Origin: Rebecca billardiae RCC1528 | Lineage: Eukaryota > Protista > Haptophyta | Assembly: GCA_965240325.2 (NCBI GenBank) | Contig: OZ251225.1 | Location: 3,968,001-4,032,000, forward strand | Reading direction: 5' to 3' | Length of the DNA stretch: 64,000 nucleotides | Shown here: positions 1 through 64,000 of the stretch, piece after piece | Layout: each line of letters begins with the position of its first letter | Numbering within the stretch: the stretch's first letter is position 1 | The notes under the pieces: model-generated | Databases searched by the model: none | What the model saw: the letters and a program-made list of their open reading frames with translations, nothing else | What the model was told of the DNA's origin: nothing | Program-made: the position numbers and the translations under genes

Positions 1-1655
1 CGGGCTGCGCTGGGCCGCGCAGCGCCGCCGCGCTTTTATCAGCAGCATCGGCCCGCGGCCGCCGCGGTGGCTGGCCGCCTGACGGCCGGTGCTCGCAGGC
101 CGCAGCCCACGCATCCTCGTGGCAGTCTGCACGCAGAGGATGGCAGACCGGCTAACGGCGGCCTCGGCGGCCGCGAGCAGTCCCTTCATCTTCGGTTGAC
201 GGCGTGTCGGCGGCCAAGAGGTGGCACGGGCGGCCACGGTCGTGTCGACTCTGTGCCTCTGACGCCGCGCCTTTGTCGTCCCAGTCAGTGCCAGGCTGCC
301 GCCGTGGACGCCTTGGATGCCAATGCGGATGCCTTGACGAGCGCGTGCGGTCGTTGCGCCTGAAGTGTCTCTGACAGAGCTGATGGCTATGCCGGACGAA
401 TTTGCCGCCGCGGAGCCATCGGCAGTGCCTGACGCACCGCCATCGCCGCGCCGATGCGCATTCGCCGCGCCAGCGCCACGCAGTCCGGACTCCTGCGCCA
501 ACTCCCAGCTGCTGCTGTCCGTGCTCGGGAACACGGCGCAGCTGGACACACTCTGTGCGCACAGCCTTCTTGCGCGCTTACCAGCCAGAGTGAGTGGCAC
601 AGCACATGGCCAATTCGGGCGTGGCGTGCGTCTGAGGCGGCGCTGTGTGACATTGTGCTCGCTGTGAACGGCGCTGTCGACCACAGCGCAGGCGGCCACG
701 ATGCAACGAAGTGTGGCCGCGACGCGTGCGTACATTGTACTGCCGAAACTAGCGTACCTGCGCCAATATTCAAGTGACAATGCCCGCGTCTGACATGCTC
801 TTGGTCCCGCGAGCATGCTGTCCCCTTGTCTCAGCCTATGACTCAGATTGACTAGCACCGTTGTCTAATGGCATCGAGTAGGCTACAGGTAGCAAGGCGC
901 GCGCCGCGCTCGCGCGGCCGGCATGTGCGACGCGCCGCTGCCTCGCGCGGCTGGCGCATGCGAGGGCGCGGATCGCCCAGGGCGCAAGCGTGCGGGCGAG
1001 CTGCGACCGCACAGCTCCTCGCGCGAGCGCGGCGCGCGCTCTACCGACGCTTGGGCGCGCTCGAGTCGCTGGCACCTTCATGGGTCCAAAACGCGCGAGC
1101 GCCAGCTTGCGCGCGCGCTCGAGCTCGCCTTGGTCGGCGTGCGCGACCGACGCGCGCGGCTGGGCGGAGCGCATACACATGGTCCGCGCACAACACGACA
1201 GCAAATCATCGTCCGACTTCCTTGTGCCCGCCTGTGCGCGTTCGCGGTCGGCCGCAGCGGACAAACGTGCCGACGCGCAGTCGCGGGCCATTGGCGAGCG
1301 GCGTGAGCGGCGGAGAGGCGCGCAGCCAGCGGCGCGCGAAGGCACGGTGCCGGGGCGCACCCGCAGGACGCGTGCGCGGGCCGCGCAGACTCGAGCGACG
1401 CCCGCGGTGCGCGGCGAGCGACGCCCTCGGCGCGCGGCGACTGCAGCCTCCGCCCCCCCTACCCGAGGTGCGCGATCGGGTAGGGGACCCCTACCCGAGA
1501 CGCTTCTGGCTCCCCTACCCGTGCCTCGTCACCCACGGCCACGAGCGAATGTGGAAAGACGCGAACCCGCAAAGGATACATTGCGACAGCACTGGCACGG
1601 CCCGCCGACCCCCCCCGCCCGCCAGGGCACAGTTTGTATTCTTCGTCGTCATACG

Positions 1656-2726
1656 ATGGCGGCCGGATCCGCTGCATCAATGCCGCCCGCGACGATCATC
1701 TTTGCGATCTCGCTGCTCGCCGCAGCGCTCGACCCAGCCAGCGGCACGAGCGCGCACCACCTCCGGCGTACTGCTGTTCATCGCTCGCCAGCGGCGTGCG
1801 CCCGGCCAGCCCGGCCCGCGGCGCGTGCATTGCCCGCCCGCGCGCTTGGCGCCGTTCTCGGCCCGCGCGCGGCCGCGCCCGCGCGCCTGAGTGCCGGCCG
1901 GCGGCTCGGGCCGAGGATGCTCCTGGATGACGGCAGTGACATTGACATCGACGTTGTCGCCGCAGCAGAGGCCGCGGCCAAGCTCACGAGCTTCTCCTCG
2001 CCGCCGGGCGACGACGTGCTGCCGGGCGTGAGCGCGGCCGCCTTCCCGTGGGTGGCACTGGCCATCGCGCTGCCGACTGCGTTGGTGCTCCGCGCGGTGG
2101 CGTCGGATGCGCGCGCGGCGTCGTGGGACGTGATGCCCAAGCGCTACCTCATCCGCTGGAGCGCGCCCAGCGCCCGCCGGTACGAGCTGCCCACGGGCGG
2201 CAGCGAGCTGATGCGCGCGGGCCCGGACAACGGGCTTGCGCTCTCGTCCAAGGCGGAGTGCGTGGCGCTCGGCCGGCAGTTCGAGAAGAAGTTCACAGGG
2301 ATCACGTACCAGATCTACGAGGTGAAGGGTGGCGAGGGCGAGGAGGGCGGCGCGCCCTCGGCGCTGCGCATCGTCGGCTCGTACCCCAAGCCAGTCAACG
2401 CGGCGGGCACGTCCGTGCGCGCGTCCGCGGACGCGCAGCGCTCAGCGCGGGACCCCCTGGCGGAGGACTCGCTGGGAGACTCGTGGCGCGAGCTCTTCGA
2501 GTCGTACGCGAGCGAGATCGACGACGAGTGGGCGCGCTTCCGCGAGAGCCTCTTCGTCGTCGGCGGCTCGAGGCTGCAGGTCGTGCGCCCGGGCGAGGAG
2601 GACGACGGCGCGCCGGGCGAGGGCAGGGGCTCGGATGACTCGGACTCGGGCGCTGACGACGGCGATGACGACGACGGCGAGGAGGGCGGGGGCAAACCGA
2701 CGGTGGGCACGCCCGGCTCGGCATGA
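1656..2726 (+). CDS. Nuclear-encoded PsaD-like protein with signal peptide, one TM helix and acidic tail
   Basis: ATG 1656 (or 1680) is in frame with ORF 990..2726. Hydrophobic leader ATIIFAISLLAAAL; TM-like FPWVALAIALPTALVL (~2043-2095). 2139-2408 KRYLIRWSAPSARRYELPTGGSELMRAGPDNGLALSSKAECVALGRQFEKKF..YQIYEV..YPKPVN aligns to the PsaD core (KYAITW..FEMPTGGAAIM..NLL.LARKEQCLALG.QL..KF..Y.IYRV..PEKVN). Confidence 0.8.
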   Translation: MAAGSAASMPPATIIFAISLLAAALDPASGTSAHHLRRTAVHRSPAACARPARPAARALPARALGAVLGPRAAAPARLSAGRRLGPRMLLDDGSDIDIDVVAAAEAAAKLTSFSSPPGDDVLPGVSAAAFPWVALAIALPTALVLRAVASDARAASWDVMPKRYLIRWSAPSARRYELPTGGSELMRAGPDNGLALSSKAECVALGRQFEKKFTGITYQIYEVKGGEGEEGGAPSALRIVGSYPKPVNAAGTSVRASADAQRSARDPLAEDSLGDSWRELFESYASEIDDEWARFRESLFVVGGSRLQVVRPGEEDDGAPGEGRGSDDSDSGADDGDDDDGEEGGGKPTVGTPGSA

Positions 2727-3289
2727 GAGAGAGGCTTCGTCGGCTACGATGGATGACGACGAGAGCGCGTCTCATGCATGATCAACGCAGCGCAAGCGCG
2801 CCACCTGCTCGGCTCGGCTGGGGCAGCTGCTGACACTGCGCGCTCCGCCGCGCGCGGTGTGAGCGCTGGCACCCACTCGAGCTGCCGATGTGATGTCGGT
2901 GTGAGTGATGATGCCGTAGTCCACTGCGGCCTGCGGGGCCTGACGATGTCACAGATTCGGATAGCAGTGATGCTGCTGAGTCAGCACTCTCCGCGTCAGT
3001 TACGCGCCGCTGTCAGTAGTATAGTCAGCACCGTTATTCAGGCCGAACCGTGTCCGTTGACGGCTGCAAGTGGCAGGCGCCCCGCACATTAAGTAGCATA
3101 CATGCACTATGCAGCATCAATAATAACGCTCATCAGCATCCGCCGCAATATATTATTAATATATTTAAAGCGATGCGCGGCCTGACCGGTCGCTGCTCGA
3201 CTATATGCTGACAGTAATGATATACGGTACGGCCAGATTGATGGCGCGGGCGGTTAGACTGAGACCGTACTGAATCGCGGCCCTGCTAT

Positions 3290-3810
3290 GAATGGTGCCC
3301 GATCAGGGCGGCACGCCCACGTCAGGCACGTGCCTCTGGACGGGGCATTGAGCCGTGGCAAGGTCGCCAAATCGCGTGGCGTGGTCCCAGAGAAAGCTGC
3401 CACTACCCCTGACCAGCTTGCTAGCCAAGCCGGTCGTTGATCACCCCGCCGTTGACAGGCGCACACACGCCACGCGTAATCGTATCGGCCATGGCAGCCG
3501 TGTCGGACGGCGGTCGAACGACTACCGCGCAGCCAACACTTTGATCGTCAGACTCACGACTTGTGGGGTCAGACAGAACATTGATAGGTCTGCACCCTCG
3601 CCTGGCATGCCCAAGAGGTCAGCGCAGCCATCAGAAGGGTGATCCTGCCCGCTAGTACTACTTGCCCATCCTTCCCATGCGCAGCCTCACGCGCGCCGTG
3701 GACGGGCATTCACGCCCGCCGCATGGCTCCCTTTCCAAGTCCCCTCCACTTCATGTGGACGACTGGGCCCCGAGGGCTGCCGTAAGGCAAAGGGTGGTCG
3801 TAACGTAGTC
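3290..3810 (+). pseudogene. Degenerate region homologous to 19983-20815(-); possible Ulp1/C48 protease remnant
   Basis: Several clear DNA blocks are shared with the reverse complement of 19983-20815 (e.g. ggacggcggtcgaacgactaccgcgcagccaaca; cttcccatgcgcagcctcac; gggtggtcgtaacgt). Motif remnants: H*AV at 3346 and Q..CGV at 3549-3570. Confidence 0.45.
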
Positions 3811-3878
3811 CTTGCTCGTCCGGTCAGTCGGCGCAGGGCAACAAGCGCGCCAAGAGGCTGCGCAACGAGCTGGCCGGC

Positions 3879-5150
3879 ATGGTCAACCTGAAGAGCCGCA
3901 AGTGTGATCACGCTGGCTGCACCAAGCAGCCTTCGTTCGGCATGCCGGGCGACGCGCGCCCCAGCCGGTGCGCTGCGCACAAGCTGCCCGGCATGGTCGA
4001 CCTGGAGCACCGCAAGTGCGATCACGCTGGCTGCACCAAGCAGCCTGCGTTCGGCATGCCGGGCGACGCGCGCGCCAGCCGGTGCGCTGCGCACAAGCTG
4101 GCCGGCATGGTTGACGTGGTGAGCCGCAAGTGTGATCACACCGGCTGCACCACGCGGCCTTCGTTCGGCATGCCGGGCGACGCGCGCGCCAGCCGGTGCG
4201 CTACGCACATGCTGGCCGGCATGGTCGACGTGGGAAGCCGCAAATGTGATCACGCTGGCTGCACCAAGCAGCCTGCGTTCGGCATGCCGGGCGACGCGCG
4301 CGCCAGCCGGTGCGCTACGCACAAGCTCGCTGGCATGGTCGACCTGAAGAGCCGCCAGTGTGATCACGCTGGCTGCACCAAGTGCCCTTCATTCGGCATG
4401 CCGGGCGACGCGCGCGCCAGCCGGTGCGCTACGCACAAGCTCGCTGGCATGGTCGACCTGAAGAGCCGCCAGTGTGATCACGCTGGCTGCACCAAGTGCC
4501 CTTCATGCGGCATGCCGGGCGACGCGCGCGCCAGCCGGTGCGCTACCCACAAGCTCGCTGGCATGGTCGACCTGAAGAGCCGCCAGTGTGATCACGCCGG
4601 CTGCACCAAGCAGCCTGCGTTCGGCATGCCGGGCGACGCGCGCGCCAGCCGGTGCGCTACGCACAAGCTCGCTGGCATGGTCGACCTGAAGAGCCGCCAG
4701 TGTGATCACGCTGGCTGCACCAAGTGCCCTTCATTCGGCATGCCGGGCGACGCGCGCGCCAGCCGGTGCGCTACGCACAAGCTCGCTGGCATGGTCGACG
4801 TGAAGAGCCGCCAGTGTGATCACGCTGGCTGCACCAAGCAGCCTGCGTTCGGCATGCCAGGTGACGCGCGTCCCAGCCGGTGCGCTGCGCACAAGCTGGC
4901 CGGCATGAAGCGCCTTCGGAGTGGTGCGCACAAGCGCGGGCTGGAGCAAGACATGACGAGCACCAAACAAGTGAGCGCCGCCAAGCGACAGCGGAAGCGC
5001 ACTAGCAGCACAGCCAATGCTGCCTCGGACGTTGTGGCAGCGCGGCAGCCACGGGCGCAGCCGCCGCCGTTTCTGGTCACAGCAAGCGTCGTAACGACGC
5101 CGTCGCGTGTACGACCTGTGGTGATGGCCAGGCGGGTGCGCATGGCCTGA
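3879..5150 (+). CDS. EsV-1-7 cysteine-rich repeat protein, copy A (9 x 38 aa plus basic tail)
   Basis: 114-nt tandem units encode MVDxxxRxCDHxGCTxxPxFGMPGDARASRCAxHKLAG (C-x4-C-x16-C-x2-H). The tail contains KRQRKR. Confidence 0.9.
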   Translation: MVNLKSRKCDHAGCTKQPSFGMPGDARPSRCAAHKLPGMVDLEHRKCDHAGCTKQPAFGMPGDARASRCAAHKLAGMVDVVSRKCDHTGCTTRPSFGMPGDARASRCATHMLAGMVDVGSRKCDHAGCTKQPAFGMPGDARASRCATHKLAGMVDLKSRQCDHAGCTKCPSFGMPGDARASRCATHKLAGMVDLKSRQCDHAGCTKCPSCGMPGDARASRCATHKLAGMVDLKSRQCDHAGCTKQPAFGMPGDARASRCATHKLAGMVDLKSRQCDHAGCTKCPSFGMPGDARASRCATHKLAGMVDVKSRQCDHAGCTKQPAFGMPGDARPSRCAAHKLAGMKRLRSGAHKRGLEQDMTSTKQVSAAKRQRKRTSSTANAASDVVAARQPRAQPPPFLVTASVVTTPSRVRPVVMARRVRMA

Positions 5151-5156
5151 TGAGTC

Positions 5157-6845
5157 CACCTTGAAAACTGACAGGCGGGCTGCGCGGCGACGCAAAAAGA
5201 ACCTCACGTGAACTGCATAGGGCTCATTTTTTGATCGCCTAAGGTGCACTTACCTGCAGCAATAATCAGCTGGGCCAAGTGTGCGAATCTCGGACGATAG
5301 GCGCGTTGGAGGACGGAGCGGCGCTTTTTGCCCTGCTTCGCCCGTCCGCCGCCACCGTGTACTGGGCCGCACGAAACGCGTCCGTCGCCGCGTTGCCCTG
5401 CAGTGGGCGCGCGCTGCATGGGCTGCGGCAGAACAGCATCACGCGTGACGCTCCCCTGCGAACGTTCTCCCTTCCCACCGCCTGCGGGTCTCGAAGGGTT
5501 GGTCGCGGCGGCGTGCAACCGCGAAGTCGCGGACTAGCAGACCGGTCTGGCCCGTCACTGACGGCGGTAGCAGGTCAATAGGGAGAAGTGCACAGTGAGT
5601 GATATAGGAGGTCGATCCGCAGTGGGACGTGGGCGAGCGTAGCTCTGATTCCCGCGCGATCCTTCGCGCCAGCTTGGGCCCACACGTCTGTGCAGAGAGC
5701 AGACGACCATCCGTAGAACCGCGGGCTCGGATTCTGAATGACGGCGCCGGGCGTGAGAGCGTGCACGCCTTGGGTGCGCGACAAATCTACGGGTGGATAC
5801 GATTCAGGTGGCTCAATGCGTGCCAAGGAATGGCTGCATACGCATGTAGTGGTCACGCCTGCAGTCCACAGTGTTGCTCGTCATTGATCGGCTGATGCTG
5901 ACTTCCGCCCAGTTGAGTCCGCAACGGTTGGCGCCTGGCTGCGCGCATGGCTTTGAGACGCTGAGACGTTGTCAATGAGGAGCGCGCGTGCGGCGAAGAC
6001 AAGCGTAGTACTGTTCTGCAGCTCAAGCAGCCCCAACGCGCTCTCGCCAGTACGCGCCTGCGCGTCTGTGCAGACGGGCGGAAACGGCTCGGACCGCCGG
6101 CTGAGAGAGGGAGCGCGCAAGCCTTCGTGCCACTGCAAGTGAATGCGTCGGCGGACTTCGGGGGGATACCCACCATGCGCTCACGAAGAGCTACATCCAT
6201 CGACATGGCAGTCGCGACGCCGACTCACAGTGTCGCGCATCATGCGCGCGCACGCTCACGCACCATACTCTGCCACACACGACCGGGCGGCGCGGGACCC
6301 GCGCGCACGGCTTCCAGACTCGGAGACGGTGTCAAGGAGGAGCACTTGCGGGGCAGGCTGAATCATAGTGCTGATCTGCCGCAGCCCAGGCAGCACACGC
6401 CCGCAGCAGGGCAACGGAGCGGCTGCACGACCTCACGTGATGCGTGGCCCAGCCCCACCCCCCCCCCCGGCGGAGCGAGTGCGGAGCTCTACCCTCGCTT
6501 TCAGCTTGCTCGGAGAGGGGCGACCGCCCGCTTTTCCGATAAGCGCAGCTTGCGAAAGTGACCGGGCCCCTTGTTCTTCGTAGAGCAGTTGCAGATGATT
6601 GGATGCCGGGAGGGAGTGATAGCAAACGGCTGACCAATCAGACAGCGCCGTTGCGTCTACCCGCATTACCAGCGTCACCGGAATCTTGAGTAAATCGAAT
6701 TGGCCCTTTTGATTGGTTGCCTCCGCAATAGGCTTCATTTTCGCATATGGCTGCTGGCTTATGGAGATTCCAGAGCAGACGCTTGCTTTTCAAGTAGGAG
6801 AACCTCTTGAGATGCCACGAAGCCCCTGCGCCCTTTTTCAAGGTG
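5157..6845. mobile_element. Non-autonomous CAC-ended TIR element inserted just after the copy A stop
   Basis: Terminal inverted repeat CACCTTGAAAA (5157-5167 / 6835-6845). The flanks gagtc|atatgatg are nearly contiguous in paralog copy C (rc ~55063-55080). No clear TSD. Confidence 0.65.
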
Positions 6846-6964
6846 ATATGATGTATCGTGCGATGCGCGCCGTGCCTGCTGCTACCGTGCGCTGATATTA
6901 GCGCAGTGATATAAATATCGATATGATGATATCACTCGTCGATATGTGTCTGCGACGACGAATT

Positions 6965-7182
6965 ATAATATAATCTATCTATCTATCTATATCTATATCT
7001 ATATATATATATATTATTGATGATGGCTCGAAGCCGACGAATATGTCGGACGATTATTGGTCCGCGCCGGCCAGCGGCCTTAATTAGATAGCCGCCCTTA
7101 GATAGTAGCAACGGCCTCAAGGCCCATGCTGGCGCCTGGTTAGAGAGAGAGAGAGATATATGTATATATATATATATATATT
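6965..7182. repeat. AT/AG-rich microsatellite patches
   Basis: (TCTA)n, (TA)n and (AG)n tracts; another (TA)n at 8108-8142. Confidence 0.85.
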
Positions 7183-7379
7183 TAACGACGTGGCAGCATC
7201 GGACAAGCGTCAGGCTCAGAGTGCAACAGACACATAGAATGCGTCCGCGCCTTCCGTCCAGGTCAGACAGTGCGCCACCCGCAGCCCTGCCCCCCTACGG
7301 GAGCGCGGGGCCGGGATGGAGCACCGCCTCGGCCTGGGGCACGCGGCGGCGACGGCAGATGCCGCCGCGGCCGAGCGCC

Positions 7380-7650
7380 TTCCGGAGCACTTGGATGAGG
7401 GTGAGGTCGTAGTCGATGTCGCTGCCCGCCGACCGCCTAGCGGCGAGTAGCTCCGGCAAGCGGCAGCCGCGGCTGTCGCCCCCGTGCGCCCGCGTGGGCG
7501 CCTGGATGAGGATGAGGTCGTAGTACGCGTCGACCGCCGCGCGCCGGCCAAACGGCGCGCAGCTGCAAAAGAGGGGCTTGGAGAGTGAGCGCGCCGCCTA
7601 GCGCGCTCTGGGCGATGAAGTAGATGAGGTTGTAGTCGATGTCGCAGCCC
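7380..7650 (-). pseudogene. Degenerate coding-like remnant with three ~110-bp repeats
   Basis: gatgaggt(c/t)gtagt recurs three times. The reverse strand reads GCDIDYNLIYFI / VDAYYDLILIQ / GSDIDYDLTLIQ, with no continuous frame. Confidence 0.3.
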
Positions 7651-8103
7651 GGCCCGCCGGCGGGCTGCTGCAGATGCAGTGCTTGATGCTGGGGAACCTG
7701 GCCCCCGGGCGCGTCACACCCCGCACCCCAGGCTGCCCCACCTAGGGTCGGGAGCGTGGGGCACGGAGGAGGCCAGCGCCAAGGGCCAGATGGGTGCAGC
7801 GGCGTCCACCTGCTGCATCGCCCCCCGAGGCGATGCAGCCGGCGGCCGGCTGGAGAAAGAGGGTGCCTTGCCTATCCCGGACCCGCTGCGTGTGGTTGAT
7901 CTCCGCGTGCCACGTGCCAGCGCAGAGCAGTCGAATCGAACGTCGCGGGGTCAGCTGGCGACCCGCGCGCTCGCCCTCGGCCCGCCCGCCGCGAGACACT
8001 CCTGGCGGTGCCCCACCGAGTCCCCGGGAAGGGGGAGCCGGCCGAGGAGTCGGCCGCCGAAGCGACCCGGGCTGAGCCGGGACAACCTGAACTCTGAAGG
8101 GCG

Positions 8104-8143
<40 letters not shown>

Positions 8144-8611
8144 GGTAAGTACGGTAACAGGCCGCATCATAAGGCCATCAGAGAAGGCGCGCTAGAGAGA
8201 GAGCCGACGAGCGAGAGAGACGAGAGAGACGAGCAGAGAGACGGACTCGGAGCAGAGCACAGCAGTAGCATCATCATAACTCATCAGCGCCGGTGCCCGG
8301 AGCGCGCAGCAGGCGCCAGCAGTGAGCAGAGCCAGCAGAAATCGGTTCCTCAAGTTCCCGCCGCCGGCGCGGGGCCGGCGGGGCAGCGCGGAAGCCTGCG
8401 TGATCGTGCCGCTGCCCGCTGGCACACCGCACAGCCGAGCTGTCAGCAACTTGTCGTCGGTACTCGGTAGTAGCCGCGCCACCACCGTCCAGCTGGCAGC
8501 TGGCAGCATCCTGCTGACGCAGCAGTCATCTACTGTCATCGCGTCGCCAGAGTCACCTAGCGGTTCCGCCGTGCCGACCGAGCATCGGCGCAGCAGCCCG
8601 TCGCAGCTCAA

Positions 8612-9499
8612 TCATTGTTGGCGTGATGCGGCCGCGGCGGCCGCGGCGAAGAATGGGCCGTGTGCGATGCTGTCTGCGGCCTCACGCTTGGTCGCGGCGA
8701 GCCCGACGCGCACCGCGAGGGCCTCTGCGCGGGCACTCAGCTCGTCTGCGCGCGCGCGCGCCTCGGCCGCCTGCTGCAGCGCCTGGCGCGCGTCGGCACT
8801 CGTGGGCTGCGCCCGGGCGTGCGCGCGCTGCTGGGCGGCGGGCTCGAGCTCGGCCGTGCCCGGCTGGCAGCCACCATATTCCCCGCCGCCCGCGCCCGCG
8901 CCTGCCGCCAGTGCGTCCGCAGCGTCGGCGGCGGCGAGCGCGTCGAGGCGCAGCGCGGCGCCGTGGGCGTGATATGCGCGCGTGTGAGCGTGCGGTTGCT
9001 GCTGCTGCTGCTGCGGTGGTGGTGGCGGCGGCGTGTCAAAGCCGCCGCCGCCGCCCGCTCGCACGCGGCCGGGGCGCGAGCCGGGCGCGCCGGGCTTGGC
9101 GCACGCCGGCGCCGCGTCGCTCCACTCGGCGTGCGCGCGAGCCGCGAGCGCCACGCACGCGGGCGGCGAGCCAAACGTCGCACCGGCGTGCTGCGGCTGC
9201 GCGCTGCTGCTGCCGCCGCCGCCGCCGCCGCCGGGCTGCGGCTGCGGCGGCTGCCGCGCGGCCTCGGCCGCGCGCGGCGGGCTGAGGGGCTCAGCGAGGG
9301 CCGCCCAGCCGCGCGCGTCGGCGGGCGCGTGCGTGGCCGGGCGGACGGCGCCGCCGGGCATCGCCCACGTGGGCGTGCCCTCCGCCGCGCTCGGTGCGCG
9401 CGCCGAGCGCTGGAGCGCGGCCGCGCCCACGTGCGCCCCGCCGCCGAGCGCCGCGCACAGCTCCGCCACCTCCGCGCGCACACACCTGCGGCCGCACCG

Positions 9500-9546
<47 letters not shown>

Positions 9547-11619
9547 CGGACCGACGGGAGGGAGGGAGGCAGGGAGGAGGGGCAAGGGGGGCGGTGGGGA
9601 TGGCGGCGGTGGGGCGCGCGGCGCGCGGGGAAAAGGGGGCGCGCACCTGGCCTCCGCGGCCGCGGCCGCCCGCTCCACTCGCCGCGCCTCGCGCTCGGCG
9701 TCCGCGTCCGCGCGCGCCGCGGCGGCGTCGCGCTCGGCGGCGGCGCGCTCGCGCCGCGCGCCGCGCTCGCGCTCTGCGCCCGCGCGCACGGCCGCGCGCA
9801 GCCGGCGGCAGGCGGCGGGCACGGCGCTCGCCCACGCGTCGAGCTGCGCGGCGGCGGCGTCGGCGCCCGGCTGCGCGAGCGCCGCGCCGAGCCTCGCGCC
9901 CCTCGCCCCCTCCTCGCCCTCCCCCTCGCCGTGCTCGCCGAGCATGTCCGCGGCCGCGTCCTCCACGCACCGCAGCAGCCGGCCCAGCCAGCCGCGCGCA
10001 CCGTCGGCGAGCAGGGAGGCGTGCGCGCACGCGGCGCACGGCGCGGGGGGCGCGCGCGGCGCGGGCGGCGCGTGCGGCACGGACGCGAGCGCCGCGAGCT
10101 GCAGCGCCGACCCGGCGCCGTGCTCGCCCCGCGCGCCCGCCGGCTGCTGCGGCTGCAGCGGCTGCTGCGGCGGCGGCCGCGGCCCCGCGTGCGCGCCGCC
10201 CGCTGCCGCGCGCGCGTGCAGCCGCGCGCACTCGGCGCGCAGCGCCTCGACGGTGCCGAGCAGCAGCCGGCGCTGCGCCTCGAGCGCGGCCTCGGCGGCG
10301 CGCTGCGAGTCGGCGCACGCGACGAGCTGCGCGCGCAGCGCGTCGCGCTCGCGCTCGCTCGCCTCGAGCCGCGCCGCCGCCTCGGCCGCGCCGTGCGCCG
10401 CGCCGGCCGCGGCACCGGCCGCGGCGCGCGCCTCCGCCGCCGCCGCCTCCGCCGTCGCGCGCGCGGCGGCCTCGGCCTCGGCGGAGCGCTCGGCGGCGGC
10501 GCGCGCGGCGCGCGCGCCCGCGAGCTCGTCACGCAGCAGCTCCATCTCCGTGCGCACGTCCGCGCTCGCGCGCGCCAGCCGCTGCGCCGCCTCTGCCGCG
10601 TGCTCGTCCGCGTGTGCGAGCGCGCCACACAGCGCGTGCGCGCCGACCGCGCGCGCGCGCAGCCTCGCGCCGAGCTCGGCGACCGCGGCGCGCAGCGCGG
10701 CGGCGGCGGCGGCGTCGGCCTGCTCGGCGCGCGCAAACGCCGCGCCGCGCGCGCCGCCGCCCCCGGTCTCCTCCGCGCCGCCGCCGACGCGCGCGGCGGC
10801 GCGCGCGGCTCGCGCGTCGAGCGCGCCCGCCCACGCCTCGCGCGCCGCGCGGTGCCAGCGCTCGTCCGCGCCGCAGAGCGCGGCGGCGGCGTGCGCGGCG
10901 TCGGCGAGCGCGCCGCTCGCGGCGTCGCGCGCGCGCTGCAGCGGGCCGAGCTCCGCGCGCAGCTCCTCGCACCGCGCGCGCTCCGCCTCGAGCGCGCGGC
11001 GCGCCTCGGCCACGGCTGCCTCCGCGCGCCCGGCCGCGCCCGCGGACGCCGCCTCGCGCGCGCCGCCGCTCTCGAGGCGGGCGAGCGCGCCGTCGCGCGC
11101 GAGCACGGCCTCGTCGAGCGCGAGGCGCAGCGCGTCGCGGTCCTCGCGCAGCTCGTCGAGCGCGCCCGCCGCGCGCTCGAGCTCGGCGCGCGCCTCGTCG
11201 CGCTCGGCGCGCGCGCCCTCGAGCGCCGCGCGCAGCGTCGCCAGCGCCTCGCTCACCTCGAACTCGCCCTCCTCGCGCGCGCGCTCGTCGGAGGCGCGCG
11301 CGGCGCGCAGGGCGGAGAGCTCTTCGGTCAGATCGCCCAGCTCGCGCGCCTGCGCCTGCACCTTGGCCGCGAGCTGCGCCGCGTACTCGGCGTCGGCGGC
11401 CGGCGGCGCGCCGTCGGCCGGCGGAGCGCCGCGCCGCCCGCCCGGTGCCGGCGCCGGCGCGAGCGCGCGCGGCGCGGCACGGCGCGCGGCCGAGGCGGCG
11501 TTCGAGCCCGACGGCACGAACGGCGCCGGCGCGCGCCGCGCCGGCGCGGGCGGCAGCGCCGCGGGCTGCGCCGACCTGGACGCGCCGCGCGCGGTGAAGT
11601 CGAACGCCACTGCCTCCAT
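8612..11619 (-). CDS. Ala/Glu/Arg-rich coiled-coil protein, 2 exons (11619-9647, 9485-8612; ~948 aa)
   Basis: Heptad-like AELERAAGALDELREDRDALRLALDE. GT-AG intron 9486-9646 (AG|gtgcgc...cgcag|G, containing a tetranucleotide repeat) joins ORF 8737..11619 in frame to ORF 8612..10318. Confidence 0.7.
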
Positions 11620-12142
11620 GGCCGTTCGCTTTTTGAACGGTGGGGGTCCCGCCCTTCGATTCAGACTTTTTCAGATTGCATCTCGCGGCCGCCCGGTGAG
11701 ATGACGTGTTATTATTAGTTCGTCCGGCCGTCCGTTCTCCATTCTCGCCTTCTCGGACGTGAGACCACGGCTTCCGTGGCAGTCAATCCACTTCAACTCT
11801 CTGTGTCGTGACGTGCGCACACAAGTGATACTATGCTTCAAAGTGTGACACGACATGTACAGAACGACCTCGGCACCGTCGCGCGGGGCCGAGATCCGGC
11901 CACAGGCATCATCGGAGTGCGCTCGGCCCGCAGGCGCCGTGTACGTCTGGCAGCGTCATGGCGAGTCCGCCAGGCGCGGCCGCAGAGTGTGAGTGGGGCA
12001 TCGTCGGCGCGCGGGATCGGTGTGTGGCGCCGTGAAGTACACGAACCGGCGTCCGCTGACAGCGCGGGCAGCTGCGCGGTCGGCAAGCGCCGAATATGCC
12101 GTCGTCGAAACGCCTTCCACGGGCGCCCCGACGCATGGCTGC

Positions 12143-12505
12143 TCACTTGCCGCCCTCGATCTGCGCGCCGGGCCGGCGGCGGCGGCGGCGCGTGGCGCGG
12201 GGGCACGGGTCAGCGGTGGCGCGCGGGCGCGGCGCGCGGGCTCGGCGCGCGGCGCGCACCTTGTCGTCCTCCTTGTCGTGGAGGGTGAAGGGCTTGCGGT
12301 ACTCCTCGCTCACCATCTCGCTCACGCTCCGCCTCTTTGTGCGGTCCTCGCCCATCACCTCCTCGAGGCTGGAGTGGTGTCGGCCCTCGAGCGCGTGATG
12401 GTGCTCGTGCTTGGGCTTCGAGTGGAATCCCTCGCCCTTCGCCTCGGCTGTGGGCACCCACGAGAAGTCCTGGTGCTTCGCCGCTTCGTATTGCCGGATG
12501 CTCAT
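12143..12505 (-). CDS. Small hydrophilic His-rich protein (~87 aa; intron 12161-12259)
   Basis: MSIRQYEAAKHQDFSWVPT...HEHHHALEGRHHSS...DKEDDK|IEGGK*. Strong GC3 bias; gtgcgc...cgcag intron. Confidence 0.65.
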   Translation of the reverse strand: MSIRQYEAAKHQDFSWVPTAEAKGEGFHSKPKHEHHHALEGRHHSSLEEVMGEDRTKRRSVSEMVSEEYRKPFTLHDKEDDKVRAARRARAPRPRATADPCPRATRRRRRRPGAQIEGGK

Positions 12506-12755
12506 TGCTGTGCTGTTGGCCGCCCCCGGCTGGACCTGGTCGGTCGTGGAAGGGTTGTCGAGTCGGAGTGGCCGCTCGATCAAGCCGGCCAATGGCAGCG
12601 AAGCGGCGCGCAAACACCGGCCGCGATTGGTCAGCGTCCCGGCGTTCCACCAATCGCCGAACCCACAGCGGCACTGAAGGGCCGAAACCGAACGCGTGAC
12701 GAGCACTGCTTGAAAGTTCGCTGAAGTTCTCGCTCAACATCGGGTCGACTGCAGG

Positions 12756-13940
12756 ATGGCGGCGCCGACGACGCGCCTCCTGCTCCTCGCCGCCGGCGGC
12801 TTCGCGGCGCGCGCGGGCGGCGCGGAGGAGGGCTGCCGCGTGCGCGGCTGGGGCGTACACGGCGACCTGCTCCTCCCGCGCGGCACGCACGTCGTCTTCA
12901 TGGGCGACTCGATCGCGCGCTTCCAGTACCTCGACCTCGTGTTCAGGCTCGAGTACGGCGCCGAGGCGGAGGCCTTCCTCTCGGCGGCGGTGCACAACCC
13001 ACTGGTCTCGCAGTCCTACGAGAACTGGACGGCCTTCTACGAGCACACGCACGCGATGCTGCGCGGGCGCGAGACGTGTGACTGCTACCGCCACCCGTCC
13101 CGCTGGAGCAAGCACATGATGATGGAGAACAGGCACTACGAGAGCGCAGGACCGTGCGCGCTGCGCGCGAGCTACTTCCAGGTGCTCGGCGAGCTGCCGT
13201 CCAAGGGCATCCTCTCCGGCGCCGAGCTGCGCAGCGGGCGCGGCCCGATGCGGCAGGAGGCCTTCGTCGCGGCGGTGCGCGCGGGCAAGCTCTGGTCGGT
13301 GCGGTGGGAGCGCGCGATCGAGCGGCACGTGCGCCCGCTGCGGCCGACTGTTGTGATGCTCAACGCGGGCTTCTTCAAGTCGGAGTCGGTGGTGTGGGCC
13401 GAGGTGCGCGACGCGGCGCGCGCGGCGTCGGGCTGCGCCGTGTGGCGCACCACCACGCCGGTCTTCTCCGCGCGCAAGCTGATCAGCCCGCCACAGGACA
13501 CGGCGGCGCGGCGCGCGTTTGCCGCCTCGCCGCTGCTCGAGGGCGGCCGGCTCGTGCACGCGCACCTCGCGGCGAGGCTCGGCGTGGGCGAGGCGGCGGG
13601 CGCGGCGTATAACTTCCACGACCGGCTGCACTTCAACGTCACCGCGGGCGGGCCCAACCCGTACCACCTGCTCAACGACGCGCTGCTGCGCGGGCTGCTG
13701 CATCGGCCGCGCGCACCCGTCGGCAGCGCGGACGAGGCGAGCCGCTGGGCTGCTCGGCTGGGCGTGGGCAACGCGACGGCGGCCGCCGTGCTGCGCGGGC
13801 TGCGGCGGGGCCCGTGCCGCGCGCGGGACGCCGTGCTGGCCGGCGAGCACGGCGGGGCGGCGGTCCGATGGGATCCGCCGCTGCCTGCGCGACACCGCCG
13901 CGGGCGCGATGGCCGTCATCAAGTAGACGTAAGACGATGA
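12756..13940 (+). CDS. Secreted SGNH hydrolase / PC-esterase (TBL-like) family protein
   Basis: Signal peptide; VVFMGDSIARFQY (GDS), VVMLNAG, VWRTTTP and FHDRLHF (DxxH). Confidence 0.8.
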   Translation: MAAPTTRLLLLAAGGFAARAGGAEEGCRVRGWGVHGDLLLPRGTHVVFMGDSIARFQYLDLVFRLEYGAEAEAFLSAAVHNPLVSQSYENWTAFYEHTHAMLRGRETCDCYRHPSRWSKHMMMENRHYESAGPCALRASYFQVLGELPSKGILSGAELRSGRGPMRQEAFVAAVRAGKLWSVRWERAIERHVRPLRPTVVMLNAGFFKSESVVWAEVRDAARAASGCAVWRTTTPVFSARKLISPPQDTAARRAFAASPLLEGGRLVHAHLAARLGVGEAAGAAYNFHDRLHFNVTAGGPNPYHLLNDALLRGLLHRPRAPVGSADEASRWAARLGVGNATAAAVLRGLRRGPCRARDAVLAGEHGGAAVRWDPPLPARHRRGRDGRHQVDVRR

Positions 13941-13991
13941 CGTTTTAGTCAGTCGTGGCTCTGTCGTGCTGACGACGGCTCCGGTCACCGT

Positions 13992-14915
13992 CCGGGACGT
14001 CCAGCAGGGGTGCATTCAGACTCTCTGGGGGGGTCTGGGGGGGGCTCCCCCCAGCCGATCGAAGGACCAAATACGCCTCAATAAGGCCCCAACTGGCGCC
14101 AGAATTCGCCGATAGCAGACCGTGTTCGCTGGTGTTGGCTGAGGGCTGCGTCGTGCGGCGTCGGCTCTGCGCCGGGCGGCCATGACGCATTATACACAGC
14201 CCCGATATCGGCGCCTCCCTCGCGAGTCAAGACGTAGCGCAGTGCAGGATCGAGCAACGCATTGACCGCTGCGGCGCACCGCGCACGGGCCACGCCGCAC
14301 CTCAGCACTCGCGAACAAGCTCTGAGCCAGCCAGCTGTGGCAGTCCTCTGAGGAGCTGCAGCCAAGCACGAGCTCGTGCGCATACCCGTGGCACCACGAG
14401 CTGACGGCGCGGCCCGGGGCGCGAGCAGCTAGAAGCCGACAAGCTCATGCGCACGCCCGCACCGCCGCGAGGTGTGGCCGCCGGCGCGAGCAGCTCGACG
14501 CGGATAGCGCGCAGCTTGCTCGAGTCGACGAGCAGCTTCTCGCCCATCGGTGACTCTCAGTGCACGAAGGTGCACCCGGGGCGCGAGCGCGACAGGGTGC
14601 CGCGGCCAACCAGGGGATGCGCCCGGATCAAGGCCTCCAAGGCGTCTCGTCTCCTCGCCCGCTCGGCGGAGCTCCATCGTGCGAGAGACCGGTCCGGGAG
14701 CCCAAAAAAAAGTTCAGCACGATGGAGTCCTCCGTGTTCGACTGTGACGACGCGTTCAAGGACAAAGAAACATACGAAATCGTCTGCGGCTTCGGTTTTG
14801 AACCTGCGGCTTCGTCCGCCGCCCCGGAGATCTTTCGATTGGTACCCTCATCGCTCCCTGGCTCCCAGGGGTTCGTCTAAATGCACCCCCCCCATAGGGT
14901 CAGTGGACGTCCCTG
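13992..14915. mobile_element. hAT-like MITE (degenerate)
   Basis: Ends CCGGGACGTCCA / TGGACGTCCCTG. Second inverted pair GGGGTGCATT(C/T)AGAC at 14007-14021 / ~14875-14889. G-run/C-run hairpin at ~14025-14054. No TSD found. Confidence 0.45.
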
Positions 14916-14920
14916 ACTTA

Positions 14921-16846
14921 CACAGTGGAGAAAGATCGGGCCGAAGCCGTTTGAGCATGGTCGCTTGTGCGCACGCCCATTCGAATCGATGGCGCGCTCC
15001 GAGCGGCGGGCGTGCGCGCATGTGTGCCGCGAGGGGGGCTGCGAGGCGTCGGCCGGCTTGCCAAGGCGGTTCCCCGGGGCGGCGTCACCCTCGCCCGCCC
15101 CTCCTCGCCCACCCTCGCCCCACGGGCGGCCACACGTGACCTGTTAAGATGACTTCACGGGAGCCGCGCGGCACGCGCGCGGAGAGGCGAGGAAGTGGTG
15201 TTTCGCGGAAAAACGTTCTATAGCATTGTGCTCAACCCATGTGGGCACCCGCTCCACACGTTTGTACGCCGCCAAACCGCACACAGCGGCCTGAGCAGCT
15301 CCCAGACTGACTTTCGCTCTTGAAGCCTGTTTTTGGGCCAGATCTTGGTGTGGATGTAGCGCGGCGAGGAGGCGCCGGGCGCGCGCCCGAGCTGCGTGCT
15401 GCCACTCGCCATGACCCATAGACATCGTCCGTCGCGAACGACCCGGCTCGCCTCGACCTCTCCGACCCGCCGGGCAGCCACGACCGAGCGCGCAGCCAAC
15501 GGTGTCCAAACAGAGGCTTCTCAGACCGCGTGGGATGGGCATAGGCGCGAGAGAGGGCGCCCAGCGCGCTCTTGAGATGCACAGGAGCACGCACTGATGC
15601 GTATGGAACCATCCCATCACGATCGCCCCGACCTGGCGCGCCCTATCTGGCCCGTCAGGCTGCCCGCGCCGCCGCCGCCGCGCCTCGCCGCCGCCACGGG
15701 CGCCGCCGCATCGCGGGCACGTGGGTAAGTCTGTATTCAACAAATACAGAATTTCCGGTGCGGCCCTCTGTTGGGCGGCAAGGTCGATCTGGTCGACACC
15801 TTGCCGCGCGGCATGGGCCACGGCGCGGCGAGGTGGCGGCTGGCGCACCGCGGCGCGGGCGGGATGGCTCGAGGACACCACCGCCCCGCCTCCCACGCCG
15901 CGCCGTGCGCGTGCGCCGTGCTCTCGTCGCGTACCGAATTTCCTGCGGCGAGCGACGTCACACAGCGCGACCATGCCATCGCGCGACCAAGTGCCGTCCA
16001 GCGCGGCGATTTGTCGTATTTGTTGAATACATGCGGGTACGAATCGGACGTACGACGCCCTCGACGCACACGTCGAGAGTCACGCGCGCGGCGTGGACTG
16101 GCACGCGACGCGGAGATGGCGGGCGCGGTGCCGCGGGCGCGCGACTGGTCTAGAACAGCACAATGAAGCGCGGGACGGCGCCGCGCGCGTGGGCTCGCTG
16201 CCGTCTCCTCGCAGTCGAATATTTCTGTGCACCCTCCTACCAGGTCAGTCGACCGACTTGCACGCGGCATGCGAGCACTGCGTGCGGGGAGGAGTGTGAC
16301 ATGGCAGGCTGTGGCGAGGTGGATTGCCGTGCAGGTCTACGCTAGGAAGGGCCGCTCCCGCGCTCGCGCGGTGCCTCGCGCACGCCTCGTCGAGGACGAG
16401 CGTGTTTGAATGGCTCCGGAGAAGGCTTACGATCGCTCGTTGATGGGCAGCGCGCGACACGTGCACACGACGAAGGTGACGACCAGGCACTCCGGCGAGG
16501 GCGGCTGTGCTGGTAGCAGACTGCATTCGGAGTAAGATGCGCCATCTTACGCGCCGCTTCGCCTCGCTGCATCGCCGCACTGAGCAGCAGGGCTCCACGC
16601 TCACGAATGGCTCACCACGAGCTACGTGACCGGCCAGCCGCGTGCAACCCGGCGAGGCAGAGAGGGGCGGAGAGATGGGGAGGCTGGGTGGGATGTTGCA
16701 GTCCCATGCCCGGGGCACTCGTCAGGCGCCTGCGCGGCCACCGTAGCGTCTTCTGTGCGCTCGTGCGGCCCGCGCGAGAATTTCCCCGAAAATCGGCTCG
16801 TGTCGGACGGGTTACGGTAACGATAATCCCGTTTTTGTTCACTGTG
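14921..16846. mobile_element. Non-autonomous CACAG-ended (CMC/EnSpm-like) element
   Basis: Imperfect TIRs CACAGTGGAGAAAGATCGGG / CACAGTGAACAAAAA-CGGG, with TA on both flanks. Internal perfect 16-bp inverted repeat TGTATTCAACAAATAC at 15732-15747 / 16016-16031. Confidence 0.55.
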
Positions 16847-17047
16847 TATCGGTGGCTCGGGAGCGACGGGACTGCCCGACACCGTCGATATATATATCGT
16901 ATCACGACTGCTGATGATATCAATCAGCAGCAGCAATTGTAGCGCAGTAACTCTGCCGCTGACGATCCGGATGATCATCGCTCATTCGCTGCGTTTGGTG
17001 CGCCCCCCGAGCCTTTTGGCATGAACCGGTGCTGCTCGGGCCCGTAC

Positions 17048-18310
17048 TCACCCCGTAGGCCGTACCCGCCTGGCCATCACCACGGGTCGTGCACGCGACG
17101 GCGTCGTTACGACGCTGGCTGTGACCAGTGGCGGCAGCTGCGATCGCGGCCGCCGCGCTGCCACAACGTCCGAGGCAGCATTGGCTGTGCTGCTGGTGCG
17201 CTTCCGCTGTCGCTTGGCGGCGCTCACTTGTTTGGTGCTCGCCATGTCTTGCTCCAGCCCGCGCTTGTGCGCACCACTCCGAAGGCGCTTCATGCCGGCC
17301 AGCTTGTGCGTAGCGCACAGGCTGGCACGCGCGTCGCCGGGCATGCCGAACGCAGGCAGCTTGGTGCAGCCGGTGTGATCACACTTGCGGCTCACCACGT
17401 CGACCATGCCGGCCAGCTTGTGCGCAGCGCACCGGCTGGCCACGTCGCCCGGCATGCCGAACGAAGGGCACTTGGTGCAGCCGGTGTGATCACACTTGGA
17501 GCTCCTCACGTCCACCATGCCGGCCAGCTTGTGCGTAGCGCACCGGCTGGCCACGTCGCCCGGCATGCCGAACGAAGGCCGCGTGGTGCAGCCGGTGTGA
17601 TCACACTTGCGGCTCACCACGTCGACCATGCCGGCCAGCTTGTGCGTAGCGCACCGGCTGGCGCGCGCGTCGCCCGGCATGCCGAATGAGGGGCCATTGG
17701 TACAGCCGGCGTGATGACACTTGCGGTTCATCACGTCGACCATGCCGGCCAGCTTGTGCGTAGCGCACCGGCTGGCCACGTCGCCCGGCATGCCGAACGA
17801 AGGCCGCGTGGTGCAGCCGGTGTGATCACACTTGCGACACTTCAGGTTGACCATGCCAGCCAGCATGTGCACAGCACACCGGCTAGCGCGCTTGTCACCC
17901 GGCATGCCGAAGTGAGGCCGCGTGGTGCAGCCGGTGTGATCGCACTGGCGGCTCTTCAGGTCGACCATGCCGGCCAGCTTGTGCGCAGCGCACCGGCTGG
18001 CGCGCGCGTCGCCGGGCATGCCGAACGAAGGCTGCTTGGTGCAGCCCGCGCGATCACACTTGCGGCTCTTCACGTTGACCATGCCGGCCATTTTGTGCGT
18101 AGCGCACCGGCTGGCTCGCGCGTCGCCGGGCATGCCGAACGCAGGCAGCTTGGTGCAGCCGGTGTGATCACACTTGCGGCTCACCACGTCGACCATGCCG
18201 GCCAGCTTGTGCGTAGCGCACCGGCTGGCGCGCGCCTCGTCCGGCATGCCGAATGAAGGGGACTTGGTGCAGCCAGAGTGATCACACTTGCGGCTCTTCA
18301 GGTTGACCAT
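17048..18310 (-). CDS. EsV-1-7 cysteine-rich repeat protein, copy B (9 repeats, three of 37 aa)
   Basis: Same repeat and near-identical C-terminal tail as copy A. Confidence 0.9.
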   Translation of the reverse strand: MVNLKSRKCDHSGCTKSPSFGMPDEARASRCATHKLAGMVDVVSRKCDHTGCTKLPAFGMPGDARASRCATHKMAGMVNVKSRKCDRAGCTKQPSFGMPGDARASRCAAHKLAGMVDLKSRQCDHTGCTTRPHFGMPGDKRASRCAVHMLAGMVNLKCRKCDHTGCTTRPSFGMPGDVASRCATHKLAGMVDVMNRKCHHAGCTNGPSFGMPGDARASRCATHKLAGMVDVVSRKCDHTGCTTRPSFGMPGDVASRCATHKLAGMVDVRSSKCDHTGCTKCPSFGMPGDVASRCAAHKLAGMVDVVSRKCDHTGCTKLPAFGMPGDARASLCATHKLAGMKRLRSGAHKRGLEQDMASTKQVSAAKRQRKRTSSTANAASDVVAARRPRSQLPPLVTASVVTTPSRARPVVMARRVRPTG

Positions 18311-18359
18311 ATGCCGGCCAGCTCGTTGCGCAGCCTCTTGGCGTGATTTGTAGATTGTT

Positions 18360-19866
18360 GCCCGCGCCGGGAGCTGGGGAGCCGATACACACCCGGCCGC
18401 TCTGCGCGTGGTGGAACCACGCTCGCAGAGCGGCCGGGGCTAACCTCAGAGATCGGGCCCGTGACGAAACATGGCAGCGCCTCGGGACGCGTGGCCGGCG
18501 CTGGGGGGCGACACGCGTGGTGCTCGTTTGGCGTGGCGCGGTGTCGGACCGGTCGCGCGCTTGGAAGATGGACGCACCTTCACGTTGTTCGGGCACTCCC
18601 GCATCAGGTCTATGCACGCGCGTCTCTCTCGCCGCCCGCGTGGGGCTCGCTTTCACCAGCCGCCCGTGCACCCGCCTGACAATCGAGCCGCTGTAACTCG
18701 TTATGGGCGGGAATGGGCGGGCTCAGACGCATTCTGCGCGGTGATCTAGTGGTATGTGAGAAGGTTGGATGCGGCCGTTTTCTTGTGGTGGCTTGTCGTC
18801 GCTCACACGCGTCCACTTGGCTACCAGTGCGCACTGCCTGTGACTGCCTGTGCGCACGCGCTCTGACGTCTCGGCTGGGGAGGGATCGGCATGCCGGTGT
18901 CACGACGAGCCGGGGCACACGGAACTAATCGTCTACTCCTAAGCCGCGCGCACCTGGCTGGAAGTGGCTGACGAGCAAGTTGGAACCGAATGCAATCATG
19001 ATGGCACTCTACGCTCTGCTCAGCCTTGTCAGTGCGAGCACGACGGGAACGCCGTACGCGAGGCGAGGCGGCGCAATGAAGCGCGCCCCGATGGCGGAGA
19101 GCTCACCAACATGATCGAAGAGCCCGCCCGCACCCTCAGGCGTGGCCGTGGGGCGCGCGTCCGGGACCGCCTCAGGCCCCTGAGATTCGCCCCGGCCGCT
19201 CTGCGAGCATGGGTTCCCCATGCGCAGAGCGGTAAGGGTGTGTCTCGGCCAGCGCCGGGAGCGCTCGTTGGAACTTGAGCGGGGGTGGAACTTGACACCG
19301 CATTTCCCAGCGAAGTGCCCCATCTCGGCGGGGCTGGCACGGTCGGCATACGCTCCTGAGCGCTCGCTTTGCGGTGCGGCAGGCCTTGGGCAGCCCAGAC
19401 AGACATGCCGCGACCGAATTACCGGGCCATGCGCGCACCACACCCGCGCTACATGGCCTACGCGCTGGACGACTGAGAGGCAACGCCGAACCACTGCATT
19501 CCACTGCCCCGCATGCACCCCGAGTCACCTTCAGAGGGCGTCGACGAGCGCAGAGCGGGTGCGTGGGAGTTCGACCAACTCGTGTACCTTCTTGCAAGCA
19601 CCTGCACCAGCGGCGAGGTCGCAAGCCAAACCTTGACCAGCCGTGGAACTTGAGCTGGTCGGCAGCAAAACCACCGTTCAACCCGGATCAAGTTAGCAGC
19701 CTGCGAGGAGGAGGCGCGGTGCGCGTCCGCGGCTGGCTAGAGGCGTCCGGACCGTGCCGTTCTCTGCCGTGCCCGCGCGCTTCCCGCCGCCGCGGGCCCC
19801 GTGTACGCCCGTCGTCGCCCTCGCCGCGCGGGCGCCAAACCGGCGTCAAGTTCCAACGAGCGCTCC
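18360..19866. mobile_element. MITE-like insertions upstream of copy B
   Basis: Diverged inverted repeat ~18360-18490 / ~19150-19265. Perfect 21-bp inverted repeat GGAGCGCTCGTTGGAACTTGA at 19258-19278 / 19846-19866. This interval is absent from the matching position upstream of copy A. Confidence 0.5.
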
Positions 19867-19982
19867 ATAATACTACCATTACAGTTTACTAAGAATAAGA
19901 GACGCACACAGCTCAGCCAGGCGAGATCGTTTACTCATTCTTATGATTTATAATAACGACTAAGAATAAGAGACGCACAGTA

Positions 19983-21300
19983 CGACGTTACGACCACCCT
20001 TTGCCGTTACGGCTTTACGGGGCCCAGTCGTCCAGATGAAGCGGTGGGGACCTCGGAAAGGAAGCCGTGGCGAGCGTGAATGCCCGTCCCACCGCGATCC
20101 AAGGCGCGTGTGGCACGTCTGGGACAGGGGGGCATGCCACACGCCGGTCGGCGTCGCCGTACGAGCATGTGGGCATGAGTGACAGCTTCCTTTCCGACTT
20201 TTCGACCACTCTCACGTCCACGTCCACGTCCTCATGCGACTGGCGCGCGTGTGAGGCTGCGCATGGGAAGAATGGGCAAGTACTAGTAGGGACTAGGATC
20301 ACCCTTATGACGGCCATGCCTGATGCCGACCTCTAGTTACGACGGTGCAGGCGGCAGTCCGAATGTTCCGTCTAAGGCTAAGCCCACACACCATGAGTCT
20401 GACGATCAATGTTGACTGCGCGGTAGTCGTGCGACCGCCGTCCCACACTGTTGCCGGCCGTGCGAACTACTGTGTGCAGCGTGTGCGCGCCTGTCAATCA
20501 CAATGGCGCCCTCGGCGATCATCGACCGACCGCTAGCGAGCTGAGTCCAGGACTCAGTAACAATAGGGGGGCCAAAGTGGCGCACTGTAGCGTTACTGAC
20601 GGCCACGCGCGCGGGTCCTAGCGAGTGTTTAGAGCTGATTTCTGGCTGGATCATTTGCCCTCTGGAGGGGTTACACTCACGTACTTAACCTGCTTGTCTG
20701 GGACCACAGCCTCGGACGCCACGCCATTAATTGGCGACCTCTCCACCGCTCAATGCCCGTCCAGACTCAGAGGCACGGACGTGCCGCACTACCTGGCCCT
20801 GGGCACCTGGCCCGACTCGGACTACTGGACGGGCTCCACGGCGCCATTTGCCTGGGGTGGCCCACCATCTGGGGTCCAGATGGTGGGGTTGAAATTCCCG
20901 CGTGTCCGTGTGCAGCCCCGTGGCGGACGGGGGGGTCGGCGGGCTGTGCCAGTGCTGTCGCAATGTTTCCTCTGCGGGTTCGCGTCTTTCCACATTCGCT
21001 CGTGGCCGTGGGTGACGGACAGTCCGACAGTCGGACCAGTGACACCTGAAGCTCTCCCACTCGGAGAACGTGTACACGTCCGTCAGCGCAGCGCGTGCAC
21101 ATCGGCATCAGCGAGGCCCACACCCACGAGGGAATGTGCAGCACGCGGGGCGGGGCGGGTAGCCCGTTGCTCCGCGCGAGCGCGGGTACGCGCTGTATGT
21201 GCCGCATCTCGACCGCGATGGCGTAATCGAGCGCCTCGCCGCCGACGAAGCCGCCAGAGTAGATCATGTGCATGTCCTCCTGCCGCCAGCCGAGAGCGGT
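19983..21300 (-). pseudogene. Degenerate ORF upstream of copy B; possible Ulp1/C48 peptidase remnant
   Basis: WRQEDMHMIYSGGFVGGEALDYAIAVEM...RVLHIPSWVWASL; VPLSLDGH*AV (20776-20744); RQ...CGL (20404-20380). DNA homology to 1528-1625 and 3290-3810. Confidence 0.45.
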
Positions 21301-22105
21301 CGTCGCGAGGATGCTTGTCGATGTCGGCTCCAGGCATGATGGGCTCGGCGCAGGTCGCGTTGACGTCGTACACGGCCACCACGCTGAGCACGAGCGCGTT
21401 GACGTTAACGCGGTCGTCGCTCTTCGCATCTTCGACAGGTCTGGCGCTCGCGTGCTCGGCGGCACGAGGAGCTGTTGGTTGTGCGCGCGCGCGCGCACAG
21501 CGACAGCGTGTGCCACTCGCGATCGAGAGTGGGCAAGCGCTGCTCACGCGAGCACACGAATCGCAGCGCATCCATCAACGGCGTGACGACTTCCGCCTCG
21601 TCCCGCAGCGCCTGCGCCATGGACAAGGCCATGGCGCGGCGATGTTGCATGCTCGACGTTTCATCTCTCTGCGGATGGCATCACGGGCTTGTCTGTGTCG
21701 CGCTGCGGCGAGGGTCGCCAACTCGCGAAGACACGGTTGCTGCCACGACGACAGAACCGGGAGGTGCGTCCGCTGCCCATCGTACGCCGTTGGCGCTGCG
21801 CTTCCGTCGCATTGGTCACCGTGGACGCCATGCACGCCGGACGTGGTCGTGGGCTTCGGCTGAGGGACCGCGAGCGACAGTCCGGTGCGCGGATTCCGGG
21901 CGATCGAGTTCAGAAGGCCGCGCCAAATCTTGCCTCGCGTGCGATGGCGCTTCGAACCCGCCCGCGAGACACCTCGTGATGAGGGCCTTGCCGCACCGAG
22001 CTCGACGCGCGGCGGTGGATCGCGGCGGTGGCACTGCCGAGCAACGGTGACGACAGTGCAGTCGTACGGTCGAGTCTCAGCAGTGCGCGCGGCCGCGGCC
22101 GCGTG

Positions 22106-24556
22106 CTAGGCGACCTCGTGCAGCGCCTTCACGAACGCGTCTGCGGAGCAGTGGCCGTGCGTGAGCGCCATCTCGAGCACGAGCAGCAGCTTCTTGATCG
22201 GGATGCCGTCCGAGGGGAGCGAGGGAGAGGCGGCCTTGATGTCGGCCTCGCTCATCCCGCCCACCTGCCGCATCACCACCGCCGCCTCGTCCGCGTCCAG
22301 GCCGCGCACCTGCGTGGGCGCGCGGCGGCGCGCGCGCGCGGGCCGTGTGACGACGAGTCGCGCGCGCGCCCGCGCGCGCGCGCGCCCGCGCGCGCCCGTG
22401 TGCGCGCGCGTTGGGTCTCACCGGCAGCACGGCGTTGAACGCGTCCAGCAGCTCGAGCTGCTCGAGCACGGCGGCGCTGCTGCTCGTCGCGATCACGAAG
22501 AGCTTGCTGCTCGCCGAGCCCGCGCGGCGCACGCACACCAGCAGCGTCTGCAGCACCGTGTTCGAGAAGCGCGGCCCGATGCGCACCCACTCGAGCAGCC
22601 GCTCCACGTCGTCGAGCACGACGCACGAGAGCGGCGAGCGGAGCGCGTCGTCAAACACCTTGCCGATGGCGAGCGCCTTGGCGCCCTCGGACATGCCCAC
22701 GTACCGGTCGGGTGAGACCAGCTTGACAAACGGCCACTCCGAGCGCAGCGCGAGGTGAGCGGCCAGCGCGGTCTTGCCCGCGCCGCGCGGGCCCTCGAGC
22801 AGCAGCGCCATGCGCGTCACGCGCGCCGAGCCCTGCGCGCGCACAGGGGCGCACACACGCGCACGCGCGCACGCGCACACGCGCACACACGGCAGGGAGG
22901 CCGCGAGGGAATCAGCGAAGGGGCGTGGCGTGTGCTGAGCGCCGCGGCGCGCGGCGGCACTGCGCGCGGCGGCGCGCGGCGGCACCGCGCGCGCGCCTTG
23001 AGCTGCGTCATGAACGTCTCGGCGGTGGAGAGCAGGTGCGAGAGCGCGGGCCCGTGCTGCACCACACCGCCAGACACGAGCGCGCCGAGGTCGTCGCCCG
23101 CCACGCCGTACGCGGGCTTGACCTCGGTGAGCGCTCGCTCAAAGTCGGCTGCGGAGATGGTGAGGTTGTCGAGCGAGACGTCCTTCAGGTTGTCCACGTG
23201 CACCTGCCGATTGAACGCGTACGACGTCGCGCTCTTCACCAGCCCCTCCAGCTCGGCGCCCGAGAAGTTGCGCGTGCGCGCCGCGAGCGCGCCGAGCTCG
23301 ACGTCGGGCGCGAGGTAGCCGCCCTGCGCCATCGACGCGGTCTTGATCTTGAGGATCTGCGCGCGGCCCGCCTCGTCGGGGAGGTGGATCTCGATCTGCA
23401 CCTCGAGCCGCCCCGGGCGCAGCAGCGCCTCGTCGATCATGTCCTTCCGGTTCGTCATGCCGATCAGCAGGATGTTGTTGAGCGAGTTGACGCCGTCGAT
23501 CTTGGAGAGCAGCTGGTTGACGACCGTGTCGTGCACGCCCGTCGAGTCGGAGCGCGAGCCGCGCGCCTTGCAGATCGCGTCGATCTCGTCGAAGATGACG
23601 ATGTGCAGCTCGGACTCGTCGCCGCGCTCCGCCTGCTCCGCCTCCGCGTCGGCGAACAGCTTGCGCACGTTCTCCTCCGACTGCCCCACGTACTTGCTCA
23701 GCACCTCGGGCCCGTTCACCACCTTGGGCTCGCGCCCGTTGAGCATCTTGCCGATCTGCCGCGCCATCAGCGTCTTGCCCGTGCCGGGCGGGCCGTAGAG
23801 CAGCATGCCCTTGACGTGCGTCACGCCGAGCTTCTGGAGCACCGCCGGCGGGAAGATGCGCGAGGCGAACGCGCGGCGGAAGATGTCCGAGAACTCGGCG
23901 TCGAGCCCGCCGATCCCCATCTGCTCAAAGTTGAAGTCGGAGCGGATGATCTGCGTCGCGCCCTGCCGCGACGCGTCCATGCCGACGAGGGAGAGCGGCG
24001 CGCCCGAGGCCTTGGCGAGCGAGATGAAGGCCTGCGCGTTGAGCATCCCCTGCCGCGCCTCCGCGCCCGCCGCGCCCGGCTGCGTCAGCTCGGCGAACGC
24101 GGCGGTGCTGAGCGTCGCAACGGTGAGCAGCAGGTTGGCGCCCTGGAAGTCGACCGCGAGCGACTGGCCGAGCGTGAAGATCTGGTGGGCGTACCGCTTG
24201 AGCACCGCCTCGACGAGCTGGCCGCCCTCCACCTGCGCCACCCCGCGCACCGTCGCCTTGCGCACGAAGTCCACCTCGAACGTCACGCGGCAGATCGCGT
24301 ACCCGTCCTCGGGCAGCGCGTGCGCGCGCGCCTCCAGCTCGTCGCCGACCGACGCGGCGAGGATGCGGCGCTGCACCGAGTTGAGCGCGAGCGCGCCGTC
24401 GGCCACCTGGGCCGAGGGCTGCGCCGTGTACACGTACCCCTTCACCTCGAGGTACTTGGGCTCGCCCGGCAGCCGCTCGTACGCGGCGGGCGAGACAAAC
24501 ACGCAGTTGGTGAGCGCGAGGTCCTGGCTCGGGCAGTTGGCGCACTTGAGCAGCAT
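22106..24556 (-). CDS. NSF: Vesicle-fusing ATPase NSF/Sec18; exons 24556-22997, 22832-22422, 22309-22106 (~724 aa)
   Basis: N domain CPSQDLALTN; MGIGGLDAEFSDIFRRAFASR; GPPGTGKT; IFDEIDAICK; GMTNRKD; RPGRLEV; D2 LLEGPRGAGKT and IGPRFSN. Introns: GC-AG 22833-22996 and GT-AG 22310-22421. Confidence 0.97.
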
Positions 24557-25101
24557 GGCGGCCCGGCCGACGCGCGCTCGGGCTCGACGCGCGCGTGCAC
24601 GCCCGACGTGCGCGCGCTCGGGGGTGCGACGGGGCGAACGGCCGTGGCGCGCGCGGCGTGCGTGCGCGGGCGTCTCACAGCGTCGTCGTGCTGCGATCTG
24701 CTGATTGATGGCGGCGGCTGGCGGCGGCGCCGAGGCGGGTGCATCCGGGCGATGCATCATGCATCCGGTCTCTGCGCGAAAAGACGAGCTGGAGTGGACA
24801 AGACAGTCGTCGTCGAATTTTACGCCGCCCGGCAGGCGGCAATCCAGTGGCAGCAGACCGAGTCGCGCTCTGCCCAGGCAAGAGCTCTTCTGAGGCGCGG
24901 GTTCACAGCGCGCGACGCCACTTCCGACTTCGGGTCGCCGAGTGTCGCATACAGTGTGTGCGCGCGGCGTGCCAGCAGAGGCTTCAGCAGACGAGTGACA
25001 TGCAGTCACACAGGCCTTCACTCAGTCTCACTCTCAGATGCTGACGACAAGATTGGCGCACTCGGAGAATTGGAGGGCTGGAGGCGCTGCACAGTGGCGG
25101 C

Positions 25102-26298
25102 TCACTTTGTCGACTTGGCGGCGCCGGGCGGCGGCTTGGTGTACGCCTTCTCCGCGGCGTAGCTCGGGTCGTCGAGCAGCCGCTCCAGCTCGCCCAGGTC
25201 CTTCTCCCCCGGGTACAGCTTGCCGCCGATCTCCCACGTCGGGTAGCCCGGCACGCCGCGCGCGCGGCACTCGTCCGCGCGCGAGTCTGCGCCGTCGCGC
25301 GCGCACTCGACGTACTGCAGGGAGGAGAACGCCTGCCGGCCGAGCGTCTCCTTCTGCTCGTAGCAGTGCGAGCACCAGTACGCGCCGTACATGCGCGCGC
25401 CGGCCTCGCGCAGCCGCTTGCCCAGCGCGAGCGCGCGCGCGCCGCTCGGCTGCTCGATCTCGGGCGGCAGATAGAGCGTGGGCCCGGCCGAGGCCTCCGC
25501 GCCCGAGTCCTCTGCGCCCGCGCTCGCGACCAGAGAGGGCGGCGCCGCGCCGCCGCCGTCCGCGCCGGGCGGGGCGGCGGCGAAGAGCGCGGCGGCGAGC
25601 GAGACGCTGAGCGCCGCGCCGCACGCGGCGATCCGCGCCGCCTGCGCGCGCTCGCGCACCAGCCGCGCGTTCCACACGAGCGCGCCGTTGACGAGGCAGA
25701 GCGTGGCCGAGCCGATGCAGTACGGGCACGGCTCGTGCAGCGCGAGCGCGAGGAGGGCGAGGAGGCAGAGGCTGAACGCGGCGCACGCGGCGGTGCCGAG
25801 CTGGAGGAGCGCGCGCGAGCCGCCCTCGAGCCGCGCCTGCGCCGCCTCGCCCACCGCGCCGCGCGTCGCGAGCGGCGCGAGCGCGGCGAGGCCGAGCGTC
25901 GCGTACGCGGCGCAGCCGAGCGCCGAGAGCGGCACCGCGCCCACGGAGGCGTACGGCGAGGAGAGGACGGAGGAGCACGCGGAGCCCGCGGTGCAGAAGG
26001 CCGGGGCCGCCGAGCCCGACAGCTTCACCGCCGTCAGGTAGCCCGAGAGCCCGACCCCCGCGAGCGAGACGGCGCCGCTCGCGAGGCGCGCCGCGTCGTC
26101 GTCGCCCGAGCCGCCGCCGTCCGCGCCGGGCGGCGGGGCGGCGGCGCGCGCGGCCGCGCGCGCGCGCGAGGCGAGTGGCCGGGGTAGCGCGTGCTGCCCG
26201 CGCGCGCCGCGCCTGGCGACCGCCAACCGGCCGCCCGCCGCCGCCGCCGGGTGGGCCGCGAGCAGCGCGAGCGCGACCACGGCGAAGCGCCACGCCAT
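25102..26298 (-). CDS. LTO1: Plastid VKOR-thioredoxin fusion thiol oxidoreductase (LTO1/DsbAB-like)
   Basis: Signal plus transit leader; VKOR C..C-SSVLSSPYA, PLSALG and CPYC; thioredoxin-like MYGAYWCSHCYEQK, YVEC and GYPTWEI. Confidence 0.93.
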   Translation of the reverse strand: MAWRFAVVALALLAAHPAAAAGGRLAVARRGARGQHALPRPLASRARAAARAAAPPPGADGGGSGDDDAARLASGAVSLAGVGLSGYLTAVKLSGSAAPAFCTAGSACSSVLSSPYASVGAVPLSALGCAAYATLGLAALAPLATRGAVGEAAQARLEGGSRALLQLGTAACAAFSLCLLALLALALHEPCPYCIGSATLCLVNGALVWNARLVRERAQAARIAACGAALSVSLAAALFAAAPPGADGGGAAPPSLVASAGAEDSGAEASAGPTLYLPPEIEQPSGARALALGKRLREAGARMYGAYWCSHCYEQKETLGRQAFSSLQYVECARDGADSRADECRARGVPGYPTWEIGGKLYPGEKDLGELERLLDDPSYAAEKAYTKPPPGAAKSTK

Positions 26299-26471
26299 CG
26301 CTTGCCGCGTTGTCGCGTCCGGGCGCGACTCGTTGATCAGCCGGACCCGCGCGCGGCTGGGTGGGCGCGGCTGAGGAGGCTGCTCCGCTCCGGCTGGGCG
26401 CGCACAACGGGCTTCGCCGAGTTCGCGCGCGCACGCGCCACCCGTTCCACGAAGGGCGATTAGTGTAAACC

Positions 26472-26529
26472 GGTCCGGGAGCTGATTGGGTCGAATCTAG
26501 CCAGATTCGACCCAATCAGCTCCCGGACC
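26472..26529. promoter_or_regulatory. Perfect 27-bp-stem hairpin containing two opposed CCAAT boxes
   Basis: GGTCCGGGAGCTGATTGGGTCGAATCT-AGCC-AGATTCGACCCAATCAGCTCCCGGACC, ~170 bp upstream of the LTO1 ATG. The hairpin is certain; a regulatory role is inferred. Confidence 0.6.
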
Positions 26530-26633
26530 ACAGTGGGCGCACGCGGGGCCGCGGCCGTTGAGAAGGGGCGGGGGCGGGCGGGGACGTCGACGTCGCGGCG
26601 ATCCCCACGCTCAGCTGTCGATGAGTTGCTGTT

Positions 26634-27630
26634 GGCGCTGCGCGCCGCGCTCGCGGGGTGGCTCGGACACATGCGCGCCTTTGAGCGCCCGGCGACCGCG
26701 CGCGCATCGGCTTCCTCCGCCTGCAAGTCGCCCGCGACCGCGGCCGCCGCCCGCTTCGAGTGGGCCTGCAGTGGGTTGACTGCGCCCGAGTCTGCTCGCC
26801 GCCGAGCGCGGGGATGAGTTGAGCGCGGCGCGAGGCGGCGATCGCGATCGGGCGATCGCATGTGCCCATCTGCGCCCCCTTCGCCACGGCGCGACCGCTT
26901 CAGCATGCGTATGTGACCCCACTTGTCCGGGATGTCGGGAGCGGGCGAACATTGTCGGCCACCGTGTCCGCGCGCGCCGCGCGCGCGCAGGGCTCGTTCG
27001 GATCGGAGGTCACTCCGTGGCGTCTCGTGATGTCTTCCCCGCGCAAGCTGATGGGCACGGTTGGTCCGCATCTGCCGTCATGTGACGTCTACTGATGCCG
27101 TGTACACCATTGTGACAGAACTCGCTAAGCAAGTTCTTCTCACCAGAAAGTTGTCGTCAGCATTGACGCACGTTGCAAGCTGGCAGAGCAGTGGATGGCA
27201 TGACCTAGGTGGCCCATGCGGGGCAACACATGACCATCGGCATGCCCTGATGCCGTTTGTGACGTGTTTCCGATCCGAACGAGCCCTGCGCGCGCGCGGC
27301 GCGCGCGGACACGGTGGCCGACAATGTTCGCCCGCTCCCGACATCCCGGACAAGTGGGGTCACATACGCATGCTGAAGCGGTCGCGCCGTGGCGAAGGGG
27401 GCGCAGATGGGCACATGCGATCGCCCGATCGCGATCGCCGCCTCGCGCCGCGCTCAACTCATCCCCGCGCTCGGCGGCGAGCAGACTCGGGCGCAGTCAA
27501 CCCACTTGAAGCGGGCGGCGGCCGCGGTCGCGGGCGACTTGCAGGCGGAGGAAGCCGATGCGCGCGCGGTCGCCGGGCGCTCAAAGGCGCGCGTGGGTCC
27601 GAGCCATCCCGCCCGCGCGGCGCGCGCCGC
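26634..27630. repeat. ~370-bp inverted repeat with ~260-bp spacer between divergent LTO1 and XRN
   Basis: Arms ~26634-27007 and ~27269-27630. The inner parts are near-identical and the outer parts diverge. Confidence 0.9.
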
Positions 27631-27846
27631 CCAAGTCACGCTTCTCTCGGTCGCACGTCGGCCACGCGCCACCTGTTCGCCATCCTGCCGCCACCAGGTG
27701 GGCAGCCGTGGTGCGGGGCCGCCTGGCTGCCCTGGCGAGCGGCGGAACAACACCCCGTGGAACGGGTGGGCGCCCCGAAGCGACTTGGGTGTGGCGCAAA
27801 GCGCGCCGCCGCCGACCGCCGCCGACAGCAGCGCCGCGCGCTCGCG

Positions 27847-30800
27847 ATGGGTGTGCCCGGCCTCTTCCCGTGGCTCGTGCGCCGGTACGGCGCGGAGATC
27901 GTGCTCGACGGCGACGTGTGGACGCACGCGCACCCGTCCGGCTGCGACCACCTGTACGTCGACCTCAACCACATCGTGCACGGCTGCTGCCACCCTGAGT
28001 GGCCGACGCCCGCGCCGCGGGACGAGGCGGAGATGTTCGCGGCGATCCGCGAGGCGCTGGTCCACCTGGTGCACTTCGCGCGTCCGCGCACGCTCCTCTT
28101 CGTCGCGCTCGACGGCGTCGCGCCGCGCGCCAAGATCAACCAGCAGCGGCGGCGGCGCTTCCTGTCGGCGCGCGCGGCCGGGCAGCGGCGCGAGGCGGCG
28201 GCGCGCGCGCACGCGGAGATGGCGGCGCTGCTGGGCGACCGGCGCGAGAACCTCCCGCCGGTGGAGCAGTGCGACCCGTCGTGGGACTCGAACGTCATCA
28301 CGCCGGGCACGCCCTTCATGGCGCGGCTCGCCGCGGCGGTGCGCGCGACGCTCGAGGAGCAGCTGCAGAGCGACGCCCGTTGGCAGCAGCTGCAGATCGT
28401 GTTCAGCAGCTGGGACGAGCCGGGCGAGGGCGAGCACAAGATCATGCGCTTCGTGCGCCAGCAGCGCGCCCTCGCCTCCGCGCACGGCGGCCGCGTGCAC
28501 CACGCCATCTTCGGCCAGGACGCGGACCTGCTGCTGCTCGCCCTCGGCTCGCACGAGCCGCACTTCTCGATCGTGCGCGAGCGGCGGGGCGGGGGCGGGG
28601 AGGGCGGCGGGCCGGAGGACGCGCTGGCGGAGGGGCTGGACGACGGCTGCCTCTACGCGTCGGTCGTCGAGGCCGCGCGCGCGACCGCCTTCGAGGTCGT
28701 CTCCGTCGGCGCGCTGCGGCTGGCCATCGAGCGCGTCGAGCTCGGCGCCGAGCTGCCGCCCGAGCACGCGGCCGCGGCGGCCGCGCTGTACGGCGGGCGC
28801 GCGCTCTCGCAGGTGGGCGACGAGGAGGCGGCGGCGGCGGCGGCGAAGCTGGGCGGCGCGCGCGGCGCGGCCGGCTCGGGCGAGTCCGCCGAGCTCGAGG
28901 CGCTGATCGACGACCTGCTCGTGCTCGCGTGCGTGTGCGGCAACGACTTCCTGCCCGCGGTGCCGTCGCTGCTCGTGCACGAGGACGGGCTGGGGCTCGC
29001 GCTCGGCGCGTACCACGCGGTGCGCAAGGCGAAGGGGAAGGGGGCGCGGCTGGTGCGCGACGGCGAGCTGCAGCTGCCGCCGCTCTGGGCCGTGCTCACC
29101 GCGCTCGCGAGCGGCGAGGGCGCGCGGCTCGCGCGCTCGGTCGAGCGAGACGCGCGCCGGCTGCGGCGCGAGGCGGCGCTCGCCGCCGCCGCGCGCTCGG
29201 CGAGCTCGCGGCGCGGGCGCTCGTGGCTCACGTCGGCGCACCTGGGCGCGGGCGAGTGGATCTCGCTGGGCGAGCTGGGCGACGACGCCGACGTCGACGA
29301 CGCGCTCGCGCACGCGTACGGCGACGGCGCGGACGGGGGCGAGGACGAGGCGGCGAGCGCGGCGCGGCTGCGCGCGTGCAGCCCGCGCCAGCTGATGGCC
29401 GAGTGCCGCCGCCGCGCGTACGCGGCGGCGAAGGCGGCGGAGCTGCTGCCGCCCGGCGCGGCGGGCGCGGGCGGCGTCGCCTTCGACCGCCCCGGCTGGG
29501 CCGAGGCGTGGTACGCCGCCAAGTTCGCCGACGAGCTGCGCGGCGCGCCCAAGTACGTGCGCGCGGCGCAGGGCGGCGGGCCGGGCGCGGCGCTCGAGGC
29601 GCTGCGCTCGGACGTGGTGTGGGAGTGGGCGCACACGGTGCAGTGGGTGCTGTCGTACTACACGGCGGGGCCGCTCTCCGCCGGGCCGGTCGGCGGCGAC
29701 GCCTTCGCCGCGTGCGCGCAGGCCGCCTCCGACGGCGGCGCGCACGCGGCGACCGCCAGCGCCGTGTGGGACGACTACTACGGCCACCACTACGCGCCCT
29801 TCTGCGCAGACTTCAGCAGGGTGGCGGCGCCGGCGGGGGCGGGCGGGGTGCGCGCGCTGTGGGAGGCGCAGCGCGCGGCGCGTGGCCTCGCGCCGCGCGC
29901 CGCCGCGCAGCCGCCCACCCCGCTCGAGCAGCTGCTTCTCGTGATGCCGCCGCCGTCGTTTGAGGCCGCGCTGCCGCCGCCCGCGCAGGCGCTGCTCGCG
30001 TCCAAGCGCGCGCACCTCTACTTCCCGCAGCCCGAGGGCGCGGGGCTGGGCGCGCTGATCGACGTGGCGCTGCCGGGCGTGCGGTACGCGTGGCAGGCCA
30101 CCGTCCGCCTCCCCGCGCTCCCGCTCGCGCACGTCGCGCGCTTCGCCGCCGAGTCGGTCGTGCCGTACGTGGGCGCGGCCGAGCGCGCGCGGCTGCTCGC
30201 GCGCGCGCCCGCGCTGCTGCACGTGCACGCGGCGCACGCGGACTACGCGCTGCTGCGCGCGGCGAAGGCGGCGACGGACCAGGCGGCGCAGATGCGCTCG
30301 GGCGCGCGCGCGCTCGACCCGCGCGCCCTCGCCGAGCTCAACCTCAACCGGCAGCGCTGCCAGGCGGCCATGCCGGCGCTCGCGCTCTGGGGCGGCGCGG
30401 CCGGCGGCGGCGGCGCGGGCGCGGGGCAGGGGCCGCTCGACGTGCGCTGGTCGGAGGACATCCGCGCGTTCGGCGTGCCGCTGGACATCGCGGACCCGGC
30501 GGGCGTGCACGCGGGCTCGCACCCCACGCGCCCCGCCGTGCTGCCCGGCTCGACGCCGCCCGCGCTGCAGCCCGCTGTGCGCGCGGCCAAGGTGCGGGCG
30601 CGCGCGCGCGGCGCGCACAAGGGGGCGGCGGCGGCGCAGCCGCAGCAGCCGCAGCAGCCGCAGCAGCCGCAGCAGCCGCAGCAGCAACAGCAGCAACAGC
30701 AGCCGCCCGCCGGCGGCGCGGCGTCGGGCCCCGCCCCGCTGCCGCCGCACTGGCGCGAGGCCGTGACCTCTCTGAAGGGCGTGGCTCGCACCTACTACTG

Positions 30801-32919
30801 GAACACCCACACCAAGGAGCGAACGTGGGTGCGGCCGGCGCCGCAGGGGGGGCAGGGGCAGGGAGGGCACGCGGCGTCCCCCGCACGGGCGGCGGCGGCG
30901 GAGGAGGGCGCCGCGGCCTCGCCGGCGCGCACCGCCGCCGTGACCCACACCGTCGCCGCCGCCGCGGCCGCGGCCGTGCCCGCGGCGGCGGCCGCGGCCG
31001 TGGCGGCGGCCGCGGCCGCGCCCGCCGCGGCCGAGCCCGCGGCCGCGGCCGCGGCCAAGCCAGCGGCGGCCGGCGCGAGCACGGGCGGCGGCGGCGGCGC
31101 GGCGCCCGAGCCGAGCGCGGACGAGCGCCCGCTGCCCCCCGGCTGGGCGCGCGCGTACGCCCCGCAGCCCCCCGGCGCCGAGCCTGCCGTGGGCCGCGTG
31201 TACTACTACCACACGGCCTCGGGCAGGACGCAGTGGACGCACCCGGCCGCACCGACGGCGCACCCGCCGCACCCGCCCAGGGCGGCGGCGGCGGAGGCGG
31301 CGGCGGCGCCGCTCTCGGCGGACGAGGAGGAGGCGCAGCTGCAGGCGGCGCTCGACGCGTCGCTCGGCGAGCTCGGCGGCCGGCTGCCGCCCGAGCACGC
31401 GGCGCGCGCGAGCGGCGCGGCGCAGGCGGCTGCGGCGCGCGCGCACGCGGCCGCGCGTCTGCCCGCGCTGCGGACGCAGCTGCAGGAGGCGATGGCGGCG
31501 GCCGACGAGGAGGGCGCGCTCAGCCTCGCGCTGCAGCTCTCCGAGCTCGAGGCCGCGGCGGAGGGCCGCGCGCCCGCGCCCTCGCTGCCGCCGCAGCAGC
31601 CGCAGCAGCCCGCCGCCGCCGCCGGCGGCGGAGGCGCGGCCGACTCCGAGGGCGCACGGCTGCGGTGCGCGCTCGAGCGCGCGGCCGGGCTGGCGGCCAT
31701 GCTGGGCGTGGGCGAGGAGGCGTGCGTGGACGCGCTGCTGGCGCACGGGCTGGACGAGGCGGCCGCGCTCGAGGCGCTGCTCTCCGAGAAGGCCGCGCGC
31801 GAGGCGTCCGAGCAGCTCGACGCCGCCCTCGCCGCCACCCAGCTCGACGCGGACAGCAGCGTGGACGCCGAGACCTCTGAGATCCTCGCGCGCCTCTCAC
31901 AGGGGCAGGAGCCCGCGGAGACGGGCGCGCACCCCAAGCAGAGGCCCAAGATCAAGCGCTCGGCCAACGCGAACGCGCCCGGGTACGACAAGGACCTTTT
32001 GCGCCCCGACAAGCCGGGCTCGTGGCGCGCCGCCGAGAGCGGCGCGGTCAACGTGTTCGTGCATGGCGCGGCCGCGCACACGGAGGACACGGCCACCCTC
32101 TTCCGGCCCAAGGCCGAGCTCAAGGCGGCAAAGGCGGCCGCGCGGCAGCGCAGGCTGGAGGGGCGGAGGCGCGCGAGGCACGCCGCCGCCGACGCGGCCG
32201 CCGCGGCGGGCGCGCCCTCCGCCGACGTCGACCGCCTCCGCGCCGACGGCGGCGGGGGCGCGGACGACTCGTCCAGCTCCGCGGACGAGGCGGAGGCTGC
32301 GGGCGCGCCCAGCCCGCGCCCGCGCGCGAGCGCGGAGCCGGCCGCACCGCCTGCGGCACAGCCGCGCGCGCGCGGCGCCGACGCGCGCGCGGGCGCGGGC
32401 GCGGGCGCACGCGGCGGCGGCGGCGGCGCGCGCGCCGAGCCCGCCGCGGGCAGCCTCTCCGCCGCGGCGCCCCGCTCGCGCCGGCTGGAGGAGGCGCAGC
32501 TGCGGCTGGTGCTCGCGCAGAGCACGGTCGAGACGGAGGCGCCCGACGTGATCGCGGCGCTCGAGGCGAGCGAGGCGGAGGCGGCGGTGGAGGAGGCGGA
32601 GCGCGAGGCGGCGCTCGCGGCGCTGCCGGACGAGTACCGCGCGCACCTGCTGCCCGCGCAGCCCGAGCCCGAGCTCGCGGGCGCGGACGCGCCCGCGGAC
32701 GCGCCCGCGGGCGCGGGCGCGGACGCGGGCGCGGATGCGGACGCGGATGCGGACGCGGATGCGGACGCGGACGCGGGCGCGGGCGCGGATGCGGATGCGG
32801 ATGCGGGCGCGGCGGAGCACGCGGAGGCGGAGAGCGGCGGGGAGGAGGAGGGCAGCAGCGCCGGTGCGCACTCGGACGCCGAGGCGCCACCCGCTGCCGA
32901 CGCCGAGCCCGGCGCGTGA
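27847..32919 (+). CDS. XRN-family 5'-3' exoribonuclease with C-terminal 2xWW, UIMs and UBA-like domain (~1690 aa)
   Basis: MGVPGLFPWL start; YVDLNHIVH, DGVAPRAKINQQRRRRF, DSNVITPGTPFM, PGEGEHKI, GQDADL and GNDFLP. WW at ~30739-30840 and ~31132-31245; UIM-like DEEEAQLQAALDASL. Confidence 0.92.
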   Translation: MGVPGLFPWLVRRYGAEIVLDGDVWTHAHPSGCDHLYVDLNHIVHGCCHPEWPTPAPRDEAEMFAAIREALVHLVHFARPRTLLFVALDGVAPRAKINQQRRRRFLSARAAGQRREAAARAHAEMAALLGDRRENLPPVEQCDPSWDSNVITPGTPFMARLAAAVRATLEEQLQSDARWQQLQIVFSSWDEPGEGEHKIMRFVRQQRALASAHGGRVHHAIFGQDADLLLLALGSHEPHFSIVRERRGGGGEGGGPEDALAEGLDDGCLYASVVEAARATAFEVVSVGALRLAIERVELGAELPPEHAAAAAALYGGRALSQVGDEEAAAAAAKLGGARGAAGSGESAELEALIDDLLVLACVCGNDFLPAVPSLLVHEDGLGLALGAYHAVRKAKGKGARLVRDGELQLPPLWAVLTALASGEGARLARSVERDARRLRREAALAAAARSASSRRGRSWLTSAHLGAGEWISLGELGDDADVDDALAHAYGDGADGGEDEAASAARLRACSPRQLMAECRRRAYAAAKAAELLPPGAAGAGGVAFDRPGWAEAWYAAKFADELRGAPKYVRAAQGGGPGAALEALRSDVVWEWAHTVQWVLSYYTAGPLSAGPVGGDAFAACAQAASDGGAHAATASAVWDDYYGHHYAPFCADFSRVAAPAGAGGVRALWEAQRAARGLAPRAAAQPPTPLEQLLLVMPPPSFEAALPPPAQALLASKRAHLYFPQPEGAGLGALIDVALPGVRYAWQATVRLPALPLAHVARFAAESVVPYVGAAERARLLARAPALLHVHAAHADYALLRAAKAATDQAAQMRSGARALDPRALAELNLNRQRCQAAMPALALWGGAAGGGGAGAGQGPLDVRWSEDIRAFGVPLDIADPAGVHAGSHPTRPAVLPGSTPPALQPAVRAAKVRARARGAHKGAAAAQPQQPQQPQQPQQPQQQQQQQQPPAGGAASGPAPLPPHWREAVTSLKGVARTYYWNTHTKERTWVRPAPQGGQGQGGHAASPARAAAAEEGAAASPARTAAVTHTVAAAAAAAVPAAAAAAVAAAAAAPAAAEPAAAAAAKPAAAGASTGGGGGAAPEPSADERPLPPGWARAYAPQPPGAEPAVGRVYYYHTASGRTQWTHPAAPTAHPPHPPRAAAAEAAAAPLSADEEEAQLQAALDASLGELGGRLPPEHAARASGAAQAAAARAHAAARLPALRTQLQEAMAAADEEGALSLALQLSELEAAAEGRAPAPSLPPQQPQQPAAAAGGGGAADSEGARLRCALERAAGLAAMLGVGEEACVDALLAHGLDEAAALEALLSEKAAREASEQLDAALAATQLDADSSVDAETSEILARLSQGQEPAETGAHPKQRPKIKRSANANAPGYDKDLLRPDKPGSWRAAESGAVNVFVHGAAAHTEDTATLFRPKAELKAAKAAARQRRLEGRRRARHAAADAAAAAGAPSADVDRLRADGGGGADDSSSSADEAEAAGAPSPRPRASAEPAAPPAAQPRARGADARAGAGAGARGGGGGARAEPAAGSLSAAAPRSRRLEEAQLRLVLAQSTVETEAPDVIAALEASEAEAAVEEAEREAALAALPDEYRAHLLPAQPEPELAGADAPADAPAGAGADAGADADADADADADADAGAGADADADAGAAEHAEAESGGEEEGSSAGAHSDAEAPPAADAEPGA

Positions 32920-33164
32920 TGCCAGTCTCGGTCTGAGGCGCGCCCTCCCCGGCGGCGCTTGTCGTGCGTCGTGCCATCAGCCTCAGGTTCAAGGTCGGCC
33001 ATCAGCCATCAGGTCGTCAGCGTCACCAGCGTGTGCATCGGCGCGCGGCGGCTGGCGAGGGCAGGCTGGGCAGCAGCAGCAGCGCAACGATACGGCATAT
33101 ATATAATTCTACTGCATGGCACCCGAACCGGACTTTCACTACTACCACTCTGCTGATTATATAT

Positions 33165-36100
33165 CACAGCAACGACTTCTTTTTTAAAGCGGCCGTTAGC
33201 GTGTCCAGCGGCCAGATTAATTTTCGAAAAATTACTATGCGCTGCGCGCGCGCCCCTAGGGGGCGGCGCGCGCGCGCGGCTGGTCCCCCCTGCATGCCCG
33301 CACCGTCAGCTGCCTGATTGCCGCTACCCAGCCCCGCTACCGTCGCGCGCGACATCCGCGCCGTAAATCACCGTCACCGAGCGGTCCGGCGAGCGCGCCG
33401 CCATCAATTTGCTCCTGAGTGCCGAAAACTCCTTCTCCGGAAGCCCAGCCTCCTCGCGCAGGAGCTTGCGCGCCGTCATGCACTCCGCGATCAGGTCGAT
33501 CGCGTCGGTCTCCGCCCTGCGCTGCCATTCGCGCTGCCGCTTGGCGTACTTCTTCAGCCAGAGCCGCCGCACCTTGTCGCCGAACTCCTCTGCCCACGTC
33601 GCAAGCGACACGCGGCGCACGAGCTGCGCGACCGTCGAGATGTGCGGCTCCGCCGTCGACTTCTTCCCCTCGGCGTACTCGCGGACGAATGAGTCGAGTG
33701 ACTTGCGCGCGTGCACGAGCGGCATCGCACGCTTGGTCACCTGCACGAAATGCCCCTGCACCTGCTCGTCCGCGAGCTGCACGAGGCGCCCCCGCCGCCT
33801 GAGGCGAGACGCCGTCTGCGCCCGCCTCCGTGACCGCCCAGACGTTGAAGCGGAGCGGTGGGACGTTGTGCGAGCCCTGGCCGGCGAGGCTGGCGAGGCT
33901 GACGTAAGCGCCGGTGCACGCCACGATGGCCTTCTGCTCCTCCGCGTAGTCGGCCGCCTCGGCGCCGCCGCCAAAACCGCCGCCGGCCGCGCTGCCGCCT
34001 GCCGAGGCAGTGCTGCCACCGAGGCCGCGCTGCTGCGCGCCGCCGCCGGCCGCGCCGCCGCCGGCCGCGCCGCCACCAGCCGCACCACCACCCGCACTGT
34101 CAGCCGCGCGGCTGGCCGCGCCACATGCCGCGCCACCGGCCACGCGGACGCCAGCACCGGCTGTGCCGCTAGCCACGCCGCTGCCACTGCCGGCCGCGCC
34201 GCCCACGCCGCCGCCCGCGCCCGCGCCCGCGCCCACGTTGCCAGCCGCGCCCCCGGCCGCGCCCCCGGCCGCGCCGCCGGCCGCGCCACCGGCCGCGCGG
34301 ACGCCAGCGCCAGCGGTGCCGCCAGCCACGCAGCTGCCGCTGCTGCTGCCACCAGTGCTGCTGCTGCCGCCCGCACCGGCCGCGCCGCCGCCGGCCGCGC
34401 CACCGCCGGCCGCGCCGCCGCCGGCCGCGCCGCCGCCGGCCGCGCGATCGCGAGCGCTGTCAGCCGCGCCGCTGTCCGCGCCGCCGGCCGCACCTCCGGC
34501 CGCGCCTCCAGCCGCGCGGACGCCAACGCCAGCTGTGCCGCCAGCCACGCCACTGCAGCTGCCGCCCGCGCCGCCCGCGCCGCCGCCAGCACCCGCGCCC
34601 GCGTTGCCAGCCGCGCCGCCGGCCGCGTCCGGCCGCGTCGCCGGGCGCACCGCCGCCTGGCGCGCAGTTGTCGGGCGTGCCGCCGTCGGGCGCGCCGCCA
34701 CCGGGCCCGCCATCGCCCGCGCTGTCAGCCGCGCCGCCGGCCGCGCCGCAGGCCGCGCCACCGGCCGCGCGGACGCCAACGCCGGCTGTGTCGCCAGTCA
34801 CGCCGCTGTCGCTGCAGCTGCCGCCGCTGCTGCCGGCCGCGCCGGCCGCGCGCGGCCGCGCCGCCGGCCGCGCCGCCGCCGGCAGTGCCGCCGCCGGCCG
34901 CGCCACCGCCCGCGCTGTCAGCCGCGCCGCTGGCCGCGCCGCCGGCCGCGCCACCGGCCGCACGGACGCCAGCGCCGACTGTGCCGCCAGCCACGCCGCT
35001 GCCGCTGCCGCTCGCGCCGGCCGCGCCGCCGCCCGTGCCCGCGGACGCGCCCGCGTTGCCAGCCGCGCCGCCCGCCGCGCCGCCGGCCGCGCCGCCGACC
35101 GCGCAACCGGCCGCGCGGACTCCAGCGCCGGCGGCACCGCCAGCTACGCCGCTACCGCTGCCGCTGCCGCCGCTGCCGCCGGCCGCGCCGCCGGCCGCGT
35201 CGCCGGCCGCGCCGCCTGCAGCGCCGCCAGCCGCGCCGCCCTGCCGCGCTGGCCACGTGCAGCGGCGGCAGCTGGCGGCGCCGGTCGCGGTGGGAGCCGG
35301 CCGCTCCGGATCACGTCATTGATCCCGTCGGCGTCCGCACTCCATAGCTCGGGCATGTCCGAGTCCGGCCGCTCCGAGATGGCGATCGCCTCCGACGACG
35401 CGAGCGCAACACCCTCATAGTTGCGCACGATGGCGATCGTGGCCGCGCGCGAGTGCGCTGCGTTTGGCCCGTGTCCGCCGAGAGGAGGAGGACATGCGGC
35501 TGCCCGCGCGGGCGCGCGGACTTGCCGTAGTGCTCCAAGCGATCCAGCACGGCGCCCACGGCCTGCGCCCACGGCCGCGCCGCCGACTCGCTGCCGATCA
35601 TCATCACGCCCGCGCCCGCGTGCTCGCGATTGCGCAGCGCGCTCTCACGTGAGCCAGCCACCGGCGGCGGGATCGGGTGGCGCATGCCCAGGTTGAGCCA
35701 CGTCGAGAACTCTCGGGCTGGCGCGAGCCCACGATGCTCAGTGTGCGGTCCTTCTCGCGCGCCTAGTGCACGACGCCCTCGTCGTCGAGCGAGGTGAAGG
35801 CATGCAAGACGAGCGCGTCTCACGAGAAGAGCCGCAGCTTGGCTACACGCAGCAGGTTGTTCTTCTTCCGCTGGGCCTTGATGGCGACGAGGCTGTTGAC
35901 GCTGCGCTTGACCTCCGCCAGGTAGTTCTCGTTCGGCATGATCGAGTGGTCCACCTCGCTCGCGGCCTCGCGCGCGCGCAGCTTGAGCATCTCGTGCGGC
36001 TGAGCGCCGCGGCCATGCGCAGCCATGCAGATGCGGCAGAGACGTGGCGCCCGATGCGTTAGGCACCTTTGCGATGCAGCTTGGGCTTCCTAGGCTTCGC

Positions 36101-36699
36101 GCAGGAACGCTTGCCCTTGCCCACGGTGAGCACAGCCGTCGCCATTGCTGCGCGCGGCGAGCGCGGTCCCGCGCGGCCGTGCCGGGCGCAGCCGCAGCAA
36201 GTTAGTCTGATGCAAATTCCCGGTCACCCATGCAAAAGTAAGCGTTCCCGCTGCGCATGTGCGTGCATCACGAGTAACCCGCCGCCTGAATAACAACTCC
36301 GCGCCCCTCCATACACTTCCTGCATCCCCGCGCGCAGCGGCGTGCGGGCGGGCGCGAATTCGCACCGTGTTACGAACAGACCTAGCAAAGTAGATCGGTG
36401 TGGCGCGTCGGGACGCGGAGCGGGTGCGGGGCAGGCGGGGGATAGGTTGGGGAACACCCGCGATTAGAGCACCGGTGGCGCAGCGGCGACGTGGACGCCG
36501 CCACACGCGCACGCACGGCGCGCGCTCGCACCGCGAGTCGAACGTCCGCTCGCCAAGCCCTGCGACGGCGTCCGTGCGACGCCGAGCGACGAACGCTCTC
36601 GGGATTTGGCCCGGACCACCAGATTCAGCCGTTAACGGCCGAAAATTCATTTGTTGGAGTTTCCTTAACGGCCGCTTTAAAAAAGAAATCGTTGCTGTG
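33165..36699. mobile_element. CACAG-ended (CMC/EnSpm-like) TIR element, 3.5 kb, no recognisable transposase
   Basis: ~34-bp TIR CACAGCAACGA(C/T)TTCTTTTTTAAAGCGGCCGTTA, with AT on both flanks inside an AT-rich tract. Confidence 0.85.
33324..36026 (-). other. Cargo gene or pseudogene of unknown function with central Gly/Ala repeat
   Basis: Protein-like segments in different frames (HEMLKLRAREAASEVDHSIMPNENYLAEVKR; TIAIVRNYEGVALASSE; VSLATWAEEFGDKVRRLWLKKY) flank ~1.2 kb of (GAAGG)n coding repeats. Candidate GC-AG intron 35458-35525. Confidence 0.5.
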
Positions 36700-37567
36700 A
36701 TAATATATTTATATAATTATAATATCATATATATATCATATATATATACTTATAATACTGAATGAAACACTTGCACACTCAGACTCAGTAGAGCTCTTGA
36801 CACTACTGGCTCCATGCCCCAAGTCATATTTAAAAAAAGTCTGATCAGCATCAAGTCTCAACTGTGCTCTCACGGCCTGATGCCCGTGATCGGGTCACGG
36901 GTGATAGCGGCCGCCCGCTGCTGTACGTGAGGAATAATAATGCGATTCGTGCACTCCTCGGCGGTGACCGGTGAGTGCACGAATCCAGTTGCGGCGCTCG
37001 TCCGCCTCGTCGGCGTCGCACACGAGGTACATCCAACACCGTGGGTCGGATCCCAGAACTCTCCGCGCGCTCGCGCTCGCGCGACGAGGCACTGGCGCCA
37101 GGCTTGTTCTTCATCTTGGCCAGCTGCCAGATGCGCGAGAACGCGTGTGCACGCCTTTCCGCGCGTTATGCGTGCGCGTTGCACGCATCCTATCGTAGTC
37201 TACGCCGACGAGGCCTGAACAACCACGTCAACCAGCCTGCCGCGATCACGTTCAAATGCAGGCGGCAAGCTGCATGCGAGCGGCGCACAACGGAAGCATC
37301 TAAAGCCCGAGAAGGTAGTGGTGGAGGAGCTTGTAGAGCTGGTGACGATAGCAGTCCACCTATCAATCACCTGTCCAGAGTCGCCAACTGACACGGGCGC
37401 GACGCAGCCAAGGTAGAGTGCCTGCAGCTTGCAGCGTGCCCGCAGCTGCGCGGTTTGCCGCCTCGGCAACAATCGTCACTGTCAAAGGGTGAAGAGAGCG
37501 ACAGGGCCGTGAGGCCCGAGAGCGTGACGAGGGGGGCGAGGATGCCCCGAGGGACTGGAGTTCGACT

Positions 37568-38247
37568 GATGCAATGCGAAGCGGTACGGAACTGAACTGC
37601 CCTGGCGAGGAAGGAATCCCGAGCCGTCTAAGACTGTGCTGGAGGCACTGATAGCCATCAACGGGTAAGTCGGGAAAGTGGCCATGATGGGCGCGTGTAT
37701 GATCCCGACTCGATAATGAATGTCGGTGTAGTGTGACGGTTGGTGATCCGGGTGTGTACGCACGGGAGAGCGAGTCCGGGTAACGTTGGATCTTGACACC
37801 CCCACCCAATCGCAGCGGTGGTCGTACGAAACCTGGTCGACCCGAAGGGACTGGGTGTAGACGTGCGACCATCGTGTGATTGTAGATGATGCGATGTTGC
37901 CGTATGGGATGCAATGCGAAGCGGTACGGAACTGAACTGCCCTGGCGAGGAAGGAATCCCGAGCCGTCTAAGACTGTGCTGGAGGCACTGATAGCCATCA
38001 ACGGGTAAGTCGGGAAAGTGGCCATGATGGGCGCGTGTATGATCCCGACTCGATAATGAATGTCGGTGTAGTGTGACGGTTGGTGATCCGGGTGTGTACG
38101 CACGGGAGAGCGAGTCCGGGTAACGTTGGATCTTGACACCCCCACCCAATCGCAGCGGTGGTCGTACGAAACCTGGTCGACCCGAAGGGACTGGGTGTAG
38201 ACGTGCGACCATCGTGTGATTGTAGATGATGCGATGTTGCCGTATGG
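37568..38247. repeat. 340-bp tandem duplication spanning the PPT / 3' LTR junction
   Basis: 37568-37907 = 37908-38247; breakpoints at gatgca(a)tgcg microhomology. Confidence 0.92.
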
Positions 38248-38404
38248 GATGCATGCGTCGGAGCGGTTGTCCGAGTAGACGATGTAGAAGTCGGGCGAGT
38301 CGGTGCCGGCAGCGTCTCCGTTCAGAAGAGACAACGTGAGGTCAATGTGCGTCCGACGAGCGGCGACCGATGTAGCACTGGGACTTCGTGTATGCGGCGA
38401 GGCC

Positions 38405-41400
38405 TTACATGCCCAGGATCTGAGCACGAAGTTTGAGGAAGGCGGCCGGGCCGAGCGGCTTGGTCATGATGTCGGCCGGGTTCTCGGTGCCGGGGATCAA
38501 GAAGAGCTTGAAGGTGCCGGCTCGGGCGTGCTGACGGTTCCAGTGGTACTGGACGTCGATGTGCTTGGTGCGGTTGTGGTACTTCTCGTTGTCCGTGAGG
38601 TCCACCACCGCCTTGTTGTCCTCGAAGAGCTTGGTCGGCGCGAGCTGCGGGTAGCCGAGGTCGGTGAGCAGCTTGCGCATGAAGATGATCTCCTTGCCGG
38701 CGGAGGTGACGGCCATGTACTCAGCTTCGGTCGAGCTCAGAGCCGTCGTGCGCTGCTTCTCGCGGCGGCCGCTCACCGTCGAGCCGCAGAGGTGCATCAC
38801 GTAGCCGGTGACAGACTTGCGCTCGTCGTGGAGGTCGTTGGCGTAGTCGGCGTCCACGTACGCGACGAGCGTGACGTCCGAGCCCGAGCGGAAGAAGAGG
38901 CCGTGGTTCGGCGTGCCGGCGAGGTAGCGGATGACGCGCTTGGCAGCCTCGAGGTGCTTCTTGCCCGGCTTGGACATGAAGTGGGTGAGCGTGCCGACGG
39001 CGTAGGCGATGTCCGGGCGAAACTGCGTGATGTGGATGAGCGAGCCGACCACGGAGCGGAAGAACGTCGTCGTCTCCGCGTCGAGCGCGTCTGACTCGGA
39101 GCACGGGCCGAGCTTGAGGCCCTCGGTCATCGGCGTGTCGGACGTGTTGCAGTTCATGAAGCCCGTCTTCTCGAGGAGCTCGAGGATGTTCTTGGTGACG
39201 GTCACCATGATGCCGTCCTTGGAGCGCGTGAGCGTGGCCGACAGGTAGCCGTCGATGTCGGCCGTGATGGTCATCTTGTACGAGGATGTGATCTTCGAGA
39301 TGAAGTTGTCGCAGGCGGTCGGGTCGTCGCTGTCGTCGAGGATGAGCATGTCGTCCACGTAGATGCACACGGCGATGATGCCCGACTGCGTGTTGAGGAC
39401 ATAGAGGCACGGGTCGGCCTGGCTCTGCGCGAACCCGTACTCCTTCATCCAGTCGTCGATCATGAGACGCCAGTTGCGGCCGGACTGCTTGAGACCGTAG
39501 AGGCTCTTGAGGAGGCGCAGCACGACGTCGCCCTTCGTCTTCGGCTTGTACCCGAGCGGCAGCTCGAGGTAGATCTCGTAGTCGATCGGCGCGTTGAGGT
39601 ACGCCGTCGTGAAGTCGCCGTGGAAGAGGCGGCGCTGCTTGGCCGCGGCGATGGCGATGATCATCTTGAGGGTCTCGTAGCGGACGACCGAGGAGAAGGT
39701 CTCGTCGTAGTCGATGCCCTCGATCTGCGTGAAGCCCTTGCCCACGACGCGGGCCTTGAACCGCTTGATGTTGCCCTTCTTGTCGCGCTTGATGTTGAAC
39801 ACGGGCGCCGCCTTCAGCGTGCGCATCCCCGGCTTGCGCGGCACCTCCACCCACGTGTCGTTGGCCAGGATGGAGGCGTACTCGGCATCGAGAGCGGCGG
39901 CGAACTGCGTCGCATGCGGGCCGTTGAGTGCTTGCACCGCCGTCGGCGTGTCCGAGAGTCCGATGGCGAGCAGGAGCGCGTAGATGCGCGGCAGCTTGGA
40001 GTAAGTCGGCGACGCGACCGAGTTGACGTGTGCGCGCGCGCGCGTGCGAGATGAGGGCGGGTCGTCGTCGTTGAGCGCGTTGCCGACATCGAGGGAGTCC
40101 TCGGCGCCGGCGGCGTCGTCGTTAGCGTCTCCGACGTAGGCGTGCGGTGCGTCCCCCACCCGCTCAGCGTGTCCGAATGCGCCGGCGCCATCGCGGCGCC
40201 GGACGGCGCCGTGGGAACTTCCCCCATTACCCACATCGGCAGCATGGAGGTCGAGCGGCGGCGACGTCGGCGGCAGCTGCGGCGCGGCGGCGAGCGGGTC
40301 GCGCGCGATGTGAGCGGCGTCGGGGTGGTCGACGTAGAGCGTGTCCTCGTCGAAGCGCACGTGGTGCGAGATGATGAACATGTCCGGGACGATCTGGCCG
40401 TCGCCGGGCACGCGTACGATGATCGCCTTCGTGTAGCGCGTGCGGTTCTTGGGCGGGACGTTCACCATGTGGCCGTCGTCGCCGTGGCCGACGTAGACGC
40501 CCATGACGGCGCGCGGGTCGAGCTTCTTGAAGTGCGTGTTCGGCGGCACGACGTAGGCGACGCAGCCGAAGACACGCAGCTGAGCGAGATCTGGCGGGAA
40601 GCCGCGCAGCAGCTCGAACGGCGTCTTGTCGAACGTCACCGGCGTGGCGATGCGGCGGATGATGTACGCGGCGTGGCGCAGCGCGTCCTTGGCGTAGGCG
40701 TCGATGCGCAGCTTGGAGTGGAACAGGATCGAGCGCGCCGCGTTGAAGAGCGTCTGGATGAAGCGCTCGGCGATCGGGTTGTGCTGCGGCGTGTCGGGCG
40801 GCGTGACCTGGTTGGGGGCGATGCCGTGCGCGCGGCAGATGCCCTCCCAGTCGGTCGAGTTGAGCTCGGGGGCGCCGTCGACGCGGAAGCGGCTGACGGT
40901 GTGGCCGTAGACCGACATGTCGTCGATGAAGCGTCGCATCGCCTCCGGTGCGTCCGAGCGGCGGTCGAGGAAGTAGATGAAGCCGGCCCGGGTGTAGTCG
41001 TCGACAAACACGATCACGTAGAACTTGGCAAAATCGTCCGGGTTCACGATGAACTTGCCGTCGACGTAGCCGGCGACGTCGACATGGACGAGCACGAACG
41101 CCTTCTCCGAGCGGGGCGACGTGGACGTGAACGAGTTGCGCTTCATCTTGGCGAGCGCGCACGAGCAGTCCGACTTGAGGTTGCGCGCGCCGAGGTGCTT
41201 GGATGCGGCGAGCGTGCGGTTGACGGCAGCTGCGTGAGCGTGGCCGAGCCGGAGGTGAGCGACGCGCGAGAGCTCGTCGGTGTCCTTGAACTCGACGCAG
41301 CACTCGTCGCAGAACGTGTCGTCGTCCGGCGCGAGGTCGGCGGTCTGCGAGGCCTGGTCCATGGTCACGATGACGAGAGCGCCGTCGGACGTGGGCGGCT

Positions 41401-44161
41401 GCGCCGGCGGCGGCGGCAGCGAGGACTGGAGCGGGGCGGGCGGCACGTGGAGGCCGGACGCGGCGATGGTGGGCGACGGCGAGTCGTCGTCCGGGATGAA
41501 GACGGCGCATGCGAGATCGCGGCCGTGCAGAGGAACGAGCTTGTCGCCGTACAGCAGGTACCGGCCGCCCTGCGCGTGGATCGGGGTGGCGCCGGACATG
41601 AAGGTGGTCGGCGCCGCGAGCGAGATGAACGAGATGCCGAGGCGGGTCAGCCAAGTGTCGCTCATGTAGAAGCCCGGGACGTCTGGAGAGAGCGGGACGT
41701 CCATGAGCGGCAGCGTGATGAGGTCGCCGTCGATCGAGCGCATGCCGAGGGCGAACGAGGCCGAGGTGTTGATCTTGATCCGCGTGCCGTTCGCCGCGCG
41801 CGCCTCCGAGAACTGGCGGAAGGACTTGGCGGCAAACCGAGAGAACGCGGTCGAGGCGATGGTGGTGTCCGCGCCGGTGTCGATCATGATCGAGATGCTC
41901 GCCTGGGCGATGTCGCCTGTGAACGGCGTGCCGATGGCGAAGGAGATCGTCGAGTGCACGTTCTCAATCTCCTCCGGATCGGCGAGCAACGGCTGCTGGA
42001 TGCAGGTCGGGTTGATCGGGTCAAACGAGCGGGAGACGCCGCAGATGATGGGCGGGCCGGTGCGGGCGCAGCAGGTGACCGCGGTGAGGATCGAGATGAT
42101 GGCGAGGACGGCGAGCGCGACGAGGAAGAGGAAGGCACCGTGCGAGGACTTGAAGAGCGCGCGGAGCCGACCCTCGTGCTTGAACCGCGGCGGCGGCGGC
42201 TCGTACCGGACGATCAGGTCATCGATGTAGGCGCCGGCGTCACCGAAAGACCGTGCGCGATGGATCTCGGCCTCGGCCGCGGCGGCTGCGGCGAGGAACT
42301 CGTACGGGCTGAGCGTGAGCGGCTCTCCGGCGAGCTGGCCGAGGTGGCCGAGCGGGTAGGTGTAGTTGCCCGCGGTGGAGACGTCGTCCAGGCTGGGGCA
42401 GTCGTCGGACGTGTCCGAGGCCGCGTCCGAAGCCGAGGTCGTGGACGAGGGAGTGCACGGGACAAGGTCCGGCAGCTCATCGTCCGTCTCCGAGGCCGAG
42501 TCGGAGGCGGAGTCGTCGCGGTCGTCCGGGGGGTTGGCGAGACGGAACGGCTTGAGGTGGAACGGCTCGTAGGAGGCGGGCTTGCGGATGGACTGGCGCA
42601 ACGCCATGATGAGCACATTCTGGCCGCGCTCGAGCTCGGCCGCCGTCGCGAGCTGGATCGGGGAGCCGGCCTCAGACGCCGGCGGCGACGGCGAGTCGAC
42701 CTGCGTCGGCGGCGACGGCGGGCCGAAGGGCGGCGGCGGCGAGCTGGCCTGCGTCGGCGGGTCGAACAGTGGCGGCGGCGGCGAGTAGAGCGCCGGCTGC
42801 TGGTCGATGAGCGACAGCGCCGGCTGCTGCGAGTCGGCGGGCGGCGGCAGCGGCGGCGTGTTGGTGAGCGCCGGCTGCGAGTTGGAGTGCGCCCGCGACA
42901 GCTGCGGGTCGGCGGGCGGCGGCGAGTTGGCGGGCGGCGGCGGCGGCGGCGGCGCGCCGGCGGGCTGCCGCGACGACGGCGTGAGGACGAGCGTCGGCAG
43001 CGAGTTGAAGCGCGCCCGCGACAGCGGCGAGTCGGCGGGCGGCTGCGAGTTGGCGGGCGGTGGCGGTGGCGCGTCGGCGTCGGTCGCCGCCGGCTGCGAG
43101 TTGGGGCCTGACGCCGAGCCCGAGATGGAGATGGCGTTGAGCGTCGGCGTGCCGTCCTGGATGAGCCGCACGCGCGTCGTGGTCGCCGACGGCTTCGCCC
43201 GCTGCGGCGTCGGCTGCGGCTGCGACTGCGAGGGCGCGGAGGGCACGCGCTGGAGCTTGTTGGACTTGTGAGTCGGGCGGCGCGCGCCGCCGGAGCGAGC
43301 GTCGGCTGCGGGCGTCGCGCCCGAGGAGCGCGAGGTGGACGTGTGGGGGCGGTTCGGGCAGTCGCGGTTCCAGTGCATGCCGCCGCAGTACTTGCACGGG
43401 GTAGGAGGCATGGATGCGCCGGGCTGGCCCTTGGAGGTGAGCGCGTTGACGGCCTGGCGGTTGGGGTTCGTGCCGTTGGCGGCGGCGGCGACGCGGTCGA
43501 GATCGTGCACGCGCTCGATGAGATCCTCCACCGAGATGGGCTGGTCGTTCATCGTCGCGATCACCGAGCTGACGAAGGACGGGTTGCGGCCGTAGAGGTT
43601 CACGAGGATCACGACGAGCGTGAAGATGTCGTCCTTGATCTCGACGCCGCGCAGCTCCGTGGCGTTGGACATCACGCGGGCAGCAAAGGCGTGGAAGCTC
43701 TCGCTCGGCGACAGTTTGATCGAGAGCAGGGCGTACAGCTTGGCGACGAGCGAGGAGGGGCGGGAGCTGTTGCAGCGCACGTTGAGCGCGTTGACGAGAT
43801 GAGACAGCTCGAGCCCGAGACCCGAGTGCTGCAACTGCGCGATGATCGGGTCGAGGATGCGAGGAGCGACCGCCTTGAGAAGCAACTGCACGATGAAAGC
43901 CTGCGTGCGCAGCTGCTTGGCCTGGATGGTGGCGGCGGCGGTGGACGGGGGGCAGACGATGGGCTTGTCCGCGCCGGTATCGTCCTTGCCCGGCTCGAGG
44001 GGCGAGGACGGGTTGGAGAACGCGAGCGCGACGTCCATGTCCGGCTTCGACGTGACCATGACCACAAGAACGGAGATGGCCGTGCGGAGGTCCTGCGGCT
44101 TGAGGACGAGAGCTCGCGGCGGGAGCTGGTCACGCATGTCGCCACCCGGCGGCTCCGCCAT
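38405..44161 (-). CDS. Copia gag-pol polyprotein (1918 aa, uninterrupted)
   Basis: Zn knuckle CKYCGGMHWNRDC; protease IDTGA; HLRLGH; integrase VHVD/VDDYTR/RVDGA/NPIAER; RT YGLKQS and YVDDM; RNase H DADYA, SSTEAEY, KHIDV and ADIMTKPL. Order PR-IN-RT-RH. Confidence 0.97.
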   Translation of the reverse strand: MAEPPGGDMRDQLPPRALVLKPQDLRTAISVLVVMVTSKPDMDVALAFSNPSSPLEPGKDDTGADKPIVCPPSTAAATIQAKQLRTQAFIVQLLLKAVAPRILDPIIAQLQHSGLGLELSHLVNALNVRCNSSRPSSLVAKLYALLSIKLSPSESFHAFAARVMSNATELRGVEIKDDIFTLVVILVNLYGRNPSFVSSVIATMNDQPISVEDLIERVHDLDRVAAAANGTNPNRQAVNALTSKGQPGASMPPTPCKYCGGMHWNRDCPNRPHTSTSRSSGATPAADARSGGARRPTHKSNKLQRVPSAPSQSQPQPTPQRAKPSATTTRVRLIQDGTPTLNAISISGSASGPNSQPAATDADAPPPPPANSQPPADSPLSRARFNSLPTLVLTPSSRQPAGAPPPPPPPANSPPPADPQLSRAHSNSQPALTNTPPLPPPADSQQPALSLIDQQPALYSPPPPLFDPPTQASSPPPPFGPPSPPTQVDSPSPPASEAGSPIQLATAAELERGQNVLIMALRQSIRKPASYEPFHLKPFRLANPPDDRDDSASDSASETDDELPDLVPCTPSSTTSASDAASDTSDDCPSLDDVSTAGNYTYPLGHLGQLAGEPLTLSPYEFLAAAAAAEAEIHRARSFGDAGAYIDDLIVRYEPPPPRFKHEGRLRALFKSSHGAFLFLVALAVLAIISILTAVTCCARTGPPIICGVSRSFDPINPTCIQQPLLADPEEIENVHSTISFAIGTPFTGDIAQASISIMIDTGADTTIASTAFSRFAAKSFRQFSEARAANGTRIKINTSASFALGMRSIDGDLITLPLMDVPLSPDVPGFYMSDTWLTRLGISFISLAAPTTFMSGATPIHAQGGRYLLYGDKLVPLHGRDLACAVFIPDDDSPSPTIAASGLHVPPAPLQSSLPPPPAQPPTSDGALVIVTMDQASQTADLAPDDDTFCDECCVEFKDTDELSRVAHLRLGHAHAAAVNRTLAASKHLGARNLKSDCSCALAKMKRNSFTSTSPRSEKAFVLVHVDVAGYVDGKFIVNPDDFAKFYVIVFVDDYTRAGFIYFLDRRSDAPEAMRRFIDDMSVYGHTVSRFRVDGAPELNSTDWEGICRAHGIAPNQVTPPDTPQHNPIAERFIQTLFNAARSILFHSKLRIDAYAKDALRHAAYIIRRIATPVTFDKTPFELLRGFPPDLAQLRVFGCVAYVVPPNTHFKKLDPRAVMGVYVGHGDDGHMVNVPPKNRTRYTKAIIVRVPGDGQIVPDMFIISHHVRFDEDTLYVDHPDAAHIARDPLAAAPQLPPTSPPLDLHAADVGNGGSSHGAVRRRDGAGAFGHAERVGDAPHAYVGDANDDAAGAEDSLDVGNALNDDDPPSSRTRARAHVNSVASPTYSKLPRIYALLLAIGLSDTPTAVQALNGPHATQFAAALDAEYASILANDTWVEVPRKPGMRTLKAAPVFNIKRDKKGNIKRFKARVVGKGFTQIEGIDYDETFSSVVRYETLKMIIAIAAAKQRRLFHGDFTTAYLNAPIDYEIYLELPLGYKPKTKGDVVLRLLKSLYGLKQSGRNWRLMIDDWMKEYGFAQSQADPCLYVLNTQSGIIAVCIYVDDMLILDDSDDPTACDNFISKITSSYKMTITADIDGYLSATLTRSKDGIMVTVTKNILELLEKTGFMNCNTSDTPMTEGLKLGPCSESDALDAETTTFFRSVVGSLIHITQFRPDIAYAVGTLTHFMSKPGKKHLEAAKRVIRYLAGTPNHGLFFRSGSDVTLVAYVDADYANDLHDERKSVTGYVMHLCGSTVSGRREKQRTTALSSTEAEYMAVTSAGKEIIFMRKLLTDLGYPQLAPTKLFEDNKAVVDLTDNEKYHNRTKHIDVQYHWNRQHARAGTFKLFLIPGTENPADIMTKPLGPAAFLKLRAQILGM

Positions 44162-44561
44162 GTCAAAGGGTGAAGAGAGCGACAGGGCCGTGAGGCCCGA
44201 GAGCGTGACGAGGGGGGCGAGGATGCCCCGAGGGACTGGAGTTCGACTGATGCAATGCGAAGCGGTACGGAACTGAACTGCCCTGGCGAGGAAGGAATCC
44301 CGAGCCGTCTAAGACTGTGCTGGAGGCACTGATAGCCATCAACGGGTAAGTCGGGAAAGTGGCCATGATGGGCGCGTGTATGATCCCGACTCGATAATGA
44401 ATGTCGGTGTAGTGTGACGGTTGGTGATCCGGGTGTGTACGCACGGGAGAGCGAGTCCGGGTAACGTTGGATCTTGACAGTCACACTACAGTACCGTGCG
44501 CCGCGACCGACCCCTGTGTCAGGGCGAAGCACCAGGCAAGGCTAAGCAGCATGCCTTGGGA

Positions 44562-47500
44562 CAAGGGTGGTGGGCGCACGGTCGGACTCGGCAAGTTGGC
44601 ACGCCCTCCGCACTGGGGCGTCCCAACTTTCCGGAGGGCGTGCCAACTTGGAAGTTGGTAGGCGCCCGCCGCCCTGGGCGCCCGTTGGCGCTGATGGCCG
44701 TGCGGCCGTGCGTGCGCGAGCGCTCGCCTCGCGCCGCGCTCCCGCGCGCACAGCGCGCGCTCGGCCGCGCGCGACGCGGCGGAGTCGAGGCTGACATGCC
44801 CCTGGCCCACTTCGCGCCGCGCAACGCCGCCCACGCCCATCGCCGCTCGCACGCGCAGGCCTGCCGCGCACGGCTTGGGCTTTCAGCACACTGGCTGGCG
44901 GCGGCGCGCCGGGCCGAGGGTTCGGCCGGTGTTGCGCCCCTCGGCCAGGCTGAGACTTGGCGGAGGCGTGGGTAGTATCGTCACCTGCCCAGACCCCGGG
45001 CCTCGCCGTCAGAGTGTGCACGCGAGGCGCGCTGTCGTGGTCGACAGGTGAGGCGCCGCGTGCTCGCCCTCGAGCGGGGCAGCGGACGTACCGGCAGGCG
45101 CGCGCGCACACAGCGGGGCTAGCTGCTTCCGGCTGGGTAGATCGACGGCGCATGCCCTGGCCTTGGTCTGGGAGGCGTGCGCGGGTTCGGAGGCCGGTGA
45201 ACGCTCGGCGCGGACCCACGTGTCTTGCCTGGCACGGTTGCGCCACAGCTCGGCAGCCAGTCTCGAGGATGAGTGGCATCAGAGCGCTTGCCGGCGGGCT
45301 GGCGGGCTCAACCGCCGGGCCGATGCCCACGCCTTGGCCGGGATGCGACCAGCCCCGCGTCCTCCGCAGCCGCCTGGAGCCGCCGACCCGCTGCCCAAGG
45401 CCCGCGGCCGGCGGGCCGCTTGGCGGATGGTCAGAAGAGCAGGCGGCCGAGTGGGCTGGGCGGCAGCGAGGGTGGTGGGGATGGAGGCGGGCTCGGCGGC
45501 GGAGGCGGCGGAGGAAGGCGTGATGGCGGGCTCGGCGGCGGTGAGGATGGCAGGTTCAGTGCCGGCGATGACGGTGGGCTTGGCGGTGAGCTCGGCGGTG
45601 GCTAACGTGGCAGACTTGGCGGTGGGATCGGCTGCCGGCTTGGTGGCAACGCAGGCGGCGGCGACGGTAGCGGGCTCGGCAGCGAGCTCGGCGGCGTGGT
45701 CGGAGGCGGTGCTGATGGCGGCGATGATGGTAGCGGGCTTGTTGGCGGCGATGCAGGCAGCGACGGCTGCGTGCTCAGCGGCGGGCTTTGTGGCGGCGAT
45801 GTAGGCGGTGATGACGGTGGTGGGCTCAGCGGCGGGGTCGGTAGCGGCGACGGCAGCGGCAGGCTCGAGGTGGGCTTGGTGGCGGTGATGGCGGTCGGGC
45901 TCGGCGATGGACTTAGCGGCGGTGGGCTCGGGGGCGGAGCCGGTGGCGGCGAAGGAGCCGAGCCCAGCGCCTAGGCTCGGCGCTGGGGTGGATGAGACGG
46001 GCTTGGTTGTCCGTGGAGGGCTTGGTGGCGGCGACTTGGCGACGATGGCTGTGAGCGGCGGAGTGGCCGTGAGCTGGCGGCAGCGGTGACGGTGGCTTGA
46101 GAACCGAGGCTGGCTCGGCGGCGGGTTCGGCGGCCGCGACGGAGACGGGATGTGAGGCGGCTAGGGCGGCGGTGTGGGGCGGGAATACTGCGTCGCTGTT
46201 GCGCTCGGTCAGAGCTTGGCGGGGACACAGCGCGGCCAAGCTCCGGGCGTTGGCGCTGCCGCCAGGTTGGCCGCAGGCCACCCAGTCGGCAAAGCTCGGG
46301 CGGCAGCGATGCCCAGACATGAAGGAGGGCATTGCGGGATCGCTGCGTCACCTCAGGAAGGCTGAGTCTATGAGAGAGATGATCGCCACTGCTCAGTCTG
46401 GTGGAGTTCGATGAACTGACTTAGACGACTTAGCGACCGTAGGCTGCTGCTCGGCGTTGTCAGAGTCGTCATCCAACCTAGCGCCATCTCGGCGCAGTAC
46501 GTATCGATTGAGTCATTGCGCGGAAGAGATGTCATCGCGACTCAGAGTTCGTCACGTGCCACTCAACCGCGTCCCACCGGCCCCACTACCATCTTGGGCG
46601 AGCGCCTGCAGACGATACGGCGGGCAGCATCACAGTCTGCGCTCCTGCTGAGTGCTAGCTGATGATGACTGCGTCAGACGACTGCGCGTTGCAGCCGCAG
46701 CCATACCGTATATACACTCTCAGCAGGATTACGTGCGAGTTGTTCTGCGTCCTAACGGTTCCGGCGCGTGACGTGACGGTTTTGGTGTCAGTATCACATC
46801 ACGACTCGATGGATCACGACGAGTGGCGCTTCACGAGTAAGTGTAGCAGCATTAGAAGCATAGACAGTCGTCCGTCATCGTCTGGTTCCCCTGAGAAGTC
46901 TTCTGGAATGCGTCAGCGACATGCTCCCGCGGCGTGGTCAGTGGTCCAAGTCAGGCACATCCGGCAGCCTGACCTCATCCCACATGCCGCGCGGGCAGAG
47001 GGGCGCGTCGTGCCCACGCGACTGGCATCCAAGAAGTTGCAGGGACGGAATGAGTGTCAGCAGTGGACCGCCCGCGGCTCGCCGCAGCTTCATCAACCAG
47101 AAGATGCCCAACGTGCTCAATTTCATCACCAAGATGCCCCAGGGCATCCAGCTCAAGATTCCAACCTCAACAACCAGAGCAACGACGATGGCGGCTCATC
47201 AGCTCGGCGGGCGACGGGCGGTGGGCATCACGACGACGACGGTGCTGGCGCGGCTGCGAGCGGCGACGCAGCTCCGCGCGGCATCGGCGCGGCTACGAGC
47301 GGCGACGCAGCCGCGCCGCCGCCGCCCGCGCCGCCCGCGGCCGCGCCGCTATCCCGTATAGAACGACCGGCCGTCACGCGCTCGGTGCCACGTACATTCG
47401 GACGCGGCAATGAGTAGCATGCACCACAGTCCGGCCGTCTCAGGTCGCTGTCGTTGGCAGCCAGCCGGCGCCGGGCGCGATGGCGCCGGGCGCTCGCGCG

Positions 47501-49718
47501 CGATCAAGGATTGATTGCCAAGTCGTCAGCCGACGACTGGGAAGCTGAGCCTGATGCTGCCCGCTGCCGGGTCGCGGGACGAATGACGAGCAGCCTACGG
47601 TCCGTGAACCTGCGTCAGCTCCTAGAACTCTTCCAGACATGGTGAGGATCTCCCTCACGAACTCAGCCCTCTCGCGCTGACGCAGCGCGTCCGCTGCCAC
47701 TCTACGGACAGTCTACGGCCCTGCGGCCTGCTGCGTGCCGCGAGCTATCAGACAGCGCGGCCCGCCGGCCGCGGGCCTTGGGCAGCGGGTCGACGGCTCC
47801 AGGCGGCTGCGGAGGACGCGGGGCTGGTCGCATCCCGGCCAAGGCGTGGGCATCGGCCCGGCGGTTGAGCCCGCCAGCCCGCCGGCAAGCGCTCTGATGC
47901 CACTCATCCTCGAGACTGGCTGCCAGAGCTGTCGCGCAACCGTGCCAGGCAAGACACGTGGGTCCGCGCCGAGCGTTCACCGGCCTCCGAACCCGCGCAC
48001 GCCTCCCAGACCAAGGCCAGGGCATGCGCCGTCGATCTACCCAGCCGGAAGCAGCTCGACAGCCCCGCTGTGTGCGCGCGCGCCTGCCGGTACGTCCGCT
48101 GCCCCGCTCGAGGGCGAGCACGCGGCGCCTCACCTGTCGACCACGACAGCGCGCCTCGCGTGCACACTCTGACGGCGAGGCCCGGGGTCTGGGCAGGCGA
48201 CGATACTACCCACGCCTCCGCCAAGTCTCAGCCTGGCCGAGGGGCGCAACACCGGCCGAACCCTCGGCCCGGCGCGCCGCCGCCAGCCAGTGTGCTGAAA
48301 GCCCAAGCCGTGCGCGGCAGGCCTGCGCGTGCGAGCGGCGATGGGCGTGGGCGGCGTTGCGCGGCGCGAAGTGGGCCAGGGGCATGTCAGCCTCGACTCC
48401 GCCGCGTCGCGCGCGGCCGAGCGCGCGCTGTGCGCGCGGGAGCGCGGCGCGAGGCGAGCGCTCGCGCACGCACGGCCGCACGGCCATCAGCGCCAACGGG
48501 CGCCCAGGGCGGCGGGCGCCTACCAACTTCCAAGTTGGCACGCCCTCCGGAAAGTTGGGACGCCCCAGTGCGGAGGGCGTGCCAACTTGCCGAGTCCGAC
48601 CGTGCGCCCACGGGTGTCCAGGGTCCGCAACAGCCAGTGCGCAGCGCGGCAGAGGCTGTGACAGAGGCAGGTCGCCGCTCGCCAGTGGGACTCGCCCGCC
48701 CGCCGCCCTGCACGGCGGCGGGGCCGCTCGCGCCGTGCGCTCCTGCGGCCGTCGGATCGGGCTGCGTAGGCGGCGCGTGGCGTGGGCCGTCGCAGAGCCA
48801 CCCAGCGCCCCTCTCTGCGCCGCGCGCCTTCCTCGTCCTCGCCTCCTCCGCGCCTTGGAGCAGCACGCACACGCGCGGCGCCGCACAAAGGCAGCCCAGG
48901 CGCTCGTGTGCAAGCGTGCGCGCACGCAGCGCGACGGGCTTGACTCGGGGCTCGCGCCGCTGCGGGGGCATGCAGCACCATCACATGCGCGCGCGACGCC
49001 ACCTCGAGCCTGCGCATCGCTGTGACCGTCACGTGCCAAATGCTCACACGTCCTCGTGTTGAAGTAGGCCCAATCTGACCAGAACCTGCCATGCGTCAGG
49101 ACGACTTCTTAGGCAAGACACGATGACAGCTACGTACGCGGCGCTTCTCAGCAAGCGTGGAGACCACAAGAGAAGCGCACGCAAGCATGACCATCTCCGC
49201 ATCGATCGCGTCGACGCACTCAAGGCCCGTTGTGGAAGCTTCCGTCGCACGTGTGATGATGCCAAGTCAGACCATTTTGTAACGTGCATCAGCGTGCACT
49301 GACGGTCAAACGCGCAGGCTCGAGGTGGCGTCGCGCGCGCATGTGATGGTGCTGCATGCCCCCGCAGCGGCGCGAGCCCCGAGTCGAGCCCGTCGCGCTG
49401 CGCGCGCGCACGCTTGCACGCGAGCGCCTGGGCTGCCTTTGTGCGGCGCCGCGCGTGTGCGTGCTGCTCCAAGGCGCGGAGGAGGCGAGGACGAGGAAGG
49501 CGCGCGGCGCAGAGAGGGGCGCTGGGTGGCTCTCCGACGGCCCAAGCCGCGCGCCGCCTACGCAGCCCGATCCGACGGCCGCAGGAGCGCACGGCGCGAG
49601 CGGCTCCGCCGCCGTGCACGGCGGCGGGCGGGCGAGTCCCACTGGCGAGCGGCGACCTCGCGATGTCACAGCCTCTGCCGCGCTGCGCACTGGCTGTTGC
49701 GGACCCTGGACACCCTTG
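44562..49718. mobile_element. P/Galileo-like non-autonomous foldback (1.1 kb when uninterrupted, ~410-bp TIRs)
   Basis: Ends CAAGGGTG...CACCCTTG; 7-bp TSD CTTGGGA (44555-61, 49719-25). Interrupted 8 bp from its left end; second copy at 63303. The superfamily is inferred from the termini and TSD length. Confidence 0.8.
44570..48611. mobile_element. Foldback element with ~850-bp TIRs and 5-bp TSD, nested in the P-like element
   Basis: Arms 44570-45419 and 47757-48611; ends GTGGGCGCACGG/CCGTGCGCCCAC; TSD GGGTG (44565-69, 48612-16). The interior holds decayed Pro/Ser- or Gly-rich coding fragments. Confidence 0.88.
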
Positions 49719-51020
49719 CTTGGGAACACCTTTCGCTACAGGTCAGCGCGCTAGTACAAGAATGCGCCAAAGAAGTGCCATCACTACTCCGCAATAGCGC
49801 TGGCACCCGCACCAGCGGGCAAAGCCGCCATTTTGTGATTTTGGCATTTTGCCGCGCGCTTTGGCCGGAAGGGTCAAGGGTGGGGTCCCACCCTTCGCGA
49901 TGGCGCCCGTGCGCGCGAGCTCTGACGACGGCGCAAGGCTCAGAGTGGCGAGCGGAAGGGTCGGTACGGTCGGTATGGGTGACGAGGTAGACGATTGACC
50001 CGATGGGCTGCCATCTGCGGACGAACTTGGCCCGCTCGAGCTCGACGATCTGGCCGACGGTCGTTGAGACGCCAACCGGCTCAGAGCCCGCGCGCGACGC
50101 TGGGGGTAAGATAGATACATCTGACCCAACGCCCAGCCAGGGCGACGCGTAGTGTCAAGGTGCTCAGCCCCCTCGCGGACGCAGGCACGGCGGTGGTTGC
50201 GGTCGCTCGCGCCCTCCTGCCTGCCAGGCATGCGGTCGAGCCTTCAATCCCATCAGCTGCAACGTCTACCACGGCTGGTAGCCTGCTGATCCAGACGCCT
50301 AGTGAGCAAACATGTTTCCCCGCTGCGCGCGAGCGAGTGCTGCTGCTGACACTCGATTCTTGCGTATGCGCGCGCGCGGCCGCCCGACGCGTGCACCACG
50401 TCGGCCAGCGGCCAGGCGTGCGCGCGCATCCGCGCGCGATGAAGCGATCTGCTACTCAGGGCGTCCGACACGGGCTGACGTAAGCCAGGGAGTAGTGCGC
50501 GATGCTTCCTGGCCACGCTGCACTCGTAGCACGCGTTTCTGGCTGACCAGAGCGCCTCAATGTGTCAGCGTAGGTGAATAAGGGTGGGATCCCACCCTTT
50601 TTCGGATTTTGACCGTTACCTGTTGCATGTAACGGCCGTGACGTGACATATGTGACAGATGAAGATCGGTGTATACCCAATTCGAGGTCGCTACTGAATC
50701 GATCTGTCACTGGCGCGGAACGCCAATCTCAACGCCCTGAAGACGAGAGACGGAGAGCTTGCGAGAGAGAGAGTGAGAGAGAGATCGCAGCGAGTAAGTC
50801 GTTCTAGGCCCGTCGAGCGTGCGCACAATCACATAGCAGGCTCGAAAGCCCTCGTGGCACGAGAAGAGGGTGGCCGAGATGGCAGCCGGACTTGAGCTCG
50901 GCCGCCTGGCTCAGGGCCAGGCCGAATGGCAGGCAGGTGTTGGTACGGCGCATTGCGCTCCTGACACCGCCGTCCTCTTAAACAATCAGTTATTGTAGCG
51001 TGCCCGAATAACCCCCACAT

Positions 51021-51159
<139 letters not shown>

Positions 51160-51368
51160 GCAAAAACGGTGCTGAAGCCGTGGGAGAGTCCAGCCTTCGG
51201 CCAGGCCGGTATATATGGAGATAAAGCGATCTGCGACGAAACTCAGGCGGCTCATCATCAATTATTGGAAGATCGAATCATATAATCGGTGCGGCCTGGC
51301 CCAATGCGGCCTCCGGCCGAAGCAGTGGTAGCGCAGTCGTCATGACGACGAGTCGTCGTGATAGTAAC

Positions 51369-54300
51369 TGTCAAAGGAATCGCCAATCTACAGTGATTTC
51401 CAATTTCCAATCCAACATTTTACTCGCAGTCACACAGTGGCGGCGCGACCGCTGCGGCGGCGCTCGCACAAAATCCTCCAAAATCAACCTGAACCTCATC
51501 CTAAAATACAGCAGGACAGCATGGCTGGCGGCGGCATCTCGAAGTATTCCAGATGATTCTGAATGAACGCGGAAACATGAGCCGAGCACCACGAACACGT
51601 TGTGCTCCGCACCGCAAACAAGAGCCGAAGCTTGTCACACGCGACCTCGACCGTCAAGCTCAAGACGCGTTCCCTGACATGCTAGCACGGTGCTGGGAGA
51701 ACTTGGGCAAGGATGGAGACGACGAGAACAGCGGCAAGGACGTGAACGGCCATCAGCCCGCCCCAGTTGCTCCCCTCATTGGGTTGAAGCCAGGCGTGGC
51801 CGAGCGCGCGGCAATGCCGCGCGGCTCATCGGCGGTTGCGCGCAAGCGCACGCCAGACTACCTCGCGGCTGCCCTGAGGGGCATGCAGGCTGAGAAGAAC
51901 CGGCAAGGCGAGAAGCTCACGCTTCTCCGCAAGCCCATCTCCAGCGCCTCCGGGCCTGGCAACATCGCTGACCTGAACTCAGGCAGCATCGTGTCGTATG
52001 CGCGCAATGCTGCATCGCACGCAAGGCCTCGAGCCGACATCAAGGATCACCTTGAGGAGGAGGTTCGCGCACAGCGCGGTGAGGAGGAGCGTTGCCGCTC
52101 GCATCCCCCGCCATCGCGCCACTCCATCCGCACGCACGTCGTTGCGCAGGGGATCTCAACAACTACCGCCCGGGACTCTGCGCCCGCGAGCGCGGTTCAA
52201 GAGCGCGCGGCTGAGAGCCCGCAGCTCAAGGAGTGCCTTGCGGCCTCCGAGTCATCGAACGAGGTCACCGAGCGTTCCGGGGCAGATGTAGCGCTCGACG
52301 CTGCTGCCGCTGATGCCGCTCCGACCGTCGAGGCCCTCGAGCCTGCCGACGCTGCTCCGCGTGCTGGCCATCTGGCCGCCGCCTGTGACAGCGCAGGTCG
52401 TGCCACCGCCGCAGTCAGTCTGCAGCCTCGCGCGCATGACACTGTGTCTGAGTCTGACCGATCGAACGAGGACATTAGCACCGATGAGTGCGACGCAAAC
52501 GACCTGTATGGTCTGGCAGAGCAAACTATGCTCCAAGATGCTACGACACGTGACTCTGTCACAGCGAGCTCAAGCATCAAGTCAGCGGCCGCATTTATTA
52601 TTGATGCGCCTGACCCAAACAAATACGTTTACCCCAAAATTACCAGCCTCACGATGGCTTCCGAAGCCGAGCTGCTCGCCACGAGCGACACAAGCAGCCG
52701 CGAGATGACCGCCGCAGAGACGGCAGAGTCCTCGTCTGGCACGTATCGACTCGCGTCGAACGTAGGAAGCGCATGCGATGCAGGGGGGGCATCATACACC
52801 TGCTTGACGGCAAAGCCGCAGCAAAACCAAGTTGGCGAGCGCGACGCGCGTGCGCATGCATCAGCTGCGTCAGCCATCACAACGCCACACTCTTGCAAGG
52901 AAGAGTATTCCGCCGAAGCTGCCGCGGATGCACATGCATCACCGCTGGACAGAACGAGCGTGAAGAAGCCCAAAGAAGGCACCACAGCCTCGACGAGGGT
53001 CACTCCTCGCTCGAAGGTAGAGCGCGAATCGCCACAGAGCGCGCGCGACACATCGACCAATGCACTTGAGTCGAAGAAACGTGACTGGATAGTCATCGAA
53101 GGAGGAGTCACAGACTCTAATCCAACCAAGAAGGAACGTGTGTTCATGGCACGCGAATCCTCGGCAGGAGTGGATACACCCGCCACACACAAGCTGACAC
53201 AGTCGGCTCTGAAATCCAAGCGCGCGGTACACAGCGCGATACGGGATGCACTCGCAGAAGTGAGCACCTACTACAAGGGCAAATCCTCAGATGTCACACC
53301 GGACATAATGGAGCCCAAGGATAGCAAGCTATCCGGCTTTCAACTCATTGCCAAAGACAAATGGGTGAAAGACGCAGCCAAAATCGATCCATACAAGGCT
53401 GACAACGCTGACGCCAACAAGATCGGATCGGTCTACGATCGATCTGCGGCAGCGATATTCAAGCAGCTGAAGGACTCTATCGAGCCTCAGTTATTCGCCT
53501 ATCTGGAATCGAAGCTGCACATCAGCGATCCGACCAAGAACTACTTGGATCTGGCGCTGCTGCTACAGATATTTGAGCGCGAGCTCAAGATCACAACTAT
53601 GTCCGAACTCAGGGATGAATTCCTGAAGTTATACCCGACAAAGGTGTCGCCCATTGGCGCATCGGACATTATCAAGAAATCCGTCGAGCAAGTCCGCTCA
53701 TCTCGATATGGGAATCTGGACGATGCTACGATGTTGGTCTTCAAGCTGTATAACAGCATGCACGACCATCCCCAAGTCTACGAGTCAGTTATCTCGCACT
53801 TCGGAGCGCTCACGCCCGAGCAATGTGTGGATAACACTGACCAGATAATGGCCCAGATGGAAGATGCCTACAAACGGCACGGCTCAATGAAGCTACTCCA
53901 TCAGAACAATACCAAGGGGAGAGAGACCGAAAACTATTCCAAGATACGCCAAAATGCTGATTATCAGCAAGGCACGCGGCGACGCGGTGACTTTGAGGGC
54001 GCCGAAGTCTTCGCCGCTCAGGCCCAAAAGGCTCCAGCCAATGGCGAGAGCGGGCCGAATAACTCGGACACCGGCAAACGGTGCACTCACTGTGGTCTCA
54101 AGAACCATACTGCCCAGCAGTGTTGGAAGCTCCACCCAGAGCTACGCCCCAAGGCCAACAATTACAACAAAGGCAAAAACAAGGGAGCCAACAAATTTCC
54201 CAAGGAGCGTATCCATTTCCTGGATATTCCTGCTCCGGATGCCTATGATTAACTATCAAGGCAGGGCATGACCCAATAACAAGGTCCAAAATCAAGGCCA

Positions 54301-54830
54301 AAGAGTGAACATATGGTGCAAATAAGCCCAGGACTGACTCGGGTTACCCAAAACCGTCACACGGAAGTCCCAGCACATGACCCGTATCCTGGCATTGGCA
54401 ACCATTACTGACTCCAATTCACTCATGCACACAGATGCACAAACAATACCAAGCCCAAAATCACTCATAATCCAAGCTTAGTCCTCACAGACGAGCGCAT
54501 ATTGGATTGAGGGGGGGTGTCAAAGGAATCGCCAATCTACAGTGATTTCCAATTTCCAATCCAACATTTTACTCGCAGTCACACAGTGGCGGCGCGACCG
54601 CTGCGGCGGCGCTCGCACAAAATCCTCCAAAATATCAACCTGAACCTCATCCTAAAATACAGCAGGACAGCATGGCTGGCGGCGGCATCTCGAAGTATTC
54701 CAGATGATTCTGAATGAACGCGGAAACATGAGCCGAGCACCACGAACACGTTGTGCTCCGCACCGCAAACAAGAGCCGAAGCTTGTCACACGCGACCTCG
54801 ACCGTCAAGCTCAAGACGCGTTCCCTGACA
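51369..54830 (+). mobile_element. Gag-only non-autonomous LTR retrotransposon (TR-GAG-like)
   Basis: LTRs at 51369-51679 and 54518-54830 (only a 2-nt indel seen); TGTCA...TGACA; TSD GTAAC; PPT GAGGGGGGG; no pol. Confidence 0.93.
51553..54252 (+). CDS. Extended Gag (long S/A/T-rich N-terminus, Copia-type Gag, CCHC knuckle)
   Basis: CTHCGLKNHTAQQCWKLHPELRP is typical of Copia Gag. Alternative ATG at 51679 on the LTR boundary. Confidence 0.85.
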   Translation: MILNERGNMSRAPRTRCAPHRKQEPKLVTRDLDRQAQDAFPDMLARCWENLGKDGDDENSGKDVNGHQPAPVAPLIGLKPGVAERAAMPRGSSAVARKRTPDYLAAALRGMQAEKNRQGEKLTLLRKPISSASGPGNIADLNSGSIVSYARNAASHARPRADIKDHLEEEVRAQRGEEERCRSHPPPSRHSIRTHVVAQGISTTTARDSAPASAVQERAAESPQLKECLAASESSNEVTERSGADVALDAAAADAAPTVEALEPADAAPRAGHLAAACDSAGRATAAVSLQPRAHDTVSESDRSNEDISTDECDANDLYGLAEQTMLQDATTRDSVTASSSIKSAAAFIIDAPDPNKYVYPKITSLTMASEAELLATSDTSSREMTAAETAESSSGTYRLASNVGSACDAGGASYTCLTAKPQQNQVGERDARAHASAASAITTPHSCKEEYSAEAAADAHASPLDRTSVKKPKEGTTASTRVTPRSKVERESPQSARDTSTNALESKKRDWIVIEGGVTDSNPTKKERVFMARESSAGVDTPATHKLTQSALKSKRAVHSAIRDALAEVSTYYKGKSSDVTPDIMEPKDSKLSGFQLIAKDKWVKDAAKIDPYKADNADANKIGSVYDRSAAAIFKQLKDSIEPQLFAYLESKLHISDPTKNYLDLALLLQIFERELKITTMSELRDEFLKLYPTKVSPIGASDIIKKSVEQVRSSRYGNLDDATMLVFKLYNSMHDHPQVYESVISHFGALTPEQCVDNTDQIMAQMEDAYKRHGSMKLLHQNNTKGRETENYSKIRQNADYQQGTRRRGDFEGAEVFAAQAQKAPANGESGPNNSDTGKRCTHCGLKNHTAQQCWKLHPELRPKANNYNKGKNKGANKFPKERIHFLDIPAPDAYD

Positions 54831-55079
54831 GTAACTTCAAGTATATAGCAGGTCGCAACACAGTAGTCACTTCAACCGCGACTCACACATTCGGCAAATC
54901 GGCGATGATGATGACCGCGCTATATATATATCGGCCTTGACACTCACTGGCTTGACACGGGCGCCGGGACCAATCAACCGCGGCTTCGAGCCATCAAGAT
55001 TTCGGAGTCGCAGATATATCTCGATTTATTTATGCGCATGGTACCATAGCAGGCACGGCGCACATCATATGACGACTCA

Positions 55080-56018
55080 TCAGGCCATGCGCACCCGCCT
55101 GGCCATCACCACAGGTCGTACACGCGACGGCGTCGTTACGACGCTGGCTGTGACCAGAAACGGCGGCAGCTGCGCCCGTGGCTGCCGCGCTGCCACACCG
55201 CCCGAGGCAGCATTGGCTGTGCTGCTGGTGCGCTTCCGCTGTCGCTTGGCGACGCTCACTTGTTCGATGCTCGTCATGTCTTGCTCCAGCCCGCGCTTGT
55301 GCGCACCACGGCTGCGAAGGCTCTTCATGCCGGCCAGCTTGTGCGCAGCGCACCGGCTGGGACGCGCATCGCCGGGCATGCCGAACGCAGGCCGCGTGGT
55401 GCAGCCGGTGTGATCGCACGTGGGGTTCCTCAGGTCGACCATGCCGGCCAGCTTGTGCGTAGCGCACCGGCTGGCGCGCGCATCGCCGGGCATGCCGAAT
55501 GATGGGCACTTGGTGCAGCCGGCGTGATCACACTTGCGGCTCACCACGTCGACCATGCCGGCCAGCTTGTGCGCAGCGCACCGGCTGGCGCGCGCGTCGC
55601 CCGGCATGCCGAACGCAGGCCGCGTGGTGCAGCCGGTGTGATCACACTTGCGGCTCACCACGTCAACCATGCCGGCCAGCTTGTGCGCAGCGCACCGGCT
55701 GGCGCGCGCGTCGCCCGGCATGCCGAACGAAGGCTGCTTGGTGCAGCCCGCGTGATCGCACTTGCGGTGCTCCAGGTCGACCATGCCGGCCAGCTTGTGC
55801 GCAGCGCACCGGCTGGCGCGCGCGTCGCCGGGCATGCCGAACGCAGGCTGCTTGGTGCAGCCAGCGTGATCACACTGGCGGCGGCTCTTCAGGTCGACCA
55901 TGCCAGCCAGCTTGTGCGTAGCGCACCGGCTGGGGCGCGCGTCGCCCGGCATGCCGAATGAATGCCGCGTGGTGCAGCCAGTGTGATCACACTGATGGCG
56001 GCTCTTCAGGTCGACCAT
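55080..56018 (-). CDS. EsV-1-7 cysteine-rich repeat protein, copy C (6 repeats)
   Basis: Same repeat and tail. Its 3' flank (~54930-55070) is homologous to 6846-7130. Confidence 0.9.
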   Translation of the reverse strand: MVDLKSRHQCDHTGCTTRHSFGMPGDARPSRCATHKLAGMVDLKSRRQCDHAGCTKQPAFGMPGDARASRCAAHKLAGMVDLEHRKCDHAGCTKQPSFGMPGDARASRCAAHKLAGMVDVVSRKCDHTGCTTRPAFGMPGDARASRCAAHKLAGMVDVVSRKCDHAGCTKCPSFGMPGDARASRCATHKLAGMVDLRNPTCDHTGCTTRPAFGMPGDARPSRCAAHKLAGMKSLRSRGAHKRGLEQDMTSIEQVSVAKRQRKRTSSTANAASGGVAARQPRAQLPPFLVTASVVTTPSRVRPVVMARRVRMA

Positions 56019-56917
56019 GCCGGCAAGCTCGTTGTGCGCAGCCTGGCTACCTTATTGTTATTGTTACAGGGTCCCCAACAATTGTTCGGACACTGATTTT
56101 CGCTGACTACCTACCATACGGCTGCTGACGATGAGATGGGCCAAAGGCTCACAGTAGCGCCATGGACTTATGGTACTTCTCGGATGACGACAGGATGTGG
56201 TTGCAGCGAGCGGCGCGCTCAGCGTGTGGCCAGGGCTGGCTTGGATGTACAGCTCAACCGACTTAGCGGTTGGCTCTGAATGAACAGGAATCTGCACGGA
56301 GCCCCCGCCAGGTGGCATGCCTGCTAAAATTCGTATCTGCTGTGTGGCGCACGGTTGCATTTGGCGGCGCCGGCGGGCGGGTTGGTGCGCGCACTGCCAC
56401 TGGGCGGCACTGGTCATCTGGTGCCTGGTGGGCCTCCAGCGTTCGCTGCGGGTAGTGGCGCCGACTGTAGCCCTTGCCTGCACGGCCCCGGAGGCCGCGG
56501 AGCCGATCCGCGATCTCGAGACTGGCCGGGCTCACAGTCACTGTGCACGGCAGCTGTGCAACGGAGAGGTGCGCAACTGGTAGCCTGGTCCGATCGGGTC
56601 GTATACTCCCGGTGGTGTAGCGCTACGCCGCCCGCCCGAGAATATCACTGCATATTATCGTCATCAGATTGAATCATTGTATTTGTAATGATCCGAGTCT
56701 CCCGCTCTCCGGCTCTCGGATCACTCTCCGTCTCAGCTGCTGCTATATCCGCTGTTATTCCGCATATATCGCGTCTGCTGCTGCTGCTGCTTCAGCAAAC
56801 AAAGCATCGTGCGCGCCATACAGCATGCTCCGCCGCACGACCTCGTCATCCGGAGAGAGCAGGAGAGGAGTTGCGACGGCGAGGAGCGCCGCCGCAGCCG
56901 CCCGCGGCACGTCGGCC

Positions 56918-57448
56918 TCACGACGTGACCGAGTCGTCCTCGCGGTTCGCGATCGAGGGCGAGAACGCCGGCAGGCACACGGCGACGTACTCGCACTTCT
57001 CGGGGAACGTGTAGCGGTACCGATGGCCGCGCGGGAGCCAGAGCGTGTCGCCCGCGCCGGCGAGCAGCTCGAACGGCTCGTCGCGCAGCCGGTGGCGCGG
57101 CCGCAGCGCGAGCGTGTGGCTGCCGACGTACACTTTCATCGCGCCCCAGAGCACGAGCACGTACTCGTCAAAGTCGGGCGTCTGGATGGCCTCCTGGCAC
57201 GGCTCGGCCACGCGCACGTGCGCCATCGAGAGTCGGCCGTCGCCGTTGCTCGCGTGGCCGCACGCCTCGCGGATGGTGAACTGCGCGGTCTGCACGACCG
57301 GCGGCGGCATCGGCAGCACGGCGGGCGGGGCGGCGGAGCGGCGGCACCGGCGAAGCCACCAGGCGATGCCCACGCCCACGCCCACGCCCACGCCGAGCCA
57401 CACCTGGTCGCGCAGCGTGTGCGGCACGGGGCAGCCCAGGCGCACCAT
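56918..57448 (-). CDS. Cupin-domain protein with N-terminal hydrophobic anchor
   Basis: QTPDFDEYVLVLWG, AGAGDTLWLPRG..YRY and EYVAVCLPAFSP resemble small bacterial-type (EutQ-like) cupins. Confidence 0.85.
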   Translation of the reverse strand: MVRLGCPVPHTLRDQVWLGVGVGVGVGIAWWLRRCRRSAAPPAVLPMPPPVVQTAQFTIREACGHASNGDGRLSMAHVRVAEPCQEAIQTPDFDEYVLVLWGAMKVYVGSHTLALRPRHRLRDEPFELLAGAGDTLWLPRGHRYRYTFPEKCEYVAVCLPAFSPSIANREDDSVTS

Positions 57449-57594
57449 GACGGCCGTCGATCGTGCTCGCCACGAGACGACAGTCCTGATCTGGATCCGG
57501 CCGGACGCGAGCTCGACAGCCGGAGCGTGCGTGCGCGGGCAGCGTGCGCGAGAGTGCGCGACTCGATAACGGCGGCGCTCGCTTCGCGCCAGCG

Positions 57595-60500
57595 ATGGAG
57601 CCCTCGGAGGACGCGTGGCGCGAGGCGCGCGAGGCGTTCGAGCGCGCGGCGGGCGGCGGCGGCGGCGCCGAGCTGGCGTGCGCGCGCGTGGGCGCGACGC
57701 TGCGCGCGCTCGGCGTCGGCCACGAGCTCGTCGCGCCCGAGATGGACGCGGCGTGCGAGGCTGAGCTCGCGGCGCTCGGCAAGTCTGCGCGCGCGCTCGA
57801 CACGCTGGGCTGGGACGAGTTCGCGCGCGTGTACGCGGCCGTGCGCGGCTGGGTGGCGCGCGGCGCGGACGAGGGGCGCTTCGCCGCGGCGCTCGCGCCG
57901 CCCGCCGAGGGCGGCCCCTCCGCGCTGCAGCGCGCGTGCGCGTCGGGCGACGAGCGCGGCGTGCGCGCGCTCATCTCGCTCGGCGCGCACGCCAACGAGC
58001 CGTTCGCCGACGGGCTGCTGCCGCTGTACGTCGCGTGCCAGCGCGGGCACGCGCGGCTGGTCGAGCCGCTCGTGCGCGAGGGCGGCGCCGACGTGAACGC
58101 GCTCAGCCGCGTCGGCGCGAGCGCGCTCGTGATCGCGGCGTGGAAGGGGCACAGCGGCGCTGCGGCCGCGCTGCTCGGCGCGCGCGCGGACGTGAACCTG
58201 CCGTCGCGCGACGGCTCGACGGCGCTGTACGTGGCGGCGAAGTTTGGGCACGCGCACGTGATCGAGCTGCTGCTGCAGCCGCCCGGCGCCGGCGGCCCCG
58301 CCGAGCCCGCCGACCTCGAGCGGCCGACGAACCGCGGGCACACGGCGCTGCTCAAGGCGGCACACGGCGGACACGGCGCGGCGCTGGCGCTGCTCCTGCG
58401 CGCGGCCGCCGAGCCGAACGCGGCGGACCACGAGGGCGTGACGCCGCTGTGCGCCGCGGTGGCGTCGGGCTCGTACGAGTGCGCCGCCACCCTCCTCGCC
58501 GCGCACGCCGACGCCGACCAGTCCACGTACCGCGGCACGTGCCCGCTGCTGCTCGCCGTGCAGGGCGCGCGCGCAGACCTGGCACAGCTGCTGCTGCGCC
58601 CGCCCGCGGATGGCGGCGGCGCGGCGGAGGCGGACGTGGCGAACGAGGCGGGGCTCTCGGCGCTGTGGTACGCGTACCGCACGCGCCAGCTCTCCGTCTG
58701 CGCGCTGCTCGTCGAGCACCGCGCCTCCGTCGAGCGGCCGCTCCCGGACGGGTGCACGTTGCTCGTGCTCGCGGCCGCGGCCGCGCGCGCGGACGACGTG
58801 GGCTGGCTGCTCGAGCACGGCGCGGACGCGCGCGGCGCGGCGGCGGACGGGACGACGGCGGTGCAGGCGGCGGCGTGCGGCGGGGACGAGCGGATCGTGC
58901 GCGCGCTGCTGCGCGCGCGCGCGCCCGCCGACCCCACGCCCGACGCGCGCGCCGCCGGCGGGCCGGGCGCGCGCGCGCCGCTCACGCTTGCGGCCGCGCG
59001 CGGGCACGGCGGCGCGGTGGGCGCGCTGCTCGAGGCGCGCGCGGCGCTCGAGCACGCGCACGCGGCGGAGGGCGGCGCGGTGACGGCGCTGTGGGCGGCG
59101 TGCGCGCGCGGCCACGCGCACGTCGTCGACGCGCTCCTCGCCGCCGGCGCCGCCGTCGACCCGCCGCCCTCTGACGGCGCGCGCCGGCCTCCGCGCGGCC
59201 GCTCGTGCGCGTGGGCGGCGGCCGCGGGCGGCCACGCCGCCGCGCTGGGCGTGGCGCTGGGCGTGGCGCTGCCCGCCGACCGCGAGCCGCTCGCGACGCG
59301 CGCGGACGAGGACGGGATCGCGCCGCTGCCGCTCGCCGCCGCGCTCGGCCACGCCGACGTCGTCCAGCTGCTGCTCGACGCACGCGCCGACGCGGCCGCG
59401 CAGCTGCCCACGCCGAGGCGCGCGCACGGCCAAGGCGAAGGCGGCGGCGTGCCCGCGCTGTGCGCGGCGGCGGCGGGCGGGCACGAGGCCGCGCTCGCGG
59501 TGCTGCTGCGCGCCGGCGTGGACGTGGACGGCGGCGGCGGCGCGGGGCAGCCCGCGCTGCTGCTCGCCGCGCACGAGGGCCACGCGCGCTGCGTGCGCGC
59601 GCTGCTCCGCGCGCGCGCGCACCCGGCCGCGCGCAACGCGGGCGGCGCGAGCGCGCTCGGCGCCGCGCTCTCGCGCGGGCACGGGCCGATCGAGCGCGCG
59701 CTGGTCGGCGCGGGCGCGGACGTGGACGCGGCGCGCGCGCGCAGCACGGGGCTGCGCGAGCTCTCCGCCGACGGCGAGGACGAGGGCCCGGTGCTGCCGC
59801 CCTGGCTGCTGCCCCTCCTGCCGGCCTCGCTCAGCAGCGGCGCGTTTCTGCGCGGCGCGCTGCCGGCCGACGTGCGGCCCACCGACTGGGCGGACCCGCT
59901 GCCGCCGCTGCCCGCGCCCGCGCCCGCGCCAGACTTCGAGGAGGAGGAGGAGGCGGAGGCGGAGGCGGAGCAGGGGGCGCACCCGCCCGCCGCGCTGGCG
60001 GGCGCGCCGGCGGAGGAGGCGGGCGCGCCGGGGGCCGCGCCCGCTGGCGCGACGCGCGCGACGCGCGCCGGCGTGCCGGACGAGGCGGAGGCGGAGGGCG
60101 AGGAGGCGGCGGAGGCGGCGGCGGCGGCGCCCGCGCCCGCGCCCGCCGCGGACGCGCCGGCGGCTGCGCCCGCGCCCGCGCCCCCCGAGGACGCGCGCCC
60201 GGCGCAGCTGGACGTGCGCTCGGCGTGCGGCGTGGGCGCTGGCCCCAGCATGGCCGCCGACAGCATGGCCGCCGAGCTCGAGTCGCCCCTCAAGCTGGCC
60301 AGCTTTGCGCACCACGCGCCCGGCGCGGACGGCGGCAGCAGCGGCGCGCTCGGCGCCGACGACTCCGAGTCTGACGAGGAGGCGACGCGCCCGCACGCAC
60401 CCGCGGCCGAGGCGGGGCCGGCGTTGGCGCACGCCGCCGCGCCCGCCGAGCCGGCGGCGGCGGCGGTCGGCAGGCCGCTGGGCGGGGGTCGGCGCGGCAG

Positions 60501-60909
60501 CAGCCTCTCGCCAGCCAAGGGCGCCGCGCCGCCCGAGGCCCAGCGCGCGGCCCCGCTGCGCAGCGCAGAGCACGCCGGCCGAGAGGCGCTCGGGGCGGAC
60601 GGCGCGGCGGGCGGCGCCGAGGCGGCGACCGAGCCGCCCGACGCGGCCGACGCGGCGGCCGACGCGCGAGGCGCGGAGCTCGCGGCCGCGCCGGCCGAGG
60701 CGGCCGGGCCCGGCGCGGCCGCGAGCCCGGCACCGGCGCCGAGCCCGGCGGAGCCGGACGGCGCCGTGGCGCCGCTGCCGGGCGGCGAGGCGGGCGCGGG
60801 CGTGGCCGAGGGTGGCGCGCCAGAGGCCGCTGCTGCCGAGGAGGATGACGAGCAGCAGAGCGCGCCCGGCACCCCCGACTCGGACAGCGTGATGGAGATG
60901 ATGCCCTAG
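57595..60909 (+). CDS. Ankyrin-repeat protein with degenerate EF-hand-like N-terminus and acidic low-complexity tail
   Basis: Many repeats such as DGSTALYVAAKFGHAHVIELLL and GHTALLKAAHGGH. ATG 57595 lies 146 bp from the divergent cupin ATG. Confidence 0.9.
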   Translation: MEPSEDAWREAREAFERAAGGGGGAELACARVGATLRALGVGHELVAPEMDAACEAELAALGKSARALDTLGWDEFARVYAAVRGWVARGADEGRFAAALAPPAEGGPSALQRACASGDERGVRALISLGAHANEPFADGLLPLYVACQRGHARLVEPLVREGGADVNALSRVGASALVIAAWKGHSGAAAALLGARADVNLPSRDGSTALYVAAKFGHAHVIELLLQPPGAGGPAEPADLERPTNRGHTALLKAAHGGHGAALALLLRAAAEPNAADHEGVTPLCAAVASGSYECAATLLAAHADADQSTYRGTCPLLLAVQGARADLAQLLLRPPADGGGAAEADVANEAGLSALWYAYRTRQLSVCALLVEHRASVERPLPDGCTLLVLAAAAARADDVGWLLEHGADARGAAADGTTAVQAAACGGDERIVRALLRARAPADPTPDARAAGGPGARAPLTLAAARGHGGAVGALLEARAALEHAHAAEGGAVTALWAACARGHAHVVDALLAAGAAVDPPPSDGARRPPRGRSCAWAAAAGGHAAALGVALGVALPADREPLATRADEDGIAPLPLAAALGHADVVQLLLDARADAAAQLPTPRRAHGQGEGGGVPALCAAAAGGHEAALAVLLRAGVDVDGGGGAGQPALLLAAHEGHARCVRALLRARAHPAARNAGGASALGAALSRGHGPIERALVGAGADVDAARARSTGLRELSADGEDEGPVLPPWLLPLLPASLSSGAFLRGALPADVRPTDWADPLPPLPAPAPAPDFEEEEEAEAEAEQGAHPPAALAGAPAEEAGAPGAAPAGATRATRAGVPDEAEAEGEEAAEAAAAAPAPAPAADAPAAAPAPAPPEDARPAQLDVRSACGVGAGPSMAADSMAAELESPLKLASFAHHAPGADGGSSGALGADDSESDEEATRPHAPAAEAGPALAHAAAPAEPAAAAVGRPLGGGRRGSSLSPAKGAAPPEAQRAAPLRSAEHAGREALGADGAAGGAEAATEPPDAADAAADARGAELAAAPAEAAGPGAAASPAPAPSPAEPDGAVAPLPGGEAGAGVAEGGAPEAAAAEEDDEQQSAPGTPDSDSVMEMMP

Positions 60910-62162
60910 CCCCGAGCCAGCGGCATCAGCTGCAGCATGCCCGGGCACGGCCGCGAAAGCCGAAAGCAGAATCAGCAGAGTGCATGAAAATGACGCGATG
61001 CATGCATGATGCAAAATCTGCTGCTGTCATATAGTACCCCTCAGGTTTAAGCGTTCGCTTCGCTGGCTACGTGATTGCACGCCCGCTCACGCCGTGACGA
61101 GCGCACCATGGCGGCTCTCTCGCTCGTGGCGCACGGTCGGGGAGCACCCGCGTCTGCGCAGACACACGGCTCGCCCGCAAGTGTGCTGTGTCGCGCACGC
61201 GCGCGCTCGCGCGGCCGGCCATCGCGCACAGACCTGACTGGTCTCACATGCACCAGCATGGTCGTGCACGCACAGCGCCGCTCCGCGCACGCAATAAATT
61301 CGAGCGTGGTGCGCATGCACGTACACTCTGTGTCCCTGGTCCACACACAGCGTGTGAGCTCGTGCTTTGACCACGTGCAGGCGCACCACAGACTTTCGCG
61401 CAGCTGCCGCGCCGGGCCGTGCCAGCGGCTCGACAGGCTCAGCTCGTGGGAAGCGCTCGCTCGATTGCATGCTCCTGCCGCGCAGGGTGCCCAGCTTGCT
61501 GCGCTCGGTGTGTACTGGCGCGCTCGGACGGCACCCCGCGTACGCCTCGGGCCACGCGTGGGAGCCTAGCTCCACGCACGGAGGACTCGCAGGCGCAGGC
61601 CGGCGGCTGCCTCACACGGCTTGGTCGGGAGGCCGCCGCGCGGCTACCGTCGAGCTCGCCGATCGGCTGCACCTACTTTCAGCGCACGCTACCGCCGCCT
61701 CGCGCACGACACGGCAAGGTTGAACACGTGACTGTGGGCGGGCATCAGCCCCAAGTACGCAGCCATCAGCACCACGGCCTTCACCTTCAGCGCCGACGAT
61801 AGAGCCGCCGCTTGATTTTATCGCTTAAACTTGAGGGCCACTAAGTCGGAGGGCTGCTGAAAACCCGCGTGAGACGTGAGCATCATCGTAGGAGGTGTCG
61901 ACGAAGATTCACTCTGACGCGCGCAGTCCGTTTCGACTCTGGCTGGCGCGCGCGCTATATGGCTAGGACGGATCGTGCCGGAGCGCTCGGAGTAGCCGGC
62001 TTCTCCCCGTTGCACGAGACTGTGCTGCTCCATTGGCAACATGACTGGGTTGTCATTCGTGAGCGTCAGTCAGGGACGTGACATGTGATGACCATGGCCT
62101 TAGGCCACTGAGGACGCAAGATCAAATCAGCCACAGGAGTTGTGACCTCGAGCGCGAGCGCG

Positions 62163-62955
62163 CGCGCTCGGCACGCCCCCCGCGCGTGTACCGCATGCCC
62201 GAGCCCGCCCTTCAGATGCGCACGGCGCGCGCGCCGACTCGGCGCTTCTCGCTGGCTCTAGCCGCAGCCGCACATCTCCGTAGCCGTTGGTCGTGACACA
62301 CCCAGCTCAGCTTGGTCAGATTCGAGCTCGAGCTCTCGCGCGCGCGACAGTAGAGGCGGGCCGCCGGTGCCATGTGTACGCTCATCGGGGCCGTACCTGG
62401 CGCTGCGCGCCGCGCCGGCGCGCGCGCGTGTGCGCACGCGCCGCAGCAGCCGTGTCGTTGCTTGAGCCGTGAGGCGCCGGCTGATCGGCAGGTCGTGAGG
62501 TCGTGAGATCTGAGCTGAGCCGAAACTCCGGCCGTGGCGGCGGCGCAGGATGAGCGCCGAGCGCGCGCGCGCACCCTCGCGCTCGGCACGCCCCCCGCGC
62601 GTGTACCGCGTGCCCGAGCCCGCCCTTCAGATGCGCATGGCGCGCGCGCCGACTCGGCGCTTCTCGCTGGCTCTACCCGCAGCTCTCCGTAGCCGTTGGC
62701 CGTGACACACCCAGCTCAGCTTGGTCAGATTCGAGCTCGAGCTCTCGCGCGCACGACGGTAGAGGCGGGCCGCCGGTGCCATGTGTACGCTCACCGGGGC
62801 CGTACCTGGCGATGCGCGCCGCGCCGGCGCGCCAGCTTGCGCGCACGCGCCGCAGCAGCCGTGTTGTTGCCTGAGCCGTGAGGCGCCGGCTGATCGGCAG
62901 GTCGTGAGGTCGTGTGAGCTGAGCTGAGCCAAAACTCTGGCCATGGTGGTGGCGC
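62163..62955. repeat. Diverged tandem duplication, ~415-bp period
   Basis: 62163-~62545 repeats at 62578-~62955. Confidence 0.85.
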
Positions 62956-63302
62956 GCGGGCAGCTGTGACCTCAAGTGCGGGCGTGCACGCGCGTCGCAC
63001 AGCCCTGCATCGACGTTACCGGCATCTGGCTCGGTGAAGTCCGTCCCAAACATATGAGCCCCAGCACCATCTCAATGGCTTGGCCGAGCCCGTCGTTCAC
63101 GGAGAGGTCGTGGCGATCATAGGTCGCTGCCATCGCAGTCTTCGATACGCGCTGACCCTTCCTGTATGCCACGGCTAAGCTCAAGTTGGCCATGATCGTC
63201 GGCGCCGCTGCTCGCTGTGCGCATGGTCGCACCGTGGGGCTCTCGGCCGCCGGCGGCGGTCGCCCTGCAGCCATGCACAAGCTGCTTGCCGATTGGTCGG
63301 TT

Positions 63303-64000
63303 CAAGGGTGTCCAGGGTCCGCAACAGCCAGTGCGCAGCGCGGCAGAGGCTGTGACAGAGGCAGGTCGCCGCTCGCCAGTGGCACTCGCCCGCCCGCCGC
63401 CCTGCACGGCGGCGGGGCCGCTCGCGCCGTGCGCTCCTGCGGCCGTCGGATCGGGCTGCGTAGGCGGCGCGCGGCTTGGGCCGTCGGAGAGCCACCCAGC
63501 GCCCCTCTCTGCGCCGCGCGCCTTCCTCGTCCTCGCCTCCTCCGCGCCTTGGAGCAGCACGCACACGCGCGGCGTCGCACAAAGGCAGCCCAGGCGCTCG
63601 CGTGCAAGCGTGCGCGCGCGCAGCGCGACGGGCTCGACTCGGGGCTCGCGCCGCTGCGGGGGCATGCAGCACCATCACATGCGCGCGCGACGCCACCTCG
63701 AGCCTGCGCGTTTGACCGTCAGTGCACGCTGATGCACGTTACAAAATGGTCTGACTTGGCATCATCACACGTGCGACGGAAGCTTCCACAACGGGCCTTG
63801 AGTGCGTCGACGCGATCGATGCGGAGATGGTCATGCTTGCGTGCGCTTCTCTTGTGGTCTCCACGCTTGCTGAGAAGCGCCGCGTACGTAGCTGTCATCG
63901 TGTCTTGCCTAAGAAGTCGTCCTGACGCATGGCAGGTTCTGGTCAGATTGGGCCTACTTCAACACGAGGACGTGTGAGCATTTGGCACGTGACGGTCACA
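63303..64000. mobile_element. Second copy of the P-like foldback (opposite orientation, runs off the window)
   Basis: Starts CAAGGGTGTCCAGGG; near-identical to the reverse complement of 49021-49718. Confidence 0.88.

Follow-up and report, generated by a model that had tools for sequence, protein, structure and literature searches.

A divergent PsaD paralogue with a hydrophobic helix, a family-specific C-terminal module and an acidic tail in Pavlovales: a candidate accessory factor of photosystem I

What is a protein with the core of PsaD, but with neither end of PsaD, doing in the nuclear genome of a haptophyte? PsaD is among the most conserved and best-studied subunits of photosystem I (PSI), and differently built paralogues have no place in the textbook account. 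In algae of the red lineage, such as haptophytes, diatoms and related groups, little is known of how PSI is assembled and how its acceptor side is regulated; to our knowledge, several of the factors from the green lineage, for example PSA3, are green-specific. The gene considered here lies in a 64,000-nucleotide stretch of the Rebecca billardiae RCC1528 genome, referred to below as the window. The initial annotation described it as a nuclear-encoded, divergent PsaD homologue with a targeting leader, a hydrophobic helix, a helical segment and a very acidic tail, and each of these sequence details was found on closer analysis.

Positions 1656-2726 of the + strand, to which all coordinates below refer, form a single unbroken open reading frame that runs from an ATG at 1656 to a TGA at 2724-2726 and encodes 356 residues. 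From position 1917 on, GC content at third codon positions (GC3) is 0.88-0.96, as opposed to 0.57 past the stop codon. We rejected the open reading frames in other frames and on the opposite strand across the same interval as by-products of GC-rich sequence, GC3 periodicity and homologues being confined to the + frame; conservation likewise rules out a chance open reading frame or a pseudogene. There is no second copy of the gene in the window, and the Diacronema lutheri locus shares nothing with the window except the gene itself. A Logan contig of 1786 bases encodes an identical protein and is colinear with window positions 1610-3390, which makes it uninformative on splicing. Among sequencing runs, one study contained a small share of the gene's words; its fragmentary contigs flank the gene, with none on it.

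The relationship to PsaD resides in the central part of the protein (2139-2423, residues 162-256), which comprises four strands, a helix, a hairpin and a PKxVN motif. The Pfam PsaD profile (PF02531) aligns positions 23-87 of its 136 with residues 162-225 at an E-value of 8.2e-11 and 42 bits, against a curated cut-off of 22.4 bits, so that the proposed homology holds at the level of the PsaD profile. A phmmer search against the PDB returned PsaD chains only (E ~1e-11); the best ordinary chain of ~140 residues is 7ksq_D (E 9e-12, query residues 162-256), in which YPEKVNA faces YPKPVNA of our protein. In the AlphaFold2 (AF2) model the core has pLDDT values above 90, and its positions 52-143 (residues 158-249) superimpose on residues ~20-105 of solved PsaD structures with VIA Z-scores of 10-11.4 and an rmsd of 1.6-2.7 over ~80 residues, a fold match that is in part tied to the sequence match, since the AF2 alignment included canonical PsaDs. 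A model built from five family members alone was poor (pLDDT 59) and was set aside for conclusions. When only the PsaD-like piece (window 2127-2435) was used in a word-index search, no match emerged, because canonical PsaDs have no 5-residue words in common with it.

Compared with PsaD (PF02531; 1jb0_D, 7ksq_D and the haptophyte chains 8z11_d, 9jj8_d and 9uh3_D), the protein retains the globular core at ~30% identity, beginning with the first strand and reaching as far as the P-E-K-V-N region. Both have a W, E-x-P-T-G-G, M-x-x-G-x-N, E-C-x-A-L-G-x-Q and Y-x-I-Y in common, as well as a basic core net charge (+6 here, +4.4 in canonical PsaD). The two altered motifs singled out by the initial annotation are both there: the start of the ARKEQC helix has lost its Arg-Lys and reads SSKAEC, and PKPVN stands in place of PEKVN. 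The latter corresponds to a P-K-x-V-N motif (2385-2399; P244, K245, V247 and N248), with the lysine shifted by one position. What has been kept is only the equivalent of PsaD residues ~20-105. The N-terminal arm with its FGGSTGGLL motif has no counterpart, as had been pointed out, the profile match beginning at position 23 and leaving the canonical 'tggll' columns unmatched; its place is occupied by the hydrophobic helix. Also missing is the end (PsaD ~106-138) of the C-terminal clamp with which PsaD ~95-138 embraces PsaC, both sequence and structure alignments ending at about PsaD 105-118. On the other hand, a nuclear leader, a hydrophobic helix, a C-terminal module (C-module) and an acidic tail have been added, so that the protein after the leader has ~269 residues vs ~140 in mature canonical PsaD.

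This layout is by no means confined to one species. Relatives with the same layout are found across Pavlovales: in D. lutheri (KFE25_010920, a hypothetical protein), in Pavlovales sp. CCMP2436 and in five or more further Pavlovales-like sources; MMETSP transcripts represent two of the relatives. These orthologues (group 1) are 46-54% identical, and their 70 invariant columns are concentrated in the helix, the core and the C-module. All five full-length members score above the PF02531 cut-off, the orthologues at 22.5-30.7 bits, and seven proteins fell below 1e-10 among the 1.84 billion searched. Searching 1.8 billion proteins with a profile additionally revealed a sister group (group 2) of ~22 clusters (P0063, P0080, P0014 and ~19 others) from metagenomes and metatranscriptomes of GC-rich eukaryotes. 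Group 2 resembles our protein in its divergent PsaD core, P-K-x-V-N motif, D-x-W-R-E...D-x-x-W-x-x-F-R C-module and acidic tail, but is devoid of the hydrophobic helix. Its own features are K-F-R-R-R, a basic stretch, together with an inserted G-V-G-G-M ahead of the C-module, and a conserved tail end, ...DY.DDED..[YF]D; an F-x-[AP]-P motif is present in three of its leaders. The two groups match each other in hhalign with 99.5% and an E-value of 1.6e-22, and the match extends through the C-module. P-K-x-V-N is invariant in group 1 and P-K-x-x-N in group 2. In a third relative, P0092, a helix and a PsaD-like core (hhalign 96%, E 1.8e-9) are joined to two CxxCxGxG motifs, which are themselves below Pfam significance; the protein encoded in the window has no such repeats.

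The segment following the core (2424-2588), which the initial annotation had called helical, is a Trp-rich C-module specific to the family, with the consensus RDPLxxDSLGDxWRExFExYxxExDDEWxxFRxxLxxVGGSxLxVV, and is modelled by AF2 as a helix at residues 270-301. Its R, D-x-W-R, D, W and F-R are invariant across groups 1 and 2; in profile searches it matched no Pfam family and no PDB chain. It is followed by a low-complexity tail (2589-2726, including the stop codon), whose 16 Asp and Glu against two Lys and Arg bear out its description as very acidic. All orthologues and group 2 have acidic tails, the net charge after the core averaging about -10 in groups 1 and 2 vs +1.3 in canonical PsaD. The helical segment and the acidic tail thus constitute a conserved module common to our protein and the anchor-less group, a point that goes beyond the initial annotation. 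Since the protein carries every feature of the family (truncated core, P-K-x-V-N, D-x-W-R...D-x-x-W-x-x-F-R and acidic tail), it belongs to what, judged by sequence, is a PsaD-like family with three architectures: anchored in Pavlovales, anchor-less in other GC-rich algae and CxxCxGxG-bearing. We found no description of such a protein in the literature on PsaD-like proteins, on PsaD paralogues or under the D. lutheri locus tag, and to that extent the family appears to be previously undescribed and unnamed. Searches of the ESM Atlas by features and by shape produced no usable lead.

Is this nevertheless the haptophyte PsaD itself? In a phylogenetic tree all 41 canonical PsaDs sampled group on a branch of their own (SH-aLRT 94, length 1.0), with our protein outside it, although the tree rests on only 88 columns and has limited resolution. 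The genes reported missing from the plastome of Pavlova (Diacronema) lutheri do not include psaD (PMC4226036, Table 2), which indirectly supports its retention in that species. Haptophyte PSI structures carry ordinary PsaD chains of 137-140 residues. Together with the missing N-terminal arm and clamp end and the conservation across Pavlovales, the separate canonical branch upholds the paralogue proposed in the initial annotation: on present sequence evidence, the gene is a PsaD paralogue and not the ordinary subunit.

Where might such a protein reside? The leader (1656-1916, 87 residues) begins with a signal-peptide-like segment (1656-1745, residues 1-30) containing the hydrophobic stretch ATIIFAISLLAAAL, with the hydropathy peak at residues 5-30, and continues with a transit-peptide-like Arg/Ala-rich stretch (1746-1916, residues 31-87; 12 Lys and Arg, no Asp or Glu) of putative exon structure. 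A signal-peptide-like start is present in all five full-length orthologues checked. In D. lutheri (..GGARS/FAPC) and P0009 (..ARAAG/FAG) it is followed by an ASAFAP-like Phe, as is the signal-like stretch of P0005 when read from an upstream in-frame start (MAAVAVCLATLPG/FAPCG). A junction Phe of this type is absent after the signal-peptide-like stretch of our protein. Moreover, GC by codon position is flat within its leader (0.78/0.76/0.78), showing no GC3 periodicity, and the leader is ~45 residues longer than those of the orthologues. The flat GC and the extra residues make the exon structure of the leader uncertain and a small in-frame intron possible, and a sequence scan found in-frame GT-AG intron candidates within it. 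We take this to be a putative bipartite-type, plastid-directed leader; lacking both GC3 periodicity and a junction Phe, however, it makes a weaker case for plastid targeting than the D. lutheri leader does.

The mature protein is predicted to start with an acidic, lumenal N-tail (1917-2021, residues 88-122; eight Asp and Glu, one Lys or Arg), opened by a conserved Met-Leu-Leu that another gene caller chose as the protein start (P0001). Next comes the conserved hydrophobic helix PGVSxxAxPWVALAIxLPTxxVL (2022-2096, residues ~123-147), which we read as a membrane anchor; canonical PsaD is an extrinsic stromal protein with no membrane helix. The initially suggested transmembrane-like character agrees with a Kyte-Doolittle hydropathy of 2.04 in a 19-residue window and with the AF2 model, in which positions 21-48 (residues 127-154) are helical. 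P123, G124, V125, P131, L135, V144 and L145 are invariant in five orthologues, and so are V148, A149, D151 and A152 of the VAxDARA motif in the short linker (2097-2138) that leads to the core. Net charge is -7 on the N-terminal side of the helix and positive on the C-terminal side; the same arrangement surrounds the helix of P0092. This distribution fits, and supports, a predicted topology with the PsaD-like domain in the stroma.

Taken together, these features suggest a plastid-imported thylakoid protein with a stromal PsaD-like domain that would bind the partners of PsaD transiently and act as a PSI accessory factor, a reading to which we give about an even chance. After import into the plastid, the protein would insert into the thylakoid membrane so that its acidic N-tail projects into the lumen and its basic PsaD-like domain faces the stroma, where PsaD also resides. 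There it might contact the stromal ridge of PsaC/PsaA, ferredoxin or both. Such contacts would be expected to be transient, because the basic PsaD core and the lysine of PKxVN have been kept while the elements securing PsaD to PsaC are gone; for the same reason, the protein would serve as an accessory factor, be it an assembly placeholder or an acceptor-side regulator, rather than as a stoichiometric subunit. The acidic tail could cover the basic face of the protein itself or bind a basic partner. The functions suggested in the initial annotation, namely an assembly factor, a placeholder, a ferredoxin tether and a tail that mimics ferredoxin, are reasonable candidates. With the N-arm and the clamp end lost, however, the core may perhaps be unable to bind PSI at all.

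A possible working analogy, that of a protein meeting PSI acceptor-side subunits during assembly, is offered by PSA3, PSA2 and Ycf3/Y3IP1, which include PSI assembly factors of the stromal side and plastid chaperones with a DnaJ-type zinc finger. The analogy goes no further: we found no sequence or fold relationship to any of them, our protein lacks Cys motifs, the DnaJ-type CxxCxGxG repeats being seen only in its relative P0092, and we do not claim membership. More tentatively still, the whole family could represent a new class of acceptor-side factors in algae with red-type complex plastids, namely PsaD mimics that occupy the PsaD/ferredoxin site of PsaC-bearing PSI or its intermediates. They would be membrane-tethered in Pavlovales and soluble or fused to a zinc finger elsewhere, and by means of a ferredoxin-like acidic tail they would gate the iron-sulfur acceptor side, or shield it, until PsaD binds or in its stead. 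A PsaD core reused with a new C-terminal module provides a concrete candidate factor, present in the cultivated and genome-sequenced D. lutheri.

The same features can be read differently. The protein might be a docking tether for ferredoxin or flavodoxin operating away from PSI, its core capturing reduced ferredoxin at the membrane and passing it to another acceptor, such as a component of cyclic electron flow or FNR, with the acidic tail competing for the same face. The basic core (+6), the P-K-x-V-N lysine kept in both groups and the absence of the PsaC-holding parts of PsaD would all be in keeping with this, as would the anchor-less sister group, which indicates that no membrane tether is needed for the module to function. 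Moreover, the corresponding lysine of Synechocystis PsaD cross-links to ferredoxin. On the other hand, the lysine is one position off relative to PEKVN, and ferredoxin in PSI is held mainly by PsaA, PsaC and PsaE, and a PsaD core on its own may fail to bind it; on balance, we consider such a tether unlikely. It would be new if true, and so would a lineage-specific PSI subunit, that is, a stoichiometric component of Pavlovales PSI (either an additional subunit II or a substitute for it); its helix would pack on the PSI core and its PsaD-like domain would occupy the PsaD site or a place beside it, for instance in certain growth conditions. The conservation of the helix, including three prolines, suggests a specific helix-helix contact over mere anchoring, the PsaD core is retained, and red-lineage PSI structures keep yielding new lineage-specific subunits. 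We regard this as distinctly improbable all the same: in the solved haptophyte PSI structures, none of them from Pavlovales, ordinary PsaD is the only chain type matching our protein, our protein has lost the N-arm and the clamp end by which PsaD is stabilised in PSI, and the sister group manages without any helix.

Two further readings fare worse. If the helix were a cleavable thylakoid-transfer signal, with A-R-A as its AxA site, the PsaD-like domain would be soluble in the lumen and have a function unrelated to the PSI acceptor side. The hydrophobic stretch and the conserved VAxDARA after it do look like the h- and c-regions of a thylakoid signal peptide; yet the region preceding the helix, with its net charge of -7, has no Arg pair and the flank following it is basic, the reverse of what is seen in signal peptides. 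In addition, AxA is missing from P0005, and the helix of P0092 has the same charged flanks, so we consider lumenal export very improbable. Finally, an ordinary PsaD gene that has merely diverged after transfer from plastid to nucleus is hardly credible, even though the PF02531 threshold is passed and such a transfer has a precedent in Karlodinium, where psaD carries an ASAFAP-type leader (PMC4717168), because only PsaD ~20-105 is retained, a hydrophobic helix and a foreign C-terminus of 100 residues have been added, the protein falls outside the branch on which every sampled canonical PsaD lies, and psaD is not listed as missing from the P. lutheri plastome (PMC4226036). The nuclear-encoded PsaDs of green algae and plants, of Karlodinium and of Euglena (a polyprotein, 9vfj_D) likewise combine a nuclear gene, a plastid-targeting leader and a PsaD domain; however, they are full-length and sit in PSI, whereas our protein has a PsaD fold shortened at either end and is built differently.

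The reading frame at positions 1656-2726 of the forward strand runs uninterrupted for 356 codons to a TGA stop. From 1917 to the stop, GC content is 0.88-0.96 at third and 0.49-0.60 at second codon positions, the coding signature of this GC-rich genome, and downstream of the stop GC3 drops to 0.57. Opposite-strand and other-frame ORFs over 1656-2726 have neither such a GC3 signature nor homologues and were rejected. The translation begins with a signal-peptide-like hydrophobic start (residues 1-30) and a stretch rich in Arg, Ala and Pro that has 12 basic residues and lacks acidic ones (31-87). It continues through an acidic segment (88-122; 8 D+E, 1 K+R), a hydrophobic helix (123-147; Kyte-Doolittle 2.04) and a linker (148-161) into the PsaD-like core delimited by sequence matches (162-256), and ends with a helical module, the C-module (257-311), and an acidic tail (312-356; 16 D+E, 2 K+R). 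Hydropathy, composition and charge counts bear out the leader, hydrophobic helix and acidic tail described in the initial annotation, and the AlphaFold2 model bears out its helical segment. The next downstream gene (3879-5150), with no apparent PsaD-like link, encodes an array of ~38-residue Cys/His repeats (KCDHAGCTKQPSFGMPGD...).

The PsaD similarity of the window protein is real. Pfam PF02531 matches with 42 bits (curated cut-off 22.4 bits; E 8e-11) over HMM positions 23-87 of 136. Among all PDB chains, phmmer matched only PsaD, the best ordinary chain of ~140 residues being moss 7ksq_D (E 9e-12), aligned from the first strand to YPKPVNA (YPEKVNA in 7ksq_D). An AlphaFold2 model built on a 70-sequence alignment has pLDDT >90 over the core; Foldseek ranked PsaD chains top for it (E 3e-6), and VIA-align superimposed ~80 residues on PsaD (Z 10-11.4, rmsd 1.6-2.7 Å), equating residues 158-249 with PsaD ~20-105 of ~138. 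Since the alignment behind this model included canonical PsaDs, and five family members alone yielded a poor model (pLDDT 59), the fold match lends support to, but does not stand independently of, the sequence match. The clear PsaD core claimed initially is therefore confirmed, as are its motif changes: SSKAEC replaces ARKEQC, PKPVN replaces PEKVN, and no equivalent of FGGSTGGLL was found, the HMM match beginning at position 23.

Only the globular part of PsaD is kept. According to VIA-align, its first ~20 residues, which form the N-terminal arm, and the C-terminal clamp end (~106-138) are both absent, the former replaced by the hydrophobic helix and the latter by the C-module. In the 1JB0 structure, the C-terminal clamp of PsaD wraps PsaC. 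For the C-module, we found neither a Pfam family nor a PDB relative. No paper found by our literature search describes this architecture or the C-module, and the only named family members are annotated as hypothetical proteins. Thus, although the PsaD domain itself is already known, the architecture and the C-module are apparently new.

The best matches of the window protein are all from Pavlovales, so the genome is evidently that of a pavlovophyte. A word-index search returned four orthologues of the same layout (46-54% identity); that of Diacronema lutheri (hypothetical protein KFE25_010920) is encoded in the genome by essentially one exon. When 1.84 billion representatives were searched exhaustively with a profile, only seven proteins fell below 1e-10; two of these are MMETSP transcripts, one of which is also a Pavlovales sp. 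CCMP2436 protein. Haptophyte transcriptomes therefore do hold orthologues, as had been proposed for checking, and the family is transcribed in relatives. Across five orthologues 70 columns are invariant, clustering in the helix (P-G-V, P-W, L-P-T), core and C-module, with leader and tail variable, a pattern that points to purifying selection on a working protein. One Pavlovales sub-clade, comprising D. lutheri (L001:6001-6996) and the database relatives P0003, P0004, P0006 and P0008, carries an in-frame insert of 45-70 residues that separates the PsaD helix from the strand after it and contains a conserved V.V.YDA.GNP; this insert is absent from the window protein, P0007 and P0005.

Weaker matches of the profile search aligned best to the C-terminal part of the window protein. 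Pursuing one of them led to a sister group of ~22 clusters, proteins of 170-230 residues from metagenomes and metatranscriptomes on eukaryote-like contigs of 63-68% GC. These proteins lack the hydrophobic helix, and their PsaD core is highly divergent; some exceed the Pfam cut-off, and their profile matches PDB PsaD chains at ~1e-9. With the Pavlovales group they share the P-K-x-V-N motif and the C-module (invariant D-x-W-R, D, W, F-R), and a profile-profile comparison spans core and C-module (99.5%, E 1.6e-22). Their acidic tail has a strongly conserved end, ...VVDE.G.P.D.GGDY.DDED..[YF]D, whose final aromatic residue and Asp suggest a specific docking peptide, not merely an acidic tail. A third relative, P0092 (with P0013 an ENA and Tara metatranscriptome cluster), opens with an ASAFVP-type leader and a hydrophobic helix, continues through an acidic linker into a PsaD-like core (hhalign 96%, E 1.8e-9) and ends in two CxxCxGxG motifs; motifs of this type occur in DnaJ-type zinc-finger plastid assembly factors, although the Pfam zinc-finger match is not significant (E 0.41). 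In a core tree of only 88 columns, too few to date or root the split, one long branch (SH-aLRT 94) sets off all 41 sampled canonical PsaDs and another (SH-aLRT 98) the sister group, with the Pavlovales group in between. The window protein falls outside the canonical branch, in line with the paralogue originally proposed, and is thus more than a canonical PsaD that has diverged.

What might such a protein do? Its core remains basic like that of PsaD, with a net charge of +6 versus +4.4 in canonical cores, and the part after the core is strongly acidic, at about -10 in both groups versus +1.3 in canonical PsaD. The lysine of P-K-x-V-N is invariant in both groups, and its counterpart in Synechocystis PsaD reportedly cross-links to ferredoxin. 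With the PsaC-locking elements gone, the protein would visit the partners of PsaD transiently, and the conserved helix would keep it at the thylakoid in Pavlovales; in P0092, a like helix and core come together with motifs characteristic of plastid assembly chaperones. Ranking the functional readings on these features, we tentatively favor, at somewhat less than even odds, an accessory factor at the PSI stromal ridge, either an assembly placeholder or an acceptor-side regulator; the broader statement that includes it we consider evenly balanced. A putative tether for ferredoxin or flavodoxin, operating at a distance from PSI and drawing on the same basic core and lysine, is a distinctly less probable reading. 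A stoichiometric lineage-specific PSI subunit is more doubtful still, as the loss of the locking elements fits transient binding rather than a lasting subunit.

The charge around the helix, -7 before and positive after, predicts by the positive-inside rule a lumenal N-tail and a PsaD-like domain in the stroma, where PsaD works, and P0092 has the same arrangement. On a minority reading, the helix and a conserved DARA would form a cleavable thylakoid signal and the protein would be lumenal; the acidic region ahead of the helix argues against this, and we regard it as improbable. Least likely of all is an ordinary PsaD whose gene moved to the nucleus, given the altered architecture, the ordinary 137-140-residue PsaD chains in the PSI structures solved for three prymnesiophyte haptophytes, the standard plastid location of psaD in the red lineage (PMC4717669, PMC6330437), and its absence from the genes listed as missing from the Pavlova lutheri plastome relative to other haptophytes (ycf55, ycf47, ycf80, ycf65, rpl34, ycf46 and ycf35; PMC4226036 Table 2).

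With its signal-peptide-like start and the basic stretch devoid of acidic residues behind it, the N-terminus would correspond to a bipartite complex-plastid leader. A junction Phe occurs in D. lutheri (..GGARS/FAPC), P0009 and, from an upstream start, P0005, but is absent from the window protein. As called, P0005 begins with an internal Met; translation from the in-frame Met upstream yields MAAVAVCLATLPG/FAPCGSAARPF... (L004:1519-1668, on its contig), a classic signal peptide whose junction is of ASAFAP type, so the database entry is N-terminally truncated. In three sister-group leaders (P0067, P0069, P0073), a hydrophobic stretch leads into F-x-[AP]-P, a motif that marks the leader junction in complex red-type plastids. 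The window leader is ~45 residues longer than those of the orthologues and its GC is flat by codon position (0.78/0.76/0.78 over 1656-1916), making the exact 5' exon structure only provisional; in-frame GT-AG candidates are present, and the region may contain a small in-frame intron or the gene may use another 5' exon. A public contig (L002, run ERR14847148), 99.7% identical to window 1610-3390, differs just upstream of the start codon by five extra bases (L002:40-55 versus window ~1645-1656; CATACAGTACGATGG versus CATACGATGG), a 5' UTR discrepancy that stems either from strain or allele variation or from assembly. Four proteins from JGI metatranscriptome contigs (P0014, P0077, P0078, P0079), one PsaD-like, one of 2OG-Fe(II) oxygenase type and two Rieske-like, share a conserved N-terminal presequence of ~100 residues (hydrophobic start, RRSIR.DGSH.DA.QQ...), probably a long targeting signal that a single organism uses on proteins otherwise unrelated.

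What the first reader, a model, noticed from the sequence alone, without database searches (positions are those of the whole stretch)
3879..5150. EsV-1-7 zinc-repeat arrays with TALE/PRDM9-like variable residues: candidate programmable binding code
Seen: three dispersed intact genes (3879-5150, 17048-18310, 55080-56018) are built from near-identical 114-nt units and share a tail with an NLS-like KRQRKR. Across 24 repeats C9, C14, C31, H34 and the scaffold are almost invariant. Variation concentrates at residues 16-17: A = KQ KQ TR KQ KC KC KQ KC KQ; B = KS KL KQ TR TR NG TR KC KL; C = TR KQ KQ TR KC TR. It also occurs at residue 19 (S/A/H) and residues 4-6 (LKS, LEH, VVS, VGS, VKS, LKC, VMN, VRS, LRN). 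The variant codons differ by several nucleotides (aagcag, acgcgg, aagtgc, aagctg, aatggc) inside otherwise homogenised DNA. Known: the EsV-1-7 repeat occurs in Ectocarpus virus and the brown algal IMM protein; I know of no ligand or code for it. Inference: a modular nucleic-acid (or protein) reader with one specificity per repeat, perhaps aimed at TEs or viruses.
Basis: partly seen in the sequence, partly recalled or inferred. Interest (0 to 1): 0.9.

Follow-up and report, generated by a model that had tools for sequence, protein, structure and literature searches.

The report
Algal zinc-repeat arrays with unit-specific residues
Three intact algal genes encode strings of 6-9 small zinc-binding repeats that differ mainly at a few fixed positions; comparison with relatives suggests, but does not prove, that these positions set what each repeat recognises, probably on DNA.

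Summary
There are three intact ORFs, at 3879-5150(+), 17048-18310(-) and 55080-56018(-). Each has 9, 9 or 6 tandem 37-39-aa EsV-1-7 units (Pfam PF19114, E down to 1e-125) and a shared basic tail containing KRQRKR.

- **Where the variation sits:** the 28 scaffold codons are homogenised (5.6% nucleotide divergence). Ten hot codons (3-6, 8, 12, 16, 17, 19, 33) diverge by 27.7%. Position 17 has piN/piS of 3.4.
- **Independent support:** position 17 and then position 6 are also the top hotspots in five unrelated arrays. In two ortholog pairs about 75% identical, positions 4-6, 8, 16, 17 and 19 are almost frozen (5/84 differences against 110/324 elsewhere, P=5e-8), although they differ between units. 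That is the pattern expected of specificity determinants.
- **Indirect support for DNA as the ligand:** at least 89 of the 120 closest homologs, mostly from giant-virus-like contigs, fuse the array to a C-terminal domain that is probably a Vsr/DUF559/DUF2726-type nuclease. A published Ectocarpus transposase carries an EsV-1-7 domain.
- **What is missing:** the window genes lack the nuclease domain. No binding code, fold match or transcription evidence was obtained.

First-stage readers of this scan noted the same idea at eight or more other places in this genome.

Verdict: new members of a known family, and a testable lead for modular recognition.

The parts
3879..5150 (+). Gene A: intact 423-aa ORF with 9 EsV-1-7 units and a basic tail
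   Evidence: ORF. Pfam PF19114 E 1.3e-125 with 9 stretches. GC3 is 0.81, similar to the PsaD-like ORF (0.815) and below the two GC-richest ORFs in the window (0.93-0.94).
3879..4904 (+). Gene A array: 9 units of 38 aa. Di-residues at positions 16-17 are KQ KQ TR KQ KC KC KQ KC KQ
4905..5147 (+). Gene A tail: 81 aa, 18 K+R against 3 D+E, no Pfam family
   Evidence: Tail dN/dS between paralogs is 0.27-0.63.
4983..5000 (+). KRQRKR, an NLS-like basic motif in gene A
   Evidence: Similar KR-rich motifs occur in the tails of eukaryote-type homologs. Nuclear import itself was not tested.
17048..18310 (-). Gene B: intact 420-aa ORF. The 9-unit array lies at 17294-18310 (KS KL KQ TR TR NG TR KC KL) and the tail at 17051-17293, with KRQRKR at 17198-17215
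   Evidence: (E 5.7e-122)
55080..56018 (-). Gene C: intact 312-aa ORF. The 6-unit array lies at 55329-56018 (TR KQ KQ TR KC TR) and the tail at 55083-55328, with KRQRKR at 55230-55247
   Evidence: (E 8.8e-84)
3848..3878 (+). Conserved stretch of about 31 nt upstream of the ATG, a remnant partial unit (..RLRNELAG). It is shared by A, B and C, but is out of frame in B and preceded by in-frame stops in A and C
   Evidence: It supports the shared ATG as the start codon.
1527..3812 (+). Patchy upstream sequence of gene A that is collinear with window 19978-21017 upstream of gene B (75-94% identity in patches). It is absent upstream of gene C
   Evidence: A and B derive from a duplication larger than the CDS. 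B carries an extra 1.6 kb or so next to the gene.

Best explanation
[quoted passage not shown] Each 38-aa unit most likely folds as a small single-zinc module with ligands C9, C14, C31 and H34. The predicted layout is a strand, a C-x4-C knuckle, a strand, a loop, then C-x2-H at a short helical turn, which is treble-clef-like. Units are joined by a conserved HKLAGMVD linker.

**Proposed mechanism.** The array is a basic, nuclear, modular nucleic-acid binder, most likely of DNA. Each unit contributes its own contact surface from the two segments flanking the knuckle, chiefly positions 5, 6, 8 and 17, with 4, 16 and 19.

**How the arrays evolve.** Unequal crossing-over and gene conversion homogenise the scaffold and reshuffle units within and between paralogs. 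Selection keeps the contact residues diverse.

**Relation to the viral family.** The window genes are nuclease-less relatives of a very large, mostly giant-virus family in which the same array is fused to a probable Vsr/DUF559/DUF2726-type PD-(D/E)XK endonuclease. There the array would aim the nuclease.

**Shown versus inferred.**
- Shown: family membership, intactness, site-specific diversity, and the ortholog conservation pattern.
- Inferred: zinc binding, fold, DNA as the ligand, one specificity per unit, and nuclear location.
For: - **Family and architecture:**
- **Genes under selection:** scaffold codons have piN/piS of 0.19 and tails 0.27-0.63. GC3 of 0.81-0.84 lies within the range of other ORFs in the window.
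- **Hot versus cold codons:** 27.7% against 5.6% nucleotide divergence, whichever units are paired.
- **Excess nonsynonymous diversity:** piN/piS is 3.4 at position 17 and 2.6 at position 5. For the set {5,6,8,17}, chosen from independent ortholog data, it is 2.12 (bootstrap 1.73-2.65).
- **Replication:** in five unrelated arrays for which DNA was available, position 17 has the best mean rank and position 6 the second. Across 62 arrays, within-array entropy is highest at position 17.
- **Ortholog test:** in P0024 (Coccomyxa elongata) against P0050 (Botryococcus) and in P0072 against P0092, the di-residue strings are identical. Positions 4, 5, 6, 8, 16, 17 and 19 differ 5/84 times against 110/324 elsewhere (Fisher 4.7e-8), yet they differ between units 63% of the time.
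- **DNA context:**
  - At least 89 of 120 homologs carry a C-terminal domain with invariant RPD, ExDExxH (usually ExDExQH), R and RxNPD.
  - That domain family has 7707 representative clusters. The 149 new representatives listed carry 0-11 EsV-like motifs. Of the 114 scanned against Pfam, 87 match EsV_1_7_cys, a few have C2H2 fingers instead, and 3 hit DUF2726.
  - Named Atlas neighbours are 49/100 DUF559, plus Vsr and PvuRts1I-like.
  - An AFDB hit with an EsV array is named as a DUF2726 protein.
  - Vsr, DUF559 and DUF2726 form one PD-(D/E)XK group that includes a homing endonuclease (PMC3424549).
  - The TcMar-2_Ec32 transposase has an N-terminal EsV-1-7 domain (PMC12477816).
- **Charge and tail motif:** arrays have 53-54 K+R against 24-27 D+E in A and B (36 against 19 in C), and the tail carries KRQRKR.
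- **Structure:** the AF2 3-unit model has pLDDT 83.9, with strand bridges at 2-3/20-21. The single-unit model has strand bridges at 20-21/28-30.
Against: - **No direct evidence:** there is none for zinc, DNA or RNA binding, nuclear location or expression. No RNA run was listed.
- **Fold unresolved:** Foldseek and VIA-align found no significant PDB match. Only weak treble-clef-type hits appeared (GATA3, ArfGAP, LIM, RING). The single-unit model has pLDDT of only 73.
- **Nuclease unconfirmed:** HMMER against PDB and Pfam found nothing significant. hhalign against a DUF559 profile aligned 29 columns with probability 15%. The window genes lack that domain altogether, so their function may have diverged.
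- **Statistical limits:** the piN/piS values come from 24 related units that recombine, so the bootstrap interval is optimistic. A minimum-mutation count that I did by hand (not a tool result) puts position 17 alone at only about P 0.02-0.05 before multiple-test correction.
- **Thin replication:** the ortholog test rests on two pairs.
- **Other caveats:** between viral relatives the di-residue strings turn over completely, which fits rapid retargeting but also fits weak constraint. By simple hairpin geometry the hot positions lie on both faces of the hairpin.
Confidence: 0.55

Rival explanations
1. The arrays are protein-binding or other non-nucleic-acid scaffolds, like LIM or RING-type zinc modules. 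The variable hairpin residues would tune partner choice, not base recognition.
For: The only structural hits, all weak, include the protein-binding treble-clef modules LIM and RING. IMM, the one genetically studied family member, is known only as a developmental regulator with no biochemical activity reported. The ortholog and diversity signatures show functional specificity but do not say what the ligand is.
Against: In relatives the array is fused to a probable endonuclease, and in Ectocarpus to a transposase. A few proteins with the same C-terminal domain hit C2H2 fingers, but I did not check whether they lack EsV units. The arrays carry a strong net positive charge and the tail has an NLS-like motif.
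Confidence: 0.2
2. There is no recognition function in the variation. A few old unit types are shuffled by unequal crossing-over and short conversion tracts, and exposed hairpin residues are simply the least constrained.
For: - Whole-unit piN/piS is 0.58.
- Units show no positional orthology, and clear shuffling is seen (A2=C3, A3~C4).
- T12 is linked to T16-R17, as expected for hitch-hiking.
- Across old arrays, variation is spread over most non-ligand positions.
- Positions 12 and 33 drift freely between orthologs.
Against: - Positions 5, 6, 8 and 17 are almost invariant between orthologs 25% diverged, yet differ between units 80-87% of the time.
- Nonsynonymous diversity at these sites is about twice the synonymous diversity.
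- The same hotspots recur in independent AT-rich arrays.
- Homogenisation removes scaffold differences but not these.
Confidence: 0.15
3. The genes are decaying relics of integrated giant-virus array-nuclease genes or of a mobile element, with no present host function.
For: The closest relatives are overwhelmingly from Nucleocytoviricota-like clusters. The window genes lack the C-terminal domain. Gene C sits in a lower-GC stretch beside a possible gag-like ORF, and a copia element is nearby. An earlier scan note reports a CRESS Rep island 24 kb away.
Against: - All three copies keep intact ORFs with the same start, scaffold and tail.
- Scaffold piN/piS is 0.19 and tail dN/dS is below 1.
- GC3 is 0.81-0.84, against 0.30-0.41 overall GC for the AT-rich homologs L001-L003.
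- Flanks are not shared by all copies and no terminal repeats were seen.
Confidence: 0.1

Closest known systems
EsV-1-7 cysteine-rich repeat family (Pfam PF19114; Ectocarpus virus EsV-1 gene 7; Ectocarpus IMMEDIATE UPRIGHT)
   Same: The C-x4-C-x16-C-x2-H unit, the 38-aa period, and tandem arrays with no other Pfam domain, as reported for the Ectocarpus proteins. The AFDB structural neighbours are EsV-1-7 proteins.
   Different: The host is a GC-rich alga rather than a brown alga. The units are unusually similar to each other, which exposes the hot positions. The shared basic tail with KRQRKR is not described for IMM. The literature I could read gives no ligand or code for the family.
Giant-virus proteins combining an EsV-1-7 array with a C-terminal domain (probable Vsr/DUF559/DUF2726-type PD-(D/E)XK nuclease)
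   Same: The same repeat unit, linker and hotspot positions. These are the closest sequence relatives, at 30-59% identity.
   Different: The window genes have no trace of the 160-200-aa C-terminal domain. They end in a low-complexity basic tail, as other eukaryote-encoded homologs do.
C2H2 zinc-finger arrays that evolve fast (PRDM9, KRAB-ZFPs)
   Same: They work alike on paper. Both are tandem single-zinc modules with a conserved linker and a scaffold homogenised by concerted evolution. In both, nonsynonymous diversity concentrates at a few positions, and per-finger residues are conserved in old orthologs.
   Different: The ligand pattern and spacing differ (CCCH, 38 aa). The predicted structure is mostly strand and coil, not beta-beta-alpha. 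The window proteins give no Pfam zf-C2H2 hit and have no KRAB or SET domain. DNA binding is not shown.
TALE repeats (Xanthomonas)
   Same: Near-identical tandem repeats, a repeat-variable di-residue idea, and an NLS.
   Different: TALE repeats are 33-35-aa helical hairpins without metal, and their variation is confined to residues 12/13. Here the variation spans two segments (3-8 and 16-19) around a zinc knuckle, and no one-unit-one-base rule is known.
Treble-clef zinc fingers (GATA, ArfGAP, LIM, RING)
   Same: A knuckle supplies two ligands, a beta-hairpin follows, and the last two ligands sit at the start of a helical turn. The C-x16/17-C spacing is like GATA and ArfGAP. These are the only structural hits, and they are weak.

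Membership tests
EsV-1-7 cysteine-rich repeat family (PF19114) | Match to the Pfam model above its gathering score | tested here: met
   409, 398 and 276 bits against a cut-off of 25, with 9, 9 and 6 stretches
EsV-1-7 cysteine-rich repeat family (PF19114) | C-x4-C-x16-C-x2-H motif repeated in tandem with a period of about 38 aa | tested here: met
   C9, C14, C31 and H34 are invariant in 24 of 24 units. Homologs have the same period.
EsV-1-7 cysteine-rich repeat family (PF19114) | Zinc coordination by the four conserved ligands | not testable with these tools
   AF2 is run without metal. It needs ICP-MS or a structure.
Viral EsV-1-7 array plus Vsr/DUF559/DUF2726-like nuclease proteins | C-terminal domain with the RPD ... 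ExDExxH ... RxNPD motifs | tested here: not met
   The window tail has no BLAST link to the 93-member C-domain cluster and no motif. The tail has no Pfam hit.
Viral EsV-1-7 array plus Vsr/DUF559/DUF2726-like nuclease proteins | The C-terminal domain of the relatives is a PD-(D/E)XK nuclease of the Vsr/DUF559/DUF2726 group | tested here: inconclusive
   For: Atlas gives 49/100 DUF559 neighbours at score 0.85; Pfam DUF2726 hits 3 of 114 members, best E 7e-4; Hjc at 0.017 and a PHROG homing endonuclease at 0.006. Against: the hhalign probability is 15% and there is no PDB sequence hit.
C2H2 zinc-finger arrays (PRDM9/KZFP type) | C-x2-4-C-x12-H-x3-5-H units with a beta-beta-alpha fold | tested here: not met
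   The ligand pattern is CCCH with different spacing. There is no zf-C2H2 hit even at E up to 10. The model is strand and coil.
C2H2 zinc-finger arrays (PRDM9/KZFP type) | Homogenised scaffold with excess nonsynonymous diversity at the contact positions | tested here: met
   Cold codons diverge 5.6% against 27.7% for hot codons. piN/piS is 2.1 at {5,6,8,17}. This is a resemblance in behaviour, not membership.
TALE repeats | 33-35-aa metal-free helical repeats with variation confined to residues 12/13 | tested here: not met
   Units are 38 aa with Cys/His ligands. Ten positions vary, in two blocks. There are no helices of 4 or more residues.
TALE repeats | One repeat reads one base | not testable with these tools
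   Needs binding assays.
Treble-clef zinc fingers | Knuckle, beta-hairpin and helix N-terminus supply the ligands, with a significant structural match | tested here: inconclusive

The most novel reading that the evidence does not exclude
EsV-1-7 arrays are a third natural, decipherable modular DNA-recognition system, alongside C2H2 fingers and TALEs. Each 38-aa zinc unit would read a short DNA element through residues at positions 5, 6, 8 and 17 or so. Giant viruses would use the arrays to aim a Vsr/DUF559-like homing-type nuclease at rapidly changing targets. Algae would have domesticated nuclease-less, nuclear copies, such as these three genes, as diversifying regulators or genome-defence readers.
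Probability: 0.25. Interest if true: 0.9.

Novelty: new member of a known kind. Interest (0 to 1): 0.6.

Why it matters
The EsV-1-7 domain is one of the largest expanded gene families in brown algae and is abundant in giant viruses. Its only genetically studied member, IMM, controls development. Yet the papers I could read still describe it only as a possible new zinc finger, with no ligand.

Arrays as young as these three separate scaffold from functional positions cleanly. Together with the ortholog test and the probable nuclease fusions, they point to specific residues (5, 6, 8, 17) and a specific ligand class (DNA) that can be tested directly.

If a per-unit code exists, it would explain the family's expansions. 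It would also give a handle on giant-virus and host genome conflicts, and offer a new compact scaffold for programmable DNA binding. If no code exists, the family remains an ordinary, if large, repeat family.

Tried and rejected
- **PDB sequence search:** gene A gave no hit.
- **Structural searches:** Foldseek against PDB and two VIA-align wide searches, on the 3-unit and 1-unit models, gave nothing significant.
- **Transposon carriage:** rejected. Homology among all three copies stops at the CDS plus or minus a few tens of nt. Only A and B share patchy upstream sequence. No terminal repeats were seen.
Pfam found nothing in the two long ORFs there.
- **Upstream exon:** considered. In-frame stops (A, C) or a 2-nt insertion (B) just before the shared ATG argue for that ATG as the start.
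- **Paralogs from the same genome:** the window's proteins are not in the protein collection, so they could not be fetched.
- **Sequencing runs:**
  - No RNA run was listed.
  - One DNA run holds only short fragmentary contigs. Their multi-allelic differences at 4116-4122 fall on unit positions 4-6, but this is mapping of paralogs, not independent proof.
- **DNA for homolog arrays:** missing for four of the nine looked up.
- **Nuclease domain:**
  - HMMER against PDB, Pfam and PHROGs gave only weak hits.
  - hhalign against YcjD alone and against a DUF559 profile was inconclusive.
- **Limited di-residue alphabet:** rejected as stated. 122 different di-residues occur in 753 units, although R and Q dominate position 17 and K and T dominate position 16.
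- **Macaisne et al. 2017:** not held in the library.
Full report
**1. Observation**

The window holds three intact ORFs: A at 3879-5150(+), B at 17048-18310(-) and C at 55080-56018(-). Tandem Repeats Finder reports period-114 arrays at all three places, with 9.1, 9.1 and 6.1 copies and 92, 85 and 88% matches. Translation and splitting at the recurring MV[DN][LV] gives 24 units of 37-39 aa, followed by an 81-82-aa tail shared by all three genes.

C9, C14, C31 and H34 are invariant. All three proteins match Pfam EsV_1_7_cys far above threshold, with E values of 1e-125, 6e-122 and 9e-84. No further units occur elsewhere in the window.

**2. Where the variation is, and whether it is more than relaxed constraint**

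Amino-acid entropy peaks at position 17 (2.2 bits) and position 5 (2.0 bits). Positions 8, 12, 19, 33, 16, 4 and 6 follow. Whole-unit piN/piS is 0.58 and synonymous diversity is 0.17, so the DNA is not literally homogenised.

The 28 non-hot codons are nevertheless 5.6% divergent whichever units are compared: collinear A/B 5.8%, A4-9/C 4.6%, all pairs 5.6%. The ten hot codons are 27.7% divergent. The scaffold therefore evolves in concert across units and paralogs, and the hot codons escape that process.

- Per-site piN over global piS is 3.4 at position 17 and 2.6 at position 5, and 1.1-1.9 at positions 4, 6, 8, 12, 16, 19, 26 and 33.
- Pooled over the 29 positions outside the variable set, the ratio is 0.19.
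- Positions 3-8 (12 variants) and positions 12/16/17 (7 variants) recombine almost freely, giving 20 haplotypes in 24 units. T12 is linked to T16-R17.

The hot sites were chosen from the same data, so I looked for independent tests.

**3. Independent tests in relatives**

A search with gene A found 293 relatives, with the best at 59% identity. None came from the window's own genome. Their period is also 38 aa, with 4-10 units. In 62 arrays (344 units), within-array entropy is highest at position 17, then 33, 6 and 5. The Spearman correlation with the window profile is 0.54.

For five arrays I could fetch DNA (L001-L005). Their overall GC ranges from 0.30 to 0.61, and none is closely related to the window genes. 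Position 17 has the best mean rank of piN/piS and position 6 the second.

The most telling result comes from two ortholog pairs about 75% identical. One pair is P0024, named Coccomyxa elongata, against P0050, a Botryococcus model. The other is P0072 against P0092.

- Their di-residue strings are identical (KH KY KQ KQ NR KC, and KQ KQ KQ KV KR KN).
- Positions 4, 5, 6, 8, 16, 17 and 19 differ in 5 of 84 comparisons, against 110 of 324 elsewhere (Fisher 4.7e-8).
- The same positions differ between units of one protein 63% of the time, and positions 5, 6, 8 and 17 differ 80-87% of the time.
- Positions 10-12, 15, 22-26, 33 and 36-37 drift freely.

Sites that differ between units but are frozen between orthologs are the classical signature of specificity determinants. 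Using the set {5,6,8,17} defined from this independent test, the window gives piN/piS of 2.12, with a bootstrap over units of 1.73-2.65. That interval is optimistic, because the units are related. Among viral relatives whose C-terminal domains are 60-65% identical, the di-residue strings are completely different. That fits rapid retargeting, but it also fits weak constraint.

**4. Structure**

An AlphaFold2 model of three units, built with an 80-row alignment, has pLDDT 83.9 and pTM 0.54. It is mostly coil, with bridges between residues 2-3 and 20-21. A one-unit model has pLDDT 73 and pairs 20-21 with 28-30.

The order is strand, C-x4-C knuckle, strand, loop, strand, then C-x2-H at a helical turn. 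That is the treble-clef plan, and this classification is my inference. Foldseek and two VIA-align searches found nothing significant. The weak top hits (GATA3, ArfGAP, LIM, RecR, RING) are all zinc modules of that general kind. AFDB neighbours are EsV-1-7 proteins with high rmsd over three units, suggesting beads on a string.

With the bridge register i+j=23, positions 4/19, 6/17 and 8/15 would be cross-strand neighbours on one face. Positions 5 and 16 would lie on the other face. I could not obtain coordinates to check exposure.

**5. What the ligand might be**

At least 89 of the 120 best homologs carry a conserved domain after the array. Its invariant residues are D, RPD, ExDExxH (Q nearly invariant before the H), R, RxNPD and R. 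The domain family is very large, with 7707 representative clusters at E<=0.001. The domain is at or near the C-terminus in nearly all listed representatives, behind 0-11 EsV-like motifs.

Of 114 representatives, 87 have EsV_1_7_cys. A few have C2H2-type fingers instead, and 3 hit Pfam DUF2726. A language-model neighbour search restricted to named clusters returned DUF559 for 49 of 100 hits, plus Vsr and PvuRts1I-like endonucleases. These scored 0.85, which is only a lead.

- An AFDB protein with an EsV array is named as a DUF2726 protein.
- Steczkiewicz et al. place Vsr, DUF559 and DUF2726 in one PD-(D/E)XK group that includes a group I intron homing endonuclease (PMC3424549).
- Against this, profile-profile comparison with a DUF559 alignment built from E. 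coli YcjD relatives aligned only the hhhhExDGGQH core, with probability 15%.
- HMMER found nothing significant in PDB or Pfam.

I rate the nuclease assignment as probable but unconfirmed. [quoted passage not shown] An array of variable length in front of a nuclease or a transposase is what a DNA-targeting module looks like.

The window genes lack the nuclease domain. Like other eukaryote-encoded homologs, they end in a low-complexity tail with a KR-rich motif. Their arrays carry about +3 net charge per unit, and their tails have 17-19 K+R against 3 D+E.

**6. Are the genes real and native?**

All three keep the same start, scaffold and tail.

- Scaffold piN/piS is 0.19.
- Tail dN/dS is 0.27-0.63, at dS of 0.06-0.15.
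- GC3 is 0.81-0.84, within the range of other ORFs in the window and unlike the AT-rich homologs L001-L003.

A and B stem from a duplication larger than the CDS, with decayed upstream patches. C shares no flanks with them. No RNA run was listed, so expression is untested. The one DNA run found holds only short fragments.

**7. What is known**

[quoted passage not shown] It is hugely expanded in brown algae, probably of giant-virus origin, and present in the developmental regulator IMM. No ligand is reported, and Ectocarpus members have no other Pfam domain. I found no description of position-specific hotspots, of the ortholog pattern, or of the nuclease fusion. The founding paper (Macaisne et al. 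2017) is not held in the library, so I cannot exclude that it mentions some of this.

**8. Verdict**

The genes are new members of a known family. The TALE-like framing of a single di-residue is too narrow, and the proposed targets are speculation. First-stage readers of this scan raised the same idea at eight or more other places in this genome, so this window is one instance of a genome-wide family.

Noticed in passing
homologs P0001-P0269 (not in the window); loci L001-L005: Most close homologs fuse the EsV-1-7 array to a conserved C-terminal domain with the motifs RPD, ExDExxH and RxNPD. The domain family is very large (7707 representative clusters) and mostly from Nucleocytoviricota-like sequences. 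It is probably a Vsr/DUF559/DUF2726-type PD-(D/E)XK nuclease. I did not find this architecture described in the papers searched.
   Followed up: partly
window 38405-44161 (-): A 1918-aa ORF with RVT_2, integrase core and retroviral SH3-like domains, that is, a copia-type LTR retrotransposon. A 340-bp tandem duplication at 37568-38257 (99% identical) lies beside it.
   Followed up: partly
window 44570-45419 and 47757-48611; 49021-49718 and 63303-64000: Two pairs of long inverted repeats, at 99% and 98.9% identity over about 850 and 700 bp. Their nature is not determined.
   Followed up: no
window 51553-54252 (+): An 899-aa ORF in the lower-GC stretch (0.57-0.60) beside gene C. It has no Pfam hit. 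Its Atlas neighbours are unnamed clusters and zf-CCHC or gag-like retrotransposon proteins, which is only a weak lead.
   Followed up: partly
window 990-2726 (+): An ORF with a PsaD match (E 1.6e-10) upstream of gene A. A 101-bp piece at 1527-1627 is 94% identical to 20918-21017 upstream of gene B.
   Followed up: partly
window 51022-51155: A perfect (AG)67 microsatellite.
   Followed up: no
window 3687-4367 (-), 17021-17689 (+), 17711-18256 (+): Long antisense ORFs run through the arrays. They are a by-product of the GC-rich repeat, not evidence of genes.
   Followed up: no

Follow-up and report, generated by a model that had tools for sequence, protein, structure and literature searches.

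Introduction

XRN enzymes normally reach their substrates via separate partner proteins, and how 5'-3' decay is linked to stalled machines that bear ubiquitin is under active study. The nuclear torpedo terminator XRN2/Rat1 depends for its recruitment on other proteins, Rtt103 and Rai1 among them. Rat1 reaches RNA polymerase II (Pol II) via a CTD-binding adaptor, as Rat1-Rai1-Rtt103 (PMC11381523, PMC11972402). In the cytoplasmic enzyme XRN1/Pacman, domains D1–D4 (PAZ/Tudor, KOW, winged helix, and SH3-like) follow the catalytic core. XRN1 clears mRNA after ribosome collisions (PMC6598757). Cue2, which combines CUE domains with an SMR nuclease, acts at ubiquitylated collided ribosomes (PMC6598757, PMC9841427).

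The window analyzed here, 64,000 nucleotides of contig OZ251225.1 from the haptophyte Rebecca billardiae RCC1528 (assembly GCA_965240325.2), contains on its plus strand a single unbroken coding frame of 1690 codons and a stop (27847..32919). Residues 1–812 of the encoded 1690-aa protein match the XRN 5'-3' exoribonuclease core (XRN_N and XRN_M, Pfam), and the C-terminal 740 residues, mostly disordered and Ala-rich, hold two WW domains together with UIM-like and UBA-like segments. The catalytic fold and motifs are common to XRN2/Rat1 and the query, and neither has the XRN1 C-terminal domains. Canonical XRN2/Rat1 proteins, in contrast, are only about 950–1050 aa long and carry no WW, UIM, or UBA domain in their Pfam entries; that no zinc knuckle was seen in the query is counted as a further difference. 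The job of the CTD-binding adaptor of Rat1 is the role that we propose for the WW domains of the query. With Cue2/NONU-1/N4BP2 the protein would share a design logic, that of a ribonuclease with its own ubiquitin-binding modules (putative in the query). This likeness is functional only and implies no homology, as those proteins pair an unrelated SMR endonuclease with CUE domains and have no WW domain, whereas the query pairs an XRN exonuclease with UIM and UBA-like modules. Short helices of the form acidic-phi-x-x-A-phi-x-x-S, one tandem pair among them, and a UBA of the C-terminal type are also found in S5a/Rpn10, Rap80, ubiquilin, and Rad23; these are shuttle or adaptor proteins without a nuclease, whereas the modules of the query fall below Pfam thresholds and their binding is putative. 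The reading that we favor, and consider probable, is that the protein is an XRN2-like nuclease whose tail tethers it to partners marked with proline motifs and ubiquitin.

Interaction modules in the tail

Judged by profile scores and signature residues, the two WW domains in the tail are genuine, as an initial annotation made from the DNA had proposed. Together they score 43.6 bits against a Pfam cut-off of 26.9 (PF00397), and the W...W..P pattern, consisting of the signature Trp pair and the C-terminal Pro, can be read in the translation of both. WW1 (residues 965–997; 30739..30837, plus strand, as for all features below) contains a Prp40/FBP11-like YYWNTxTK..TW stretch, scores 25.8 bits alone, and matched the WW domains of Nedd4, Prp40, and GAS7 in a sequence search of the PDB. 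WW2 (residues 1096–1133; 31132..31245) has a long first loop and scores 36.9 bits; its GRVYYY..TQW stretch resembles Pin1, and its PDB sequence matches were the WW domains of Pin1, SETD2, and Salvador.

Three or four further tail motifs look like UIMs, a resemblance supported by consensus matching although it stays below the curated Pfam threshold. The strict consensus was defined as at least two acidic residues followed by phi-x-x-A-phi-x-x-S. It is matched by motif 1 (residues 1159–1176; 31321..31374) and motif 2 (residues 1220–1236; 31504..31554), both predicted to be helical, the latter in a block with pLDDT 86–93, and by motif 4 (residues 1567–1578; 32545..32580). Motif 4 stands in tandem with motif 3 (residues 1547–1563; 32485..32535), in which Val replaces the conserved Ala and which matches a relaxed consensus only. 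The search expression was composed with the motifs already in view; the three strict matches and one relaxed match compare with 0.35–0.67 expected from composition-preserving shuffles (P = 0.002–0.009). This corresponds to an approximately 6- to 9-fold excess over composition-matched sequence; in the other open frames of the window the consensus is about 100-fold rarer, with 2 matches in 73,683 residues (0.03 per 1000 aa). The Pfam UIM model (PF02809, cut-off 21) reported motif 1 below threshold (14.2 bits, E 0.04) and did not report motifs 2–4, and a PDB sequence search with the UIM pieces returned no UIM protein, only chance DARPin-type matches. The three to four UIM-like helices named in the initial annotation thus hold as consensus matches that are enriched, with predicted helices at motifs 1 and 2, but they miss the Pfam cut-off. 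The modules lie where that annotation had placed them, from the first residue of WW1 (30739) to the end of UIM-like motif 4 (32580).

A segment between the two pairs of UIM-like motifs (residues ~1272–1314; 31660..31788) is UBA-like, a view supported by structure prediction though below family thresholds. Folded alone by single-sequence AlphaFold2, the piece gave a three-helix bundle with pLDDT 88. Of the 50 best Foldseek matches to this model almost all were UBA or UBA-like, and alignment with VIA gave Z 5–6.7 and rmsd 1.2–2.4 Å across 40–54 residues, as with the UBA of hHR23A (1.2 Å across 40 residues, 32% identity); these values (every Foldseek E ≥ 0.88, Z < 8) are in the range that the structure-comparison tool flags as common for helical models. 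Foldseek was uninformative with a 181-residue model spanning the UIM and UBA region, whereas the UBA piece folded alone gave the UBA matches. In the structural matches the segment is 30–42% identical to the UBAs of ubiquilin and hHR23A. The loop after helix 1 reads L-G-V, and the spacing LGV-x7-AL-x5-D-x3-A-x3-LL agrees with the UBA pattern. In the Atlas feature search, the nearest language-model cluster was a UBA family at 0.80, a weak lead. The Pfam UBA model (PF00627) gave no match even at E ≤ 10, and a PDB sequence search with the piece returned chance DARPin-type matches and no UBA protein. The predicted fold and its structural matches lend some support to the UBA-like segment of the initial annotation, and the family profile does not.

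The rest of the tail consists of a Gln/Pro-rich linker that joins the core to the tail and contains poly-Q and QPQQ repeats (30634..30702), a basic patch, KQRPKIKR (residues 1364–1371; 31936..31959), which may be a nuclear localization signal, and an acidic Asp/Ala/Gly/Glu low-complexity C-terminus (32645..32916; GC3 0.80–0.97 in 30-codon windows), all read from the translation. Pfam found no domain in residues 801–964 and 1330–1550, and the Atlas feature search gave no lead for residues 1335–1445.

These results bear on a reading that we consider rather unlikely yet worth weighing, in which the XRN-WW fusion is real but the resemblance to UIM and UBA arose by chance in a low-complexity, helix-prone tail rich in Ala, Glu, and Leu. 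Such a tail would not recognize ubiquitin; it would act via its WW domains only, or else as a disordered spacer or a region that promotes condensate formation. Ala makes up 26% of the protein, and a segment rich in Ala, Leu, and Glu and broken by Gly may model as a three-helix bundle regardless of its ancestry, so that the modest structural scores of a single-sequence model, the one sub-threshold UIM match, and the blank UBA profile and PDB searches are all compatible with chance. Against chance stand the excess of the UIM consensus over both shuffles and neighboring frames, structural matches of the UBA segment that fall overwhelmingly in one fold family, its identity and loop spacing relative to bona fide UBAs, and the occurrence together of two types of ubiquitin-binding module. 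Three module types linked to ubiquitin signaling in one tail are, moreover, more coherent than chance resemblance would suggest.

Neither tail modules nor tail similarity were found in any of 268 fetched XRN relatives, which, with the Pfam entries of canonical XRN2/Rat1, agrees with the statement in the initial annotation that canonical XRNs lack such modules. Two word-index searches aimed at the tail returned no match, which is weak evidence since Ala-rich words probably swamped the candidate lists. A metagenome scan with residues 1090–1430 gave 508 pattern matches, of which 0 were confirmed, and no orthologue covering the tail was found in the protein and metagenome searches. In literature searches for an XRN with WW, UIM, or UBA domains the architecture was undescribed, and the co-occurrence matches were unrelated.

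Continuity of the coding frame

One coding frame joins the XRN core and the tail, as first annotated, in what we read as a single nuclear gene. The complete, apparently single-exon CDS begins with MGVPGLF, the canonical XRN N-terminus. As the genome has a GC content of about 80%, an open frame by itself is weak evidence, and GC by codon position is the informative signal. GC3 is 0.80–1.00 over all 1690 codons from start to stop, lying at 0.94–1.00 over roughly the first 1600 codons (300-nt windows) and falling no lower than 0.80 in any 30-codon window, with GC2 at about 0.45–0.85; it drops to 0.54–0.76 in the immediate flanks on both sides. No further plus-strand coding segment was found within or adjoining the gene. 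A 1430-aa antisense open frame was rejected as a gene, since it simply mirrors the GC3 pattern.

It is improbable that core and tail are instead two genes or transcripts that appear joined through the rarity of stops at 80% GC or through a mis-join in the assembly. Long open frames do occur on every strand, as the antisense frame illustrates, no database protein matching the model over its whole length was found, and a search for RNA runs gave none. But the GC3 profile along the frame contains no intron-like or non-coding stretch between the XRN core and the tail: across the junction (residues 800–965) coding-type GC3 runs on in the same frame, every window being at least 0.80, in contrast to the non-coding flanks. 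The frame showed neither an internal start context nor any stretch resembling intergenic DNA, and the neighboring genes lie on the opposite strand.

The catalytic core

XRN_N (residues 1–245; 27847..28581), which carries the acidic residues and the 5'-phosphate pocket, matches model positions 1–240 of 241 in PF03159 with 239 bits (6.6e-71; cut-off 22.9 bits). The helical XRN_M region (residues 349–812; 28891..30282), with CGNDFLP and W..YY..HYAPF, is a partial, divergent match to PF17846: residues 349–611 score 71.7 bits and residues 687–812 score 39.5 bits (cut-off 23.8), whereas typical XRNs reach 200–500 bits. The motifs YVDLN, LDGVAPRAKINQQRRRRF, GEGEHKI, GQDADL, and CGNDFLP line up in register with those of Rat1, XRN2, and XRN1. 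The same alignment shows that all seven acidic residues of the active site are conserved, along with the K/Q/R/R pocket for the 5'-phosphate; the roles of these residues are established by structural work. The core thus apparently remains catalytically competent, judging by the residues conserved, and the XRN region with intact acidic motifs described in the initial annotation stands. Full activity is an assumption, given how unusually divergent the core is (tree branch 2.61 and the low XRN_M score). The very long branch, that same score, and the change of the WxWFYPYHYAP motif to WDDYYGHHYAP would also suit a decaying or neofunctionalized XRN paralogue, no longer a processive nuclease and serving as an RNA- or ubiquitin-binding scaffold, but we regard this as very improbable, as without selection for catalysis the seven acidic residues and the phosphate pocket would hardly be expected to stay intact, and the frame has neither stops nor frameshifts.

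By sequence similarity the core resembles XRN2/Rat1 more than XRN1. Chains of XRN2/Rat1 in the PDB matched with 210–228 bits, the best PDB matches obtained, versus 153–181 bits for XRN1, which shares the catalytic core at this lower similarity, and the best database matches of the full-length query in a word-index protein search were proteins named XRN2. The D1, D2/D3, and SH3-like domains of XRN1 (PF18332, PF18334, and PF18129) gave no match at E ≤ 1 in the full protein, whereas the same Pfam scan found all three in an XRN1-type control (P0268).

Proposed function

In the tethered XRN2-like nuclease that we favor, the core would degrade 5'-monophosphate RNA processively, as all XRNs do, and the tail would serve as a flexible tether for its modules: a pair of WW domains, four UIM-like helices (two apart and two in tandem), and a single UBA-like bundle. 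The WW domains may dock on partners displaying proline-rich or phospho-Ser/Thr-Pro motifs, and the UIMs and the UBA on ubiquitin or polyubiquitin. Several such modules, each of them weak, would together on one flexible tail bind a target that carries many marks with avidity. Pol II and ubiquitylated collided ribosomes would be the two likeliest targets. With Pol II, the WW domains could bind the CTD while the UIM and UBA modules bind the ubiquitylated, stalled Rpb1, which would make the enzyme a self-recruiting torpedo with no need of an Rtt103-like adaptor. At ribosomes, it could do as an exonuclease what the CUE-domain endonuclease Cue2 does. We infer ubiquitin binding, tethering, the cellular compartment, and the targets; a functional role of this kind is reasonable to suppose by analogy with the roles of such modules elsewhere.

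A stronger claim, possible but to be held tentatively, is that here, for the first time, an exonuclease of the XRN family reads ubiquitin itself, its UIM/UBA modules and WW domains docking on stalled Pol II or collided ribosomes. If so, one polypeptide would replace a separate adaptor (Rtt103 for Rat1) or a different nuclease (Cue2), and ubiquitin signaling would be linked directly and physically to 5'-3' RNA decay. An XRN naturally fused to WW, UIM, and UBA modules would hint, in the manner of a 'Rosetta stone', that direct coupling is possible. The gene also points to diversification of haptophyte XRN paralogues through the gain of accessory domains, within a finding confined to one gene in one genome.

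Relatives of the core

The closest relative found (P0122; 74% identity) is only a 180-aa N-terminal fragment, as its 2.5-kb contig ends there. A full-length word-index search gave no self match, returning XRN2-type relatives only, none of which has a WW entry in Pfam. In an exhaustive search of representative proteins with residues 1–1200, the best 150 matches were all due to XRN_N, and matches to the tail only would rank lower. Among the 268 best relatives, all but one lacked similarity to the D1–SH3 region of the sole XRN1-type protein fetched.

The closest full-length relatives are green-algal XRNs annotated as '5'-3' exoribonuclease 2' (Coccomyxa, Trebouxia, Bryopsis, Micractinium, and Chlorella), with core identities of 31–36%. 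With the query they have the signatures NHI.H, EPGEGEHKIMRF, and GQDADL in common, as well as extra residues inserted behind the YY..G motif, but their C-terminal extensions have no similarity to its tail and no WW domain. A quick tree grouped the query with the green-algal XRNs (SH-aLRT 95) and outside the animal-fungal XRN2 clade. With one XRN1 outgroup only, a query branch of 2.61, and a deviating composition, this grouping is uncertain owing to the very long branch and the composition. Another protist XRN fetched in these searches has likewise gained accessory domains, in its case inserted CCCH and R3H domains.

Accessory modules in the C-terminal tail

The fusion of an XRN nuclease with WW, UIM-like, and UBA-like modules observed in the initial annotation was confirmed, and its interpretation is partly supported. 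The two WW domains stand firmly, at a combined 43.6 bits versus the Pfam cut-off of 26.9, and the pair matches the WW structures of Nedd4, Prp40, and Pin1. WW1 (residues 965–997) has a Prp40/FBP11-like YYWNTxTK..TW pattern, WW2 (residues 1096–1133), whose first loop is long, resembles Pin1 in its GRVYYY..TQW pattern, and a Gln/Pro linker lies ahead of the domains. We do not think that the ligand class of either domain can be read from these patterns.

The UIM and UBA resemblances could instead be by-products of composition, an explanation that we regard as rather unlikely. The strict UIM consensus was matched at residues 1160–1176, 1220–1236, and 1563–1579, and a fourth motif, with Val at the Ala position, at residues 1547–1563. 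Counted with a regular expression that is the textbook consensus but was composed once the motifs had been seen, the tail holds 3–4 matches versus 0.35–0.67 when it is shuffled globally or in blocks (P = 0.002–0.009); the remaining open frames of the window together hold two matches in 73,683 residues. Helices were predicted over the first two motifs by AlphaFold2 run without an alignment. The presence of 3–4 UIM-like helices is supported by the consensus count and the enrichment over shuffles but falls short in Pfam, where the most N-terminal motif alone was reported, at 14.2 bits, under the cut-off of 21.

The UBA-like segment (residues about 1272–1314) had no Pfam match and no sequence match in the PDB. 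Its spacing (LGV, 7 residues, AL, 5, D, 3, A, 3, LL) matches the UBA pattern of hHR23A. Folded alone, residues 1262–1325 gave a three-helix bundle (pLDDT 88), for which nearly all of the best 50 Foldseek matches were UBA or UBA-like (ubiquilin-1, ubiquilin-2, CIP75, hHR23A, USP5/13, EDD, TNK1, NAC, and the EF-Ts N-terminus); the UBAs of ubiquilin and hHR23A are 30–42% identical to the segment. E-values among these 50 were all at least 0.88 and VIA-align gave Z of 5–6.7 (e.g. hHR23A, 1.2 Å over 40 residues), values that the tool warns are common for helical models, so the UBA fold assignment is consistent, not proven. A language-model search likewise returned UBA as its top cluster, with a weak score of 0.80. 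The predicted bundle and its structural matches support the UBA-like segment of the initial annotation, though below family thresholds.

The remaining tail (residues 1330–1546, which include two basic patches, and the acidic Asp/Ala C-terminus) showed no recognizable domain. Two short words occur both in core insertions and beside the first UIM-like motif, LPPEHAA at residues 303–309 and 1180–1186 and SLGELG at residues 473–478 and 1172–1177; these repeats may reflect chance, or hint at either internal duplication or a ligand for WW domains.

Gene model and nuclease core

Joining of the core and tail in one open frame was examined through codon-position GC. The GC content of the window is about 60–82%, at which open frames arise on every strand, so the stop-to-stop frame at 27061–32919 (1952 codons) is uninformative alone. 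The canonical XRN N-terminus MGVPGLF starts at 27847, and the codon-position signal begins at the same place. Over roughly the first 1600 codons, GC3 is 0.94–1.00 and GC2 is 0.44–0.84 in 300-nt windows, versus a GC3 of 0.56–0.76 upstream of the gene and 0.54–0.57 past the stop. In 30-codon windows, GC3 is at least 0.80 throughout all 1690 codons, leaving no intron-like or intergenic-like stretch between nuclease core and tail, and every other coding-type segment nearby lies on the other strand. We therefore take 27847–32919 (+) as a single coding exon (1690 aa) without interruption. With the in-frame GC3 signal continuous, a gene-model or assembly artefact is a very improbable source of the fusion.

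Pfam placed XRN_N at residues 1–245 (6.6e-71) and XRN_M at residues 349–611 (7.9e-20), with a further XRN_M stretch at residues 687–812. The acidic motifs (YVDLN, LDG, GEGEHKI, GQDADL, and CGNDFLP), described as intact in the initial annotation, and the phosphate-pocket segment PRAKINQQRRRRF match yeast Rat1, animal XRN2, and an XRN1-type protein column for column. By this alignment, the active site is shown to carry all defining residues. The core is divergent, with a low XRN_M score and WDDYYGHHYAP in place of the WxWFYPYHYAP motif; with the catalytic residues intact, the core is very unlikely to be a decaying paralogue.

Placement and distribution

The best matches among solved structures are XRN2/Rat1 chains (210–228 bits, versus 153–181 bits for XRN1 chains). 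A Pfam scan of the full protein did not find the XRN1-specific D1, D2/D3, and SH3-like domains, all of which the same scan detected in an XRN1-type control (P0268). A quick maximum-likelihood tree gives the core its longest branch (2.61) and groups it with a green-algal set (Bryopsis, Coccomyxa, Trebouxia, Micractinium, and Chlorella; SH-aLRT 95). Signature residues common to both (NHI.H, EPGEGEHKIMRF, GQDADL, and an insertion after YY..G) fit this grouping, which long-branch and composition effects could distort. In the proposed comparison with XRN1 and XRN2, the core is nearer XRN2/Rat1 by bits; the quick tree places it, with the green-algal set, outside the animal-fungal XRN2 clade.

The statement that canonical XRN1 and XRN2 lack the tail modules held, as phmmer searches with the whole tail and each WW domain matched 0 of 268 fetched XRN relatives. 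No WW, UIM, or UBA Pfam entry occurred among the best 120 word-index matches to the protein, and tail-directed protein and metagenome searches found no relative of the tail. The best 150 matches of an exhaustive search with residues 1–1200, all driven by XRN_N, were XRN-only proteins and one close relative (74% identity), a 180-aa fragment because its contig is truncated. That 2.5-kb ENA contig (L001) also carries, upstream and on the other strand, a gene of 578 aa (L001:3–1736 (-)). XRN combined with WW and UIM or UBA was not found in the literature searched, and the combination appears undescribed. One relative (P0152) has zf-CCCH and R3H inserted between XRN_N and XRN_M, so accessory-domain gain by XRNs is not exceptional as a type of event. 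Judged from its sequence, another (P0121) appears to carry two XRN copies in tandem within a single model.

Possible targets

The flexible tail would tether the nuclease to partners bearing ubiquitin and either proline or phospho-Ser/Thr-Pro motifs; its several weak modules would provide avidity. The XRN2-like core suggests a nuclear, Pol II setting. In plants, XRN4, an XRN2-type paralogue, works in the cytoplasm, so an XRN2-type core leaves the compartment unfixed. In a Pol II setting, which we hold as a tentative possibility, the WW domains would replace Rtt103, the CTD adaptor of the Rat1-Rai1-Rtt103 torpedo (PMC11381523, PMC11972402), and the UIM and UBA modules would favor ubiquitylated, stalled polymerase. 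Ubiquitylated collided ribosomes are a comparably tentative setting. Cue2 uses its CUE domains to direct an SMR endonuclease to such ribosomes (PMC6598757, PMC9841427). The present protein could play the corresponding part as an exonuclease, with UIM-like and UBA-like modules in place of CUE domains. The remaining probability falls to other partners. A ubiquitin-tethered XRN is an attractive and directly testable idea that rests on one gene model and two sub-threshold module calls.

Genomic neighborhood

A Cdc48/p97-like AAA ATPase gene (22329–24571 (-); CDC48_N, CDC48_2, AAA, AAA_lid_3), whose open frame is in two neighboring pieces, probably because of an intron or frame change, belongs to the ubiquitin system and lies 3 kb from the XRN gene; this proximity is probably coincidental. 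Coding-type GC3 with no Pfam family at E ≤ 0.001 was seen at 9781–11640 (-), 12744–13883 (+), and 33375–33824 (-). Farther downstream are a Ty1/copia-type retrotransposon pol (38429–44128 (-); 1900 codons with coding-type GC3, integrase core, retroviral SH3-like, and RVT_2) and a large ankyrin-repeat protein (57550–60489 (+)). Divergent from the XRN gene is a vitamin K epoxide reductase (VKOR) family gene (25117–26376 (-)), and most of the intergenic space between it and the XRN start is occupied by a large, near-perfect inverted repeat (26634–27007 and 27269–27631). The repeat matches at 100% over 238 nt and at 94% over a further 131 nt, around a spacer of 261 nt; a foldback element, a palindromic promoter region, and an assembly artefact are all possible explanations.
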